Part shown: one piece after another, positions 1 to 64,000 of the stretch
Layout of the letters: every line of letters begins with the position of its first letter
Numbering within the stretch: position 1 is the first letter of the stretch
From: Takakia lepidozioides
Lineage: Eukaryota; Plantae; Bryophyta
Assembly (NCBI GenBank): GCA_030704615.1
Contig: CM060731.1
Span: 17,980,001 to 18,044,000 of the forward strand
DNA length: 64,000 bases
Direction: 5' to 3'
The notes under the pieces: model-generated
Told to the model about the DNA's origin: nothing
What the model saw: only the letters and a program-made list of their open reading frames with translations
Database searches by the model: none
Made by a program: the position numbers and the translations under genes

Positions 1-720
1 TAGAGAAGTATGGTTTACAATCTGTCTCAAAGTTGCCTACATTGTTCTGTTCTGTCATTTTTCTGAGTTGGGCACCACACATACAACTTATTAATCATAT
101 CTGCCAGAATAGATACTATTGCCCTACAAAGCTTGGATCCTAAGGCAATGATGATTGCATTCTTTTACTAGAGAGATGGTGCTGTGTGCGAGTGGAAGTG
201 GGAGGGAAGCATAGGTACTTAAGATGTAAACATAATTGTATAAAAGGAAGGTTGACTCTTGCTAAAACTCTTGTCAGGTTCCATGGGCACTCCCCCTAGC
301 CCCCAAGTGAATCACCCCAATTTCAAACCAACCACATTGATTGCTATAGAATACTTTCAAAGAGTGTCCCCATGAGTTGCCCCTTCCGACAGTGGCGAAC
401 TAAGGAAGGACGATAACAAGGGTGGCATGATTTAAGGAGAGCTTTGTATGTGACTCCACACTTGGGCCAGGATATGCATTCTCATTCAATTTCTGTTGGC
501 CTCTTGTGGTTCTCAACTTTGAATAGTCTCGAGTTATTGATTTTATCGCTGGCTTCAATCACCTCTTTTGCAAACCTCTCTTGCAAATACACTACACAGA
601 ATAGAGGTCGCTTGCCGGCAAAGCAACCTAGGGATAATTATGGTATAACTTAATAAATTTAAGACAAGGATCGGCCCTGCTTCACACTATACACTAGGTC
701 GATGCTTTACATACAATGTG

Positions 721-3700
721 CTATTGTCTTTGTGCTAATCCTACCATCCCCCCTCCTCTGCTACCGTTGGTCTGCAATATTTGTAAATTTGTTTTGAAAG
801 GAGCCCTAGTGGGTGGACTCCTGAGGTGCTTGGATATTTCCAGGGGGCTGGGCTGAGAGCACAGGCAATCTGGGAGTGGGTTGGTATAAAAAGCCTCCTC
901 GGTGCGTAACCGGTCCCGTCCTTTAGTCCCTTTCATTGGGCCCTTCCGTTTTCGGGGTGCTCCTTGCCTGAGTACCACAGTAAGAAGTGTATACACCCTC
1001 ACACAGTTAGAAATCCTTCACTAGTGATAGTGTTCCCTACTTCAGACCTTCACTGATCTCATGAGCTCCTCCGTGAGTAGCAAGAACTCGGATGCATGCA
1101 TTTGTAGGTGGCCCAAGGAAGTTACCGCACCCTCATTGTTATTTTTAATAGACAAGGCCAAGACCCCAGCACTTCATTTGAAACCATTTCACAGAAAAGG
1201 CAAAGCCAAGAAAAATCCACCCATATTAACTCGTGGTTGCAATACTAATCCAACCAAGCCAGCATGAAGAAGTTGGCGGGCAGATTCACTGAAATCTCCA
1301 AAGAAATAGTATCCAAAGAAAGCAGTGATCCACTGGGAAACACCATTGAGGAGGGAAGGATATTTTAGATTTTAGATTTTGGACTTACCGCCACTGGTGA
1401 ATCTCAGTAATCGACTCTGCAACTTGCCAGCCTTCCTGAAGCTCTCCTCTATCCAGCATGTCAAATAGGGTTACAAGCTCTTTCCTGCCACCATTAAGAG
1501 CCCAAGAAAGTCAATTGTAGGGTACTTCTAGCCAGTGAGGCATGGTAACAGCTATACATGAAGGGGGAGACTGGTCCAAAGATCCCTACCTATCGGGACT
1601 TATTGTTTTCCGGTGTCCAAAGTACCGGCGATGACCCTCCACAGCATGGGCCATGTTCCCTGAGTAGGAAGGTACAAACACGTCACTTTCCACAGAGACA
1701 ATATAGTCCAGGGCTGCCATTTGGGAAGCATGCTTGGCAAATGGTTCCAGTTCCTCGAAAGTTGCTATAGTTTCCTGTGGAACATTATGCCACATGTTAG
1801 AAAAGTACCAGATACATGCAAAGTTGGCAATACAGACACATTCATGGCTACAACAATCGGCTATATCACTTCACATGAGACGTAGCATTGGTGCATGAGT
1901 CCTCTGACCCCCCTAGTCCTATCAGCAAATGGTGCAGACCCTCAGATGTGAGATCAAGAGCGGAACACCCTGTCTCTACCACCTACATTGTATGTTTTAA
2001 TGGATCACATAAGTAGCTTGAAGAGTTGACGATTACACACCCAAATTAGAAATGCTCCTCATTCTACAGGTATGCCACTTCCATGCACCTAACTCAGGAA
2101 ATTTGGGAGAACTAAGTTGAGATTTGTGACAAGCAGGCTTAAATGCAGTTTCAAAATCGAAGGTACCTTACTCATCACATTTGGGAAGCGAGAAAGGAGG
2201 CCAGCCATCCGTTCGTTGCCACCATAAATCTCACCAGCAGCAACATAAATCCTAGTGCTCTCTGGATAGCCCAAAGCTCTCAAAAAGATCCCAACCTCTG
2301 CTGGAGTGAGGGGACAGAAGCCCCTAATTCTCTGATCAGTAGAATTGATCTTCTTGACCTTCCAATGAGCTGTATTCATCCTGTGAAACCATAGAAAGCA
2401 TATCAGCCAGAACTGTAAACTGGTACTCCCGAAAAGAAAGCAAAGCTATTCGCTTGACAGCAGACTTAGACTCCAAGGCAAGCACAATATTCAAACGTAG
2501 AAATTATCAAACACAGGCACAAAGCCACACATGAGGAAAACTGCACCTGATTTTGGCGAGCTCATCAGCTTCAACTTGAGTCAGACCATATGTGCAACCA
2601 CTGAAGGCCAGCATATCCTTCTCATATCGTAGATGCAATGCGATATATGGTCCATCTGACCTCATCTTTTCTACAAGCTTCTGCTCACAGCCACAGTTGG
2701 CTTGTCAGGGATTCTGCACTTCTGCTCACCAATGTGCAAAAACCAACAATGTCCTGGTTGAACCTAGGGGAAGCCTTCAACAGACATTCAATTATATTGG
2801 AGAGGATCCCTCAATGGAGACACTCTCCATATTCTGGAGGATGGAAATGCAGTAAACGCGGCACAACACCAAAAAAAAAAGGTTGAATTCTATCGAGTGT
2901 AAATTATGGTATCACTGCAAATTATGGCTACTACTTTCCATTTGGAAAGTGGACACCTTCTACACGCCATAACCTGGGCAACAGGGTTGCCCAAACCTCC
3001 CCCAAGACTCGAAAGTCCCCAGGTATCAACAGATTAGGTGACTAGTTGAACCAATGACCCCCTTTTAAAGTTGGGTTGGCTGGCTATAATGGGTGACATC
3101 CAACATACTTGTGTGGCTTAACCACTGGCTTAAGCACAGCACATATGCGTGCAATGCTTTCAATGAGTGTTCATCTGTAAACCATGGACCGAGATCAGAG
3201 CACTGCCCTGCTGCAGATCAAATTTGAACAATATTTTGCAGAGCTGTTTGGACAGGTTGAAGTACAATACATGCAAACAAATGTACATGCCTTATGTCGC
3301 TACTATGACAATAAAGTGCAATGCAGCTCACTTGCCATGCACATAGAACTACTTGAACTAAAGTCCAGCATCTGAAGCAATTGATATCATCAGGATAGTT
3401 ACCTTCCCAAAGGCTTCAATTTGAGGTGCAAATCGAAGAGCATCATAGTGCACTCGACAGCGAAGCTTTTGAATATCTGAAGGCATATGATTATTTGCAA
3501 GCCGGGAATCTGATTTTGCAGCTCGGATAACCTGCACATCCGGTCCCATTTGTTGTGAGCTTCACTCTAACAATTGGACTAAGAAATGTTCTCCAGCTGA
3601 AGCCTCAAAGGAACGTTGTTTATAGTTTGTCTCTAGATAGATCTGGAGGCAAGAGACCGGATCATGAGAATCCCGGAAAAATGCAGATTGTACTTGGAAG

Positions 3701-6700
3701 TGTCAGGGCCAAAGGTTTTCTTTCAAGAGCAGCACAGACACATGCACCTGCAACTAAACATAATTTGCTTAAAGAACTGGTTTTGACAGCATATCTATAA
3801 CCCAGTGCCTTGAAAGATTTGATGCATAAGCACATCCCATGAAGTACTTCTTTGAAGCGTGTCAGCTATTCCATGAGTTCACCAGTGAATCGTGAGAGAA
3901 GCCCAAACAAAGCCACGGCAGTGACCAACACATACGGGGTTGAGTGAAGGAGAAAAGAAATACCCAAGTTTCTTAGTAGAGAGAAACAAAGAAGAGGGCA
4001 AAGGAGGGGAGGGAGTAGAGAGACCTTGTGATCTTGCCAGAGACGCGCAATTTCGTCCTCATAATATTTTACACGGGACCAGCTCCGAAACTGCCTGATG
4101 GCTTTGGGTGCAGAGACAAGGTTCTTAGGAAGCCTCTTCACCACATGTACATCCCCTTTTAATGCCTTTATGAAGTAGTCTACGTCGAAAATATCTGAAA
4201 AATTGCTGAACAGTAAAATGAGTAGTTTAGGACAATTATGCCAGCAACATAGTCAAATGATCAATCTGTAGATCTTACTAAGTGGCACCCAATTTTGCAC
4301 ATTGTGCTGGTAACTTTTTATTCATGCAACAACTTATTTCTATAAGAGTGCATGTGCTAGATGCTGGAAGGCAACCATTGCACACTCGCAGCAGAAAGTA
4401 AAGTTTGTCGAATAGAAGAGAAGCACAGAAACCTTGTACTAACGTAAGGTCAGAACAGTTCGAGGAATCACATTGTCATTGCATGGACAAACAGTAGAAA
4501 ACGTGGATCACCTAGAATCCTGCCAAAAAGATCGTTTATCCAGTTCTGGAACCACCAGGGTAGCATTTAATATGCGTGCCACTGCCACCATGTCACAAAT
4601 CTGCAAGTTTGATCAAAGGGTTAGCAGAACAGACCTAAAGATACATGCACAAGAGTTACTAACCTACTGTACTTGCCCCTGGTACAGATTTGTCAACAGA
4701 CTAGTCAGACCACTTATCAAACACAGCCTTCTGTTCCTTTGGGAATGCAAGCATGCAAGAGGCAAAAGACAAATACTTGGTACGACAACAGCTCGATGCA
4801 AGTAGTACATACAATGAGGGCCATACTCAGTAATACTGTGCTAAAAGGCTGGGAAGTCTTACCCCTGCTCGCATCTGATTGAGGCCTCCATTACTCTGTA
4901 CCAGAAGATAACCTCTAGTCTTGACTGGACCTGCTTCGTCATTTACCAGAATCCAAAAAGGGGTTGTCAGGCACATCCAGACAATTTGCAGCACTGCTAC
5001 TCAGATGAAAAGAGCTGACACTTTACATCCATGTCCAAAGCTTGCAAGACCATAACAAACCGTTATACCATCATGCCCAAAGACTAAGTGCCACAACAAA
5101 GTCATCAGTGGAAAAGGATACTGTAGCTCAAAAAGGGGTAAGAGACTAACCACGGTATGCAGGGCTTGCCTCAACACATGGAACAAAACCTCTATTTGGG
5201 GGAGGACTCCAAAGCTGCTTTCATCCCACAAGTAATTTCAGGTCTTACAGCAATGGCAGCAGCCTTTGAAACATTAGGCCACAGCTATAAAATTTCGAAG
5301 GTTTAGCTTCAAGCCTCGATTGACAATTTCAGATCAGTGACTACTATGGACAACATATGGTACGTATATCAAAGCTTTAGGTAAAGCACTAGGATAAAAG
5401 TACCCATTGTGGTGCACCACCTATAACCTCAAACATATATATTGCGGTGCACCTATTTAGGGAAACATTGTGCACCGCAAGAGGACTGACTGCACCTCGA
5501 CACCAAGTTAGGCCAATGCTGGATGATAAAGTGGCTCCCTAATATGAGCCAATTTAAGTGCATCATTACTTCTCCAATTCTCCCTCCGAAAAAATGAAAT
5601 TTTCTAAACCAACATCTGTGTCAAAGGGTGAGAGCCTCTCACCTTCTCATCGAGCTCACTATGGTGAATATGTACATCCAGATTCTTGGACCGTGACAAA
5701 TGAGGAGGAACAACCTCTTGCTTCCAACTCAATTCACCAATTCTGCTCTGCATTCCAAGATCACTCTGCCGGAGATTCTGGTAGGGCTTAATCTGAGAAA
5801 TGTCATGAAAGAAACACATACTTCAGTGCCCCCTAGACGCCCATGGACATTGTGAATTATGACAAAATGTGTACACTCTGATATAAAGCTTCATACCGGT
5901 CCAAGGGCCAGTACTCTGACAAAGCAGCCAAAGAGAAGGGAAATGTTCTCAAATGACAAAAGCTTCAAAACTTGTCACATTGGCATCTACTCCTTCACAG
6001 GAGTGACAAACTGTAAACGCTTCCAAACTTGTCCTTATTGCATCATAAGCAACTTGGAAGATGTTGCACAGTGGCAATTTCATTCCTACCAATCCCCTCA
6101 GTGTGGTACAACAGAACCTACCTGAATTCAGGTAAGTGGACTTTCATGCCAAGGTACCTCAATCTTATGAACGGTGAGAATCAAGGTCCAAACAGCATTG
6201 GGTAAGGAACCTCAAATTTATCAAGCAAGCTGTTTTGAAAAATGCAGTGAGGAGTGCCCCTGGTCAGACATGCTGAGAGGTGCACTCTGCAGCATGGCAT
6301 GAGTGAAGTTGGTTCAGCTAGCTCATTTACTTGCACCACTCAATTATTTGCTGTTCAGAATCCATTGTACACAGCTCTATAGTAAAATGTATCCAGCTTC
6401 AACCTCTTACACAGCAGTAAGGAATACTCTGGTTTGATAGTTTGCAAAACAACAAAACAGGGAAAGTCTACTTCTTGGCAACTGTAGGAGTATTCCATCT
6501 TTGGAAGGATGCACTCTTATGTTCCTCTGATCAAATAGCAAGCATAGTATATTCTTGGATGTGTGAATGTCTACATTTGTTCTATGTTCCGGCAGACTTC
6601 TGCCCTGCCAAATGACAGACCACAACAGAGTTATTTCCTTAACTATGTCTAGAGATCCTTCATTGAATGATACAGTCCCTCATAACCTTATTCCCACAAG

Positions 6701-7260
6701 TACAGAGAATCCGAAAAATACCAGATCAACTGCATCACATGTACAGCATTATGATCTCTTCCTTCGAACTTTTCATGTGAAAATAAGACTGGAAAAACTC
6801 TTAAACCCACATTGCCCACTATATCCTCATCCTGAGGATTTCCCTAAATTTCCTACAACTATTCCACCTAGAAATTGAGGGCCGTTACACCGTGAAAGCT
6901 TTCCAATATCACAGGTTTCCTTTAGGGGAATAAGCCTGTGCACAATGTCAGTTACGAGAGTCGTCTTATCCCTCATCACCCCCAGGGAATTCCTTTCACA
7001 GAGACCGCAACCAGAACTTCGTTTCATATTGGCTGCAAGAACATTGAGTTTGGAAGAAGTACCTTTGATAGCAAATAAGGCTGCGGGTATGGATGCCGCT
7101 GGCGCAAGATGTAAAGCAAATCAGGAAAAAGAAATGTAGACAGCAGCGCTGCCAAGCTGACGCTAAGGTAGCCAGAGAACCATAAAAAGCGAACCATGGA
7201 ACCTCGAGATTTTGCTTTGCAGCGCCGAGCCAGCCCTGATGCACTTCCTTGTCGTTGCAT
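721..7260 (-). CDS. O-fucosyltransferase family (DUF246/GT106) glycosyltransferase, 12 coding exons, about 584 aa
   Basis: Exons with GT-AG boundaries and consistent phases: 7063-7260, 5643-5792, 5151-5214, 4863-4930, 4512-4600, 4025-4205, 3403-3531, 2547-2680, 2167-2380, 1590-1774, 1389-1484, 721-967 (1755 nt). Family motifs: [136 protein letters not shown]. The N-terminal hydrophobic segment fits a type II Golgi membrane protein. Confidence 0.93.
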
Positions 7261-8479
7261 GCTGGTCGAAGGATTTTGACTGTTTCGGGTACTTTTACCG
7301 ACCTACGAATCTCTCTAAAGGTGGGTCGGGGAGCTAGAATTAATAGTTCGCATATGTCTATTTCTCCATGTCTTCATCTACCCAACTCCAGGAGCACGTA
7401 GGTACTATTATCTTCGATGGATAGGTAGGTGCCCAATCGTGGATCTGTGGAGGTCCGAACCAAGCTGAAACTTCTCAATCGCCACTAAAGGAAATTCGTG
7501 TGTATGCACTGCAAGTCAAGACTTTACGGAGAGTTTGAGATCCTCAAAATCAGTTGCAGGAACCTGATCGCGCTGACAATTTTTGCGAAGAGGTTCTAGC
7601 GTTGCATAGACTCAAGGCCGTTCGGTTCCACAATTTTTTCCTCGACGTCGTTTCAGACCTTTCGCACTGGATAATTGTCCAAAGTATAGTGACTACCAAG
7701 AGATAGTGAAGAGTCCGTATGACAGCTATCCATTCTGGAGAATACTAATAAATATAGAGATATGATAACCCACATGCAAGAAGTGGCATGGAGATCGGAG
7801 GAATATGGAAAGAACAACGAACTTAGATCATATAACTTACAAATCTATACTTCGAAGAACTCATGTGCTTGTCTAGTATAATGAAGTTCCGCGCTGTGGA
7901 GAAGACGTCGTGACAAATGCACTTGACAAAGGAAGTCCTACGGAAGCAGATGAGGTGGGGCACAAAACCACGTCAGCGAAGTTGATCGCTGGAAATGGAG
8001 AACGAGCAGGAGGTTCGAGCGCAATCTGACACTCAGAGAATGGAGAATCAGAACGAGAATGCGACACACCAAGGGCCCCCTAAAAATCCAAGCCTCACGA
8101 TCGGACGCGTGCAGCGAAAGGCTACAGAATTTTCCCAACCTTACAAGACAGAGACGGTAGAAATATACAAGGAGAAAACTACAGGCGGTTCAAGTCTGCA
8201 ATGCAGCCGAGATTGGAAATAAGCCGTTACATGGCAGTGGGAGAAACGGCTCTTCAAATTCAATCCAGGATCACAGGAGGGAGTTACGAACACAATCCCG
8301 AGTCAAAACAGGAGACTCCCCGCCTCCCCGCCTTCACAGACACCAATAGCTGGCGCTAGATTCCAGCGGAAATGAAACTCTTGCCAACTTGCTTCCACCG
8401 GGAAAGGGGATGCCGGGAAAAATGCCACCACCACAGACATACATACATTCACAGAATGCAATCTCTTCAGAACACTTAC

Positions 8480-8950
8480 ACGTATTCAGCAAAACTAGAC
8501 TCTAGATCCTAGCAACCCCACCAGTTGAATCGAATCTCACTCACTCCCTTCTCTCCCTCTCTCAAACCCATGTAGCTCCTGCACACCCCACCTCCCCAGA
8601 CACACCACATACTCCTCCTTCCTCTCTCCAAAACCCATTCTTGTATCACCGCCATCTCTCCTTGCTCTCGCTCTCTCCCTTCCATGCGCGCTTCCGACAT
8701 GACTACAAACAGCGCGACGCGGGAGCCGAGACGGACCACGACACAGTAGCCGGCATTGCAGGCGCAGTGTAGGGCAACGCCACCAGCCCCGGTGTCGCCC
8801 GCTATTTGGGCGGCTCGCCCGCCCGGGCCCCACCGCGCCCGCCGCGTGTCTGCCGCCTGCCCCCGAAAGGCCTACCCGGTGTTTCGGCCTGCCTTAACGG
8901 CCGCGATTAGCCTCCTAATTTGCAGTTGACCCAGTCGGCCGAGTCTGGTG
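8480..8950 (-). promoter_or_regulatory. Probable 5' UTR/promoter region of the O-fucosyltransferase gene
   Basis: CT/GA-rich tract (8540-8690) followed by a GC-rich island (8745-8910), upstream of the minus-strand start codon. Positional inference only. Confidence 0.35.
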
Positions 8951-11900
8951 CCTAACTAACTTCCGCTTTGCAGTTGACAAACTGACTTCCCATGTAACCT
9001 ACATGCAGGTAATTCTCTTCTGGAAGGATGAATGCCTTGCCCACTGTTGCTACTGAAGTGGACTTTCAGTCGCCTCGGACTACTTACAAGTCTTCGCAAA
9101 ATCTTTGTCAGTTGGCGGAATAACTTAGCAGTGATCATCCGCACCATCGCACTTTGGGTAAGTTGCTGCTTATTACGAAATCGCTCCTGTTACTTGCGGG
9201 TGCTTTTGTTTTCTTTGCGGATCCTTGTGAATTGCATATTTTGTCCAATCCTCGCTAGTTGCTAGGATCCCGAACTGGGCGCTGGCTGTCGTAAGGCTTG
9301 TTTAGCCGCAAAATAGATCAACATTTTGTACATTGGTGCGCCTCCGTCACTTACACACACAATGTTATCGGTGAGGGAGTTTATCCACCGGTCCGATGGC
9401 TGCACAACTTCCATTGAACAACATCAGTACTGCTAATGAATTATTAGTGCTCTCCACACACATTTCATGTGGGTGCAGGGTTTTTTATTTTTATTTTATT
9501 TTGATATTAGGAAAACACCTGGGCGCGGCTGCAACTCAGGAGGGTTGTTTCAGTTAGAGGCAAAGCACAAAGAACCCACCTGCTATAATCTATCATCTAC
9601 AATCTAAAATAACCTATAAGCTATAGACTATAATTGTAATCTATGACAATCTATAGTAATCTATAATCCATAAAAAAAACAATAGGAATAATTAAGAACT
9701 TAATGCATGCGTGTCATCTGACGGTACTTTCGCCAGATTCAGGGATCCGGCTGGCCCTGTCAAATCCTCCCCACCCCCTCGTACCCACGAGTCATTCTTA
9801 AATGCTTTAGAATGCAGAAGTTTGTCAAGCAGTGGTGAGTAGCCTACTAGTAAAAGGGGATGGCAGTGTAGGCAGGAGCTGCGTTTGATTTCCGATATGT
9901 TGCTAGTGTAACCCCGTTCTGGGTTGCTGAAACCCTTGGCAGTGTCACCTTGTGTCTTGTGTAACTCCTCTTAGTCCATCTTGGACTTGTCAAATTTCGA
10001 GGCCGAGTGCGAGTTACATTGAGTGGAGGTACACTCCGCATAAGATGGTGTAACCCCCGGTGGAGTTTACACTCCATCCCATGTAACCCTGCAGTTCCAT
10101 GGTGGGGAAGATTTTGACGTGCCAAGAATCCGCGTCCGTCCTGTCAGAAATTGCACGTGTGAATTAAGTCCTAACATTAATCCTAGTATTCTCCAATTCT
10201 TAATCTGCAATTATAGTAAGCGGACATATATAGACACTATTTCTCATGCAGAATGATACTTTCATCCATGTGCGGCTTGAAAGAGGGAGGTTTTTTGTCA
10301 TCCGTCCATCATCCATGGCACATGGCACGGCAGATGAGCCAACCGTCCGGAAGTAACCGCGACAGGTAAGCCGGGTCCAAAAGCGACCCGGAACAGCTGA
10401 ACGTACCGACACTTGGACGTATAGAGAGGGCGCGTATATACGAAGTAGGTCGATAGGGACGGAGTACAGTACGGAGGGCGGGGCAGGTGATGGCCGGTAA
10501 GTCGCAGCGAGACGTTGACGGAGGAATGAATGTCTGGCGCACGCGCGTCGAGGAGCGAGGAAGGTGACGAGAGGGCTCGCAGATCGATGCTGCGCAGCCG
10601 GGCCTCGTGCAGCGTCGTGAGCACCACCGCGTCCTTCATTCCTCGCCCACGCAGCACGCCCGGCTGCAGAGGGGGGAATAATGAGAGAGAATTTGGGAAT
10701 CCGAGCTTTAATGGTGCCTGGATCACCGCAGGGAAGGGCCGTGCCTGCTAGGCTTTCTTTGATCTCTGATGCGCAGCGCAGAATGACAATTCAAAAGTTC
10801 TGAAGTAATATCAGTCAAGGAGTTACCTACTACTATAAGGAGCCCACCTTTTTTCCTGTACAGAGCCCTGAGTGTAATTAGAACTTCTCAATCTAGAAGG
10901 AGTAGAGTGAGAAGACGTGTGGGGTGAGAGACGAGATCAATTATCGAGATTGTTCTGCGTGAGTCGCTTTGCATGAGGCTATCGATCTGTCACTGATGAG
11001 CACCGCTATACAGATCAGTCCATTCCTCCGACGAAACCTGCCAAATGGAAGAAACCAGCTACCACAGGAATAGCTAGCACCGCTCAGGCTCCTCTGACTC
11101 AACTGTACCAACAGTAAGTTCCTCAGTTGACATGGGTGGTGTGGTTCTCAGCACATACCGCCATTTCCTGGGAGGAAATATAAAATACACAACACAATTG
11201 TCATCCTCCTCTCCTGCACCCCACAGATTCAGTCAATGTATCAAATTTGGCAGGGAACATAGCAACATGAGGTAAGCTAAACATGCGAAACTTTCGAAGC
11301 CACGTCTTCCTCCCTCGTTTGGGGTCCTCGAAGACTGTGTCATTAGCTATGTGCCAGCACGCCATCTTCCAAGGTTGGCCAGTTGCATGATGGTGGTGGT
11401 GGTGGTGTCATGAATGCTCCCTCCTCTACGATCAACCCAAATGCTTCACTAGTCAAGCAAAAACTCTTGTAAGCTTACACAGTCACCTCATTTGGGTCTT
11501 CTACAAAGCTTTACACAGATTGTCATAATGGGTGATCTTCTCTCTCACCGTCTCAGATTCGAATGGATTAGCATACAAGAAATCAGCAGGGTTTCATGAT
11601 TCAGAAGCAACCTCTCAAGTGACCTCCTAATAAGTAACCGTTTACTTAAGTCTTACCTCGGAGGCTCCACTCTCATCCCTCTAATAAAACTAGTACAACA
11701 ATGTACATGGGTCTTAACGTAAGACCGATCTACTCGGGATTAGGTCCATCATAAATGCATTTTACCTCGAAGTAGCCGTTTGCATTAATGTGTTCTCGCC
11801 ATGTACCATAGCCATGCCTCGTACCGTAGCAGCATGATGCCATCATGCATCATGCCCGGGTGGCTTTGGGGTCCGCATGTTGGCATCATGCCCATTCTGT

Positions 11901-12003
11901 ACACTCCTCCTCACTACTATAAATGGAAGTTTGTTTTATAGAAAAAAGGCTGATTCTTGTCGAAAAAAGTGTATATTATGGTGTCGCCATTCCAAAGTAT
12001 CGA

Positions 12004-12083
12004 CCAACAGTCAGTAGCTCAGTTGGATAGAGCACTGAGTGCCACCCACACGATTCTGGGGTCATATCCTGCTACATAGTTGG
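12004..12083 (+). other. Degenerate tRNA-like sequence (tRNA-derived SINE head or tRNA pseudogene)
   Basis: Contains an A-box/D-arm GTAGCTCAGTTGGATAGAGCA and a degenerate B-box GGGTCATATCC. Flanking CCAAC...GTTGG could pair as an acceptor stem. No recognisable anticodon arm. Confidence 0.4.
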
Positions 12084-12849
12084 CTGTTGTATGATTTTCT
12101 CCCCTTTCCCTTGGGAAGTGCCTCAATCGCAAGCCTTCAACACAAGGTTATTATGAAAGAGGTTGTTTTCTCCTCCCACTATAATTAAGGGGCATGATTT
12201 GTGAGCAACCGGATGTTAAATGACAACATCCAAAAATTGGAAGTGACTAGATCGGCTATCGATGAAAATAATCAAATAACCACCACCCAACAGTGGGTAT
12301 TGAGTGACTCAACAGCAGAGTTAAAAATGGCAGGGTTAAATGTGGCCATGGGGCTTGTTGGCCTTTTTTGTAAGAATTTAAAAAGTAACACTTCTATAGT
12401 AAGTTAGCACCATAGTCAAATGTGTGATAGAAATGGATGCATGACCATGGATGGAATGGCATCCCAAAATAGTCAACTAAACATACATAGGTTCATTAGG
12501 GGGCGAAGGGGGATAAATAAATAAGTAAAAAGGCTAAAAATGGGCTTAGCAAGAGGCATGGTAAATGAGAGTATATTAAAAGCAGGTAGTTGTTACATGG
12601 TGTCAGTAAAAATTCAGAGCATTGATTCAATTCACTGTGGTGCCGCTTCAAACTGATCACAATATTATGACTACATGAGGATCTCCCCTCTTGATCTTTG
12701 ACATCCTTCTTATCCCTCTCCCCTGATGATGATACTCCTCCGTTTGAGGATCAAGAGCGGAGAGGGACAAGACAGATTTCAAAGGCACAAGTTTCTGAAG
12801 GCATATCTGCTATGAGTGAGCTTCTCCATTGTTTGTCAACTGTATGTGG

Positions 12850-15800
12850 GTGCTCGGAAGTAGTCAGGGAAGCAAAACATGTGGTGGTGTTTTAGCCAGA
12901 AACTATGGAGGTTTGGAGTTCAGTTATCGGATGTCTGAAACTGTGTTCTGGGCCCCACTGAACAAGAGAGAGAGATGGTTGATGTAATCAACATGATGCA
13001 GACCTCGGTGTTCTCCCCATCACTGCATGATTCATGGTTGCCCATGAAAAGAGTGTGAGACTTGGTTTCCTGAAGAGCTGTTTCAAGCGAGTGATTTGCC
13101 ACAACAAGTGAGGAATATGATATGCAGCCCACCCAAGACGATGGAATCAACATGTGGTGTGTCGAGCATGCAAAGCCTCGGGGCAATATAATTGAACAAT
13201 AATTCATTGGCTCCCCCTCACATGCCATCACAAAAGTTGCTACATGAGTGTGCATGTTGTGGGCACTCCAGCAGCTCTGGAAAGCGACAAGGAAACAGTT
13301 TTGAGGCCCCTTCCCAATAAAACAAGACGGTGACACCGAGCATGATAAGGGAGGGAGGCCTACCCAGTCTGAGAGCTTGCCCACTCTTATGCACTTTTAC
13401 GCATCAGCAAGGGGACCCTTTCAACATTTGCTTGAGATTAACAATTGGAAAGTGGAGCCCAGGTGGCAAAGGCGCACGAAAGCGACAAAGTACCGTAGTT
13501 GTAGCGGGTGTTGCATTTGGTAGGAGTAAGGGTTCCTCTTCGTAGTCGAAATGAGAGATGGACTCACTATTCTGGATGATGAAGCTCCTTGCACAGGCCC
13601 AGAATCTCGTTTGGTTGTAGGGTCGTCTTTTCATTGTGTTGGGCTACTCAAACTTCCATATCATGTTACTCCAATCCATGTATGTATGTATAGGTCAGCC
13701 CGGTAGGACTTTGTTGGGCTTTTAGGAGATGTTTAAGGTCTGAATTCTGTTAAGAGACTGTGTGCCTGAAAGTACACAGTGAAGGACAACCCAAACATGA
13801 CCCGTCTGCAGGAACTCTGCAGGTATTTTTTGGGAGTAAGACCATGGACATGCAAGCAAAAGGACATGTGGGTTAGAAAGCCTGTCAAATGCATAACTCA
13901 TCACATATCTGGGCATGGCGATTGGAAGCTCCCTTCGTGGAATGAGGCTGTCCTTTGAAATGCAGAGAAATATGTTACCTTAAGATAGGCAATCACTGAC
14001 AGCTGACTAAGTTCCCAACCCTGGCATTGACCATCGAGGTCGGCGGACGAAACGTTGGAGCGTTGTCAGGTATTACAAATTATTACACTGCTCTCTCTGG
14101 TTGTCAGTGCGCAAGCACCTTTCCACGCTTCCTAAGGGGAGCCACATTCCAGAATCCACACTGCAAGGGGAGAATATCCAAATGCAAATCTGAATGTTGA
14201 GGGGAAAGCACTGATATGGTCTGGGCCTCTATGAAGTGTATTCCAAAGACCCTTGGTTGATGGTTCAATATTCCGACCTTTTCCGAGGCCAATCAATGTG
14301 GGCCCTGACCCCCACAAAGAAAAGGTACCCCAAGAACTTGGAGGGCTTACCTGAAAAGGTAGGTAGGATTTTACCTTCGTTTTGTGAATGAGTGCCTGAT
14401 CAAAATCTTGCCATAGCGGGACAATACAAGACAAGCTGGGAAGCTTTGGGCCTTTCCGTGGTCATTACTGGCTAAAGCCAAGCTCTGCACATTGCAAAGG
14501 ATGATTGTGTTTCCTGACTTCCAATCATCGTCATTATATCTGCAGTTTTGGATGGAAACAGGGAAGGCCTCAGTTTCCTTTTTCTCTCAAAACATGTCAA
14601 TAGTGGATTGAATGTCCAAGCAGAAGGGTGTCCCATCTCCCGTAGGACTACCTGATTCAGCGTAATCCATTCATGTCTTTCCTTGGTAGCATTCTCATAT
14701 GATCTGAAAAGACATCCACATTCTCTGAAGTAAGCAGTTCTTCCAAAAGTACCTTAACAAAGTAGTAAGTATGGCACACCAAACGCTCAAAACTGCATCC
14801 TGGGTTTCTTTAAATGTGTTTCTACCATCAACAATCGAGATTTCGATTTTGATTTTGATATTGCATTCATAGCATCACCGGCCTCACGTCAGAAACTATA
14901 CCTCTTCATGACCGAGCAATTTCAACTCTCGAGTCTCACCTACTTTGCAGAGATACTCGGTTCTCGTACCACACCTACTAACCTGGTACAGAGTAAATGT
15001 ATGATGATGATAAAAATAGTCTTGCAACCTTCACCTAAAACACGCACCTGAGTCTCCTGGGTACCATTGCCTATAAGTGGTAGACCACATCAAAGCACAG
15101 CTATATGCATACAATTGTCAGGGTACGCTCTTGGCTCAGAATCTTTAACCTTTTCAGGGATAAAACTACAAACATGACTTGTTTGTAGCGCTTAGCAAGG
15201 TACAAAGTACAAAGAAAAGACAAAGGATCTTACTTTTTCTCTGTAGTGAACGAGTCCTAGAATGTTGAAGAAACACTTCACTAAAACCAGTCCAAAGATG
15301 TGGCAAAGAGAGTTGGTTAGGTGAGATAGTTTGTAGTGATTGACTTGGTTGTTCAGTCTTTTGGGGTCCCACAATATCAAGGATTTACAGAGGACGTTAG
15401 CCAGGGCATAAAGTTAACAAAATGGGAAAGGGCAATACTTCTTCCAATCATCCTCAAGATGGTATGTTGTGTGTTGAAAGAGAGTAGTGGGGTGTGCTCT
15501 CAACAGTACGTTGAAACTCTAAAGGAATAGAAGAGAATGCTGCTGGTGATCAGCTGCAGACTGGAAGAAAATACAGTGTTGAAAAGGCAGCAGTGTAGAC
15601 TGGAATCCTAATTCTTGGTTATTGTGTTTGTGGTTAGCTATAGACATGTCCAATTTGGGTTTTTACAGCATAGAGTTTTCCCTCACCACCTCTCCTGCTT
15701 CATCCACTAGTGATTTGTGGATAAGTTGTGCCCCACTTCCCTTGTGGAGTCACCATAAAATACTACATTCTCATTGACTGTTTCTACTGGAACACAGACC

Positions 15801-17250
15801 ACTCCCAGAGGCAGTATGTTTAATATCTCAGAAACGGATTTAAGAAAGAGACCAGCATTCACTCACTACCCGCAGGCACAGACATCATCATGCTCTCTTT
15901 GGAGCTGCTGGCACAGGTATAGCACTGTGGTAAGAAGCCACAGCTGAGCTTCCAAGTCTATATCACAAGAATGAGATACGATGCCGATGAAGGTAACAGT
16001 GGGAACCTTTGTCTTTTCCAGGCAGGCTCCACCACAGCCCCTAGAAGGTCGACCCCTGCCATTTGTAGTCATGAATGCTAAGGCCCCCTCTCCACCAATA
16101 TCATGACCTTTTGTCATCAATGTGTAGAGAGTGTCATGTGCATAGAGACTGTCCTCCAACAACGAATATGCTCGAGGGATCCAGCCTTAGATCCCCTTGA
16201 ATCCATGAAACCCATTGGCCTGCCCAACATCAACATTCAATCGCGGCGTGTATTCATTAGCCGATGCTTATCATAGTCTTGTGGCCATAGGCCATGTGGT
16301 TCATTTGATTAGAGCAGAAAAGCAGAGATGGGCCCATGAGAAGAGTGGGTGAGTTCAACTACCAGCACAGGGGACTCCCTCTAGTGCTGGGAAAGGTAAT
16401 TCTGGCCTTCCAGATGCTTTTTAAGGAGGCTCTTTACCATAGCATCAATCAACACAATTCTTAACCAGAGCACTGAGAACCAAGGAGATCACAGAGTCAG
16501 CACCTTAGTTGACATGCTCATCCTGGGATAAACCTGAAGGCTATGCAAGAAGCTCCTACTTTGGTTTGAAAGCCTCTTCTCTTGGAATCACCTTGGGATC
16601 TCATTTGCACTGCTGGGAACACCCATCTCCCAGAGTGGTTGGTGAGGTTCGTGATGGCACAGGCACTCCAGTACTGAGCCTGCCATTTTGAAATGAAATG
16701 CAAGAGTCAAAAGTCACATCGACTGCTACAGAGCTGTACCTTTCCAGCCATATCCAGGGCACACGATATGGATGTCTCGATAAGAGGGCAAAAGTGGGCT
16801 GCCAATGGCTTGCACTTTGAAATACCAGATAATAGCTGTCTTGATGTTGGATGAAGTACAAGGTACTGAGATTGGCCACTGACCTCACTACTGTATCATC
16901 AAAGACAACACGTTGATGTGACAAACCCCATCACTCTTGCTGGCAGGAAACACTTGAGAGCTTGCATCAGTTCAGGCATATGATACAATGCCCACTTTCA
17001 ATCAGTTCAGCCCCATCTACTTATCCCAGGTGGCCAAATCTGATAGCAATATACATGCAAGCATGGCCACATTTCGAACTCTGTACATCAGCGGTGTCCT
17101 GGGACGGATGTGTTGTTCGCAGAGCATAGTACAAGTAGGTACCCAAAGCAAGGAATTCCTGATCGGCGAATGTGCAATGACATCCACCTGTCAGATATAA
17201 CCTTGAGAGAGAACAGTCCTGCACTGCACATGTCCATACAGGTACTTGCT
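12850..17250 (-). pseudogene. Heavily degenerate, intron-containing KDZ (Kyakuja-Dileera-Zisupton)-like transposase relic
   Basis: Collinear motif remnants on the minus strand: C-x-C...C-x-H (about 17060-17190), VPADGSCLG (D at about 13804), CT(H)...EGEP (about 13210-13255), FACSTH (YDxAC-like, about 13165-13180), FHG-NHESCS (13024-13050) and a frameshifted S-E-Q-L-N-S-K-like stretch (about 12912-12935). Many stops and frameshifts; boundaries approximate. Confidence 0.45.
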
Positions 17251-18169
17251 GTTACACTTCCTTGACAAAAGAATCAGGTTGCTAACATGCGTGAAATCTG
17301 AGTCTGGATAGATTCTAGCCCACACCCCTGCGTGTAAGAAAGAACCTCTCCCAGATTACTTAAATTTGACGACAGAAACTCTATCACCCCATCAAACCGG
17401 CACTACCTAATTCAGATTCTCCAGACGACTTAGCTTCAATCAATAATCTACGGAATTCACATTGTAGCTGTTTACAGAAACCCTTTCAAGCAAGCAGAAA
17501 CGGTGGCTTGTTTGATGATTCCAGTAACCTGGATCTGAGCCACTAGCAAATGTAGCTTAATTGAGTGCCTGTGATATGTTCCAGCAAAGCTTCCCAGGCA
17601 AACTTAAAACCACTTTAAGGAGCAACACAGTGCTTCTGGTGGCTTCTAAATTGTTCACCCCACTTAAAACTAATGAGCCGGAATGCATGTTGTGCTCATT
17701 ACCCTTGCGCATATGTCTGAAGGATGTGCCAAGGAAGTGAAACAGGCTTTTGAAAAACAAACCTGCATGTGCAGTTCAAGTGTAGCTTGTTAAGGAGCCA
17801 GCTTAATACCCCTTTGTCTTCACAGACTGCCTCGCTGGACAAAAGTGTGGTTAAATGGAGTTGCACAGGCAGAGGAGAGGATTGGTAGCTCCGCATGCAA
17901 GCCTAAGGCAGCAGTGACACATTTTTATTCCTGTACGTCGTGCTCAGATAGCATCCTTTCTAACTGGGTCTGAAGGATTGTCCAGTTTCTATCCATCTTT
18001 GTGCATATTCTTCAGGTGAATACGCAACACACAACAATTCGTTCGCATTTCCTCAGCTAATGATGGGTGATTTTGTTTGGGGACACTAATAGATACCTGG
18101 TCAGGATGTGCCGAAATGGAGTTTTTCTCTCAGTAGCAGATGAAGCTTGCGAGATATTTGCTTTCTCAG

Positions 18170-19290
18170 CTATTCACTGCCCGGTGTGTTGCAAGTTGTG
18201 TGGCATCAAGTGTTTTAGGGTTTTCTCACACCTGAAAAGCAACATAACGGAGTGCTAATTCTGTATCATTGGGAACTACTTGCACAATGGCTGTCAGGGG
18301 ATTCTGAGTTTTTGCTTCCCACACGGCTTTGCTCCAGTGATGATCAATGGTCATGCACTGCTTGGCTCCAGAAAATTCTCCGTTAAAGCAAAGAACCCAC
18401 CTCATGAATTGCGCACAATACAAGTAGGAAGACAACAAAGCCCAATAGCAGCAGAAATACTGGCTGTACTGCATGATAAATTTGGACTGAATATGCTACA
18501 GGAGATGTACTTCCAAAAACACTGGATTTCGAAAGTGGAACCAACCAGCTCGCATTCAAGACTTCCAGTCCCGATATCAGAAGACGCTCCGGCGGATTGT
18601 GCACCCAATGTTCAGGCTTCCCAAGAACTGGGTCAATGTCTCCATGCTGGCCCCTTTCACAGGAATTGGTGCTCCCCAACCCACCACCCCTTCCACTAGA
18701 TCCTTGCTCGTACCTCCCGGCACAATGCTGTCATTCCTATGCTTCACGATGGACAGGAATGTAGCAGCAAGCCCTGATATATGGCTAGAGAGGGGAATCT
18801 TGGTGGGCTAGTACATGACGAAGACGACAACCCATGTGGTTTGCATAACGAAAGCCCTGAACGGACCGTTTACTAGCAAAAAAACATTCGTTCGTTCCGT
18901 TTTGGGGTTGTGTTTTGTCCGAGTGTGCAGAGTGTTGCAGCGGCGTTGCAGAGAAGGGGATGGTCTTGGGAGGGGCACGCGTGCCTGCGTGTGAGTGCGG
19001 TCCGGAAAGAGGAAGGGGGCATGATGGTGGGAGAGCCCGATGCTTCAGTTGAGGAAGGAAGGGGCGGAAATGTCACTGTGCACGCGCGATGCTCTAACGG
19101 CAACAAGTTCCCTGGTATGTGCGGGAGGGAGCCGTTTTGCGGATTAGAAGCTTAGCTAGGTTGCTGGGTTTTTCTCCTAGGAGTGTCTAGTCAGCTTGTA
19201 TTCCCCGTTCTCGTGGATGCCAATTGGGAGAGCAAGTCATGGCAGAGTTTGTCGGGTGCTTGCATTTTCCGCAAAGGGTAACGTCTGAAG
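18170..19290. repeat. Direct repeat copy 1 of the ubiquilin upstream region plus truncated exon 1
   Basis: Collinear near-identity with 23279-24590, for example ACACCTGAAAAGCAACATAACGGAGTGCTAATTCTGTA and GGAGAGCCCGATGCTTCAGT. Lacks about 170 bp of ubiquilin exon 1 (most of the UBL domain). The junction reads CCTG|GTATGT, a canonical donor at 19115. Confidence 0.92.
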
Positions 19291-19517
19291 GAGACCAAAT
19301 TTCCCGGCATAGAGAATTTCATCGCATGGCAGGGAATGTTTGGATTGAAGGTTCTCATCAAGCCTGATATTTTGTGTGCAGTTGAATGCGCTCATAGGCA
19401 TGTGCTGATGTATAGAGCCTATGACGTTCTAGTGCACCTTCTCCCAATTCGCAGTTAGGCCTGTAATATTTTGCACCATTCAAACTGGACTGTCTATGCT
19501 ACGTCAATTTCATTACG

Positions 19518-21128
19518 ATGGCTTTACAAGATGAGATTCTCTTCGAGACCCAAACTTTCAATGAAGAAACCACTGGCTATGGAGCGCCACAAGGGCTGGT
19601 TGCTGGGCGAATTTACAAACATGGAAAATGGACAGCAGCTGAGACAACGATCTTGGTGGAGTGCAAGCGAAGGGATTGGGAAAAGCATGGACCTGGGGCA
19701 AATAGGAGAACTTTGATGAGCACAGCCGCAGAAAGGTGGTCAGCAATGGAGGAGGAAATGGCTAAGCGTGGAGTGTTGCGATCCAAAAACCAAATCCAGG
19801 AGAAGTGGGAGCAGCTGTCGGCAGATTTCAAGAAAGTTTTTTATTATGAAAGACGCATCCCCTCTGGTCGTCGGAGCTATTTTCAGATGAATCCTCAAGA
19901 GAGAAGAGAGAGCACTAGCCCTAAATTTCCAAAATGCCTCCTTGATGAGGGTGTGTACAAAGCATTGTGCCAATGGTTTCCTCAAAAATCACAGGCTGTT
20001 GACCCAGGAAACCTCCCCATTGATTCATCAAGGAGACCAAGCAATAGAGGTACATTCAATTGAAACCGTGCTTGAAAACTTTGGCAGTAAACCACATCTG
20101 GTGAACTGTTTTCCCAATTTTGCACATGGTTAGAGGATGATGCTACTACTTGCTCTAACAGTGTCGGATCTTTGAGTGCCATGACATTTTTGAACGGGAG
20201 AAACGGCGTGACAGTCCTCTCTATCTAAAACTCCACTGAAAAAGAAAATGTGAACACTCTTTAGGGTGGCAGGTCTACTTCATTATTTTGACAGTTTTGC
20301 ACATAGGCACTCTTGATTGCTCCTTACTCTCACAGTATTGGATCTATGCGTGCTTTTGGAAAGCTATGGTTGCCACGGTCCTCTGGGACAAAAATCTGGT
20401 GGTCAAAAAATCTGAACACTCTTTAGGGTCCCCCCCCCTGATCTGGTTCATTATCATGATCGTTTTGCACATAGGCATTGTGCTCCTTACTTGCTATCAC
20501 GGCATTGGATGTTTGAGTGTTATGGCATTTTGGAATGCTAGGGATGCGATGGTCATCAATGTCAATAAATCTGCTGGGAAAAGGAATATGAACATTCTTT
20601 AGGGTGCCCCCCCCACCCAGTTCTGTTGACAGTTTTGAGCGTAGGCACACTTGATTGCTATGGCATTTTGGAATGATAGGTATGCCAAGGCCTCACTGTC
20701 AAAGATTCTAATGGCAAACAATATCCAACCACTGGTTAATGTTATGTTTAGGTAGCCCCGTGGAGGAGGGTCAGTCTTCCCAGGATGGGGGAGGGGATCA
20801 ATCTAGTGACATCCACAACACCAAGAAGCGCCGGTTGTCTGCAAAAGTTTCCGAAGAAGCTATTTCAGCAATGGAAAATAACAGGAAGGAGATGGTGAAT
20901 GCAATGTTCACGGGACAAGATCGTGAAGATGTTCGGCACCGAGAATCAATTGAATTGGAGAAAGAGCGAGTTCACCGAGAAGACACTCGCCATCGGGAAA
21001 TCTTGGATCTTGAAAGGGAACGCCTGGTGCATACCACTGATTTGGGACGGGGTTACATAAAAGCTCTATTAAGTATTGGGGAGGGGTTAAAAACCATTGG
21101 AGAAGCAATGAAAAAACCTGGCAATTGA
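19518..21128 (+). CDS. Myb/SANT-like trihelix DNA-binding protein (Harbinger ORF1 type; SH4/ASR3-like trihelix signature), 2 exons, about 302 aa
   Basis: Exon 19518-20049 (donor AG|GTAC) splices in frame to 20752-21128 (acceptor TTTAG). Trihelix tryptophans in WTAAET...RWSAMEEEM...RSKNQIQEKWEQLSADFKKV, followed by SYFQMNPQERR...VYKAL. Also a KKRR putative NLS and a C-terminal coiled coil (ELEKERVHREDTRHREILDLERERL). Confidence 0.85.
20245..20760 (+). repeat. Three degenerate tandem copies (about 160-180 bp) inside the trihelix intron
   Basis: TGAACA(C/T)TCTTTAGGGT...GTTTTG..TAGGCA recurs at about 20251, 20413 and 20589. TATGGCATTTTGGAATG recurs at 20521 and about 20659. Confidence 0.7.
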
Positions 21129-21266
21129 AATCAAAGAGTTATTCTTGTTCCATCTCTAGGATATGATGTAGTTTGTTCATATGATCATGGAGTGGTAGCA
21201 CTAGAGCACTACACTCTGACTGTATCAATTTAAATTGAAAAACTTTATTGATGAAAGTGTACTGCA

Positions 21267-22601
21267 TCAAGGAGACAAATGTTTGGCCATGACCATTTGC
21301 AGTTGTTTTGCTTCATCTACAGTCGTTGTATGAGAGTACTCGTTGCGGTAACCCTCGTCATGATGACCCCACAAAACAACAGACTCATCTATTTCTTGTC
21401 TCCTGTCTATGATGATGTTGTGCAGGATACAACAGGCGGAGATTAAATTAGGAACTTTGCCCAAATCAGGGTTTACCATGGCAGTCTTCAGAATGCGCCA
21501 CATTCCCTTGAGAATGCCAAATGCACGCTCAACCACCATCTTTGTGGAAGAAAGTTTGTAGTTGAACTGGTCGTAGATTCCTGGAAGATTTTGACCAGGC
21601 CATGGAACGAGCATGTGTGCACTACCGATATATCCTGCATCTCCAATGATAAACTCTTTGACTTGCATGCCTTCAATTTCCACTACTTGCCCATTCAAAC
21701 GTTGTCCACTACAAACAAGATGGAAGTGGGGAGAACCGCTGAAAACCTGAGCATCATGCATAGACCCTAAACCTACAAAGACATCCGTAAACCTGACTTC
21801 TGCATCAACAATTGCCTGAAGAATCATGCTGCAATTGTGATCTCGATCATAATAGTCGGACATTCGCATTTTCTTCGAGAGCTCCAATGGTATATGGGTG
21901 CAATCAATGGCACCACAACATTGTGGAATGCCATGGAAATTTTCGAACCCAACCTTTACACGAGCCAATTCCTCACCCTCAGGCCAATGGAGGTGTTTTG
22001 GCATGGCCCGCTGAACCAAAGCCTTGACGAACCTTCCGCAAACCTTGGCACATGTTGAATCAGCAACCCCGAACATCTCCCCCACTGTCATGAAAGAATC
22101 CCCGGTGGCAAGGCGCCTCAAAGCAATTGCGACCTGCTTTGGGATATCCATCCAACGTCCAACAATAGTTCTCAAGCCTGGAGGAGGTCTCTTTTCCAAA
22201 TCGGAAGCAACAAGGCCACATATGTATTCAAATGTGGGAACAGAGACACGAAAGAACTTCCGGAATCGGTCAAGATCCTCGGTCATAACAAGATTTGAAT
22301 ACTGGTCCCACCAATGTACAGATCTGGGCTTGATATAACACGGGCCATAATCAAGACCAAGAGTTTCAGTCTTTGTCGCCCTTTTCACAGCAACTGCATA
22401 CGCCAATTCTTCATGGTCTTGCATCACACTTACGATTGGGCCCCAATTTAGTCTACTGCTTTTCCTCTTGAGTCCTCTACTTGAAATTTTGTGAGAGGGT
22501 CTCTTTTTTAAATCCTCTTCAGTGGCAAGTTGCATAGCCGTACCAATAGCGGCACTTGCTGCAATCAAAGAGGAATAAATAGCCTCACTCTTGTTACTCA
22601 T
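21267..22601 (-). CDS. PIF/Harbinger DDE nuclease (HARBI1/ALP1-like), 444 aa from the first ATG
   Basis: Uninterrupted ORF. Motifs FRKFFRVSVPTFEYIC, KQVAIALRRLATGDS (HTH), CCGAIDCTHI (D, 21903-21905), HDAQVF, IIGDAGY (D, 21639-21641), VVERAFGILKGMWRIL (E, 21528-21530), ACCILHN. A splice acceptor TTTGCAG at 22623 implies an upstream exon. Minus-strand AATAAA at 21244-21249. Confidence 0.93.
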   Translation of the reverse strand: MSNKSEAIYSSLIAASAAIGTAMQLATEEDLKKRPSHKISSRGLKRKSSRLNWGPIVSVMQDHEELAYAVAVKRATKTETLGLDYGPCYIKPRSVHWWDQYSNLVMTEDLDRFRKFFRVSVPTFEYICGLVASDLEKRPPPGLRTIVGRWMDIPKQVAIALRRLATGDSFMTVGEMFGVADSTCAKVCGRFVKALVQRAMPKHLHWPEGEELARVKVGFENFHGIPQCCGAIDCTHIPLELSKKMRMSDYYDRDHNCSMILQAIVDAEVRFTDVFVGLGSMHDAQVFSGSPHFHLVCSGQRLNGQVVEIEGMQVKEFIIGDAGYIGSAHMLVPWPGQNLPGIYDQFNYKLSSTKMVVERAFGILKGMWRILKTAMVNPDLGKVPNLISACCILHNIIIDRRQEIDESVVLWGHHDEGYRNEYSHTTTVDEAKQLQMVMAKHLSP

Positions 22602-23278
22602 ATCGTTCTGTATGCTGTGAAACTGCAAAGCCCAAAGTCAGTTGCCGTCAGAGGTGAAATCATCATGCATGTGTTGACTTGAAGAAGAAATGCATTACAT
22701 GGACAGAAACGGTAAATAAGGAGCCAAGCCTGGTATACGAAACTGAAGCACTATAGTGCCAAGCAGAAACGAGGATGGAGCAAATCCCCTGCGCATTTTC
22801 TCCATAGAGCGACACAAGACAATATTGACAATCATCCAGGGAGTTACTCCAACACTAGAACAAAGGGTACAACTTATGAGCAACAATGATTCTTCAAATA
22901 CTGAGCATACATGTGAACTATTGCCAAGCTTCACATCCTAAAATGACACACAAATCACTGACATATAGGGAGGATGAATAAAGCAGCACAGAGAATGCTC
23001 CTGTTTGGAGATTTTGATTAAGAGAACAGACGGCCCCCAACAGTGCTCTCTTTGGGAGATGTACATGGACAGTTACCTTCACAATCACAATTTACAAGCG
23101 TACAACAAAAATGGCTGCTTGAAAGACTAAAGATAAGTTTCACAACGTCATAATTGGGCAGATAGATAACCCTGACTATAAGACAATGGAAAAACCTAAA
23201 ACTGAAGAGCTTCATTCATCAGGCAGTCCCAACGCTATGCAGAAGCAGACTCTCCGTAATCTCAACTTCCCTCAACAC

Positions 23279-24590
23279 TATTCACTGGCCAGGTGTGTTG
23301 AAAGTTGTGTGGCATCAAGTGCTTATGGCTTTTCTCACACCTGAAAAGCAACATAACGGAGTGCTAATTCTGTAAGATTGGGAACTACCTGCAATGGCTG
23401 TCAGGGGATTCTGAGATTTTTCTTCCCACACGGCTTTGCTCCAGTGATGATCAATGGTCATGCACTGCTTGGCTCCAGAAAATTCTCCGTTACAGTAAAG
23501 AACCCACCTCATGAATTATGCACTATACAAGTAGGAACACAACAAGCCCAATGGCAGCAGAAATACTAGCTGTACTGCATGATAAGTTTGGACTGAAAAT
23601 GCTACAGGAGATGTACTTCCAAAAACACTGGATTTCGAAAGTGGAACCAACCAGATCGCATTCAAGACTTCCAGTCCCGATATCAGAAGACGCTCCGGCG
23701 GATTGTGCACCCAATGCTTCAGGCTTCCCAAGAACTGGGTCAATATCTCCATGCTGGCCTCTTTCACAGGAATTGGTGCTCCCCAACCCAGCCACCCCTT
23801 CCACTAGATCCTTGCTCGTACCTCCCGGTACAATGCTGTCATTGCTATGCTTCATGATGGAGAGAAATGTAGCAGCAAGCCCTGATATATGGCTAGAGAG
23901 GGGAATCTTGGTGGGCTAGTACATGACGAAGACGACAACCCATGTGGTTTGCATAACGAAAACCCTTAGTAAATGGGAACGGACCGTTTACTAGCACAAA
24001 AGCTCTTTCTTTCTTTTTTGGGGGTTGTGTTTTGTCCAAGTGTGCAGAGTGTTGCAGCGGCGTTGCAGAGAAGGGGATGGTCTTGGGAGGGGCACGCGTG
24101 CCTGCGTGTGAGTGCGGTCCGGAAAGAGGAAGGGGGCACGATGGTGGGAGAGCCCGATGCTTCAGTGGAAGCAGGAAGGGGCGGAAATGTCACTGTGCTC
24201 GTGCGATGCTCTAACGGCAACAAGTTTCCTGTGGCTGTGGATTTGTTGTGCACAGTGGGGGAGTTGAAGGGTCTGCTTGTGGAAAGATCTGAGATTCCAG
24301 CCCTCCAGCAGCGCCTCATATATAAAGGCCGTGTGCTCAAGGATGAGAATTCGCTTGATAGCTATGGTGAGTGTACTTGGCCGGCTGGTTTGGTACGGTG
24401 TCTATCCGGGAGGGAACCGTTTTGCGGACTGGAAGCTTAGCCAGGTTGCTAGGTTTTTCTCCTCGGAGTTTCTAGTCAGCTTGTATTCCCCGTTCTCGTG
24501 GATGCCGCAGAGCAAGTCATTGCAGAATTTGTCGGGTTCCCTCCTGGTGCATGCATTTTCTGCAAAGGATAACGTCTGAGGGAGACCATG
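23279..24590. promoter_or_regulatory. Direct repeat copy 2: native ubiquilin promoter, 5' UTR, exon 1 and start of intron 1; likely bidirectional
   Basis: Matches 18170-19290. Lies between the divergent 5' ends of the minus-strand nuclease and the plus-strand ubiquilin. Carries a minus-strand splice signal TTGCTTTTCAG|GTGTGAG at about 23340. Confidence 0.75.
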
Positions 24591-27500
24591 ATTCTCGCCA
24601 TTCATTTGTCGGAGAATTTTCTCTGCTACAATGGCAGGAAATATTTATTGCTCCATCTGGTTTGATTTGCTTGTGTCTAATTCGGCATCCTTTTCCGAGG
24701 TTGAAGGGCATGAGTTTCCTGTAGGATAGCGCACAGATATTTTGATTTCTACTTTTACAGGACATCAGGTGTCAATATTGTGGACATGCTGGTAGGAAGC
24801 CGCTGTAATTCATGTACATGGCATCGTGTACTTCTGGAAGCCATAGGCTTAGGAAGGTGGAAAAGTATGAAGAGGGTGGAAGCTTTTGTGCTGTTTGATT
24901 CTTAACACATGCATTTTGAAGCGAATAATGTAGAGAATAGTAATAAGCCAAGACTGTCAAGGTGTGGGGATAGTGTACCATGCAACCTGCAGTAGAGTAG
25001 ATGTGCTTCTTTCGGAATGCCCTCTACCCTGATCTGGGTATCTTGGTTCTATTGACCTCATCATGGCGAATCTGCTAAGGAGTCTGTTGCCCTCATGGTT
25101 GCTTGTATGAATTTCTCTTTGGGTACAGTCCCTAGCTGTATTTTTGGAGTTGAAACCAACTCAAAAATCATAGCTGAGAAGCTGCTGAATGAAGGGCATG
25201 GTGGCAGGCCAGACCTTACCAATTACAAGTTGAACTTGGGTTGTGCAATGTATGTTGTTGTGTGAGTTCCAGTGAAATTTTCACCATGCATGTCATGCTG
25301 TTGACGTGACCACGATCAATTGATGCTACCAGGGTTACAAGCCGAGCACACGGTGCATCTGGTCCGCGGAGCGCCATCAAGTTCACCGACGTCAGGTGGT
25401 CCTGCACCCATCTCTGTTCCAACAGCAGTCTCTGAGACTTCAGCTGCTCCAGAAGCCAATCCTACAGGTTTAGGGCTGGGGGACCTTGGCTTCCCTTACT
25501 TGGGGGAAATTGGCGCAGGTGGCACTGCTGGTGCTGGGTTTGGCACGGGGTCTTCTGATTTTCAGCAGGTGCAGCAGCAGCTGATGCAGAATCCCAACCT
25601 CATGAGAGATATGATGAACATGCCAGCAGTGCAAAGCCTGATGAACAACCCAGATCTTATGCGCACCTTGATCATGAGCAACCCACAGATGCAGGATATT
25701 ATTGACCGGAATCCTGAACTAGCCCACATCCTAAATGACCCTGGAACGCTTCGACAGACTCTGGATGCCGCACGGAACCCAGAACTGATGCGTGAGATGA
25801 TGAGGAATACTGACCGTGCTATGAGTAACATTGAGGCTTCGCCAGAAGGATTCAACATGCTGCGGCGTATGTACGAGACAGTTCAAGAGCCTTTGTTGAA
25901 TGCAGCTACCATGGGAGGGGAGGGAGGGAACGACTTGTCCTCCAACCCATTCGCAGTTTTACTGGGTGGTCAGGGACTTACACAAGCAGCAGGCACCACT
26001 GCCCCGGAAAGCACTGGCCCAACTGGAGTAGGCACTGGAACAACAGTTCCCAACACTGCGCCTCTTCCAAACCCTTGGAACCCCACGCGTAAGTGTAGCT
26101 ATATCTTCTCCATCTTTGTCTGTGTTTGTATAGCTAAGTATCCTAATTCTGTTGAAGATATGCTGCTCTGTTGCAATTGTCTTGTCTGTCATCATCTTTG
26201 CTTGCTTAAAGAGTGAACCACCTGCCAATATGTGATAGGCAATATATTTAGGAGGGGAACCTCCTAGGTACAACTTGCTTTTGGTGGAAGCATGTGGTTT
26301 CAATTTTTGGACACATCTTGTGTTGCATTGCCCAGTTCGATTGCAAAGCCTGGAGGTACAGGACAGTGCTATTGTGAAAGCTGTGTGTATTTGTAAAGCA
26401 TGATTGGATTAGCGTTCGACTGCCAAGACTTAATATAGGAGGCACCCTTGGATGGCCTTTGTTGAGAACAGCTCCTCTACAGGTTCCCCCTTTGTTCTTT
26501 CTGCCAGCACTGACTAGGCAGAGATTCTATCAATGGTTGGCCAAACCCTCTCTGTACTTGGTGGACATTCTGGTTAAAGATGTATCAAAGAGTTGCAGTG
26601 CCCTGCAGCAACCTCATAAACCATGGCCCTTGCCTTGCATGGTGCAAGCCATTAGATTTACATCCAGCCTTACTGCCTTGGTTTATGCAACAATGGCAAC
26701 AGCTATTGGCGCTGATGCAGGTACTGGAGGAGCAACTGGAACTGTACCCTCTAGAGGGGCGGGCATGGGACTACCTGTCTTAGGAGGGCTGGCAGGGCTT
26801 GGCTTGCCAGACCTTGGGACATTGAATGGAGGGGGCCTTGTGGATCCCGCCTCTATGCAGCAGATGTTGCAGAACCCGGGCATTCAGCAGATGATACAGG
26901 GGGTGCTATCTAATCCTCAGTACATGAATCAGGTACAGCCCTGGGTCACAAATTTCACTGTCTGGCTTGGCCAGTGTCTTTGTGCAGTTCTGATCACACC
27001 TCAACTCACGTGGTGGGCGAATATGGAACATGGTCTGGTACTGGCCAACGGTTTGGAGATCTATGAAGAGGGTTAGTAAGGACAAGCTACAAGGTGTTCT
27101 TCAATTTCCACCAGGTCTATGTTGGAATGATGGCATGGCATGCATCGGGTGTGCAGGTGATGAACATGCAACCACATCTTCGCACTTTGTTGACTGAGAA
27201 CCCTCAATTCAGGGAAATGATGCAAAGCCCTGGTTTTGTCCAACAGATGAGCAGTCCGGAAAGTTTGCAGGTACACCCTTCGTGTCGTGCTCTCTTCTTG
27301 AATTATTGTTTAGCCTTTTTGTAGATATCATCTGGTAAGGCTACAGCATGGAGCATCTTACGCTTACACCTTTGTTCCACCCAGGGGTTGCTAGCTAACC
27401 ATGGCTGCAGGAATTTGTGGATGAGTGCTGCACGGATATTATAGGGGGCTATGCATGTTTGGAACCTGAAAGGTCAAAGTGTGATAAAGTAGGCAATGAG

Positions 27501-29116
27501 GAGTACTGTTGAAAGAGTCTGTCAGAGTATGATACTGAAATCCTAGTGTTCCAATATCGTTGATCACAATCCATCTGTATTTCGTTTTTCCTTCAGAAGC
27601 TTGAGAAATGTCAAGAGTCCACAAACATATTGTTTACATTTTGAGCTGGTGTGGGTACGGTAGTTAATTTTCTGTGTCTGCATGTGTAATGACCAGCAAC
27701 TGATGCAGCTCCAACAAGCTATGTTTGGCCAACGGCAGGGTCAGCAACAACCTGGACAGTGAGTGCTTGATCCTCTTCAAATCCCTTGAACAATGAAGCT
27801 GTTTCTGTGTCGATTCAGCAAACTACTACGGGGTGCATGCTAGCATCCAACCAAATAACTATTTCTTGATAAGGAATGGAGATAGAGATGTCTTCAGACA
27901 GTTTTCACTGGTGTAGCCTTGCTGCACCTCCACTGCAGTGCATATATCCTCTACCTTGTTGTTATGGATTGCTCCTCACCCTTGACAATTAGAGCACTGT
28001 GTTGTTGGCATGCCATGATGAGAATGACTGTGCACACCAATATACATGCTTCATTGTGTCGTAGTGCCATGTGCAAATAGCGCTGATAAGCTTATAGAAC
28101 TATGTGCCGGACCCATCTGACCACAGTTTCATGACCTAAACTAGCTGCACTGTGCCATGCAAAATCTGGATGACCATTTCGTGTTGTTTGCGCTGCTAAT
28201 TTCCCTACTGTAAAATTTCATCATTAGACATAAGCTTCTGTCATGTTTGTTTATCATGTGATATACCACAGGCTGTGTCAGCAAATAGCATGAGGTTTAT
28301 TAACCTGTATTGTGGCAGAACTCGGGGACAAACTCAAACTACCACTCCTGCCAATCCTGCCTTCGATATAAGCTCACTCCTTTCTATGTTTGGGGGCCTT
28401 GGCAATAACCTGCCATCTACTGCACCTGAAGGTCAGTGTGACCGTAAAGGCATCTTGGGGTTCTAGAGCCATGCATGCAAGCATTGTAAGAAGGTTGTCT
28501 GTCTTTTTGCCTGTTTGGTCGGAAAATTTTGTGGACCCTTGATCTAGGGTGGGTTAATCAGCTCCTACAGTGTGTGAACATGAAAGATGGATATGGTGAA
28601 TAATTTTTCATGGACACGCTGTAGTTTCTAGTTGAAGGTTTTGTAGGGCTATGTTTGTAATACCCACCGTCTGCATGATGGCATCAACAAAGAACCAAAT
28701 GACTGTGTGCAGCTTTGTCATGTGAATAAATGCAGGGACTCACATCTGAGGGGATTTGATGCTAAACTAGCTTAGTAGGCTTTGACACATTAAGCTGCCT
28801 CAGCAGCCTCATGGACCAATATATATGACTGTATGGAGTGCTGTACATTGTGCACAGACCAGCATTATAAACTCCAGATAGAGATCCTTTTTGGACAGGA
28901 TTGAACTGGTTGGTAAGTACTCTTCAGGACCTTTTGTTGACCCCATGGTTGTTGGCTGCAGTAAACACAGTTCCACCAGAGCAGCTGTATGCATCACAGC
29001 TCTTGCAACTCCAAGAGATGGGTTTCTTTGACACACAGGCTAACATTCGGGCTCTCAGTACAGTTGGTGGAAATGTGCATGCAGCTGTTGAGCAGCTCCT
29101 GCAAAACCTTGGTTAA
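24141..29116 (+). CDS. DSK2: Ubiquilin / DSK2 ubiquitin receptor (UBL-STI1-UBA), 7 exons, about 551 aa
   Basis: Exons 24141-24366, 25333-26088, 26703-26932, 27157-27270, 27697-27758, 28319-28431, 28962-29116 with consistent phases. UBL: [29 protein letters not shown]1 repeats: [35 protein letters not shown]: [26 protein letters not shown]...[12 protein letters not shown]. Confidence 0.95.
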
Positions 29117-30514
29117 TGTCACCGCATAGTGGCGGGTTTGCCATTGGCAGTGACACAAGGGTGGAGTAGGTACTGCTCCATTGCCAACTGTTCCTGGTTC
29201 CTGCACAATCAAATACTGCTGCTTTGCACTACAGTCACGGCCAGATGGGTGGGAAAGGATAGGGTTTGGAAAATCCTAGTAAGACATTGTGTGTGGCACT
29301 GGCTGAGAGGTAATTACTTTTTAGAGGTGTGGCTTACGCGTTCTGGTTGTCCATTTGGATGCATTAGAGCTGGGTATGTATGCTAGAGAGATAGCCTTGC
29401 CTAGCTGACTGGGCGTCGTAGTTGTGGCAGCAGCACAAGCATGTGGGCTGGAATGTGGGGGTTGTACCGTTGTCTATTATGATTTAGACATTTAATTCAC
29501 TGCCTGACATCTGAAGATTTGAAGGGAGGGTTGGGGATTTCCTTTTTATTCTAGTGGGCTGTAGTCTTGTGCAATTAGATTGTGGCGTACAGTGTATGTC
29601 TTTCCCTTGCTGGAGGAACAGACTCACAGGTCTGGCCAGACAGGCCCCTTATTAGGTAAGAAAGGGAGGCCATTCTGATGGTAGGAAGGTGTACAGAACC
29701 ATACCGGTTGACGCCTTTTAGCCACAGGGGAAGGCCATACGGGGTAGATGGTAATTGTGTGGGAATTGCATGAAATTTATGAATCCGACATACAGGATTC
29801 CTCCTATGGCATGCCCGAAGGTTTGAGAGAAGGGACTTGGTTTATCTGAGCATGTGGTTTACACCGAATCCAACCTTGCAGGCCTCTAGCGACATAAACC
29901 TCTTGTTGGCGACCTTATGCAGTAATCCCTCCTGTTATTCCTTGAGAGAAGGGAGGCCATGTAAGTTTCCAACTGGGGGTTGAGACTTGTCCTTGTGCGT
30001 GTTAATACTTTGGGCATACAAGCCGCCAGACGAGATTACACATGTAAAAAGAAAAGGAGTATGGGTGGAATGGTGTTGCCCTCACCCTTTGTTGAAGAAA
30101 CTGGCCATTAATTGTGGGTTCTTTTTGCTTGGGACATTGAGTTTTGCAGCAGCCTTTTGGCATGACAGGTGCCCTTTGTTTTTTAATTTAAATCCATTCC
30201 ATCTATCCAGCTCGGTAGTTTGCGGTGAGAGAGAGCCCCCAACGGTCCCGTCAAGCGCCTCCTACAGTTTTTCCGACATTTTTGCCATAGCACACCTCTT
30301 TGTCCACTAAGCCCTTAAAACACGTAGTTAGTATAAGAGCAAACAGGTCTGCCCATGAGAGTTGGCTTGTGTGGCACACTTTTGGAAGAAAATAGAAAAT
30401 ACTAAACACAAGCTCGAAACTCCATTGAGATACCTCACACAAGATGTATTCGCGTCATAGCCCTGTTGATAGTTATTTTTTCCCTGGAGTCTTAAAACAA
30501 TTTAAGGGCTCCAA

Positions 30515-31086
30515 TCCCCCTTATATCAATACATGAAGCAAAGGGGTTAGTTTGTTTGTTTGTTTTGTTTTGTTTTGAGATCTCTCAAACCGCGGGCCAG
30601 CCTTGGTGCTAGGTGCCATTGGAAAGTCCTCAATGAGAGGGGTGCACACCGGCTTGGTCTCATAATTTTTGGACATGCTATGTGGGAGATATCGAATTTC
30701 AAGTACTTGAGGTGCTGGAAATTCCTGAAAAATAGCAAAGTGTTTCTTGGAGCAATGCGATTGGCCCTTCATGTGGGAGATTTGAAATTTCAAGTGTTTT
30801 CGGTCACAAGAAATTCGTGAAAAGAAATAAATTGACAACAATGATTGGCCTTGGGCTTAGATGGGCCTCAATGAGAGACGCCCTTGGATACATAGGAGAT
30901 TGCACTTGGGCCTAGATGACACTTGACACTTGGGCCTTTACATGGGAGATGCACTTGGATACATAGAAGATTGCACTTGGGCCTAGATGGGCCTCCACAT
31001 AGGACACTCACTTGGATAGGTATAGGGGATTACACTTGGACTTAGATAACAGTGGACACTTGGGCCAACGGCACATGCTACCCTAG
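30515..31086 (+). mobile_element. Non-autonomous Helitron
   Basis: A|TCCCCC at the 5' end and CTAG|T at the 3' end (AT target, no TSD). Imperfect hairpin TGGGCC-AAC-GGCACA just before CTAG. (GTTT)n near the 5' end and internal CACTTGG(G/A) repeats at 30840-31070. Confidence 0.55.
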
Positions 31087-31269
31087 TATAAATAAACTAA
31101 AGGGTTAATTTGTGCTACTAAAATAGCCAAGAACCCCCTCCACGATATGTCAAAGGAGACTTTGCAACTGGTCCAAAATTATGGTAAATATTTTTTGAAT
31201 GTCCATAAGCCAAAATAAGTTGGGAGAAAACATCGGCAAACGGGGGGGGGGAGGGATGGAGGAAGAAGA

Positions 31270-34200
31270 GGAGCTCCGCGTTCTGTGGTGAGAGAGAGAC
31301 AGCTTCACAACGGCTCACTTTGATTCTCCTTGGCTATCATCGTCAAGTTCCTTCAAGGATATGATGTTTCCTTCCCACCATCACCATTGTCTCATCTCAA
31401 AGCGTCACGCAGGCCTCTTGATCACCGGATTCCATCCACGACTTGAGCCATTTGTTCTTTTCAGCATACCTGACCTCCGGACGAACGGCCTCACTCCATC
31501 CTTATAAGCTCGCGGATGTCTGTACTGCTTCGCAGTACTAATCAACCCTTAATGCCCAGCCGCCACGCTGCTGGTCTCTCCCTGTCCTCCATGATTAAAT
31601 CCTCTCCCAGCCAATAAACCTCTCTCCCAGCCTTCACAACTAATGATAACCGGCAATCTCTGGCACAACCAGTCATGCAGCCGTCACCAAATCTAATGAC
31701 CCGCCACACTTGACTCCATCACCCTGACCTCTTCCCGCGATCAGCTCTGGCTGTCTCCTTCGTCTCCTCTTCCCTCTCCGGCATCCTTCCTTCTCCTTCC
31801 TTGCTCGTGTTTTACCTTTCTCTCTCCTTGCAATTTCAAAGTTCCGTGCTCCTCGCTTCTCCTCACTCGATCCTCCTGGTTTTAGCATCTATCCCTGCAA
31901 TCCGCTCTCTTTCTTCATCATCTACTTTCCAGCTTCCCCTATGGGACCCATTCTCAACAGAGGATTCAAGGCTGCTCCTGCTAAGTCAGGACCCCCCAGA
32001 TTCTCCGCTCCTCGTCGTTTTCAGCCATCTACGGGAACGGGGTTCTTCATGGCTCATCAGGCTAAATCTAGGAATTTGAGCCTTCAAAGGCCCTCTTCAT
32101 CCAGCATTCCGCTGCCTCCACCCTCTGCGATGGAATCTTCAGAGGCCATGGACCTTGCTCCAATTGTCCAAAGGACTCCCCAGGTAGATTCACTAACCTC
32201 GCAACAAGAACCCACCCCTCCAAGCCACAGTGGGGATCTCATGGAGGGTTTGCAGGAAGACATAGCAACTCTCCAATTGGCAATGGAAAAGGAGCAACCG
32301 CTCATCGACATTGAGATCGACGAGCTGGATAATAGTGTCGCCAGTGTGGAAGACAGAGGGATCTTGCTCCACTTCCCCGGAAAATAAATTGACATGGATT
32401 ATAAGGCACTTGGGAGGCACCGGGGATTTACAACAGCACTTTTGTCATGCGCGGGGAAGGGGTTTCTTCTCGATTATGTTGGACTCCAAAGAGGCAGTTG
32501 ACCAAGCGCTTTCATTCAACCTTCACCTTCATGGTTTCAATGTTAATATCTTTCCTTGGTCTAAGGCTATGGGCAACAGGAACGGCAAAGTGTGGAGCCC
32601 AAGAATCTTGGCCCTCCCATACATCCCAGACCAGCATCTTTTTTTCTTTTTTACTTACCAGCCATTGGCAATTTCTTTGGGGCTCATCTGGGGATGCCTG
32701 GCGTGTCTTTGATCCGAACCTTTGCACTAAAACTTTGAAACAGAATCCAGCGTGGAAGGTACAATTTGCGTCCAGATTGCATGAAACTAGTTTCGCTAAG
32801 ATAACTTGGTAGTCATGATGCCAAACGACACAATCCTCCCACTGGGGGAAGTCACTCCCTGTATAGTTTAGGGAATCACGTGCGATAACGAGGTATTTTC
32901 TATGGGGGTATTACTTTTTTTTTTCCTTTTTTCCTCCACCTTATAATTATTTAATTTTATAATATGCACAATTATCTAGCATGATATTTTTATTTTATTT
33001 TATTTGACTGTAATCATCAAATATTTGATATCTTATAGTAATATTTTTTTTTTTTTAAATTGTCTTAAAGTGCCAAATATTTTATTGCTCAATGCTCTAA
33101 TACATCTATCAAACGAATGAGAAAAACTGTTGCATATTTTGAGTGTAGTGAAAAAATATTCTTTAGGTGAGAGAGCAGGTACCTTATAGCAAATGAACAA
33201 ATTGGAGCTTCCAGGAACACAATGAGGTCAGCAACTAGCATAACATAACACTTGAGTCGGAGAAGAAAACAAAGTGAGAATAAAATAAAACAACCCTACA
33301 CCAAAACACATCCTCCATAAACTAGGTCCTCTCATCCAAGCCGAGTCCCAAGTCCCGTCATCTAGGTCCAACTAGTCATTTATAAAGTCTCAATACAAAT
33401 ATATCATAGAATGAATAACACATGTCCCTCGCCATTGTGACACCCCTATATTAATTCTAAAAAATATGTAATTAGAGCATATATTCATAATCTTATTTTT
33501 ATTTAAATCCGGTATCCACAAATAAGGACACCCAATTTTATTTCTAAAAATATTGTAAATTTTATCTTCAAAGAATATATGTTACCCTAAATTTTTTTGC
33601 ACGTCATTTGAAAAAAAAATGGACCTGGTCCCCCCACAATTCAAGACTGACTATTGACAAAAAAAGGAATTATTTTTCAGTTAAAATCTCAAAGGTTACA
33701 TCTTCTTCAGCTTGCACTATTATTGTGGCCTCTCGGGACACCTCAAAGCTGATTGTCCAAAAGTCAAAAGGAAAAGAGCATCTCAAAATTTCAGGGAGGG
33801 CCCCCACCCATCCCCCATCCATGGTTCCTCTTCTGCCCATGACTCTGTCTCCGACTTATTTAAAAAAATCTACAATGCCAAGTAGCGTTTTTTTTTTGCG
33901 CGAAATTTCACCACTCATAGATCTTTCCGGGATTGGGGTTGGACCTCTCACCATCCATCCATATTCTTGGGCTTATGGACGTTCAAAAAATCTCCGGCTC
34001 CAGCTCCCAAATTCAGGGCCTTTGGGTGGATTATGACCGATTCAGTCAACAACAGTTCTACAACAAAGGCAATGTCAGATCTAGGGACACCCTGCACAAA
34101 GCCTTCACAATATTACATGCCATCCTAGAGGTCGAAGGCTACGAGGCAAATGACGCAATGGAGAGACAGAGACTGTTGGAGCCCCTGCGAACTTACTATA

Positions 34201-36460
34201 ATCCTATAATCCAAAGGGCTCCATATCCACCTCCAACTCCTCCGAATTGCAGTTGTCCCAGGTGCAATCCCAACACGCTTCCCAATTCTCTCAACAAATG
34301 CATGCTGATGCCCCCCCCTCTTCCCCCCTCTCTATTCATTTTTATCATTTTCTCCCCTTATGCATGTAACCCCAAAAAATGCAGGATGCTCTGTCTCCAG
34401 GCCGAGGCAACCCTCCCCTCTTCCTGGAAAATCCTCCCATCCTATCAATTCCCAGCCAAATAGGAATTTTCCATGTATCTAAACTCAACCTCCGGACCTC
34501 TCCCCTTCAGTTACATCCCCATTCCCTTGAAAATTTCCTCCTCATATACGACTTCTTCATGCATCTGTCTAGCAGGCCTGAGGAGGTTCACATTAGATAT
34601 CAGCACTGTGCACGCTTCCAGCCCATTCTCAATGATGGTACCACCATAGCAGACATGATGTACAGTACTTTAGTGGTCTCTGGGATAAGCATGACAGCGT
34701 ATGTCATGCATTTTACGGGCTAGGACACATTTGTCATATTATCATTGTACTGTCAATTTTGCAGTAGCCATACTGATTTATAAATCTGCTGCAGATTATT
34801 CCTTCATAGAAAACCCATCCATCGTGACTCATAGGGGAACGACTTTGTTCCATTCATCCTATGTAGTCTTGGGATCGAATTCCCACAGCATCATTAGATC
34901 ATATAATAGTTAAATCACGTCTTATCTCATTTTAGATAAGCAGGACCATTGCGTGTCTTTATTTTATTTTATTTTTTTAACACACATATGAACTGACCCA
35001 GTAGTTAATGCAGTATAAGGATTGCAGAGAGAGGGAGAGATGAGGGAGAAAAAAAAAAAAAAAGGCGGGGGTTGACGGTGACGATTGAGCTAAAAAAGGC
35101 GGTCTATGCGGCCCCACCTCGCCAGTAATGGGCTTTTTCCCTCCTGCCATCAGACAAGAGAACCATATTCAGATACTTTAATCTTGCCGGGTCATCATTT
35201 GGGACTAACCCTCTCAACATGTCTCCTTTCCAACGATGCAAATTAATATCTCCTCCTAAAACATAAGAGGGTTGGGGTCAGATCAGACGGCTCTAAAAGA
35301 AAAATCAAGCTATCTACCCGGCTAGCTCCCATCATCCCCACTGAGGCAGTGATCTTTCTTCAAGAACATAAACTCAACGACGCTAAAATTCGGAGACTCG
35401 CCGATCAGCTATGGCCTAGGGCTGCGGCTCTATGAAAACCCTCTTTTGATGCAAACCCTCTCCTCCTGAAAGACGAAGTATGGGAACCAGGGAGGGTTCA
35501 ATTATGCTCCATTCTTCTCCCCAAAGACTCTGAACCCACGGCTTTGTTAACATTTATGCCAACAACTTAGTATCGGATAGAACCTTGTTCTGGGATAAAA
35601 TAAACAACCATATATCTTCTCAATCGGATGTCCACAAATGGATTATTGCAGGGGATTCTAACATGGTAGAGAATGCTTTTGATAGGAGGGGTCAGGGAGC
35701 TCACCATCTAGGCTTAGAGGAGGAGCTCTCCTTGCAAACCCTAACCAAAACTCATAGTCTACTTGAGATTGATGTCCCCCCCGTGACCGAAGAGGTACCA
35801 ATCCCTATTATACCTAGTCCAACAATAGAGATATCGCTGACCTTTGCATGGCCCGTTTAGATCGCCTCTACGTTTCCAAACGCCTTTTCAAGAGGAAGGG
35901 GTATCTACAAGCTTAACACATCTCACCTCCGCATCCCTACTTTCCTTCAAAGCCTCAAATCAGCCTGGAAAGAAAGCGGGAATCTTCTTCCCTGCCCGAT
36001 CTATAGGTTTCAAACTAAGCTTTCAGCAGCATGTAGGAAAAGTCAAGCCTTTAGCAGAGAAATTACAGCAGAACAAAAATGGAAAGCCCAAGCTCTTAGG
36101 GAATGTTTAGGGGTCTGCCAAAAGAAGATAGAAGCCAATACCTGTGATGAGCACACCTTCCAGACTTAAATTGAGGCCCGCCACAACCTAGATAGCTATC
36201 ACCTCATTCAAGAACAGAAAATGAAGATGCAAGCCGGGGTCAACTGGTCTATCAAGGGAGAAAAAATGAGTAAGTACTTCTTCCTCAAGATGAAGCAGCG
36301 AAGAGCTCTTCAAGCCATCTCTGAGCTCTATGCAGATTCCCAAGGATCCAAATCCTCTAACCCCAAAACCATGACCTCTTCAGCCTTCCACCATGTCTCC
36401 CATCTGTTTCAAGCTGATCCTCATAACCCCTCCACCAAACCCGTTTGGGAGGAGGCTCTA
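31270..36460 (+). mobile_element. L1-type LINE, 5' part (degenerate ORF1 and AP-endonuclease of ORF2), interrupted by an insertion
   Basis: ORF1 remnant GRGFFSIML...FNVNIFPWS (DUF4283/RRM-like). ORF2 APE motifs IFLQEHK, WIIAGDSNMVE and ARLDRLY, then GEKMSKYFF. Stops and frameshifts throughout. Confidence 0.8.
32841..35215. mobile_element. AT-rich insertion in LINE ORF1, unclassified, with an orphan ORF at 33976-34463
   Basis: LINE ORF1 homology (MMPNDTILP, compare 55266) stops at about 32840 and LINE ORF2-like sequence resumes at about 35220. Abrupt composition change; no clear TSD. Confidence 0.5.
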
Positions 36461-37441
36461 TAATATTAATGGGTCAGTGTAAGCCACTATATGGCTTCGA
36501 GCCGATGGATAACATTAAGTCCAATGTGAACGGATGTACAGTTGACGTTAAATTTTGTCTGATTGCAACGCCAAAATTGCAATCTCCAATCAAATATGAA
36601 TGTTTACCATCAATGTATCCGCAGACTCATTCATTCATGTCATCATCTTCATCACATGCCATGGTTGTTCTATGTTTGGTTTTGTATGTCATCGGATATG
36701 GTAACTATTTTGTGCAAAAATAGTATGGATTTCTGACCTCAAATCATGGTTTAATTCATTGCATCCTCCCATTTTTTTGGTGAACGTCAACTTGGCAATG
36801 GATGTTGTTCTAAAACCACAATACATACTTATATTTTCTCCAAAAAATGTTTGGAGGATTATTGTTCATGGTTATATTGTACATAAAATAGCCAAATAAT
36901 CTTGGACTTGCTTAGAGCTGGAGAAATCCAAAATCCGGCGAATGGTACTTGCCAAGTATTTGGCTCTTCGTTCTTGACTCAAATGATTTATAGATCCCTG
37001 CAACCATCGATAGTGTCCAACACCTTGAACTTGGGACCACGCAATGATTTGAGCATTCTGATTTTTGAAACTGCCTTCAAACTTGATTTCGTTGTCATCT
37101 GGGTCCGAAGCCTCAACCTCCAACAGATTTATCAGACTTTGAATAGGCTCCACTTGCCGTCGTATGGGGTCCAAACGAGGAAGTACGCGTCGCATTGATG
37201 ACCCATCATCGTCTCGAGAGCCGTGAGAGTTGGAACGGCTGATCTAGTAGTTGGATAAATAACAACTCTAATGTATGTGGTTCTTGTGACTCCATGCTGC
37301 CAATACAAGATGCAAGAGTGTTGGAAGTGTAACTATATATATTGATATGTGATGCTCCTTCCTCCTTAGCGTGTATCAGGTACACTGAATGTGGAGTCTT
37401 CACCTTGAAGCTAACTTGGCTGACATCATCGTTGTGACGTC

Positions 37442-40400
37442 TTATTGACGTGTAGCTCGGGACTTAGCTGGATATCGTTGATGAAACTCTTGGACTTTGT
37501 CAGATGCATTGGCAAGAGTGGATGAAGGTTCCCACGTTCGTTCGCTGATGTCGTAGCCTTTCCAATGTACGAAATACTCAAGACGTTTATACTTGATGCA
37601 AGAGTCTAGGACTTCGTCGACTTCATACTCAATTTCCTGATTGACTTCGATTGGTGGAGGTGGTTCGGAGACTCTCCCTAGAATATTCGATGGATGATAC
37701 AACTCCAATAATGAAACATGAAAGACTGGAGGGATGCGCATACTTCGTGGGAGTTCAAGCCAAAAACTGACCGGATTTATTTGTCGAATAATTTTGAATG
37801 GTCCCAAGCGTTGATAATCCAACTTCCTTGATGGTCGCGAGGTTTGTATGTTCCGTCGAAGAAGCCACACACGATCTCCGACCTTGAACTGGGGTTGGAG
37901 TTGGCGACGTTGATCTGCATACTCCTTGTATTGTTTTTGAGCTTCTGCGAGGTGGAATGTAAGCTCATTGTGAATCGTAGCAAGATGAATAGCAAGGTTC
38001 AGCAGGGCTTCCAACAGTCTTTATGTGGAAATGGTTGTTCGAGGATGATGACCATAATTGGAGAAAAATGACAGAAGGTCTGTCCAATTATCTTGGTTAT
38101 AATTTATTGTACAGCGAAGATACTGCTCCAAAATCTGGTTTACACGTTCGATTTGACCGTCAGTCTGGAGATGATTAGCTGTAGAGAGGTTGATCTTAGT
38201 ATCCAATATATGAAATAATCCCCTCCAGAAATTTGATATGAACTGTGGTCATCTATCAGATACGATGGCCTTCGGAAGTCCATGAATGCGGTAGATATTA
38301 TTGAGGAAGAGTCTTGCAGTTTCTTCGCCGGTAACCGTCTTATTACATGGAATGAAATGTGTCATCTTCGTAAAACGATCTACAATAACAAGGATTGAAT
38401 CGGTGGTCTTGGAAATTGGAAGGTCCGTAATAAAGTCCATAGACACGGACGACCATGGGCCCTTGGGAATGGGTAATGGTTGAAAAAGGCCGTAAGGTCG
38501 ATGATGTGGTCCCTTCGCTCTAGTACATGTGTCGCAAGATTTTATAAATTCTTTCACGAGTTTCCACATCCGCGGCCACCAATAGTCCCTGGATATCAAT
38601 TTCATTGTTTTGTTGAAGCCGAAATGTCCTGAAGCCGAAATGTCCTACAGCCGGAAGATCATGACATGTTTGAAGAATTCGAAGTTGTGTAAGTCCTGGA
38701 GGTACATAGAGAAGTCTATTGAAATAAAGTAAGTCATTTTTGAATTCGAAATCGTTTGTAACATGTAGGTTGTCTCGAGGTCGATTTAGTTGACTTCGTA
38801 ATGTCGTGGCAAATTGGTCGCTCTTCAGTGCTTCCTGAATCTCCTTTATGATCTCTACATCGTCATAGGTGGACATATATAACATATTCAATTGGAGATT
38901 TGTTGGTTTCAAAATGATGGATTTCTGCTGGTCAAAAACTGCATCCCCTTCTTTTAGTGCAAGATACGATTGTCGAGAAAGAGCATCTGATTTTCCTTGA
39001 AGATGTTCGGGACGGTAGGTAATAACAAAATCAAACCTTGCTAGTGACATACTTCATCTCGCTTAACGTCGATTCAAAACACGAGCACTAATAAAATACT
39101 CGAGGTTTTTGTGATCGGTATAGACAGTGACCTGATGTTTAGCTCCCTCCAATAGATGACGTCACTCCTCAAAGCATCGATAATCACTAGAAATTTTTTG
39201 TCATGGATTTCATAATTGATCTCCACAGCGGAAAATTTGCGAGAACGAAAACCAACAGGGTGAAGTTGGCCATCTGCACCGTGTTGAGAGAATACCATGC
39301 TAAGTGCAAAGTTCGATGCATCTGCTTCCAAAAAGAATGGTTTAGATGGGTCTGCATATACCAGTACTGGAGCCGTTGTAAATGTCTGCTTCAGCCTTTC
39401 AAATGCTTGGTCAGCCTTCTCGTCCCATACAAATTTGTCCTTCCATGTGAGACGTGTCAATGGTGCAGCAATTTTGGAGTAGTCCTTAAAGATTCTATAG
39501 AAATTTGCAAATCCTAGAAAACATTGTACATCTCGGACCGAAGTTGGTTTAATCCACTCGATGATGGTTTGTATTTTCTTCTGATCCATAAAGACTCATT
39601 TGTCGGAAATAATGTAGCCCAAAAATTCAACTTCAGATTGGTGGAAAGGACATTTTTCCAACTTGGCATATAGTCATTTTTTCTCTCAATTTATCAAGGA
39701 CAAGGCGTACATGGCGACCATGTTCTTCTTCATTCTATGAAAATATCAAAATGTCGTCCAAATAGATAACTGCAAAGTCATCTAAAATTCTCGAAAGATG
39801 TCATTCATCATGTTTTGAAAAATTGCTGGAGCATTTGTAAGACCGAAAGGCATAACATTGTATTCGAAATGTCCGTACCTTGTGCGAAAAACAGTCTTCT
39901 ATTCGTCTCCTTCTCTTATTCGTACAAGGTTGTAAGCTCCTCTCAAGTCGATCTTTCTGAAAAAAAATTCTCGTCTAAGTTTTTCGAGGAGTCCGGAAAT
40001 CAACGGTAGTGGGTAACGATTTTTTATAGTGACTTTGTTGAGCCCACGATAGTCCACACACATGCGTAACGATCCGTCCTTCTTCTTCACAAATAAGATA
40101 GGTGGTCCCGCGGGTGATTTTGAATGTTGAATGAAATTCTTTGACAAATTTTCATCAATGTATTCGCGTAAAGCAGCCAGCTCCGTTTGAGATAAATTGT
40201 AGATCGAGCCGAATGGTGGTTGAGCTCATTCTTGCAACTCAATTGCACAATCATAAGGTCGATGTTCTGACAACATGTCTGCATTTTTCTTCTCGAAGAC
40301 ATCCTTGAAATCTTGATATTGAGTGGGTAATGTCGAAATACCTTGGTCTGTTGTGGTTTTGATGGGAGTCACATAAAGTGCAAATGTCGCGTCTTTCTTC

Positions 40401-41933
40401 GTAGCTCTCATGCAGGCTCTAGCTCTAAGGGTTGAATATCTTTTGGTACTTTTGTATTTTTGTCTTGCCGAAAGTTTTCGTGATCGTCAGTCGATGTCAG
40501 GATTATGAAGTACAAACCAGGGAAGTCCAAGGATCACATGATTCGTTGGAGACTGGATGACATTGAAAACAATCTGTGATGCTTGATCTTTAAGCTTCAC
40601 TTCAAGGTATAGAGTTTCATGGTCAATATTTCCTGATGCTAACGGTCGTCCATCGATGACTTCAACAGGGGCTGAGAATTTCTTTCTTACGAGCGTTAAC
40701 TTGTGTTGTTTCGCAAAGTCTTTGTCAATAAAACACGCTGAAGCGCCCAAATTCAAAAGTGCTTCTACGGAGATATCTCGATTTTGCATCCTGATTTTTA
40801 CTGGAACTGTGAAACAAGGTACGGGGTCTGGAGGTAGAAAGAAACTTTTTTTTTGTGAGAAATTTAGGGTATCCAGCCGCATGGTCCCTACTGTGACTGG
40901 ACATCTTCGTTTTCCGACCTCCTCGTATCGAACACTTGAGTTGTGCCCCGAGCTTTGAATCTTCTCTTGTTGGGGCAGTTTAATGCTATGTGATCATCTT
41001 CTCCGCAATAAAGGCATAATCCATTCGAGCACCTCTTTGTTTTTCTTGTGGCGTCAATGGCTTGAATCGGACAACATCAATCTACATAGGATCATTACCG
41101 GATGTCTGATGGATCGTTGTGTTTGGTGTCGTAATAGCAGCGGCATGGTACGTCGTCGACCATCCAGATCGCTTCTCTTGACGTCTTTCAAACAAACGAT
41201 TATCGCATGCAATGACTTGGGTGATGAATTCACTCAATGTACTCACGTTTGGCATTGTCAGCAATAAATCTTTTACATCCTCTTTTAGGCCACATCGAAA
41301 CTGACTAATGAGGCTCTTCTCATTCCAGTCGAGGTCGCACGCAAGTTGTCAAAATTCGGCAGCATAAACGGAAGCTGGACGTGCTCCTTGTCGAAGATTT
41401 CACATCTTTGTCTCTGCAACTCTCTCTCTATCATTCTCTCCAAACGTTGCAGTGAACTCGGACATGAACGTTTCAAAATTGTATAGTAAATGCGAATTTT
41501 TCTCTAATAGCGGTGCAAACCAAGATAGGGCAGTGCCTGATAGAAGGGTGCCCACGAATCCCACTTGAATACCTTCATCAGGGTAACGTTGTGGATGTAG
41601 TCGTAGGAACAATCGTACTTGTTGAACAAAACCGCGAAATCTTGATCTCGTCCCATCAAATTTCTCGGGCATGCTGACCTTTGGTTCCCTTATAATCTGT
41701 TGAAGATTTGGAGGAACCGTTAGAGTATGATTTGTTGTAGTAGGGACTCGTAAGGTTGAAGATCCATTGTTCGACTCCTTCAACTCTGAAATTTGTTGTT
41801 GCAAATTGTTGAAAGCGTTGCCAAGATCTTGAGACTGATCAGCTTATAGTTGGGCAGTAGAGGCACGAAGTTCTTGCATCTGGAGCTGAAAACTCTGCAA
41901 TGTGGCGACCATTTCCGCAAATGTGCCTTCCAT
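37442..41933 (-). mobile_element. Ty3/Gypsy chromovirus (Tcn1/Sushi-like) gag-pol, inactivated
   Basis: Gag EPKVSMPEKFDG.RSRFRGF, Zn knuckle CLYCGEDDH...C, protease ALLNLGAS (catalytic D read as N), [13 protein letters not shown] and YLDDILI, RNase H EADAS...NYEIHDK, integrase SMDFITDLP/DGQIERVNQ/GPF, chromodomain YEVDEVLD...YFVHWKGY..SERTWEP. Many frameshifts and stops. Confidence 0.93.
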
Positions 41934-41971
41934 CTTAACTAACTAAGGAACAAACTTTAGTCTCGCCAAAC

Positions 41972-42439
41972 TGTCAAGGACGAGAACATGACTGAACACA
42001 AACAAGAGATCAGACTAGAGGTACAAGACTAGACAAGAAGTCAAGGTCGGCGTGGTACAAAACTGGACTGGAGTACCAAATGCTGGAAACTGGGCTAAAG
42101 TACTGGGAACTGGAAACAAGAGTAGCTTGAACTGGTGTTAGCGAGACTGAAGAGTGTCCAGTCTCGCCTCCTATATATACTGGCTACTAGGAGGTTCCCT
42201 AAGAGGCTTCCCCAAATGAGGTTTCTTGATGGAGAAGTTTCCTCCAAATGAAGCTTCCTGAGTAGTTTCCCAAGTTACTCTCGGTAATTTGGTAAACTCA
42301 CTGTAACTTAGTAACTAATGATAACTTATGATAAATCATGGTAGATCATGATAGATCACGACAACTTTTGGTAACATGGTAACTTAGTAACTCCTGGTTT
42401 TTACTCCTGATAAGTTCCTTTGGGGCTATATCCCTGACA
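41972..42439 (-). repeat. 5' LTR of the Gypsy element (468 bp)
   Basis: TGTCA...TGACA termini. Minus-strand TATATATA at about 42172-42179. PBS-like TGGCGAGA immediately internal (41961-41968), then the gag ATG. Confidence 0.75.
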
Positions 42440-45400
42440 GGGTCCTTCATCCAAGTTTTTACAAGAGGCCAAAAGATGCATTAGAAATTTTATTTGGGGG
42501 GCCCACTCTATTGTGCAAAACAAAAGGCCACAGGTTGCCTGGATACAGATCTGCCTTCCTAAGAAAATGGGTGGCATTGGGGTTCTTGACCCTCAAACCC
42601 AGATAAGGGCTCTCATGGCTAAATGGATTCATAGATTCCTAAGGCCTGAAAGGGGTTGGTGGAAACTCATGGTAGAGCCATTGATAGCTTGTTCCCCCCC
42701 CTAACAGAGCACCACATGGGCTCCCTCAGTCCACTGGATTGTCCAAGGATTCAATCACCAATCGATAAGATCCAATTTGTCGGTCTCAATCTGGGAATCC
42801 TGGAACCTCCTCAGACCGTTTCTCATAAAACAAACCCCAGTAACCTTCCATGAGACACTCAAACAGCCCCTCTTTTTAAACTCCCCAGCCCCATCCGTAT
42901 TAGAGAGAGGTCAGGCCAAGAGATGGGCAAACTGACAAACCAGGGGTTATGCATCTGGGGGAAACAACCACCCCGGCCATGGAACTAGCTTTGGGGCAAC
43001 GCTGACTCAGAGCAGGAATTTCCCAGGTCATTGTCTCCATCCCTGACTCCTAGAAAATCATTCTCCGTGAGGGACCAGGTCACCTGAAAGCTCCCCAGTG
43101 GAGATTGTTAAAGCGTGAGCAGAAAATTCCGTGAGCAGATTTATGCTCATGCTTCAAGATCTGCTCACCTATAACCGCTGACACCTATTCGGCTTAGAGG
43201 ACCTATTACTACGGGTAGTATCCAGTATAACATGCATACCAATTCATCTTTATGGATGAATGACGGATGAATGATGGATGAATGGTCGGTGAATGTCTGT
43301 TGGACGAATGGCATCTGATGGATGAATGGAAAATTAAAAAGCATTTTTCAGTAGTGGTTGCTGAATCCCCCAAGCTCCAGAGTGAACCTGTGCCAACGGA
43401 GGAGGGTTGTGGTTGTCCTTTTATCAGGTATCCTAAGTCGAGAGAGATGCTCACACCCAATTGCAAAGAAGGTGGAGAGGCCATTTGGTGCTTTAATAAA
43501 AATCGTTTGAAAACAGTCGATTCATTCCGACGAAGAATATCCTCTGCTACTGGAGTCAGTATCAAAAACGAAGGCACAACTGTCTATAAAGACACTAGCC
43601 CTGCTCTGTAGAAAATCATCTCTACCGTAAAGCACAGGAGAGGGAGATGAGATGAGACTAAATCGCCCGCTGCAGCCTCCGCATAACACGACAACTCAAA
43701 ATATGTTTGCAAGTTTTCCCAAAATAAAAAATCAAAACAAAAAAAGTCCGATTTTTATTTATTTTTTTATTTTTTTCCCGAATGTGCTAGATTAAGGTGT
43801 CGTCAACGACATTTTAATCTTACTGGTCTTCTGGTGTGCTATTTGGGGTGAATGACATCTACAAATTGCTCGGACTACATAACTTATGATTCGTTGTCAT
43901 GTCCTTCTTCCTAGTGACCAGAAATCCATGCTGGGTAAACGCCAGGTCTCTTGCTTGCAAAGTAGGGGATGGGTTCATTTGCAAGTTTTCCCTTTTTTAT
44001 TTTTATTTTTTTATTTTTTTATTTTTCCGAAGGTGCCAGATTAACCCCTATGGTTTTTTCCAGGGGACATATTTGTTCTGGGGAGATATTCATGGGTTCA
44101 TTTGTCATGTGCTGATGATAGGGGCTGCGATTTAAGCTGTCGTTGACGACAGCTTAATGCCTGCTTCCCTGCACATGCTGATCCCTGATGATAGATGTTG
44201 TTGCAGTCATCCATGGTTCAATCATTTGGGCAGTTTTTCATCCGCCACTCATCCAACATTCATCCATTTCCTTTTACGTCCATCCCAAATACATTCATCC
44301 GTAAATTTTTCATCGTACATTTGTGCCACATTGTCGTCATGGAGCCTTTCTGTCTCCGGTCCGATAGAGAGGAGATTGCGTCGTTGCAGTGGAGTTTGCG
44401 TCCACAACAATAGGCCCACTTGTTCCCTAGGTTCTAGGTCCGCATCAGTAATTTGCTCACGCTTTCAATCTGCTCGCGCTTCGGGGAATTTGCTCACGCC
44501 TTTGCTGCCCTCCTCACCAGTGGGTTCTCACCAGGTCTTCACCCATAAGAGTTCTCCACATTACTAGTATTATAAGCTCTATCTTATCAAGTTCGAATTT
44601 AAGGTGCAGATCTTATCTGGTTTTCTCACTTTGGCCTCAGACAGTGTTGTACTTAACCTTCACTCGTCTCTCGTTACTCCTGCAATGATCTACCACTGGT
44701 CATCTCCTTCAAAGATTTCAACCCATCTGTGTCAGTAGCCCTTGCAAGTTGCGGTCCTACCCTGGCTGAAAGCCAATTGCTTTTCCTTGATTGGTCATTG
44801 TGACATTCAATCCCTACAGCTTGACCGACTGAATGAGTTGGGCATTTTGGTGGAAATGGGCCTCATCCCTTCTTCACCTTCTCGGTCAAAAAGACATACA
44901 GGGCCCTTCTCGACGCCAGACCACTCTACAGTAAGTGGAATGAAAGATGGGGGCATGAGTCTTTTGAGAATGAGGACTGGAAGTGCATCTGGTCAACAGT
45001 ATGGGAAAAAGCTAAACCATCAAAGGTAAGTGCATTCCTTTGGCTGGTGGCCAACAGGGTTCTTAAGGTGGGTCAGTTCTTGAATTCACATGCCTTCGGG
45101 GCCAATACCCTTTCTCCTAAACTATAACCAAGGGGAAAAAAAGAATGCCTCTACTTGCCCGGTTTTTGAGACCCTGAGAAGTGCTACTCTATAGAACCTG
45201 TGGAAAAGCCGTAGTGCTTGGGCCCTTGACAGTGAGAATATATCTGCTACTGCAATTCTCACCATGGTTTTCTTTGACCTCACAGTGGCCTCTAAAAAAG
45301 CATGGGCCATTTTGTGTGCAGATGTCGCCAGGAGACCAGAGCGATAGCCGGGGCTCATCTCTGCCTTTCAGAGCAACATGGGGGGAGCAGGGGATCATAT

Positions 45401-45550
45401 GTAGATGCTCTGATGCTCTCACTTGTACTTGGACAAATCAAATACCACCCCACTAGCAGGGTCACAGAGCCCACCTCTTCAGCATCTCCCGAGTTTGAGA
45501 AATCAGATGTTAACTAGAAGCACATTTGGATTGCTAGCAGGGCGGACAGG
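42440..45550 (+). mobile_element. L1-type LINE, 3' part of ORF2 (post-RT region and zf-RVT), degenerate
   Basis: RNFIWG...VAWIQICLPKKMGGIGVLD...ALMAKWI, and IWSTVW...SKVSAFLWLVANRVL at about 44985-45065. Same strand as the 5' LINE part; the RT core is missing. Confidence 0.75.
43101..44512. mobile_element. Non-autonomous Mutator-like (MULE) foldback element
   Basis: 10-bp TSD CTCCCCAGTG (43091-43100) / CTCACCAGTG (44513-44522). GAG...CTC termini. Inverted subterminal motifs GCGTGAGCA/TGCTCACGC and GGATGA/TCATCC clusters. Confidence 0.75.
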
Positions 45551-45659
45551 AGAAAGAGGGACTAAAAGTCTAAATGGGCTTTAACCCTAGCCATGCGATC
45601 CTTGCGATGGCACTAGTTCACCTCCTGATCATCAGCTTCAAAGCTTCAGGCAAAGGGCT

Positions 45660-45770
45660 CCCATTCTTTTTGGCTATCGTCGTGCCAGGTGATTCGATCA
45701 TCCGAGATGCGGGAGCAAAAAATGCCACTCTTGGCCCAGGAGAGGTCGAATGCTTGATAAAGCTTGGCCT
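45660..45770 (-). mobile_element. Short 3' fragment of an antisense LINE ORF2
   Basis: Minus-strand frame QAFDLSWAKSGIFCSRISDDRITW resembles the extreme C-terminus of plant L1 ORF2. Confidence 0.35.
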
Positions 45771-46433
45771 CAACAGTTCTTTATCCTTTCTAAGTTATTT
45801 ACCATGATATTCATAAAATACAATAATTTCCTTTTTTTTTTCTTCCTAGATGTCAACTTCCTCATATAGCACCCACCAAAGCCCCCCGCAACAAACACTC
45901 CCTCCTTAGGAGAGTTTCCATGGCCTCCAGTTTTATTTTTTCTTAAGGAAAACAAGAAAAAAATAAAGGTGCTTATTCCTATTGGTCGTACTAAGTTGCA
46001 GTAACTCACTCTTCACCACCCCCCAACCCCCACCAGTGTTTATTTTCTTGGCGAAAAATGGCCAAATGGCGACCTCAAAAAATTTAAAATGGAATATTCT
46101 GTCGTAAATTCCCAATTTTTTCATGGATGAAATCGCCAAACTTCTACAAAGATAAAATAATAATGGATGAATTCACCAAATATGGATGATATAAATGGAT
46201 AAAAGTACAGAAGAGGATGATTCTATCCAAATTTCAATGGATGAACAGAATATACAGCTATTTCCTGAATAGCCACTCATGCAATTTTTCAAATTTAAGA
46301 AAAAAATCACTGGCCCCCACGGAAAAACAAAAAGGAGAAAACAAAAGATCTCAAGGAAGATCAGGAGTACTAACTTACTACCTCCGCAGTCAACCTTTGT
46401 GTAATTTGAATAGAGCAAGGAGGAGAGGGAAGC

Positions 46434-46442
46434 GACACGTGG
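46434..46442 (+). promoter_or_regulatory. G-box/ABRE (GACACGTGG) upstream of SIG5
   Basis: CACGTG at 46436-46441, plus ACGTGG at about 46679 and GATAAG at 46871. A probable 5' UTR intron lies at 47018-47425. Confidence 0.3.
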
Positions 46443-47443
46443 AAGGAATCAATTGGTGAGCTTGTGAAGGCCATCCATTGGTGGAAACCTTATCCAGACT
46501 CTTACCACAGAATGATTAATTTGTTTATTTATGTATTTTTTAATACTGTATTTAAGCCACGCTGCAGGCGGATGAACGATGAACGGATGTGTCCGTCAAA
46601 ACGCCAGAGGAGGTCCTCCAATAAGGAGCAGGATAGACGATGTTCGGGTGCTCAGCTTTCAAGCTCGGCTGCCAGGCAACGTGGACGGAAGCAAGCGAGA
46701 CACAACAATGCGGGAGCAAGGTGAGATAGGCTCATGGATTGCTGCACGGATAGATAGATAACTTAGATAGGTATTCAGCTTGCTATAACGACGCTGGAGG
46801 ACTGGATGTTTTGACCGCCACTGCCACCTCAATCTCAACACACTGTCGTGCATTTACGTATCCCTGTGGTGATAAGCTCGGTTCGTACAGGTTGTCAGGT
46901 TCCTGGTGGCCACCGCCTATTGCATCCTGCATCTTGTGGATCTGCGAGATTCGCATCAAAGAGTTTAGTGTAGCTCCGCTCGCTGGGAGGTTGGGAAAGA
47001 AAAAGAAAGAGAGACAGGTGAGTGCGTGTGGTGTGAAGCTTGGTTAACCTGCTCCAGCACCGGCATGGATGCAACCTCTTGAGAATCTGACCTTTGCCGG
47101 ATGGTTTGGCATCGGTATTGAAGCAGCTGGGAGTTGTGTAGGTGAGATGTTTTACCAAGTGTGGCTGAAAGCATACGATTACTCGGAAAATGTTGTAGCA
47201 GCTGGGAGTGCAAGTTATAGAGATCTGTTCGCCAATCCGCCTCGACGATTCTGATTCATACGGGAATTGAAATTTCAGATTTTCCTCTGAGGTTGAGTTC
47301 AGAAAGTGAGAATTCTCTAGTGAACTTACACGTACAGCGGATAGACACAGTCACACAATGTATGTGCGAGTTCCTAATCGCTCAAAGGCCAAGTAATCTT
47401 GTGTCTGGTGAGGTATTTCATTTAGCGCCTTGGAGTTCCTGGC

Positions 47444-50400
47444 ATGGAAGGAGCAGTGCTTGGTGGAGCGGGAGTGAGGTCAAACACAGGTTTGCCGGTA
47501 GGTAGAGTATCATTTGTTGATAGGGCACGATCTCACCCTCGTCTTCCAACCTCAGCATTTGATAGCACATCATTGTCTAGTATTGTGTTTCCCCGCTTTA
47601 CACGTAAAGAATTTAAGCACTCTAGGTCAAAGCGGCGGCCTTTCGACTATTGCCCGTTGGTTGTTGTAGCAACGTTGGACACCGGCAATGTACTAGTTAG
47701 TCTAGCAGAGGATCAGAAGCTGAAACAAGTGCCTAAAAGAGGAAGGAAATTGAAAATTGTAGCCCCTGTGGTGCGGTCACTCACATTTGCTGCACCTTCT
47801 GAAGATCTGGTGGAATTAGAAATCTTAAAGAATGTATACAGGCGTATCCTCTCTGCGACTTTGGAGAACACGTACAAGCAGCCGTCGTTTGAGCTCCTTG
47901 TAAGTGATCTGGAAGCACAGGCAAGATCTGTATCAAACGTGTCTCCAATTGACACGGACACTTCCTCAAGCAGTGTCGCACCTACGGCTATCAAGAAACG
48001 GCGTGTGACGAGGCCTAAGATTGACAGTGACCAGACTGTGGAAACAATCAGCAAATCTAGCGGCACCAAAGTTGGCAAGGATTCTTCGAAAGGCTGTCCG
48101 GCAAACTCCTCAACGGTGGTGGAGAAATTGACAGCAGATGTAGGGGGGAAGCGACGTCTGAACCTTTTGAACCGAGTTGCATTGAGGAAGGAAAGGGAGG
48201 ACAAGCTACGGCAGGAGGGCGATCTGGCAGTTGTGGATGACAATGGTAACACTGGAGAGTACGAGCTGTGGTCGCACAAGTCTGAGCAACTGATCCGCAA
48301 GTATAGTATATCCTTGGACCTCAGAGCACCTATCTGGGAAAATTTGGACCGGAGGCTCCTCAGAAAAGAGGAGGAGTGCACGCTTGCTTCTCTCATGAAG
48401 CCAATGAAGGTACACAGCTATGTACAGTCTACCTTCCTTCGTGCTTGTGGTCACTTGGAAGCGGACTTCACCAGACTTCACCTATCTATCTTGTGGACTT
48501 GTGTTTGAGGAAGCACTCGTGTGATTGCATATAGTTATGTGAGCCTTTGGCTTTGTAGACCTTGTGTATTGCAGACTCAAGGGTTTGTCTTGAACAAAGA
48601 AGGCTTTGACTTTGAGTTCATGTTTCTATTAGATTCTTCCTCCTATTCTATAAGGTATCACTTCTTCTCACCTTCAAGTATATCAATATTGGTGAAATCA
48701 AGGGATTTTCCAGTAATTATCAACTTGTCTGAAACCCCTATCTTCCATAGATCACCCACTTAGCACATACCAGCTAGCCCTAGATTGCTCCTGCAAGGTG
48801 GTCAACAGTGTGCACCCTTAAAAAATGCTCAACGTGTTGATGTGGTGAGTTCTGACCACTTGCCACACCAAATAAACTTGGCTTTGGAACTGAGCAAGTA
48901 TGTGCTTGAGTTTTGCAGGAGTTGGAAAAGTTGAAAACTTCATTGAAGGATGAAATTGGCAGAGAGCCCACGGATGAGGAGTGGGCAAATTCTGCTACAT
49001 TGGACTTAACAACACTTCGCCGCCAACTTGCATTGTGTCGTGCTGCAAGAATGAAGCTCATCCAGGTATATACCTTTTAGTTTGGATTCTGATCCTGGTC
49101 TTGGAGAAATTCAAAGTGTTCTTGCACTTTAAGAGCCTTGCAGGGACTGTTTGTGCCAATGTGCATATGCACCGTCACCTTTTGGAGGGAAGATGAGAGA
49201 AGAGCTGGAAGCCTACAGATGGGTGTCCAGTAACTGCTTTCTCCCAGCTCAGATGAAGAGCACTAGAGAGAGGTTGAAATAAGCTTTTGCAATTTGGTAC
49301 CTCTGACCAAGTACGTATATTGTGTGCAGCACAACCTACGGTTGGTGCTTTCGCAGGCACATAAATACTATAAGGAGAGTATGAGTTTGTCTCTCCACGA
49401 TTTGTGTCAGGAGGGGGTAGTGGGTCTCATGCGCAGTGTTGACAAGTTTGACGCAAAGAAAGGTTACCGCTTTTCCACATACGCTATCTACTGGATACGA
49501 AATTCTATCTTGCGGGCTCAGACAAGGTCAGGGCACATGTTGCGATCACCAATTAATGTATCTATGGTGAGTCACTCTCTCTCCCTCTCCACTCTTTGAC
49601 TACTCTTTTTAGTTGCACAATATATCTGGACATGATCCCCCTTGTTTCACCATAGAAAGTGGATTTAATGATTTAAATATCCATTCAAGAGTAGTTCGGC
49701 TGACAGTACACTATATTGAAACCTTTAACACACACGCCTCGTTCTTTGCTTCTCCTCTGAACCTGTTTGTGCAGCATAGAATGAGTATCAAGCGCACTAA
49801 GATGGAACTTATGTTGGAGTTAGAGAGAGTCCCAACAAGCAAAGAGATTATGCAGAGATTGGGGCTACGTGCCGAACGATATCGGGACATTCTGTGAACA
49901 AGTATTCGCACAAGCTCTTTGCATGAGCGATGCAGAGTGACCGGGAGGGAGCGTGGTGAGAATTTAGGGGACACAGATGATGCAGCTACATTTAAATATC
50001 CATTCAGGAGTAGTTCGGCTGACAGTACACTATATTGAAACCTTTAACACACACGCCTCGTTCTTTGCTTCTCTTCTTGAACTTCTCTGAACCTGTTTGT
50101 GCAGCATAGAATGAGTATCAAGCGCACTAAGATGGAACTTATGTTGGAGTTAGAGAGAGTCCCAACAAGCAAAGAGATTATGCAGAGATTGGGGCTACGT
50201 GCCGAACGATATCGGGACATTCTGCGAACAAGTATTCGCACAAGCTCTTTGCATGAGCGATGCAGAGTGACCGGGAGGGAGCGTGGTGAGAATTTAGGGG
50301 ACACAGATGATGCAGCTACGAGCCTTATGAATTTCATAGGAAACACTATGCTGCGCTTTGGGATGGATGATGTGGTATGTTCCATAATAACTCCAATCCC

Positions 50401-50760
50401 CTCTTTCATTCCCAGGCACTTTTGGGATGCATTTGCTGTTGATTGGAAGGATGAGTTTTCGATATTTTTCATGATGGCCTTGAATTCTAAAATCTCTGCA
50501 GTTCAAGTAAAGGAAAGTCTACAGGCGAGGGTTTTAACATGTGGCTTGATTGAATGGAACAGCTGGATTCGCTAAAACCCAAGGAAAATCTGGTGTTGAG
50601 GCAGAGGTATGGTCTAGATGGCAAAGGCGAGCGGTCTCTCACAGAGGTTGGTCGCAATCTTAATCTTTCCAGAGAGATGGTCCGCAGATATGAACTCCGG
50701 GGGCTCATGAAGATGAAGCATCCGGCTCGTGCAGATTACCTCCGCAAGTACTTGGTTTAA
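47444..50760 (+). CDS. SIG5: Plastid RNA polymerase sigma factor SIG5 (sigE), 5 exons, about 605 aa
   Basis: Exons 47444-48409, 48919-49065, 49330-49566, 50105-50374, 50563-50760, all phase 0. Sigma70 region 2: HNLRLV...[32 protein letters not shown]5-type region 4: [24 protein letters not shown]...L..SREMVR.....LMK.KH..R.DYLR.Y. Ser/Arg-rich transit-peptide-like N-terminus. Confidence 0.93.
49671..50319 (+). repeat. Tandem duplication (49671-49989 / 49990-50319) of the SIG5 intron 3 end plus most of exon 4
   Basis: Near-identical copies. Copy A has CGA>TGA at 49895-49897 and no exon-4 donor. Copy B has an 11-nt longer pyrimidine tract. Confidence 0.95.
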
Positions 50761-52594
50761 TCAGGGGTAGGAGCTAGTTAGAACCAAGGTGGATTCCAAA
50801 CAGGGTTGTTCATACATTGAGGGATTGGTTGCCAGTGCCCCGTGTCAGATTGATGCCCTAGGCCCAATTGGCTTTTGATTGTCAATTGGTTTGTATCCAT
50901 GGTACTAAACTTGCATCCATTGCTCATTTGAATGTCCATAAGCTCATGTACTATCTTGCTTGGCTGAATTTTGCCTTGTAAAATCTTCTCTCTCCCTCTC
51001 TGCCCTTGTTAGGCTACTGTCGACCTGTAGCACAATCACAGCCACATATGTCAAATTTGGGGCTGCGTCAACCCTGTTCTCACTAGTATGATGGTACATG
51101 TATAAACAACACTCTATTCCCTGTACTTAGATTTTCTTTGGTTGCATTAGTCTCTCTCATCCCTTCCCGGGATTGTAGTTGGCTGTGTGCGTTTTGAGAT
51201 GAGTCTTATATACCCAACTCCTGAATGATTATCTCACTCCCGCAGTACTATAGCCAGTACTCGGAGGGAATGGACAATGAGTACATTCCTAGCCTTCTTT
51301 GCGGAGGAAAAGGAGAAGCATCTTGCATCAAGTTACAAATGCGAATCCTCTATCGCAACCTTTGGCATGCCAGCTGAAGGCCCAAACAGGTGGGAATTGG
51401 CTATCAGACAATCGCTCCAAATTCAAGGTTCAGGTTCAGAGAAGGCTGAGGTCAATCCCATACCACTTCCTCATTTTGGCTTTGAAAGCAGTGCAATGTT
51501 TGCTTCTGCAAGGAGAAAGGAGTAAATCTAATCATTGGAGCGCTTGGGCAGACAACCAAGGTGATGATGGCAAAGCTCTGTCGCGGACTATGGAGCAAGA
51601 ACAAACTTTCAAGTGGCTCAGTCATAATTATGTTCCACAATTGCTCATGTAACTTCAGATCTTAATTCTCCAGCACACATACGACTCCGTTCTCAAACAT
51701 TCACTTCAGCAGCCTCCCTCCCAATGGCACCAATGAAAATGGAGGTGGAAGGGGAAGACTTCGGTGGTAGTTGGAGCACAAAGAGCTACTTCACCTAATG
51801 TTACACAACACTCTATACACCTCAAGGAGCCTGACACTAGACCTTGCATACATCAGAGCCACTGGTATGGGTGAGAAAGACGATTTCTAACTATGACTGC
51901 CATTGTTACCGCGCTCAAGCACGTGGGGAGATCATCATCCCTTCCCCGTGCTTCATCTCTTCCCCATGCTGCAAGACACACCTCTCGGTTGTTTTTGGGC
52001 ATTTTTGGGCAGGTTCCAACAACATTGACGATGATGATGTGGCAATGAAACGTGGCAGATGATGAAGTGGCACAAAGACACCCTATTTCCGTCATAAGCT
52101 CCCGGCAAAAGGCGATTTGTGGGTGGCAACTCAAGTAAGGTGAATCGCTTAAAGGAAAGAAGGGAGAAGGTCGTGAAGGTCGCGTTCTTTGGTGGAACTC
52201 TCGGGGCTTGGGCATACTCATCAGCACATTGGCTCCCATGTCAAGCAGTGACTTAAAGGTTCTAGAAAGTCTCGAGTATCCTTGAGTGATGTGTTGTTGA
52301 AACATCATCGCATAAGCTCTAACATCATGCATGTAGTGAGTGAAGTCTCAGCTATCAAACTTTGACATTTCCTATCTTCTATCCCCTCATCTCTTTTACC
52401 TTTCTCATTTTATGACTTCTTTGGATTTTTGAGCTCAACAGTCCATTCTCTTCCATTCTCCAGCTTTTCATGGCTCTTGATGTTGTCACATACATTGTTT
52501 GAAATGGTGATGCATTTGTGGTTAGCTGAAATGTGAATATAGATAATTAACAAAGTAGAAACTCTACGCTAAAAACTAGTCTTTGATTAGTCGC

Positions 52595-53430
52595 CAGAAT
52601 ATGACACACACCGCTCTCAGAGGGATATCCTACATGGTGGATGCTGCACAACCTTTTCTCATTTCAAAATGGGGACTGGCTGCAATCTAGTATTCCAAGC
52701 CCATTATGCTCTACAATCCACTCCCAAAACCAAATTCGTCAAAGAGAGATTCAATTACCAGATACCCCACTTTGAATGAATCGGATGCAACGACACCGGT
52801 GCAACTGGCAACATTCTCGCTTACAGATGTGCAGTTGAATAAGAATGCAGGAGGTTCGAAGAACAATTTTAATGTCTCGGGTGTACTTCAGTTGGCAATT
52901 ACATCCCAAAGAAGCATCTTCTACAGAGGGGGCATTCACTCCCGCTTTGAGATGACCCTGGTTTCTCGCAAATGATCATCGAATTGGAGGGCGTCTCTAT
53001 AGAAACAGAGGTGTATACCTGTATGCTTGGCTATACCCTGTTTCCAGCGAAAGAGGTCAAGAAATTGACTAAGTATTGCAACGTTATGATGCAACTGCAT
53101 TATCCTTGCCAGCAATCTCTTACCAAACCGGGCCATCCATGGCCAAGTCACCAACATTGCAGCTCCTGGTGACGACCATTATTTCAATCCTATCAATGTG
53201 TCATCGCAGATGGAGACATTTGCAGGTTATGAGTACACTATAGGAGCTCTCACAGCTAGAATTTGCAATGAGACTTGTCCCCAAAGTTCTTCAAAGACAG
53301 ATACCTACCGAGGGCCTAAGTCTCGCGAAGCTGCATTGCAACTTATTACTGGACAATGGCTGGATGTTGAGCCTTTTGGCAATGCACCTAGTCTGAAGAA
53401 TTTTGTTTCAAAAGTGTGTTCAGAGTCACA
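52595..53430 (+). pseudogene. Fragmentary DUF2921-family pseudogene (N-terminal part)
   Basis: Motif order FSFQNGDWLQ...LATFSLTDV...NVSGVLQLAIT...EGVSIETE..CMLG..LFP...YEYT...YRG resembles plant DUF2921 proteins. Frameshifts and stops present. Confidence 0.45.
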
Positions 53431-53794
53431 TTGGTTTGATTCACTTATCCATTATAGCCAACCGAACCGAGGTTGGGGAGCATGTGCGTAGGCTCATGCC
53501 TCTCAGTGAGCATGCTTACGCAAGCATAAAAGGATGTACCAAAAATTCCAAGAATACTTAATTTTGAAGATACTTAAGCGAAACAAAAATATGCTCGTGC
53601 TATACAAGATGCGACATTTTTCGAAATATGTGCTCACGTGTGTACAAGCCACACAGCCGGAGCTTAAGGGATTTTCTATTAGGGCCAATTCCTTAAACCA
53701 TGCCTGGTGATAAATTATTATGTTCTATATTATCTGATGTTGTCGCTCATAGCAGCCCCTAAACATATGAAAGTACCGAGATGGAGTTCGGAGC

Positions 53795-56600
53795 GATGTA
53801 GGAGCTCCGTGGTTTGCGGTGAGAAAGAGCCCCCAACGGTCTCTTCGTCTCTCTCGCGCGCCCTACCATCGCCGTCACTACCTACCTCCCTGTCGCTTGG
53901 GGAAAGAATGATTAGCAATCCCTGACTATGGAACTTCAGCTTCCAAAAATAATGGATTACTGCTATCACCTCTGTCCTTTCTAGTGAAAATCATCACCTT
54001 CCCTAAATTTCAAGGCCACCATCATAACCTCTTCATCCTAAGTTCTTTCTCTTAACTCTCCCACAAGTAAGCGGCGCATTTCATCCGTATCGGGATTCCA
54101 AAGCCCCTGTTGTCGCCGCCAACTTCATGGCGCTTAACTTCACCTTGCCACCTGGTCGGGCCTCTCAGAAGCTGATACCAGCTACCCCCCCCCCCCCCCC
54201 CCCCCCCTCCACTCTCTCGCTACACTGCACTTGCTCTCTAAGTCACTTTGCTAAGATAATTGGATGGACCTTCTGTAATTGGCTGAGTTTGCCTACAACA
54301 ACACTATACATTCTTTGACTAAGCAAACACATCTCTCCCAGCTCCACTGCTCCTATTGCTTACATTCTTGATTCTTGTTATCACGCCTCTGAGACTTTCT
54401 TCTCTCCGACATAGGTCCTCTCCACGCCTCACAGCTACGCCGAAACTCCAATTCATGGAAGCGCACCCGTCCAGGCACTTCTAGAACCCCACTGATCACC
54501 AATCCTCAACCATCCTCGGGCACTGGTTTCTTTCTGGCCCACCAGGCCAGATCAATCCTTCCTCATCACCCATCCGTCAGAAGGACAGACTCACCAATGC
54601 GCGTGATTCAACCAGCATGTCAGCAGGTACAACCCCGTCAGATGGACCCCATGCCTGCCATAGACAACAGCACCCAAGACGATCATGCATACCTTGTTCA
54701 GGAAGACGTGGAGGAGCAAGAAGCCATGGCAAGGGAATGGGATCTTATCTCCATGAATGTACCTCAGATGCGTAAGAGAGTGGAATCATTAATGGAAGAA
54801 AGAGACATCTTGGTCCACTTTCTGGGGAAAACGGTAGGCAGAGCCCATGTCTAGGACTGGGCGCTTCGCCACTTGGGCGGACTAGGGGCGCTAAAGCAGC
54901 ACTTCTGCCACTATAAGGGAAGGGGTTTTTTCTCAATTGCATTCGAAAATCAGGTAGCTGCAGCACAAGCCCTCAATTTTAATCCTCATCTGAACGGATT
55001 CAATGTCAATATCTTCCCTTGGTCATCAAACATGGGCAACCGGAATGGGAAATTATGGGGACCCAGAATTGTATCAGCCCCCTTCATTCCAGATCAATAT
55101 CTTCCCAACCTCCCGGATATAACCAACCACTTTGGGTTCTATCTTGGTTGCATTGCAGTATTCGACCCCTTCATGTGCCTGGATAGCATCATGAACGATC
55201 CGGCTTGGAGATCTGGAACCATTGCAGCAAGAGTGAATAACTCAAGCAGTGCAAAATTTGTATTAATGATGCCCAATGAGACTGTTCTTCCACCTTATGT
55301 CAAGCTGCCTATTGACGAAGAAGGCATTTACTACACCATCAAACTCATTGAAGATACATCATCGCAAGCATGCTTCAACTGCGGGAAGCTAGGCCACATC
55401 AGAGCGGAATGTAAAGCAGGGAAAAAAAGAAGATCAGGTGTCAAAAACCACCATAACACCCCTCCATCGGCCAACAGGTGTGATGCAACCACTCCACAAG
55501 GCCCCTCTGCCAGATTTGCAAGGAGTGAACAGCCAAGGGACTTCTCTCCAACAGCTCTGCTCCAGGTGCAAGGGCCAGTCGGGGTGGAAAAAACACAACC
55601 TAGCAGCATCAGTCCCTCATTCAAAATTAACAAAAAGCTAAGGCATCACTTTGATCCCATGAGGGTGAAGCATCAGCTTCCCCAAAAAAGGCCTCATGGA
55701 GTTGCAAAGGACAATGGATCCCAATGCAGGGGGCACTGCCTTCTCCAACTCCTCCTCTGGCGGACTCGGGTATCCTCCCCAACGTGCCACCGTCGAGCTC
55801 CACAATCCTCACTGGGATCGCCAGCCATTCGGCAATAGCAAAAATCTTTAGAGGTATCAAGTCATTCCCACACTTGGCTCTCCATTGCTCCTCTGAAATC
55901 AACACCGAAGACGTCCCCAAGGCCTCATGCATAACTCCATTAGTGTTCAGAAAGGGGGCCCCACGGTCCCTTCTTGTCACAGAATCGGCATGGGAGGATT
56001 TTGCTTCACTGTGGATCACAGTTCAGGATGTCCAACATTTTATTATCAATTGCCCAACCAGCACCTGCCCAGAAAGTATGCTTAGGAAGAAAATTCGGGA
56101 TTTTTGTTGTTCTTCCTCCACACTATCACCTAGCTGGAACCTTAAAAGTCATTTGGGACTCCTTTCTAGAAAATTTCCCGGGGCTCAGCTGCAATCCAGC
56201 AGTGCATATCCTAGCGTTGATGGAGGAAATTGACATTTACCTGGTCCCACCACCCATGGGGGCAATTTGGGTCAAGAAAAGCATTTTGGCAGAATGCAGA
56301 AGTTGACGAAGAAAACCACAAAGGGGATCTGCAGAGAACATGTATGGAGCACAAGTACAATCTTCTTCATCAAGTGCATCAGCAAGTTTGGGAAGCCCAC
56401 ATGCGGCCACACAAATCTCTGAGCTAGCTGCCAACACAAATCAGGAGCTCATAAGTCAGCCCCAGCGTTCTTCAGACAGTCCCCCCCCTAAAAAGATCAA
56501 CCCAGGAACCACCTGCACCAACATCAGGCCCATCCCCAATGGAGCCAAGAAATGCATTGACCCGGGTTCTTCTTCCCCCCGCACCCTGTTTCATCTTCTA
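53795..56600 (+). mobile_element. Second L1-type LINE of the same family, 5' UTR and ORF1 only
   Basis: Shares the 5' motif GTTTGCGGTGAGA(A/G)AGAGCCCCCAACGGT with 30218-30247 and the ORF1 motifs GTGFF.AHQA and GRGFFSI..FNVNIFPWS..MGNRNGK with 31941-32840. Zn knuckle CFNCGKLGHIRAEC. Truncated at about 56600. Confidence 0.8.
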
Positions 56601-56617
56601 TATAGACAGGCTCAATT

Positions 56618-57670
56618 CTAAAAGATGTTGGTTGCTATGCTGCAAGCGCAACAGTGCCAAATCGGTTTGCAGGAAAATCCCGACTTAGCGCTTCCTTTTT
56701 CATGTGAGGCCAAATGGGTCGCCCATTGTACCCAATTATCCCAATCGCCATTCAATGGGACCCATGCCTGAATCTCCAGCGTTTTGGACAAGCGCCATGC
56801 AGTTGCCATGGCAATGTCCCACTCCTTTGTAACGCGGTCGACATCTAATATCGGGTTCATCTCCGATTGAATGGCGACCCTCGAGCATTCCCCGGTTTCC
56901 AACACTGGTTCTTTTCCTTTCCTCCTTCTCTCATCCGCAATTCGTTGTTCCTCAACCATGGTTTCATCGGCCAAAGGGTCAAGGACGTCCGTAACTTCCT
57001 GAATGATGAGGTCAATACTGCGATCGGGCATCGCAAACTCCGCGTCCATGTCCACGACGTTTGTTCGATCCTCATTGTGGACACCAGTGCCTTCATTGTT
57101 TGGAGGCATGTCTTGCAATGTAGCTTCCAACTCGGCTATGCGTAGTGTTTGCCAGTCTAGACGGTCCTGCAGGGTCCTGATTCGCTGGTCTCTTTCCGCC
57201 AGTTGTTCCTCTAACGTTGCAACCGGTTGTATTCCGAACGTGTCCGGGATGTACTCCAAATCGTATAGCAACCTTGCGTTCCCCCTATTAGCAGTTTGCC
57301 AATTCACTGGACACAAGAGTATGACCTCCACGTACAACATGGCTGCCAAGGTGTAAGGGATTTGACCCTTTAAGAGAGGTTGACCCCACAATATGCAATG
57401 TATCTCATTCGTCCTATGCTGGAAATGCAAGTTCGTGCAAGATCTGGACTCTGCGTAATTGTTTCAGGTTTGCACGTCATGCCTATCCAAAGGCCACAAT
57501 CGATCGATGTGGTACCATTTCACGAATTTTTTGCATCTCGCCATCGGCCACCAGAACTCTTCCGGAACATCCTCCCAGCCCTCTTCTGCTAGTATACTAG
57601 GCTCACCAAATACTTCTCAATTCAAGTCTTGTCTTGACCCTTTGATTTTCTTAGGGGCGGTCCATGTTCA
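56618..57670 (-). pseudogene. Orphan ORF X (Trp/Cys-rich N-terminal domain, coiled coil, acidic tail) with two in-frame nonsense codons
   Basis: The 270-aa ORF 56618-57430 continues upstream in the same frame through TGA at 57464-57466 and 57617-57619 (APKKIKG...EEGWEDVPEEFWWPMARCKKFVKW...). Heptad segment LEEQLAERDQRIRTLQDRL. Confidence 0.5.
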
Positions 57671-58005
57671 TTGGGGTTATCTCTTCCATGACGGTCGTCG
57701 TCCTGGCCCTCTGCTATTCTACAACAATCGGAGCAACACTAAACGAGGTTTTCTAAAACAAACGTAACTCTAAACCCTTCCCCCGTTAAGTAGGTTTGAG
57801 TAGGTGTCAAAATACTTCCTAAAAACTAATTTTGTAGAATAAAATGATCCTGGAAGCCAGAGGAAAGGCCTATGGGAGTATTCTGCAACAACCTCACAGA
57901 AATCGCGGCAAAAAATACCCCCCACCCAACCAATGGCCTCATTCACAACGTGACTACGTGTCGTGGAATAATGAAATGTCACACACACAGAAGTTGTGTG
58001 GAGAG

Positions 58006-60315
58006 GAAGTGAGAGGAGAATAAACCTCCCTTGGCTTATTACCCCCCCCCCCCCCCGCCCTCATTTCTCGGGCCACGTGCAAGGCGAATCTTCTAGAAGC
58101 GACCACCAGCTTGGCGGTGGCTCGAATTTCCGGAAAATAAAAAAATAAGCGACCGCCAGAACTGGCGGTCGCTCCATTTTTCAGGGAAAAAAAAAAAAAA
58201 AACGACCGCCCGAACAGGCGGTCGCTCCATTTAAAAAAAATTAAAAAAAATAAGCGACCGCCAACATAGGCTATCGGTTCATTTAAAAAAAATAAGCGAC
58301 CGCCAGCATTGGCGATCGCTTCATTTTCAAAACATTTAGAATAAATAAGCGACCGCCAACATAGGCGGTCGCTTCATTTAAAAAATATTAAACATTTAAA
58401 ATATATAAGCGACCGCCAACATAGGCGGTTGCTTCATTTTCAAAAACTTAAAAAAAAATAAGCGACCGCCAACATAGGCGGTCGCTTCATTTAAAAAAAA
58501 TTAAAAAAAATAAGCGACCCCCAACATAGGCGGTCGTTTCATTTTAAAAAACCTAAAATAAATAAGCGACCGCCAGCATAGGCGGTCTCTTCATTTTCAA
58601 AACATTTAAAATAAATAAGCGACCGGCAACATAGGCGGTCGCTTCATTTTCAAAAACTTTAAAAAAAATAAGCGACTGCCAACATCGGCTGTCGCTTCAT
58701 TTTAAAAAAATTAAAAAAATAAAGCGACCGCCAGCATAGGCGGTCGCTTCATTTTCAAAACACTTAAAATAAATAAGCGACCGCCAACATAGGCGATCCC
58801 TTCATTTTCAAAAACTTTAAAATAAATAAGCGACTGCCAACATAGGCGGTCGCTTCATTAAAAAGAATTTAAAAAAATAAGCGACCGCCAACATAGGCGG
58901 TCGCTTCATTTAAAAAAAATTAAAAATAAATAAGAGACCGCCAACATAGGCGGTCGTTTCATTATAAAAAACCTAAAATAAATAAGCGACCGCCAGCATA
59001 TGCGGTCGCTTCATTTTCAAAACATTTAAAATAAATAAGCGACCGCCAACATAGGCGGTCGCTTCATTTTCAAAAACTTTAAAATAAATAAGCGACCGCC
59101 AACATAGGCTGTCACTTCATTTAAAATAAATTAAAATAAATAAGCGACCGCCAGCATAGGCGTTCGCTTCATTTTCAAAACATTTAAAATAAATAAGCGA
59201 CCGCCAACATAGGCGGTCGCTTCATTTTTTTTTAAATTAAAAAATAAGCGACCGCCAACATACGCGGTCGCTTCATTTAAAAAAATTAAAAAAAAATAAG
59301 CAACCGCCAGCATAGGCAGTCGCTTCATTTTCTAAACATTTAAAATAAATAAGCGGCCGCTAACATAGGCGGTCGCTTCATTAAATAAAAAAATTAAAAT
59401 AAATAAGCGACCGCCAGCATAGGCGGTCGCTTCATTTTCAAAACATTTAAAATAAATAAGCGACCGCCAACATAGGTGGTCGCTTCATTTTTTTAAAAAT
59501 TAAAAAAATAAGCGACCTCTAGCATAGGCGGTCGCTTCATTTTGAAAACATTTAAAATAAATAAGCGACCGCTAGCATAGGCGGTCGCTTCATTTTCAAA
59601 ACATTTTAAGTAAATAAGCGATCGCCAACATAGGCGGTCGCTTCATTTTCAAAAACTTAAAAAAAAATAAGCGACGGCCAACATAGGCGGTCGCTTCATT
59701 TTTTTTAAATTAAATAAATAAGCGATCGCCAGCATAGGCTCTCGCTTCATTTTCAAAACATTTCAAATAAATAAGCAACCGCCAGCATAGGCGGTCGCTT
59801 CATTTTCAAAACATTTAAAATAAATAAGCGACCGCCAACATAGGCGGTCGCTTCATTTCCAGAATAATTAAAATAAAAGCGACCGCCAGTAATGGCGGTC
59901 GCCCCATTTCCAAAAATAAAATAAATAAAAGCGATCGCCAGTAATGGCGGTTGCTGCATCTTAAAAAATAATTATCACAGCGACCGCCAGAAATGGCGGT
60001 CGCTGCATTTTGTAAAAACAAAAACTGCCAGTAATGGAAGTGAGGGGAGAATGACTGGGGCTTATATCCCCCCCCCCCGCCTCATTCCTCGTTCCACGCG
60101 CAGGGCAGACCTCGTAGAAGCGACCGCCACCATGGCGGTCGCTCGATTTAAAAACAAATAAAAACGACCGCCACAAATGGCGGTCGCTCCATTTCGCGAA
60201 AAAAAAATAAAAAATAAAAAATTCAAGCGAAGTGAGGGGAGAATGTTCCGGAGCTTATATGCCCCCCTCCCCCGCCTCACTCCGCGCTCCATGCGTAGGT
60301 CACACTTCGTAGAAG
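58006..60315 (-). promoter_or_regulatory. Three copies of a ~90-bp minus-strand core-promoter-like module (58006-58099, 60037-60120, 60229-60315)
   Basis: Shared layout GAAGTGAG(A/G)GGAGAAT...GCTTAT(A/T)...C-run-GCC(C)TCA...CCA(C/T)G(T/C)G...TAGAAGCGACC. On the minus strand this reads as a G-box-like site, a G-run, ATATAAG (TAATAAG in the left copy), then TCACTTC about 25 nt downstream. Confidence 0.55.
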
Positions 60316-60340
60316 CGACCGCCACCTTGGCAGTCGCTCC
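58097..60340. repeat. Array of about 40 palindromic units AAGCGACCGCC-A(A/G)CATA-GGCGGTCGCTT separated by A-rich linkers, period about 52-53 bp
   Basis: Counted 37 consecutive units at 58097-60005 plus 3 more at about 60117, 60163 and 60312. AAGC at 58407 to AAGC at 59826 is 1419 bp over 27 units. Confidence 0.97.
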
Positions 60341-60611
60341 ATTTAAATAAAAATGAATGCACAGTTGAAAGCATGGCACAATTGTTCTCCATTCCACAAG
60401 CAAATCACCGAACACAAACATGAGCAAGTGACGTTGCCTTTGGCCGATATTTTGGTTGGTATACACATGAGCAACATCTTTTATTCTCCAACACATACAC
60501 AACAACAATACAAATACTCATAGTGACAATGATCACATTGGTATTACTTCAGTACAGAAATATAAACGTGTCCACTAAAAAGTGCTTATGCATGCTTACA
60601 GCTATTTTGCT

Positions 60612-63600
60612 TCAATTCCTTCGACGGCGGGACGAAGATGATCCTAATCTTAATGCCCCGATGGGTTGAAAATCCGGGTCACCCTCGACTTCACCACCGT
60701 TGCCATGATCAGTGCTGAAATCGTCCTCCCTATCCGACCTTATATGTCCATGCCTTTGAATCTGCAAGCGACCTTGAACCACATTTAGTTCTTTCTGAGG
60801 TCGACTCCCGCTCCGGTCTTGAATACCATCCACGATATCTGACCTGTTTGTGGGCCGATCGCCTACAAAAGGTTGGACTGTTCTCTGTCGTTTATGGACT
60901 TGGGATGCAATCGAAGGTGGTCTCGAAGGAGGTATCGGAGGGGGGACTGTCCGGCATTAGATGGTCCGGCATGTAAGGAACCACGGGTCTGCTGCGCAAC
61001 ACGTCGGTTAAGGTGGAATTGTAGTGGCAGGTTGTCATCATCCGAGGCTTCAACTTCCGCTCGGTCCAATGCAGCAAAATGATGCATGCGTGTGGAAAAC
61101 AGATCAACCCTGTTGCTCCTTAATGCCCACTGTGTTGATAGGAAGCTGGATCGGTTTTGGCATTGTGGTGGAGCTGGTCGTATCGGTGAGGCATGATCCC
61201 GTCCCGTCGACTGTACAATGGGTTCGACACCATCATTTGTATGAACAGGGTTGCGTACGTCGATCGATCCTGGCAGTACATCACCCCTAAGCTCCATTGA
61301 GGCACTACCGGTGGCTTCAGCGTGTAGTAGGGGGCGAGGGTCGATCCCAACTTCATTTTGAGAACCATGTTCTGGGGATGACACAATTGCAGCTTCACCT
61401 TCATCTGTGATACGCATTTCTTCAAAAAAGTCATCAAAGGTCGGCTGGATATAAGCATCCTCCTCTGTGAATGTAAACGGTCATACGCATTTTCGGGAGC
61501 ATCATTGGATCCATCTTCACTATCAGAGATGATTATCTCTGAGGCTCAGTATCGTCACTCATCGAATCAGCCTCAGAAGCAGAGTTTTCGGAATGCAAAT
61601 TCCTCTCATACCATACTGCAGCATCATCCGCTGTCCTCTCACGTAGCAGTCGGCAATTGATATACACATACACCAATTTGTCAGCCCTCGCAGGATTCAA
61701 CCTGTTGCGAATCTTATTGTGAACAAATGAGTAACTGCTCCAATTGCGTTCGCAAGATGAGGCAGAGCACACTTGAGCAAGAATACGTTTCGCAATGGGA
61801 GCCAATGTTCTTGCTCCAGCTCCAATCAGATCCCACCATTCATGTGGCAGCATATTGAGCTCTTTTGGATCCGGCATGTCCTCAAAAGAGTCGCGGCGAT
61901 CTGAGAAGCATTGGTACTCGGATATAGCTCTCTCTGCATGGTTCGGCGGAGCCAGTCGCATGAGCACTCACACGAGGCCAGTTTTGGCATCAGCGTCGTC
62001 TCGGAGCATGGTATTGTTGAACAAGAATGGATTGAGCAAAGCCCCCGCATAATGCAAGTCCGTTCGAACCATCGAACGACGGTCGTAAAATGCATCCTCA
62101 GCACTGTCCGCAAGTTCAGGTTCCAAGGAGAATGGAGGATGCCTCAAGGATTGGACGTGTTTATCAAGATTTTGCAATAGAAACCATGTCTTGCCCATTA
62201 CTGGTTGCTTTCCATCAAACTCCCGCAAGACGATTAACACCGGCTCAACCATATAAACAAAATTTTCACATTTCTTCCAGAAATCATCGCTGCGAATGTT
62301 ATTTCGAACTTTTCGACTTTTGCCCAATGATTTGGCTTTTCTGGAGTCCCGCAATGTCCATGTGTACGCATCTCATTGAGGATCGATGATGGTGTGCTCC
62401 AGACTGCTCTTCACCGTCACCAACCGATCCACCATCAAGAAGTTAGTGGCAAAACGAGTTTCGCCTGGATTGTGGAGGCTGTATTTGGGTTCGTGCCTCC
62501 TATATAGTGTCAAATGGATGTGGTATGTGCGGATGAACGACACAACAGTCTTTGCTCGCTTGACAAGTTGTTTCACCCACTGTTCTTTTCCCCAATCTTC
62601 CAAAAATAGGTCAAGGATATGAGCAGCACAACCTTGATAGTACATATGGGGATAACGTGCCAACAACATGTCTGCAGTGTTTTTCATGTTAGCGGCATTG
62701 TCTGTGCATATTTGCACAATTCTATCACTTCCGACCTGTTCGATGAAGTCCGTCAATAGTTGGCATTGATAACGTCCATCTTTCTTCTCACCGCTAGTGT
62801 CGACCGATCCCAAGAATTGTTCCCCAGCTGGACATACGAGCATGACATTGAACAACGGTCTGTTTGTGACAGAACTCCAACCATCGGCACATATAGTGCT
62901 TACATATTTTCTGATGCACTCGCCCGTCCTATCGTTGACCTTTTGGGTAAGCTCAGTCATGGCGTCTTCCAGCAATCTTGTGCGGAGATTGTGATAAGTC
63001 GGAGGCACGTACGTGGATCTGGACTCCGAGGTTTCTCGAACAGCAGAAACAAATGCCAGAAGCCTTGCCACATTAAATGGTATGTTGGCCTCGAAGAAAA
63101 ACTGCACCCATTTTTTATCCAACTGTCTTTTCGCAGACAAGTTAAGACCTTCTTGCATGGATTGTTGTCGTAATTCTCTACTCCGTTGAAGTGTAGGGGT
63201 ACAAAGAGGTGTTGAAGCAGGTGTTGCTCCGGCACAACCCACTTGTCCAAGGACACCCGAAGCCTCACAAGAGTCGCTCTGGGTACTAATCGGGGCATCC
63301 TGACGGGAAGATGAAGTGTTCTGCTCAGAGGTCATGTCCGGATCCAAAGACATTGGAATATTGCCTCCACACTGGGCAAAGTGGTTTTTTACCCGCATAG
63401 CTGCTTTGGGGCATAAACCAACCCCAGCGCTCTTCACACCTTTATAGCCGAGGTGAGCGAGCAACCGATCCTTACGATAATAAAGCTTTAATCCACATAG
63501 GTTACACTCAACACTACCAGTGGCACTGACAATGTTCGGGATTGCCGTATACCAAGGGCTCCATTCCTCCCTCATCTTCACCCAATATCCACTCCCCTGG

Positions 63601-63626
63601 GACCTAGCGATGCAAGCAACAGTCAC
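60612..63626 (-). mobile_element. hAT transposase (BED finger, DUF659, hAT dimerization domain), pseudogenised
   Basis: CNLC..H..C BED finger, ICADGWS (D), CTDNAANM (D), GCAAHILDL, ETRFAT, WW..G..P..RILAQVCSASSCERNWS (E), K.RNRL. ORFs 62373-63626, 61968-62354 and 61533-61967 are one frame broken by two TGA codons; a frameshifted acidic tail runs to about 60612. Acceptor TTTATAG at 63627 and TATATAA at about 63887-63893. Confidence 0.92.
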
Positions 63627-64000
63627 CTATAAATGAACGTGTTGTGAATGTAGAGTGCAATGCGATAGCCCAACATTTCTACATCTGTCAGCAACCCAAG
63701 TGGATCGATGTGGGTTGTAGTGTTGAGCTTATACACAATCTGCTGAAGTGGCTTTGGTGGAAGCCACAACGGCAAAAGGTGCGCACCCTCCTCTTGGGCT
63801 ACATTCTCGTTCAATGGAAGAGAACATCCAAAGCAACCTCAAGTGTTTGCGCCAAAAGAAGTGAGGAGTTTGGTGACCCTCCTCCCTTATATATGATCCA
63901 AGAGGGATGAAAGTGAAATGAAAGTGAAATGAATAAATGACGAACCAATAGCGCCCACCCAAAAAGGCTGTACAACCATATTTGTTGTAATTTTGAAATT

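Follow-up and report, generated by a model that had tools for sequence, protein, structure and literature searches.

The window analysed here (the whole 64-kb stretch of Takakia lepidozioides DNA) contains a pair of Harbinger-derived genes, encoding a DDE nuclease and a Myb/trihelix protein, that lies between two direct copies of the 5' end of a ubiquilin/DSK2 gene. The copies, referred to as R1 and R2, are ~1.2 kb long and ~95% (93–96%) identical. On balance, the arrangement appears to represent a local segmental duplication of the ubiquilin 5' end bracketing a gene pair that is immobile and selectively retained. Coordinates of the features are collected in Table 1.

Table 1. Features of the duplicated ubiquilin 5' end, the enclosed gene pair and the ubiquilin gene (window coordinates)
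Feature	Position	Strand	Description
R1	18171–19341	+	Upstream copy of the ubiquilin 5' region; limits from alignment to R2, right end shuffle-tested
CpG-rich promoter/5'UTR core of R1	18800–19114	+	22 CpG, o/e 1.01; aimed at the Myb gene
Ubiquilin exon 1 remnant in R1	19021–19114	+	ATG at 19021 and 19024; 30–31 codons; ends in phase 1
Unique block between repeats	19342–23279	.	3.94 kb; carries the Harbinger-derived gene pair; no TIRs
Myb/trihelix exon 1	19518–20049	+	177 codons + 1 nt; Myb_DNA-bind_4 (PF13837), 3e-10
Myb intron	20050–20751	+	GT...AG; about four degenerate units of ~170 bp
Myb exon 2	20752–21128	+	Charged, coiled-coil-like tail; stop at 21126–21128; frame continuous across the GT/AG junction
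DDE nuclease	21267–22601	-	One exon, 444 aa, ATG at 22601; DDE_Tnp_4 (PF13359), 1.2e-26
Nuclease 5' flank	22602–23279	-	678 bp, CpG-poor, 16 ATGs; acceptor-like site at 22623
R2	23280–24646	+	Functional copy, runs on into the ubiquilin gene; limits from alignment to R1
Ubiquilin exon 1	24141–24366	+	75 codons + 1 nt; ubiquitin-like domain, Pfam ubiquitin 3e-15
Rest of ubiquilin/DSK2	25333–29116	+	UBQLN1/STI1 region, Pfam UBQLN1 2e-33; from ORFs and protein-atlas matches

The duplicated ubiquilin 5' end

The repeated unit spans ~860 bp upstream of ubiquilin/DSK2, the start codon, exon 1 and the first 280 bp of intron 1. An earlier, sequence-only reading of the window had described direct repeats flanking the Harbinger pair at 18170–19290 and 23279–24590. 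These repeats are present, with slightly wider limits, and they do include the ubiquilin upstream region as described, but the unit also extends past that region into the gene, as far as intron 1. R1 consists of upstream sequence, the 5'UTR, the start codon, 30–31 codons and part of intron 1. Compared with R2 it is missing ~170 nt, comprising 45 codons of the ubiquitin-like domain and the donor region, and the GTATGT at 19115 sits exactly on the junction of this deletion. Within the remaining codons, the core beta-strand residues LV of R2 are changed to HA. With 45 codons and the donor region gone and non-conservative changes in what is left, R1 is, judged from its sequence, a dead gene fragment. 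R2, the only copy with all of exon 1, is the predicted working 5' end of ubiquilin. The gene downstream of R2 is intact, with intron 1 extending from a donor at 24367 to 25332 and a UBA-type end at 28901–29116, and its protein matches DSK2 clusters of Streptophyta.

The main block of the alignment comprises 938 nt with 44 mismatches (K2P 0.0485) and 8–9 small indels. The intron-derived part (19122–19310) is twice as diverged (K2P 0.11; 4.7% versus 10.3% along the repeat, Fisher p=0.005), and the 5'UTR block (18900–19021) is 98.4% identical between the copies, although the greater similarity of the core is within chance (p=0.11). With divergence this uneven, the age of the repeat may be blurred by gene conversion or by constraint that differs along its length. 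Overall, the copies differ by the 170-nt deletion, 11 small indels and 5–10% substitutions. The left edge of the repeat is sharp and similarity stops at ~19341/24646; shuffle tests detected no significant similarity beyond these positions or between the two left flanks.

There is no third copy within the 64-kb window, and an exact search of the JGI metagenomes with the conserved 5'UTR block returned no match. Small indels between the copies interrupt every reading frame across the leftmost 730 bp of the repeat, and Pfam searches of this portion and of the 4 kb to the left of R1 identified no family. No Rfam families occur in the window, and Tandem Repeats Finder reported nothing over 17000–25500.

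The enclosed gene pair

The block between the repeats carries no recognizable transposon ends. Searches with several seeds, and shuffle tests of four candidate end pairings, yielded no terminal inverted repeat (TIR) pair above chance expectation, in agreement with the sequence-only reading, and a repeat search was also blank. That reading had proposed that TIRs with a TAA/TTA target-site duplication (TSD) would mark a normal mobile element; no 3-bp TAA/TTA duplication is present at either junction (~19342 and 23279/23280). A second copy of the block is likewise absent from the 64-kb window. The suggestion that the repeats flank the pair like LTRs does not hold, as they are the 5' end of a host gene, exon 1 included. 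An LTR-type element was rejected on this ground and on that of the internal genes, which are a DDE nuclease and a Myb gene and not gag/pol.

The nuclease and Myb genes are convergent (tail-to-tail) with 138 bp between their stop codons, and the nuclease and ubiquilin are head-to-head with 1540 bp between the two ATGs. Residues D233, D321 and E358 of the nuclease are intact and align with conserved columns. Its N-terminus and start codon also align with those of homologues, and the protein is complete without an upstream exon. The best named matches are ALP1 proteins (40–43% identity). In a phylogenetic tree the window nuclease forms a clade with two moss-metagenome proteins and one ENA protein (SH-aLRT 98). 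This four-member clade is placed as sister to Psilotum and seed-plant ALP1 and ALP1-like proteins, a placing that involves long branches and comes from a quick-mode tree without labelled transposon outgroups. The metagenome relatives are 45–49% identical and solo, and neither a ubiquilin gene nor a Myb partner belonging to this family occurs on any of the 80 nuclease-bearing metagenome contigs. L003, the nearest homologue for which long flanks exist, is also solo and adjoins a phosphomannose isomerase gene.

Exon 1 of the Myb gene retains the DNA-binding tryptophans Trp38, Trp74 and Trp97, and its homologues (48–64% identity) share the same start methionine. No Pfam family was identified for exon 2. 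The two exons were searched separately and joined only for the frame, upstream-ORF and neutral-decay calculations. The intact DDE triad and tryptophans would equally fit a transposase pair that is still active.

The repeats have gathered ~5% substitutions and ~1 indel per 100 bp, and both open reading frames of the pair are unbroken. At the mutation density of the repeats, ~10–11 frameshifting indels would be expected in the 2244 coding nucleotides, where none is seen (P ~2e-5 to 7e-5). Similarly, 2–3 stop codons would be expected and none is seen (P of no stop or start loss 0.04–0.07). Since neither frameshifts nor stops have appeared despite this neutral expectation, both genes are probably under purifying selection. 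The argument is indirect, and assumes that the pair has existed for as long as the repeats, that coding-like DNA acquires indels at the same rate as promoter and intron DNA, and that the pair has not been overwritten through gene conversion by an active copy elsewhere. The earlier proposal of possible domestication with loss of mobility finds support in the missing transposon ends and in the reading frames that are intact amid ~5% substitutions, which argue for retention by the host. CpG depletion was considered as a proxy for silencing and discarded; the whole region is depleted, and the measure cannot separate the pair from the ubiquilin exons.

Proposed promoter capture and the origin of the arrangement

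The sequence-only reading had proposed that a bidirectional housekeeping promoter was copied in front of both transposon genes, so that transcripts starting in R1 and R2 splice into them and the two are co-regulated. Such a double capture is highly unlikely. Each gene does have its 5' side facing a repeat copy, the pair looks selectively retained, and the four splice-like strings invoked (donor-like at 19115 and ~23340/23341, acceptor-like at 19454 and 22623) all exist. However, the particular spliced leaders built from them would contain 7 upstream ATGs for the Myb gene and 8 for the nuclease, with the main start codon of each gene overlapped by an upstream ORF. For the Myb gene this ORF opens at the ubiquilin ATG in R1, has 56–57 codons and crosses the Myb ATG in a different frame; for the nuclease it has 12 codons. 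Nor does the sequence support a bidirectional promoter. No gene is recognised to the left of R1, leaving any leftward activity without an ancestral target, and the CpG island is limited to the 550 bp nearest ubiquilin. In both copies the left 630 bp (o/e 0.32–0.39) matches bulk DNA in its scarcity of CpG, and so does the nuclease flank. The nuclease, with its own 5' flank, a complete N-terminus that needs no upstream exon and a CpG-poor side of R2 facing it, gives no support to a captured promoter. Furthermore, if the pair was already beside ubiquilin, a single duplication would not have supplied both genes, only the Myb side having gained.

What survives of promoter capture is the Myb side, where R1 keeps a CpG-island-like core directed at the gene. 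The R1 core has retained CpGs at least as well as the homologous R2 core (18 CpG, o/e 0.85; local background ~0.3), with 9 private CpGs kept in R1 versus 3 in R2, and it is oriented toward the Myb ATG ~500 bp away. The unique sequence between R1 and this ATG is only 176 bp long, and the near-identity of the 5'UTR block is also compatible with a role for R1. It is conceivable, though unlikely, that the duplicated promoter drives or boosts the Myb gene only, with the nuclease relying on its own flank or on the ordinary divergent intergenic region. Against this, a transcript from the ubiquilin start site in R1 would have 16 upstream ATGs unspliced and 7 spliced, among them the ubiquilin ATG with its strong context, and the excess identity of the core falls short of significance.

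The duplication might instead be recent and the work of the transposon itself, a mobile Harbinger element having generated the flanking repeats before it was immobilised, too recently for decay. This could have occurred through alternative or reversed-ends transposition with loss of one copy, or through insertion with a very long target duplication. The intact triad and tryptophans and the adjacency of the genes, as in an autonomous element, are in keeping with such a history, and class II elements can make tandem direct duplications (PMC3744419). Nevertheless, it seems quite improbable. TIRs should remain visible at 5% repeat divergence, the decay expected of a neutral copy is not seen, and the nuclease clade branches in a manner that mirrors plant phylogeny and not among multi-copy elements. 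The reversed-ends model in particular would have each duplicated segment begin with a transposon copy and be accompanied by TSDs, and was rejected as a direct fit; here there is a single block with no termini and no TSD pattern. An assembly artefact, in which diverged haplotypes or collapsed reads were joined and one 5' region is shown twice, is extremely unlikely. Mis-joins can yield duplicated flanks around an insert, but the window contains no N, the copies differ by the deletion, indels and substitutions listed above, and the sharp left boundary and 3.9 kb of unique intervening sequence are a poor fit to a simple haplotig overlap.

Under the favoured reading of a local segmental duplication, the pair would either predate the duplication or share its age. 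It may have been resident, with a templated copy of the repeat inserted on its upstream side, or the pair and a repeat copy may have been inserted together in a single duplication-insertion event. In either case the duplication would be neither LTR-like nor a product of ordinary transposition, and the pair would have been kept since as co-domesticated, or at least host-retained, genes. Any functional effect would likely be confined to the Myb side, where R1 could provide an additional unmethylated promoter or enhancer. Expression of the nuclease probably depends on its own flank or on the ordinary intergenic DNA that it has in common with the head-to-head ubiquilin gene.

Relation to known Harbinger-derived pairs

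Co-domesticated pairs of PIF/Harbinger transposase and Myb/MADF genes that are still adjacent and lack TIRs are known from insects (APLG/APM in Anopheles; LPLG2/LPM2 in Lepidoptera; PMC9710019). As in these cases, both genes of one Harbinger insertion lie side by side in the window with intact ORFs and no TIRs or TSDs. However, the host is a plant, and bracketing by the duplicated 5' end of a host gene is not described for the insect pairs. In Arabidopsis, ALP1/ALP2, which are associated with PRC2, and HDP1/HDP2 are domesticated Harbinger pairs, and ALP2 is unlinked to ALP1 and without the three DNA-binding tryptophans (PMC7282668). The window pair resembles ALP1/ALP2 in combining an ALP1-related nuclease (from the sister clade) with a Myb/trihelix partner, but differs in that the partner keeps its tryptophans and is encoded 138 bp from the nuclease gene. 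The aligned angiosperm ALP1 proteins P0011 and P0069 no longer have the E or the second D of the triad, and P0018 lacks the E, whereas the window nuclease keeps all three residues.

A DDE_Tnp_4 transposase with a full triad and a Myb-like DNA-binding protein are also the components of autonomous PIF/Harbinger elements. In contrast to these, the window pair has no TIRs and no TAA/TTA duplication, and its ORFs are intact despite 5% divergence of the repeats. Reversed-ends transposition, described for Ac/Ds and other hAT elements, produces the order transposon-segment-transposon-segment with diagnostic TSDs (PMC3744419). The direct duplication of ~1.2 kb of host DNA beside class II transposon sequence is similar, but the order here is segment-block-segment, with a single block and no termini.

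The more solid result is a modest one. The dated local duplication serves as an internal clock, and indicates selective retention of the enclosed pair. A more far-reaching and rather unlikely reading is that the locus preserves a stage of Harbinger co-domestication in a non-seed land plant, in which a relative of the ALP1 progenitor that still looks catalytic and the DNA-binding partner linked to it became fixed beside a housekeeping gene, and a 1.2-kb duplication then wired a copy of the ubiquilin CpG-island promoter to the partner. Transposase genes are rarely caught in the act of gaining host-type regulation during domestication, and this reading, if true, would give a concrete example of how a transposon gene gains host-type expression. 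If R1 does drive the Myb gene, the promoter would have been acquired by local duplication of that of a neighbouring housekeeping gene, in a plant Harbinger pair that, unlike ALP1/ALP2 and HDP1/HDP2, is still linked.

Structure and source of the direct repeat

The bracketing of the Harbinger pair by a direct repeat, as described in the sequence-only reading, is confirmed by four concordant methods (repeat search, MAFFT, blastn and global alignment). The left boundary of the repeat is sharp, with both copies (R1 and R2) starting at CTATTCACTG, possibly just after a 4-nt CTCA microhomology. Past 19341 and 24646, and between the left flanks of the two copies, local alignments score no higher than shuffled sequences. 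The window holds no third copy and no N bases. The main block of the alignment has 44 mismatches in 938 aligned nt (K2P 0.0485) and 8–9 small indels. Divergence roughly doubles in the intron-derived part (19122–19310; K2P 0.11; Fisher p=0.005). In the 5'UTR block (18900–19021) just 2 of 122 positions differ, a low value that is not significant by itself. At common plant neutral rates, which we assume here and which are uncertain for this lineage, a K of ~0.05 suggests an age of a few million years.

A ubiquilin/DSK2 gene has its genuine 5' end in R2. The duplicated unit consists of ~860 bp upstream of the ubiquilin ATG, exon 1 and the initial 280 bp of intron 1; the repeat is thus host sequence and not an LTR. 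R1 retains the start codon and 30–31 codons of ubiquilin, after which ~170 nt are missing (45 codons and the donor region), and residues of the first beta strand are changed non-conservatively in the remnant. These defects mark R1 as a dead gene fragment. The GTATGT previously read as a splice donor sits exactly on the deletion junction. The exon remnant (19024–19114) ends in phase 1, as does the true exon 1, and use of the GT at 19115 could join it, with the frame kept, to ubiquilin exon 2 at 25333. On this purely frame-based reading, such an isoform would lack most of the ubiquitin-like domain.

Features of the window
Feature	Position (strand)	Description
R1	18171–19341	direct copy of R2
Myb/trihelix gene	19518–20049 and 20752–21128	two exons, in frame across a GT...AG intron
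Nuclease gene	ATG at 22601	single 444-aa ORF; DDE_Tnp_4, 1e-26
R2	23280–24646	direct copy of R1
Ubiquilin exon 1	24141–24366	75 codons, phase 1; ubiquitin-like domain (Pfam ubiquitin, 3e-15)
Ubiquilin intron 1	ends 25332	
Ubiquilin downstream exons	up to 29116	UBQLN1 region, then UBA-type end
Ty3/gypsy-type remains	37442–38014 (-)	chromodomain and Tf2-type SH3
Ty3/gypsy-type remains	39074–39589 (-)	RNase H
ORF among Ty3/gypsy-type remains	54873–55838 (+)	zinc knuckle
417-aa ORF	62373–63626 (-)	DUF659 (9e-38), typical of hAT-type transposases

The 18 kb to the left of R1 (1–18170) contain hardly any ORF of more than 100 aa, with no Pfam match among the ORFs tested, and may consist of degenerate repeats or contain a small-exon gene. 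CpG o/e is ~0.3 over most of the window (1–64000), with islands at ~8–12, 38–42 and 58–62 kb, and this depletion suggests what may be a heavily CG-methylated genome.

The enclosed gene pair and its retention

The block between the copies carries a Harbinger-derived Myb/trihelix gene and a DDE nuclease gene, arranged tail to tail with 138 bp separating their stop codons. The catalytic residues of the nuclease (D233, D321 and E358) are intact, and its N-terminus lines up with the N-termini of the closest homologues, which leaves no need for an upstream coding exon. A small family (48–64% identical), with a Ceratodon purpureus gene among its members, shares the start methionine and the three Myb tryptophans; the exons were searched one by one, and joined only for local frame and decay calculations. 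Within the Myb intron, 20097–20720 contains ~4 degenerate units of ~170 bp, 65–85% identical, and a 20-nt stretch of exon 1 (19919–19938) is complementary (84–85%) to a motif repeated in them.

No pair of TIRs scores above chance in any tested pairing of ends, and TAA/TTA occurs at neither block junction, which supports the earlier proposal that the pair is immobile. Only a later insertion exactly at a tandem junction would make the pair younger than the repeat; in all other scenarios it is of the same age or older. R1 and R2 differ by ~5% substitutions and ~1 indel per 100 bp, and no indel length is divisible by three. Scaled per lineage to the 2244 coding nt of the pair as a neutral expectation, this density predicts ~10–11 indels; there are none (P ~2e-5 to 7e-5). 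The probability of no stop gain or start loss is 0.04–0.07, and intactness would still be unlikely at a four-fold lower indel rate. Retention of the pair is supported. Because there is no decay where ~10–11 indels are expected, we infer that both genes are probably under purifying selection, subject to gene conversion, copy number in the genome and unequal rates among sequence classes.

Possible promoter capture and origin of the arrangement

The region is heavily CpG-depleted (o/e ~0.3), ubiquilin exons included. The R1 core (18800–19114) has 22 CpGs (o/e 1.01) and the R2 core 18 (o/e 0.85), with 9 private CpGs kept in R1 versus 3 in R2. Given the CpG content of its core and these private sites, R1 does not resemble a methylated relic. 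Its core aims at the Myb ATG, ~500 bp distant, and this orientation and CpG content would fit capture by the Myb gene.

The sequence-only reading went further, proposing that one duplication may have given both genes the same bidirectional promoter, with transcripts from both repeat copies spliced into the Myb and nuclease genes. However, a transcript begun at the ubiquilin start site in R1 would have 16 upstream ATGs if left unspliced and 7 if 19114 were joined to 19455 as proposed; in the spliced form, an upstream ORF of 56–57 codons starts at the ubiquilin ATG and overlaps the Myb ATG in a different frame. For the nuclease, CpG is as scarce in the left 630 bp of R2 and in the 678-bp nuclease flank as in bulk DNA, and the proposed leader contains 8 upstream ATGs, with the ORF of the last one overlapping the main start codon. 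To the left of R1, no gene was recognised that would point to a leftward promoter in the ancestral unit. Double capture is accordingly not supported. The ATGs of the nuclease and ubiquilin lie 1540 bp apart, in an ordinary head-to-head arrangement of neighbouring genes. Use of the R1 promoter by the Myb gene alone seems unlikely, although it deserves some weight.

The arrangement could have arisen by insertion of a templated copy of the repeat upstream of a resident pair, by a one-step duplication-insertion through staggered breaks or replication template switching, or by a transposon-mediated event. However, a reversed-ends model expects a transposon copy before each segment and characteristic TSD patterns, and both are absent here.

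Relatives of the pair

The best named matches of the nuclease are ALP1 proteins (40–43% identity). In Arabidopsis ALP1 is a domesticated Harbinger nuclease with a Myb-type partner, ALP2. The partner in the window has the Myb tryptophans and adjoins the nuclease, unlike ALP2, in which the tryptophans are missing and which is not linked to ALP1 (PMC7282668). Insects provide known examples of co-domesticated pairs that are adjacent and have no TIRs (PMC9710019).

Among relatives with long flanks, the nearest (45–49% identical) lies at 9824–11404 of a contig (L003) apparently from a moss-associated metagenome. It is solo, has a phosphomannose isomerase gene as its neighbour on the other strand, and carries D instead of E as its third catalytic residue. 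The window Myb family occurs in none of 80 related metagenome loci. In a quick maximum-likelihood tree, which has long branches and no labelled transposon outgroup, the window nuclease clusters with two moss-metagenome proteins and one ENA protein (SH-aLRT 98), and this clade is sister to the ALP1/ALP1-like clade of Psilotum, gymnosperms and angiosperms. This order resembles plant phylogeny, and fits a nuclease that would be old and vertically inherited.

Follow-up and report, generated by a model that had tools for sequence, protein, structure and literature searches.

An immobilised and transcribed PIF/Harbinger gene pair in Takakia lepidozioides, probably in early co-domestication, from a lineage sister to that of seed-plant ALP1

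The protein pairs ALP1/ALP2 and HDP1/HDP2 are each thought to have been co-domesticated from a single two-gene Harbinger transposon, and published reports give each pair as unlinked genes. HDP1/HDP2 is a co-domesticated pair of the Arabidopsis IDM histone acetyltransferase complex, and HDP1 was reported to belong to a clade different from ALP1 (Duan et al. 2017, PMC5339849). For ALP1 itself, bryophyte homologues with an intact DDE triad have already been published, together with the inference that ALP1 was domesticated once, in the earliest land plants (Liang et al. 2015, PMC4671723). Since such non-angiosperm homologues retain an intact DDE (PMC4671723), the catalytic loss that reads DGA in Arabidopsis defines only the angiosperm ALP1. 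All ALP2 proteins lack three conserved tryptophans, and ALP2 is known only as far down as ferns (PMC7282668).

We analysed a 64-kb stretch of the T. lepidozioides genome (hereafter the window), in which a Harbinger-type DDE nuclease ORF lies on the minus strand at 21267-22628 (1362 nt, 453 codons counted from a TTG, or 444 aa if translation begins at the first ATG, 22601). Its product matched Pfam DDE_Tnp_4 (E = 1.2e-26) and Plant_tran (E = 4.9e-13). A sequence-only reading had described a complete catalytic triad, a set of ALP1-clade signature motifs and a GWPGS motif one residue short, and all three descriptions were borne out. Aligned with 80 relatives, D242 (GAID), D330 (IIGD) and E367 (VVER) fall in the catalytic columns; every listed motif was found, namely KQVAIALRRLATGDS, CCGAIDCTHI, RLNG, CCILHNIIID and the HHDEGY tail; and the GWPGS motif reads G-L-G-S, with the residue deleted from the conserved G[WFY]PG loop in the window row alone among the 81 aligned. 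The nuclease keeps 31 of the 32 near-invariant columns (>=90% conserved). Its N-terminus is predicted to form a long helix, and the AF2 model has a confident core (pLDDT 82). A search of solved structures with the nuclease sequence gave no match, Foldseek on the model returned only weak matches to DDE transposases and integrases, and a protein atlas search returned only generic HARBI1 and DDE_Tnp_4 clusters. Nuclease activity may be retained.

Tail-to-tail with the nuclease, and 138 nt from its stop codon, lies a Myb/trihelix partner gene, whose plus-strand ORF at 19518-20063 matched Pfam Myb_DNA-bind_4 (E = 3.3e-10). The initial claim of two intact convergent ORFs held for the position of both, but the partner is a gene of three exons rather than a single ORF, as seen in contigs from runs X5 and X6, which were called RNA by guess and give neither expression level nor transcription start. 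The coding sequence joins 19518-20047 to 20750-21128 (302 aa, 909 nt). Exon 2 (19381-20047) contains the CDS start at 19518 and the Myb/SANT/trihelix domain with W38, W74 and W97, while the coding part of exon 3 (20750-21128), which is conserved in the relatives L001, L002, L007, L009 and L011, contains a KKRRLS motif, a REDxRH coiled-coil region and a GYIxALxxIG block. Between them, intron 2 (20048-20749, GT..AG, joint 20047>20750 in both X5 and X6) is occupied from 20097 to 20690 by a tandem array of roughly four ~170-nt units (repeat families D7-D9 and D11). The mRNA contigs extend 3' to 21209 in X5 or 21346 in X6. The partner, its three tryptophans retained, belongs with the ordinary trihelix proteins of the Harbinger/HDP2 type, and its trihelix domain would be expected to bind DNA in a sequence-specific manner.

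In a maximum-likelihood tree whose ALP1 anchors are RefSeq-named proteins with D-G-V/A triads matching the published DGA, Arabidopsis ALP1 and HDP1 not being among the rows, the nuclease fell inside a 31-row land-plant clade containing ALP1 (support 97/91). Within this clade its subclade (100/98) is sister to the group of Marchantia, P0149 and seed-plant ALP1 and ALP1-like proteins, and thus the nuclease is not on the ALP1 stem. The suggestion that it represents the lineage that gave rise to ALP1 therefore holds as far as the land-plant ALP1 group, but the position is sister rather than ancestral. Like the single-copy ALP1, it is an expressed DDE_Tnp_4 protein without TIRs, and its read depth is that of a single copy; the two have in common the KQVAIALRRL block and the HHDxGY tail of the land-plant group. 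Unlike ALP1, it belongs to the sister subclade, has a D-D-E triad (RefSeq-named ALP1, D-G-V/A; ALP1-like, D-D-Q), begins with a long N-terminus bearing a WYIKPRS-type block where ALP1 starts with a short MGPxRG-KKRK stretch, and still has an adjacent Myb gene, which ALP1 lacks.

These comparisons bear on whether the pair is a true ALP1/ALP2 orthologue pair, that is, an ancestral and still-linked PRC2 accessory module in which the nuclease would bind the partner and the partner MSI1, as in Arabidopsis. The place of the nuclease in the land-plant ALP1 group with its shared tail, the counting of bryophyte homologues as ALP1 (Liang et al. 2015, PMC4671723) and the single-copy, immobile and expressed state of the pair all speak for such orthology. 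We nevertheless regard it as distinctly unlikely, as the subclade lies outside Marchantia plus seed-plant ALP1 and holds mobile elements, and as the partner keeps W38, W74 and W97, the tryptophans missing from all ALP2 proteins. Moreover, in a comparison made by eye only, none of the ALP2 blocks NWLDRLRS, SRSEVTVIDTS and VWKVRxKK (S1 Text, PMC7282668) was seen in the partner, and the fern limit of known ALP2 also counts against orthology.

The subclade includes TIR-bounded, TAA-duplicating, multicopy two-gene Harbingers from another assembly (ERZ25073694), which indicates that a transposon lineage near ALP1, with two genes and an intact DDE, exists. For example, the 4.15-kb autonomous PIF/Harbinger elements L002 and L012, which group with the window pair (100/98), have the same tail-to-tail layout, a partner gene with the same pair of coding exons and, in P0143, an intact DDE. 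These elements differ from the window pair in having a 16-nt TIR (GGGCCTGTTCGCATGG), a TAA duplication and copies that are 95-97% identical, none of which the window pair shows, and the window pair differs from them in using host 5' exons. One copy of the L002/L012 type sits inside a TIR-NB-ARC-LRR gene. The closest relatives of the two genes are 58% and 61% identical and both come from one metagenome, on contigs (L011, L014 and L015) too short to show linkage of the two genes. Closer homologues of the partner are stand-alone genes and relatives of the nuclease are mostly solo: a partner gene was found in the flanks of none of 80 metagenome loci with nuclease relatives, and none was found at the P0149 locus. 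The convergent neighbour of the Marchantia ALP1 homologue was considered as a hidden Myb partner and set aside for want of similarity.

The window pair is no longer a transposon: it has neither TIRs nor a TSD, its depth is that of a single copy and its genes use host 5' exons. The view of the locus as a two-gene transposon with an intact DDE is matched by its mobile relatives; the window copy has kept both genes and the triad but is not a transposon now. DNA run X1 assembles the pair into a single unbranched contig of 4168 nt whose depth, 27, is like that of its flanks, which argues against near-identical copies; diverged copies of the pair, or dependent MITEs, may occur elsewhere in the genome. 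A search for bracketing inverted repeats (seed 8, 19050-23400) gave only chance-level 13-24-mers, no TSD was found at the pair, and across the 64-kb window the TIR of the related mobile family had no match at up to 3 mismatches and a degenerate TWA-GGGC pattern gave nothing exceeding chance. One bracketing inverted-repeat pair, 19092/22641, was rejected as a TIR because it falls within duplicated host sequence.

Loss of its ends by rearrangement could also have left a stranded but functional autonomous Harbinger, one that would mobilise non-autonomous relatives (Tourist-like MITEs and Pack-Harbingers) in trans and whose host-exon transcripts would be a by-product of the landing site. The intact triad, the nearly complete set of near-invariant columns and the three retained tryptophans fit such activity, as do sister sequences that look like active elements with TIR and TSD. 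Nonetheless we consider this somewhat unlikely, given the single-copy depth and the lack of any close paralogue signal in run X1, a nearest known relative only 58% identical, the loop deletion confined to the window nuclease and a 64-kb window in which sequence like the related family's TIR occurs nowhere.

We favour instead a pair that has been wired to host transcription, and the structure of the flanks points in this direction. The pair (19346-23287, ~4 kb) sits between the two copies of a ~1.15-kb direct duplication of a host segment, 93% identical (1155 nt aligned, 79 substitutions, 12 indel events, K ~0.07). The sequence-only reading had left this duplication unremarked. The duplicated segment is a bidirectional promoter with the first exons of two genes, gene X on the minus strand and ubiquilin on the plus strand. 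Copy A (18179-19345), which is without 168 nt found in copy B, runs from within gene X intron 1, of which it has the 5' part, through gene X exon 1 and the bidirectional promoter to a truncated exon 1 of ubiquilin and the first part of the intron that follows. Here gene X exon 1 (18546-18800, minus strand, 5' limit approximate) has its donor at 18546, with loose ends of RNA contigs at 18545/18546, and the exon joined to it by splicing ends at 17223, 16678 or 16218. In copy B (23288-24625) gene X exon 1, with donor 23652, serves as the 5' exon of the nuclease, and ubiquilin exon 1 is intact, with its ATG at ~24140 and the gene running on rightward. The downstream exons of gene X lie to the left of copy A and ubiquilin to the right of copy B. 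Because the downstream exons of gene X are spliced to the copy A exon, a Pack-Harbinger arrangement, with copy A as cargo within a larger element, was rejected. ORFs of gene X gave no Pfam match. The results of a sigma-70 promoter scan were disregarded as irrelevant to a eukaryote.

Both genes of the pair draw on this segment. The partner mRNA begins in the ubiquilin-derived exon of copy A (first observed exon 18992-19113, plus strand; true start at or before 18992) and is spliced into the partner gene at the joint 19113>19381 (GT..AG), present in X5 and X6 contigs and not in DNA run X1. On the opposite side, one X5 contig carries the joint 22622>23652, with 30 nt on the exon side, in which gene X exon 1 of copy B is spliced onto the nuclease ORF across a 1029-nt GT..AG intron (22623-23651, minus strand, acceptor 22622); the donor at 23652 is the exact counterpart of the gene X donor at 18546 in copy A. 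Altogether the RNA contigs contain three canonical GT..AG joints, all missing from run X1, with the partner joints seen in both RNA runs, which come from two independent studies, and the nuclease joint in one. The captured exons may contribute leader only. In the partner mRNA the ubiquilin ATG (19021) opens a 57-codon uORF that ends at 19458, and copy B offers an ATG at 23855 in the reading frame of the nuclease, giving a possible 68-aa extension.

The coding sequences are intact, with no frameshift or stop in the 1362-nt nuclease ORF or the 909-nt partner ORF. In the coding parts covered by X5 and X6 contigs only substitutions were seen (three in the nuclease in X5, one in the partner in both runs), and no gap. 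If pair and duplication are of the same age, the duplicates are neutral and gene conversion is absent, as this selection argument assumes, the flank rate predicts ~12 indels in the 2.27 kb of coding sequence, and 0 were observed. The duplication itself appears far more recent than the split from the nearest known relative, whose protein differs by 42%, and dS is saturated against relatives of 58% identity. A young dead insertion, its ORFs intact merely for want of time and its transcripts read-through noise from strong neighbouring promoters, would be in keeping with the ~7% divergence of the flanking duplicates and with the low-depth contigs that also span intron and spacer sequence. It is a very improbable account, however, in light of the shortfall of indels, the lack of near-identical sibling copies and the precise splicing, which for the partner gene is common to two studies. 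Purifying selection acts on active transposases too, and an intact DDE and the tryptophans are features of an active transposase, so that retention alone is no proof of host function.

Taken together, the locus is probably an immobilised PIF/Harbinger gene pair in early co-domestication, whose lineage is the sister of that leading to seed-plant ALP1. Since the pair is non-mobile and both of its genes are transcribed from a duplicated host promoter, it resembles a transposon caught in the act of becoming host genes. In the sequence of events that we propose, the pair would have lost its ends and captured both halves of the duplicated bidirectional host promoter. The two proteins would still associate as a typical Harbinger heterodimer, in which the C-terminal coiled coil of the partner is predicted to bind the N-terminal helix of the nuclease, and the host may keep the pair for a chromatin or DNA-targeting role like that of HDP1/HDP2 or ALP1/ALP2. 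The pair resembles HDP1/HDP2 in that both transposon genes are kept and expressed, the window pair being immobile (no TIRs) with spliced RNA contigs, and the partner shares with HDP2 the three DNA-binding tryptophans and a C-terminal GD(E/K)LIxxL-type block. HDP1, however, has lost the triad and is unlinked to HDP2, whereas the window pair is linked and its triad is intact. Host-transposase fusion by exon capture is reportedly known from SETMAR and from the vertebrate transposase captures of Cosby et al. in 2021. As in those cases, an acceptor site immediately 5' of the ORF here lets host exons be joined to a transposase exon; the difference is that both genes of a two-gene element were captured at once, by way of a duplicated bidirectional promoter.

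The locus thereby offers a concrete route to domestication, in which an element loses its ends and takes over a duplicated bidirectional promoter of the host, both halves included. Furthermore, mobile elements together with their Myb partner persist in the bryophyte-type branch of the ALP1 group, which qualifies the 2015 inference of a single domestication. With its intact triad and DNA-binding tryptophans, the pair also makes it testable whether chromatin-complex binding came before or after catalytic loss. A bolder proposal, which we think unlikely, would see in the locus a present-day intermediate of ALP-type co-domestication: a pair, still linked and possibly still catalytic, that the promoter duplication fixed in place and put under host transcription in a single step, and that is by now a functional associate of Polycomb or of some other chromatin complex. 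Were this true, the mobile relatives in the clade would mean that the domestication of ALP1 postdates the last common ancestor of land plants, or that it was not a single event.

Two intact ORFs face one another in the window, as the sequence-only reading had described. The minus-strand nuclease ORF (21267-22628, 453 codons) matches Pfam DDE_Tnp_4 with an E value of 1.2e-26, and Plant_tran too, while the plus-strand partner ORF (19518-20063, 181 codons as a single ORF) matches Myb_DNA-bind_4 (E 3.3e-10). ORF scanning, Pfam and alignment confirm what that reading observed, including an intact DDE triad and all the listed ALP1-type motifs. Alignments, first with 29 relatives and later with 80, place D242, D330 and E367 in the catalytic columns, and of the 32 columns conserved at 90% or more, 31 are retained. 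Only the proline column of G-[WFY]-P-G is lost, where the window nuclease reads G-L-G; the suspected shortening of the GWPGS motif is real, and of all the aligned rows the window nuclease alone has a residue deleted there. A structure model predicts a long helix at nuclease residues 11-41.

The nearest nuclease relatives, P0004 and P0006, are 58% identical, partial and on short contigs; full-length relatives reach 45-48%, with Marchantia at 44%, Cryptomeria "ALP1" at 43% and angiosperm "ALP1-like" proteins at 38-40%. RefSeq-named ALP1 and ALP1-like anchors from the same species were taken from a second search with the Cryptomeria protein, and their triads validate them, since the D-G-V/A of ALP1-named rows matches the published DGA of Arabidopsis ALP1; ALP1-like rows read D-D-Q and gymnosperm rows D-D-E. 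In a maximum-likelihood tree of 48 rows (LG+C20) the window nuclease clusters with P0006 and P0004, and these join P0003, P0002, P0005, P0143 and P0122 in a clade with support of 100/98. This subclade is sister (97/91) to Marchantia, the solo gene P0149 and the seed-plant ALP1/ALP1-like clade (100/100). The resulting clade has 31 rows, exactly those that share the HHDxGY tail, and excludes ferns, a second Cryptomeria type, Chara, Apatococcus and animal sequences; a quick 78-row tree is consistent with this topology. P0122 is a solo gene that adjoins a phosphomannose isomerase gene in several samples. The Marchantia homologue is likewise a solo gene, with a dead G-G-D triad; the Marchantia polymorpha member of the ALP1 group was located at 8001-9521 of L016/L017, and a related representative reads G-S-D. 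Both triads are at odds with the literature, which describes DDE as conserved in every group basal to angiosperms.

Genuine transposons occur in the subclade of the window nuclease. Assembly ERZ25073694 encodes P0005 and P0143 on separate contigs, in 4.15-kb elements sharing 95-96% identity; both elements have the terminal inverted repeat GGGCCTGTTCGCATGG, a TAA target duplication and a tail-to-tail Myb gene built from the same two coding exons as the window partner, and a fragment with 97% identity lies on a third contig. One element separates the TIR/NB-ARC exons of a TIR-NB-ARC-LRR gene from its LRR exons (L012 4655-12989, ctg132312) and is probably a recent insertion into this NLR-type gene. 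The earlier proposal that the locus represents the transposon lineage behind ALP1 therefore holds in part: mobile two-gene elements do occur in the ALP1 group, but the maximum-likelihood tree places the subclade of the window nuclease as sister to the ALP1 clade.

The 4-kb core of the pair was complete in four DNA runs, all of one sample, and ~60-66% of it was present in two small, transcriptome-like runs from two other studies. When contigs of both RNA-like runs (X5 and X6) and of the DNA run (X1) were compared over 18200-24199, three canonical GT..AG joints appeared in the RNA-like contigs and none in the DNA run. Two of these, 19113>19381 and 20047>20750 on the plus strand, were seen in both RNA-like runs and make the partner a three-exon gene, with exon 1 at <=18992-19113, exon 2 at 19381-20047 and exon 3 running from 20750 to 21209 or 21346. 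Its coding sequence (19518-20047 plus 20750-21128) specifies 302 amino acids, among them the trihelix tryptophans W38, W74 and W97, all kept, and exon 3 encodes a KKRRLS motif, a REDxRH coiled-coil stretch and a GYIxALxxIG block that are conserved in every partner relative found. RNA contigs of the convergent genes abut or overlap by up to ~160 nt at 21185-21346, spanning the nuclease stop codon, and antisense overlap of the two 3' ends is possible. In partner intron 2 a ~170-nt unit is repeated in tandem about four times (20097-20690), and low-depth RNA contigs cover part of this array; the corresponding intron of the mobile element L002 is only ~115 nt. Elsewhere in the window, tandem sequence includes an array of ~52-53-nt units at 58042-60357, each with a GC-rich palindrome (AAGCGACCGCC...GGCGGTCGCT) and an A-rich spacer, and a duplication of ~320-330 nt at 49671-50319 (98-99% identity).

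The first exons of both genes come from a duplicated host segment that flanks the pair as a direct repeat (copy A, 18179-19345; copy B, 23288-24625). The copies differ by 79 substitutions (K ~0.07) and 12 indel events over 1155 aligned bases, one of the latter being a 168-nt gap in copy A. Copy B carries an intact ubiquilin exon 1 with a Pfam ubiquitin match, the UBQLN1 domain lying further right, and both copies carry, on the opposite strand, exon 1 of a second gene, gene X. RNA contigs end at the gene X donor (18546 in copy A, 23652 in copy B), and their loose ends match gene X exons ending at 17223, 16678 and 16218, all left of copy A. With these exons to the left and ubiquilin to the right, the original locus therefore had gene X and ubiquilin diverging from one bidirectional promoter; at present gene X and the partner diverge from copy A, and the nuclease and ubiquilin from copy B. 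The partner mRNA starts in copy A, in the exon derived from ubiquilin; an ATG there (19021) opens a 57-codon uORF (stop at 19458) in a different frame from the ATG of the partner itself. The third joint, 22622>23652 on the minus strand, comes from one X5 contig with 30 nt on its far side and makes gene X exon 1 of copy B the 5' exon of the nuclease mRNA; an ATG at 23855 is in the nuclease frame, a potential 68-residue extension. One X5 contig on the copy B gene X exon (23651) continues into the gene X exon at 16189-16218, 7.4 kb away; copy B transcripts may also splice across the whole pair, or contig placement between A and B may be ambiguous. Within copy A, gene X exon 1 of sample S2 (X5) carries an extra nucleotide at each of two sites (18610 and 18683) relative to the reference and X6, and because of these indels the exon is probably non-coding in gene X; alternatively, the samples differ by frameshifts.

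The pair itself is immobile, at single-copy read depth, intact and transcribed with host-derived first exons. An inverted-repeat search around it found no bracketing repeat, and the terminal repeat of the mobile relatives was not found in the window. In X1 it forms a single 4168-nt contig without branches, whose depth of 27 equals that of the single-copy flanks; this argues against near-identical copies elsewhere. A stranded source of transposase acting in trans, a reading that the intact triad and mobile relatives would suit and the single-copy depth and deleted loop residue would not, is a less probable alternative. The 2.27 kb of coding sequence contains no indel, whereas the flank rate (12/1155 nt, two lineages) predicts ~12; RNA contigs of the two other samples likewise show no gaps in the covered coding parts and substitutions only, namely three in the X5 nuclease (one synonymous, V66I and L40F) and H252L of the partner in both RNA-like runs. 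This pattern points to purifying selection on the pair, provided that pair and duplication are of equal age and the duplicates were not rejuvenated by gene conversion. That it is young, dead DNA, a reading against which the lack of coding indels counts, seems very improbable.

A partner gene near nuclease relatives was found at none of 80 fetched metagenome loci. Where contigs are long enough to judge, the proteins closest to the partner (64%, 61% and 51% identity) come from stand-alone genes, and the 61% partner and a 58% nuclease occur in one and the same metagenome. ALP1 homologues have been reported as single-copy genes in all land-plant groups including bryophytes, with DDE conserved outside angiosperms and, in the cases whose flanks could be inspected, no DNA-binding gene next to them (Liang et al. 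2015, PMC4671723); an intact-DDE bryophyte relative is therefore not new. ALP2 has been traced no deeper than ferns; it invariably lacks the three tryptophans and is in no case adjacent to ALP1 (Velanis et al. 2020, PMC7282668). Compared by eye with the ALP2 sequences published there, the partner shows no ALP2 blocks, resembling HDP2 and ordinary Harbinger Myb proteins instead. A true ALP1/ALP2-PRC2 module, to which the nuclease motifs would be suited and this partner would not, is doubtful. Our literature search found no description of mobile elements within the ALP1 group, of a linked nuclease-partner pair there, or of a duplicated bidirectional promoter that has captured both genes. By analogy with Harbinger biology, the trihelix domain of the partner would bind DNA and its C-terminal coiled coil would bind the nuclease N-terminal region. 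We favour, with some reserve, a pair that is maintained by the host and undergoing domestication, and we read the locus as probable Harbinger co-domestication within the ALP1 group.
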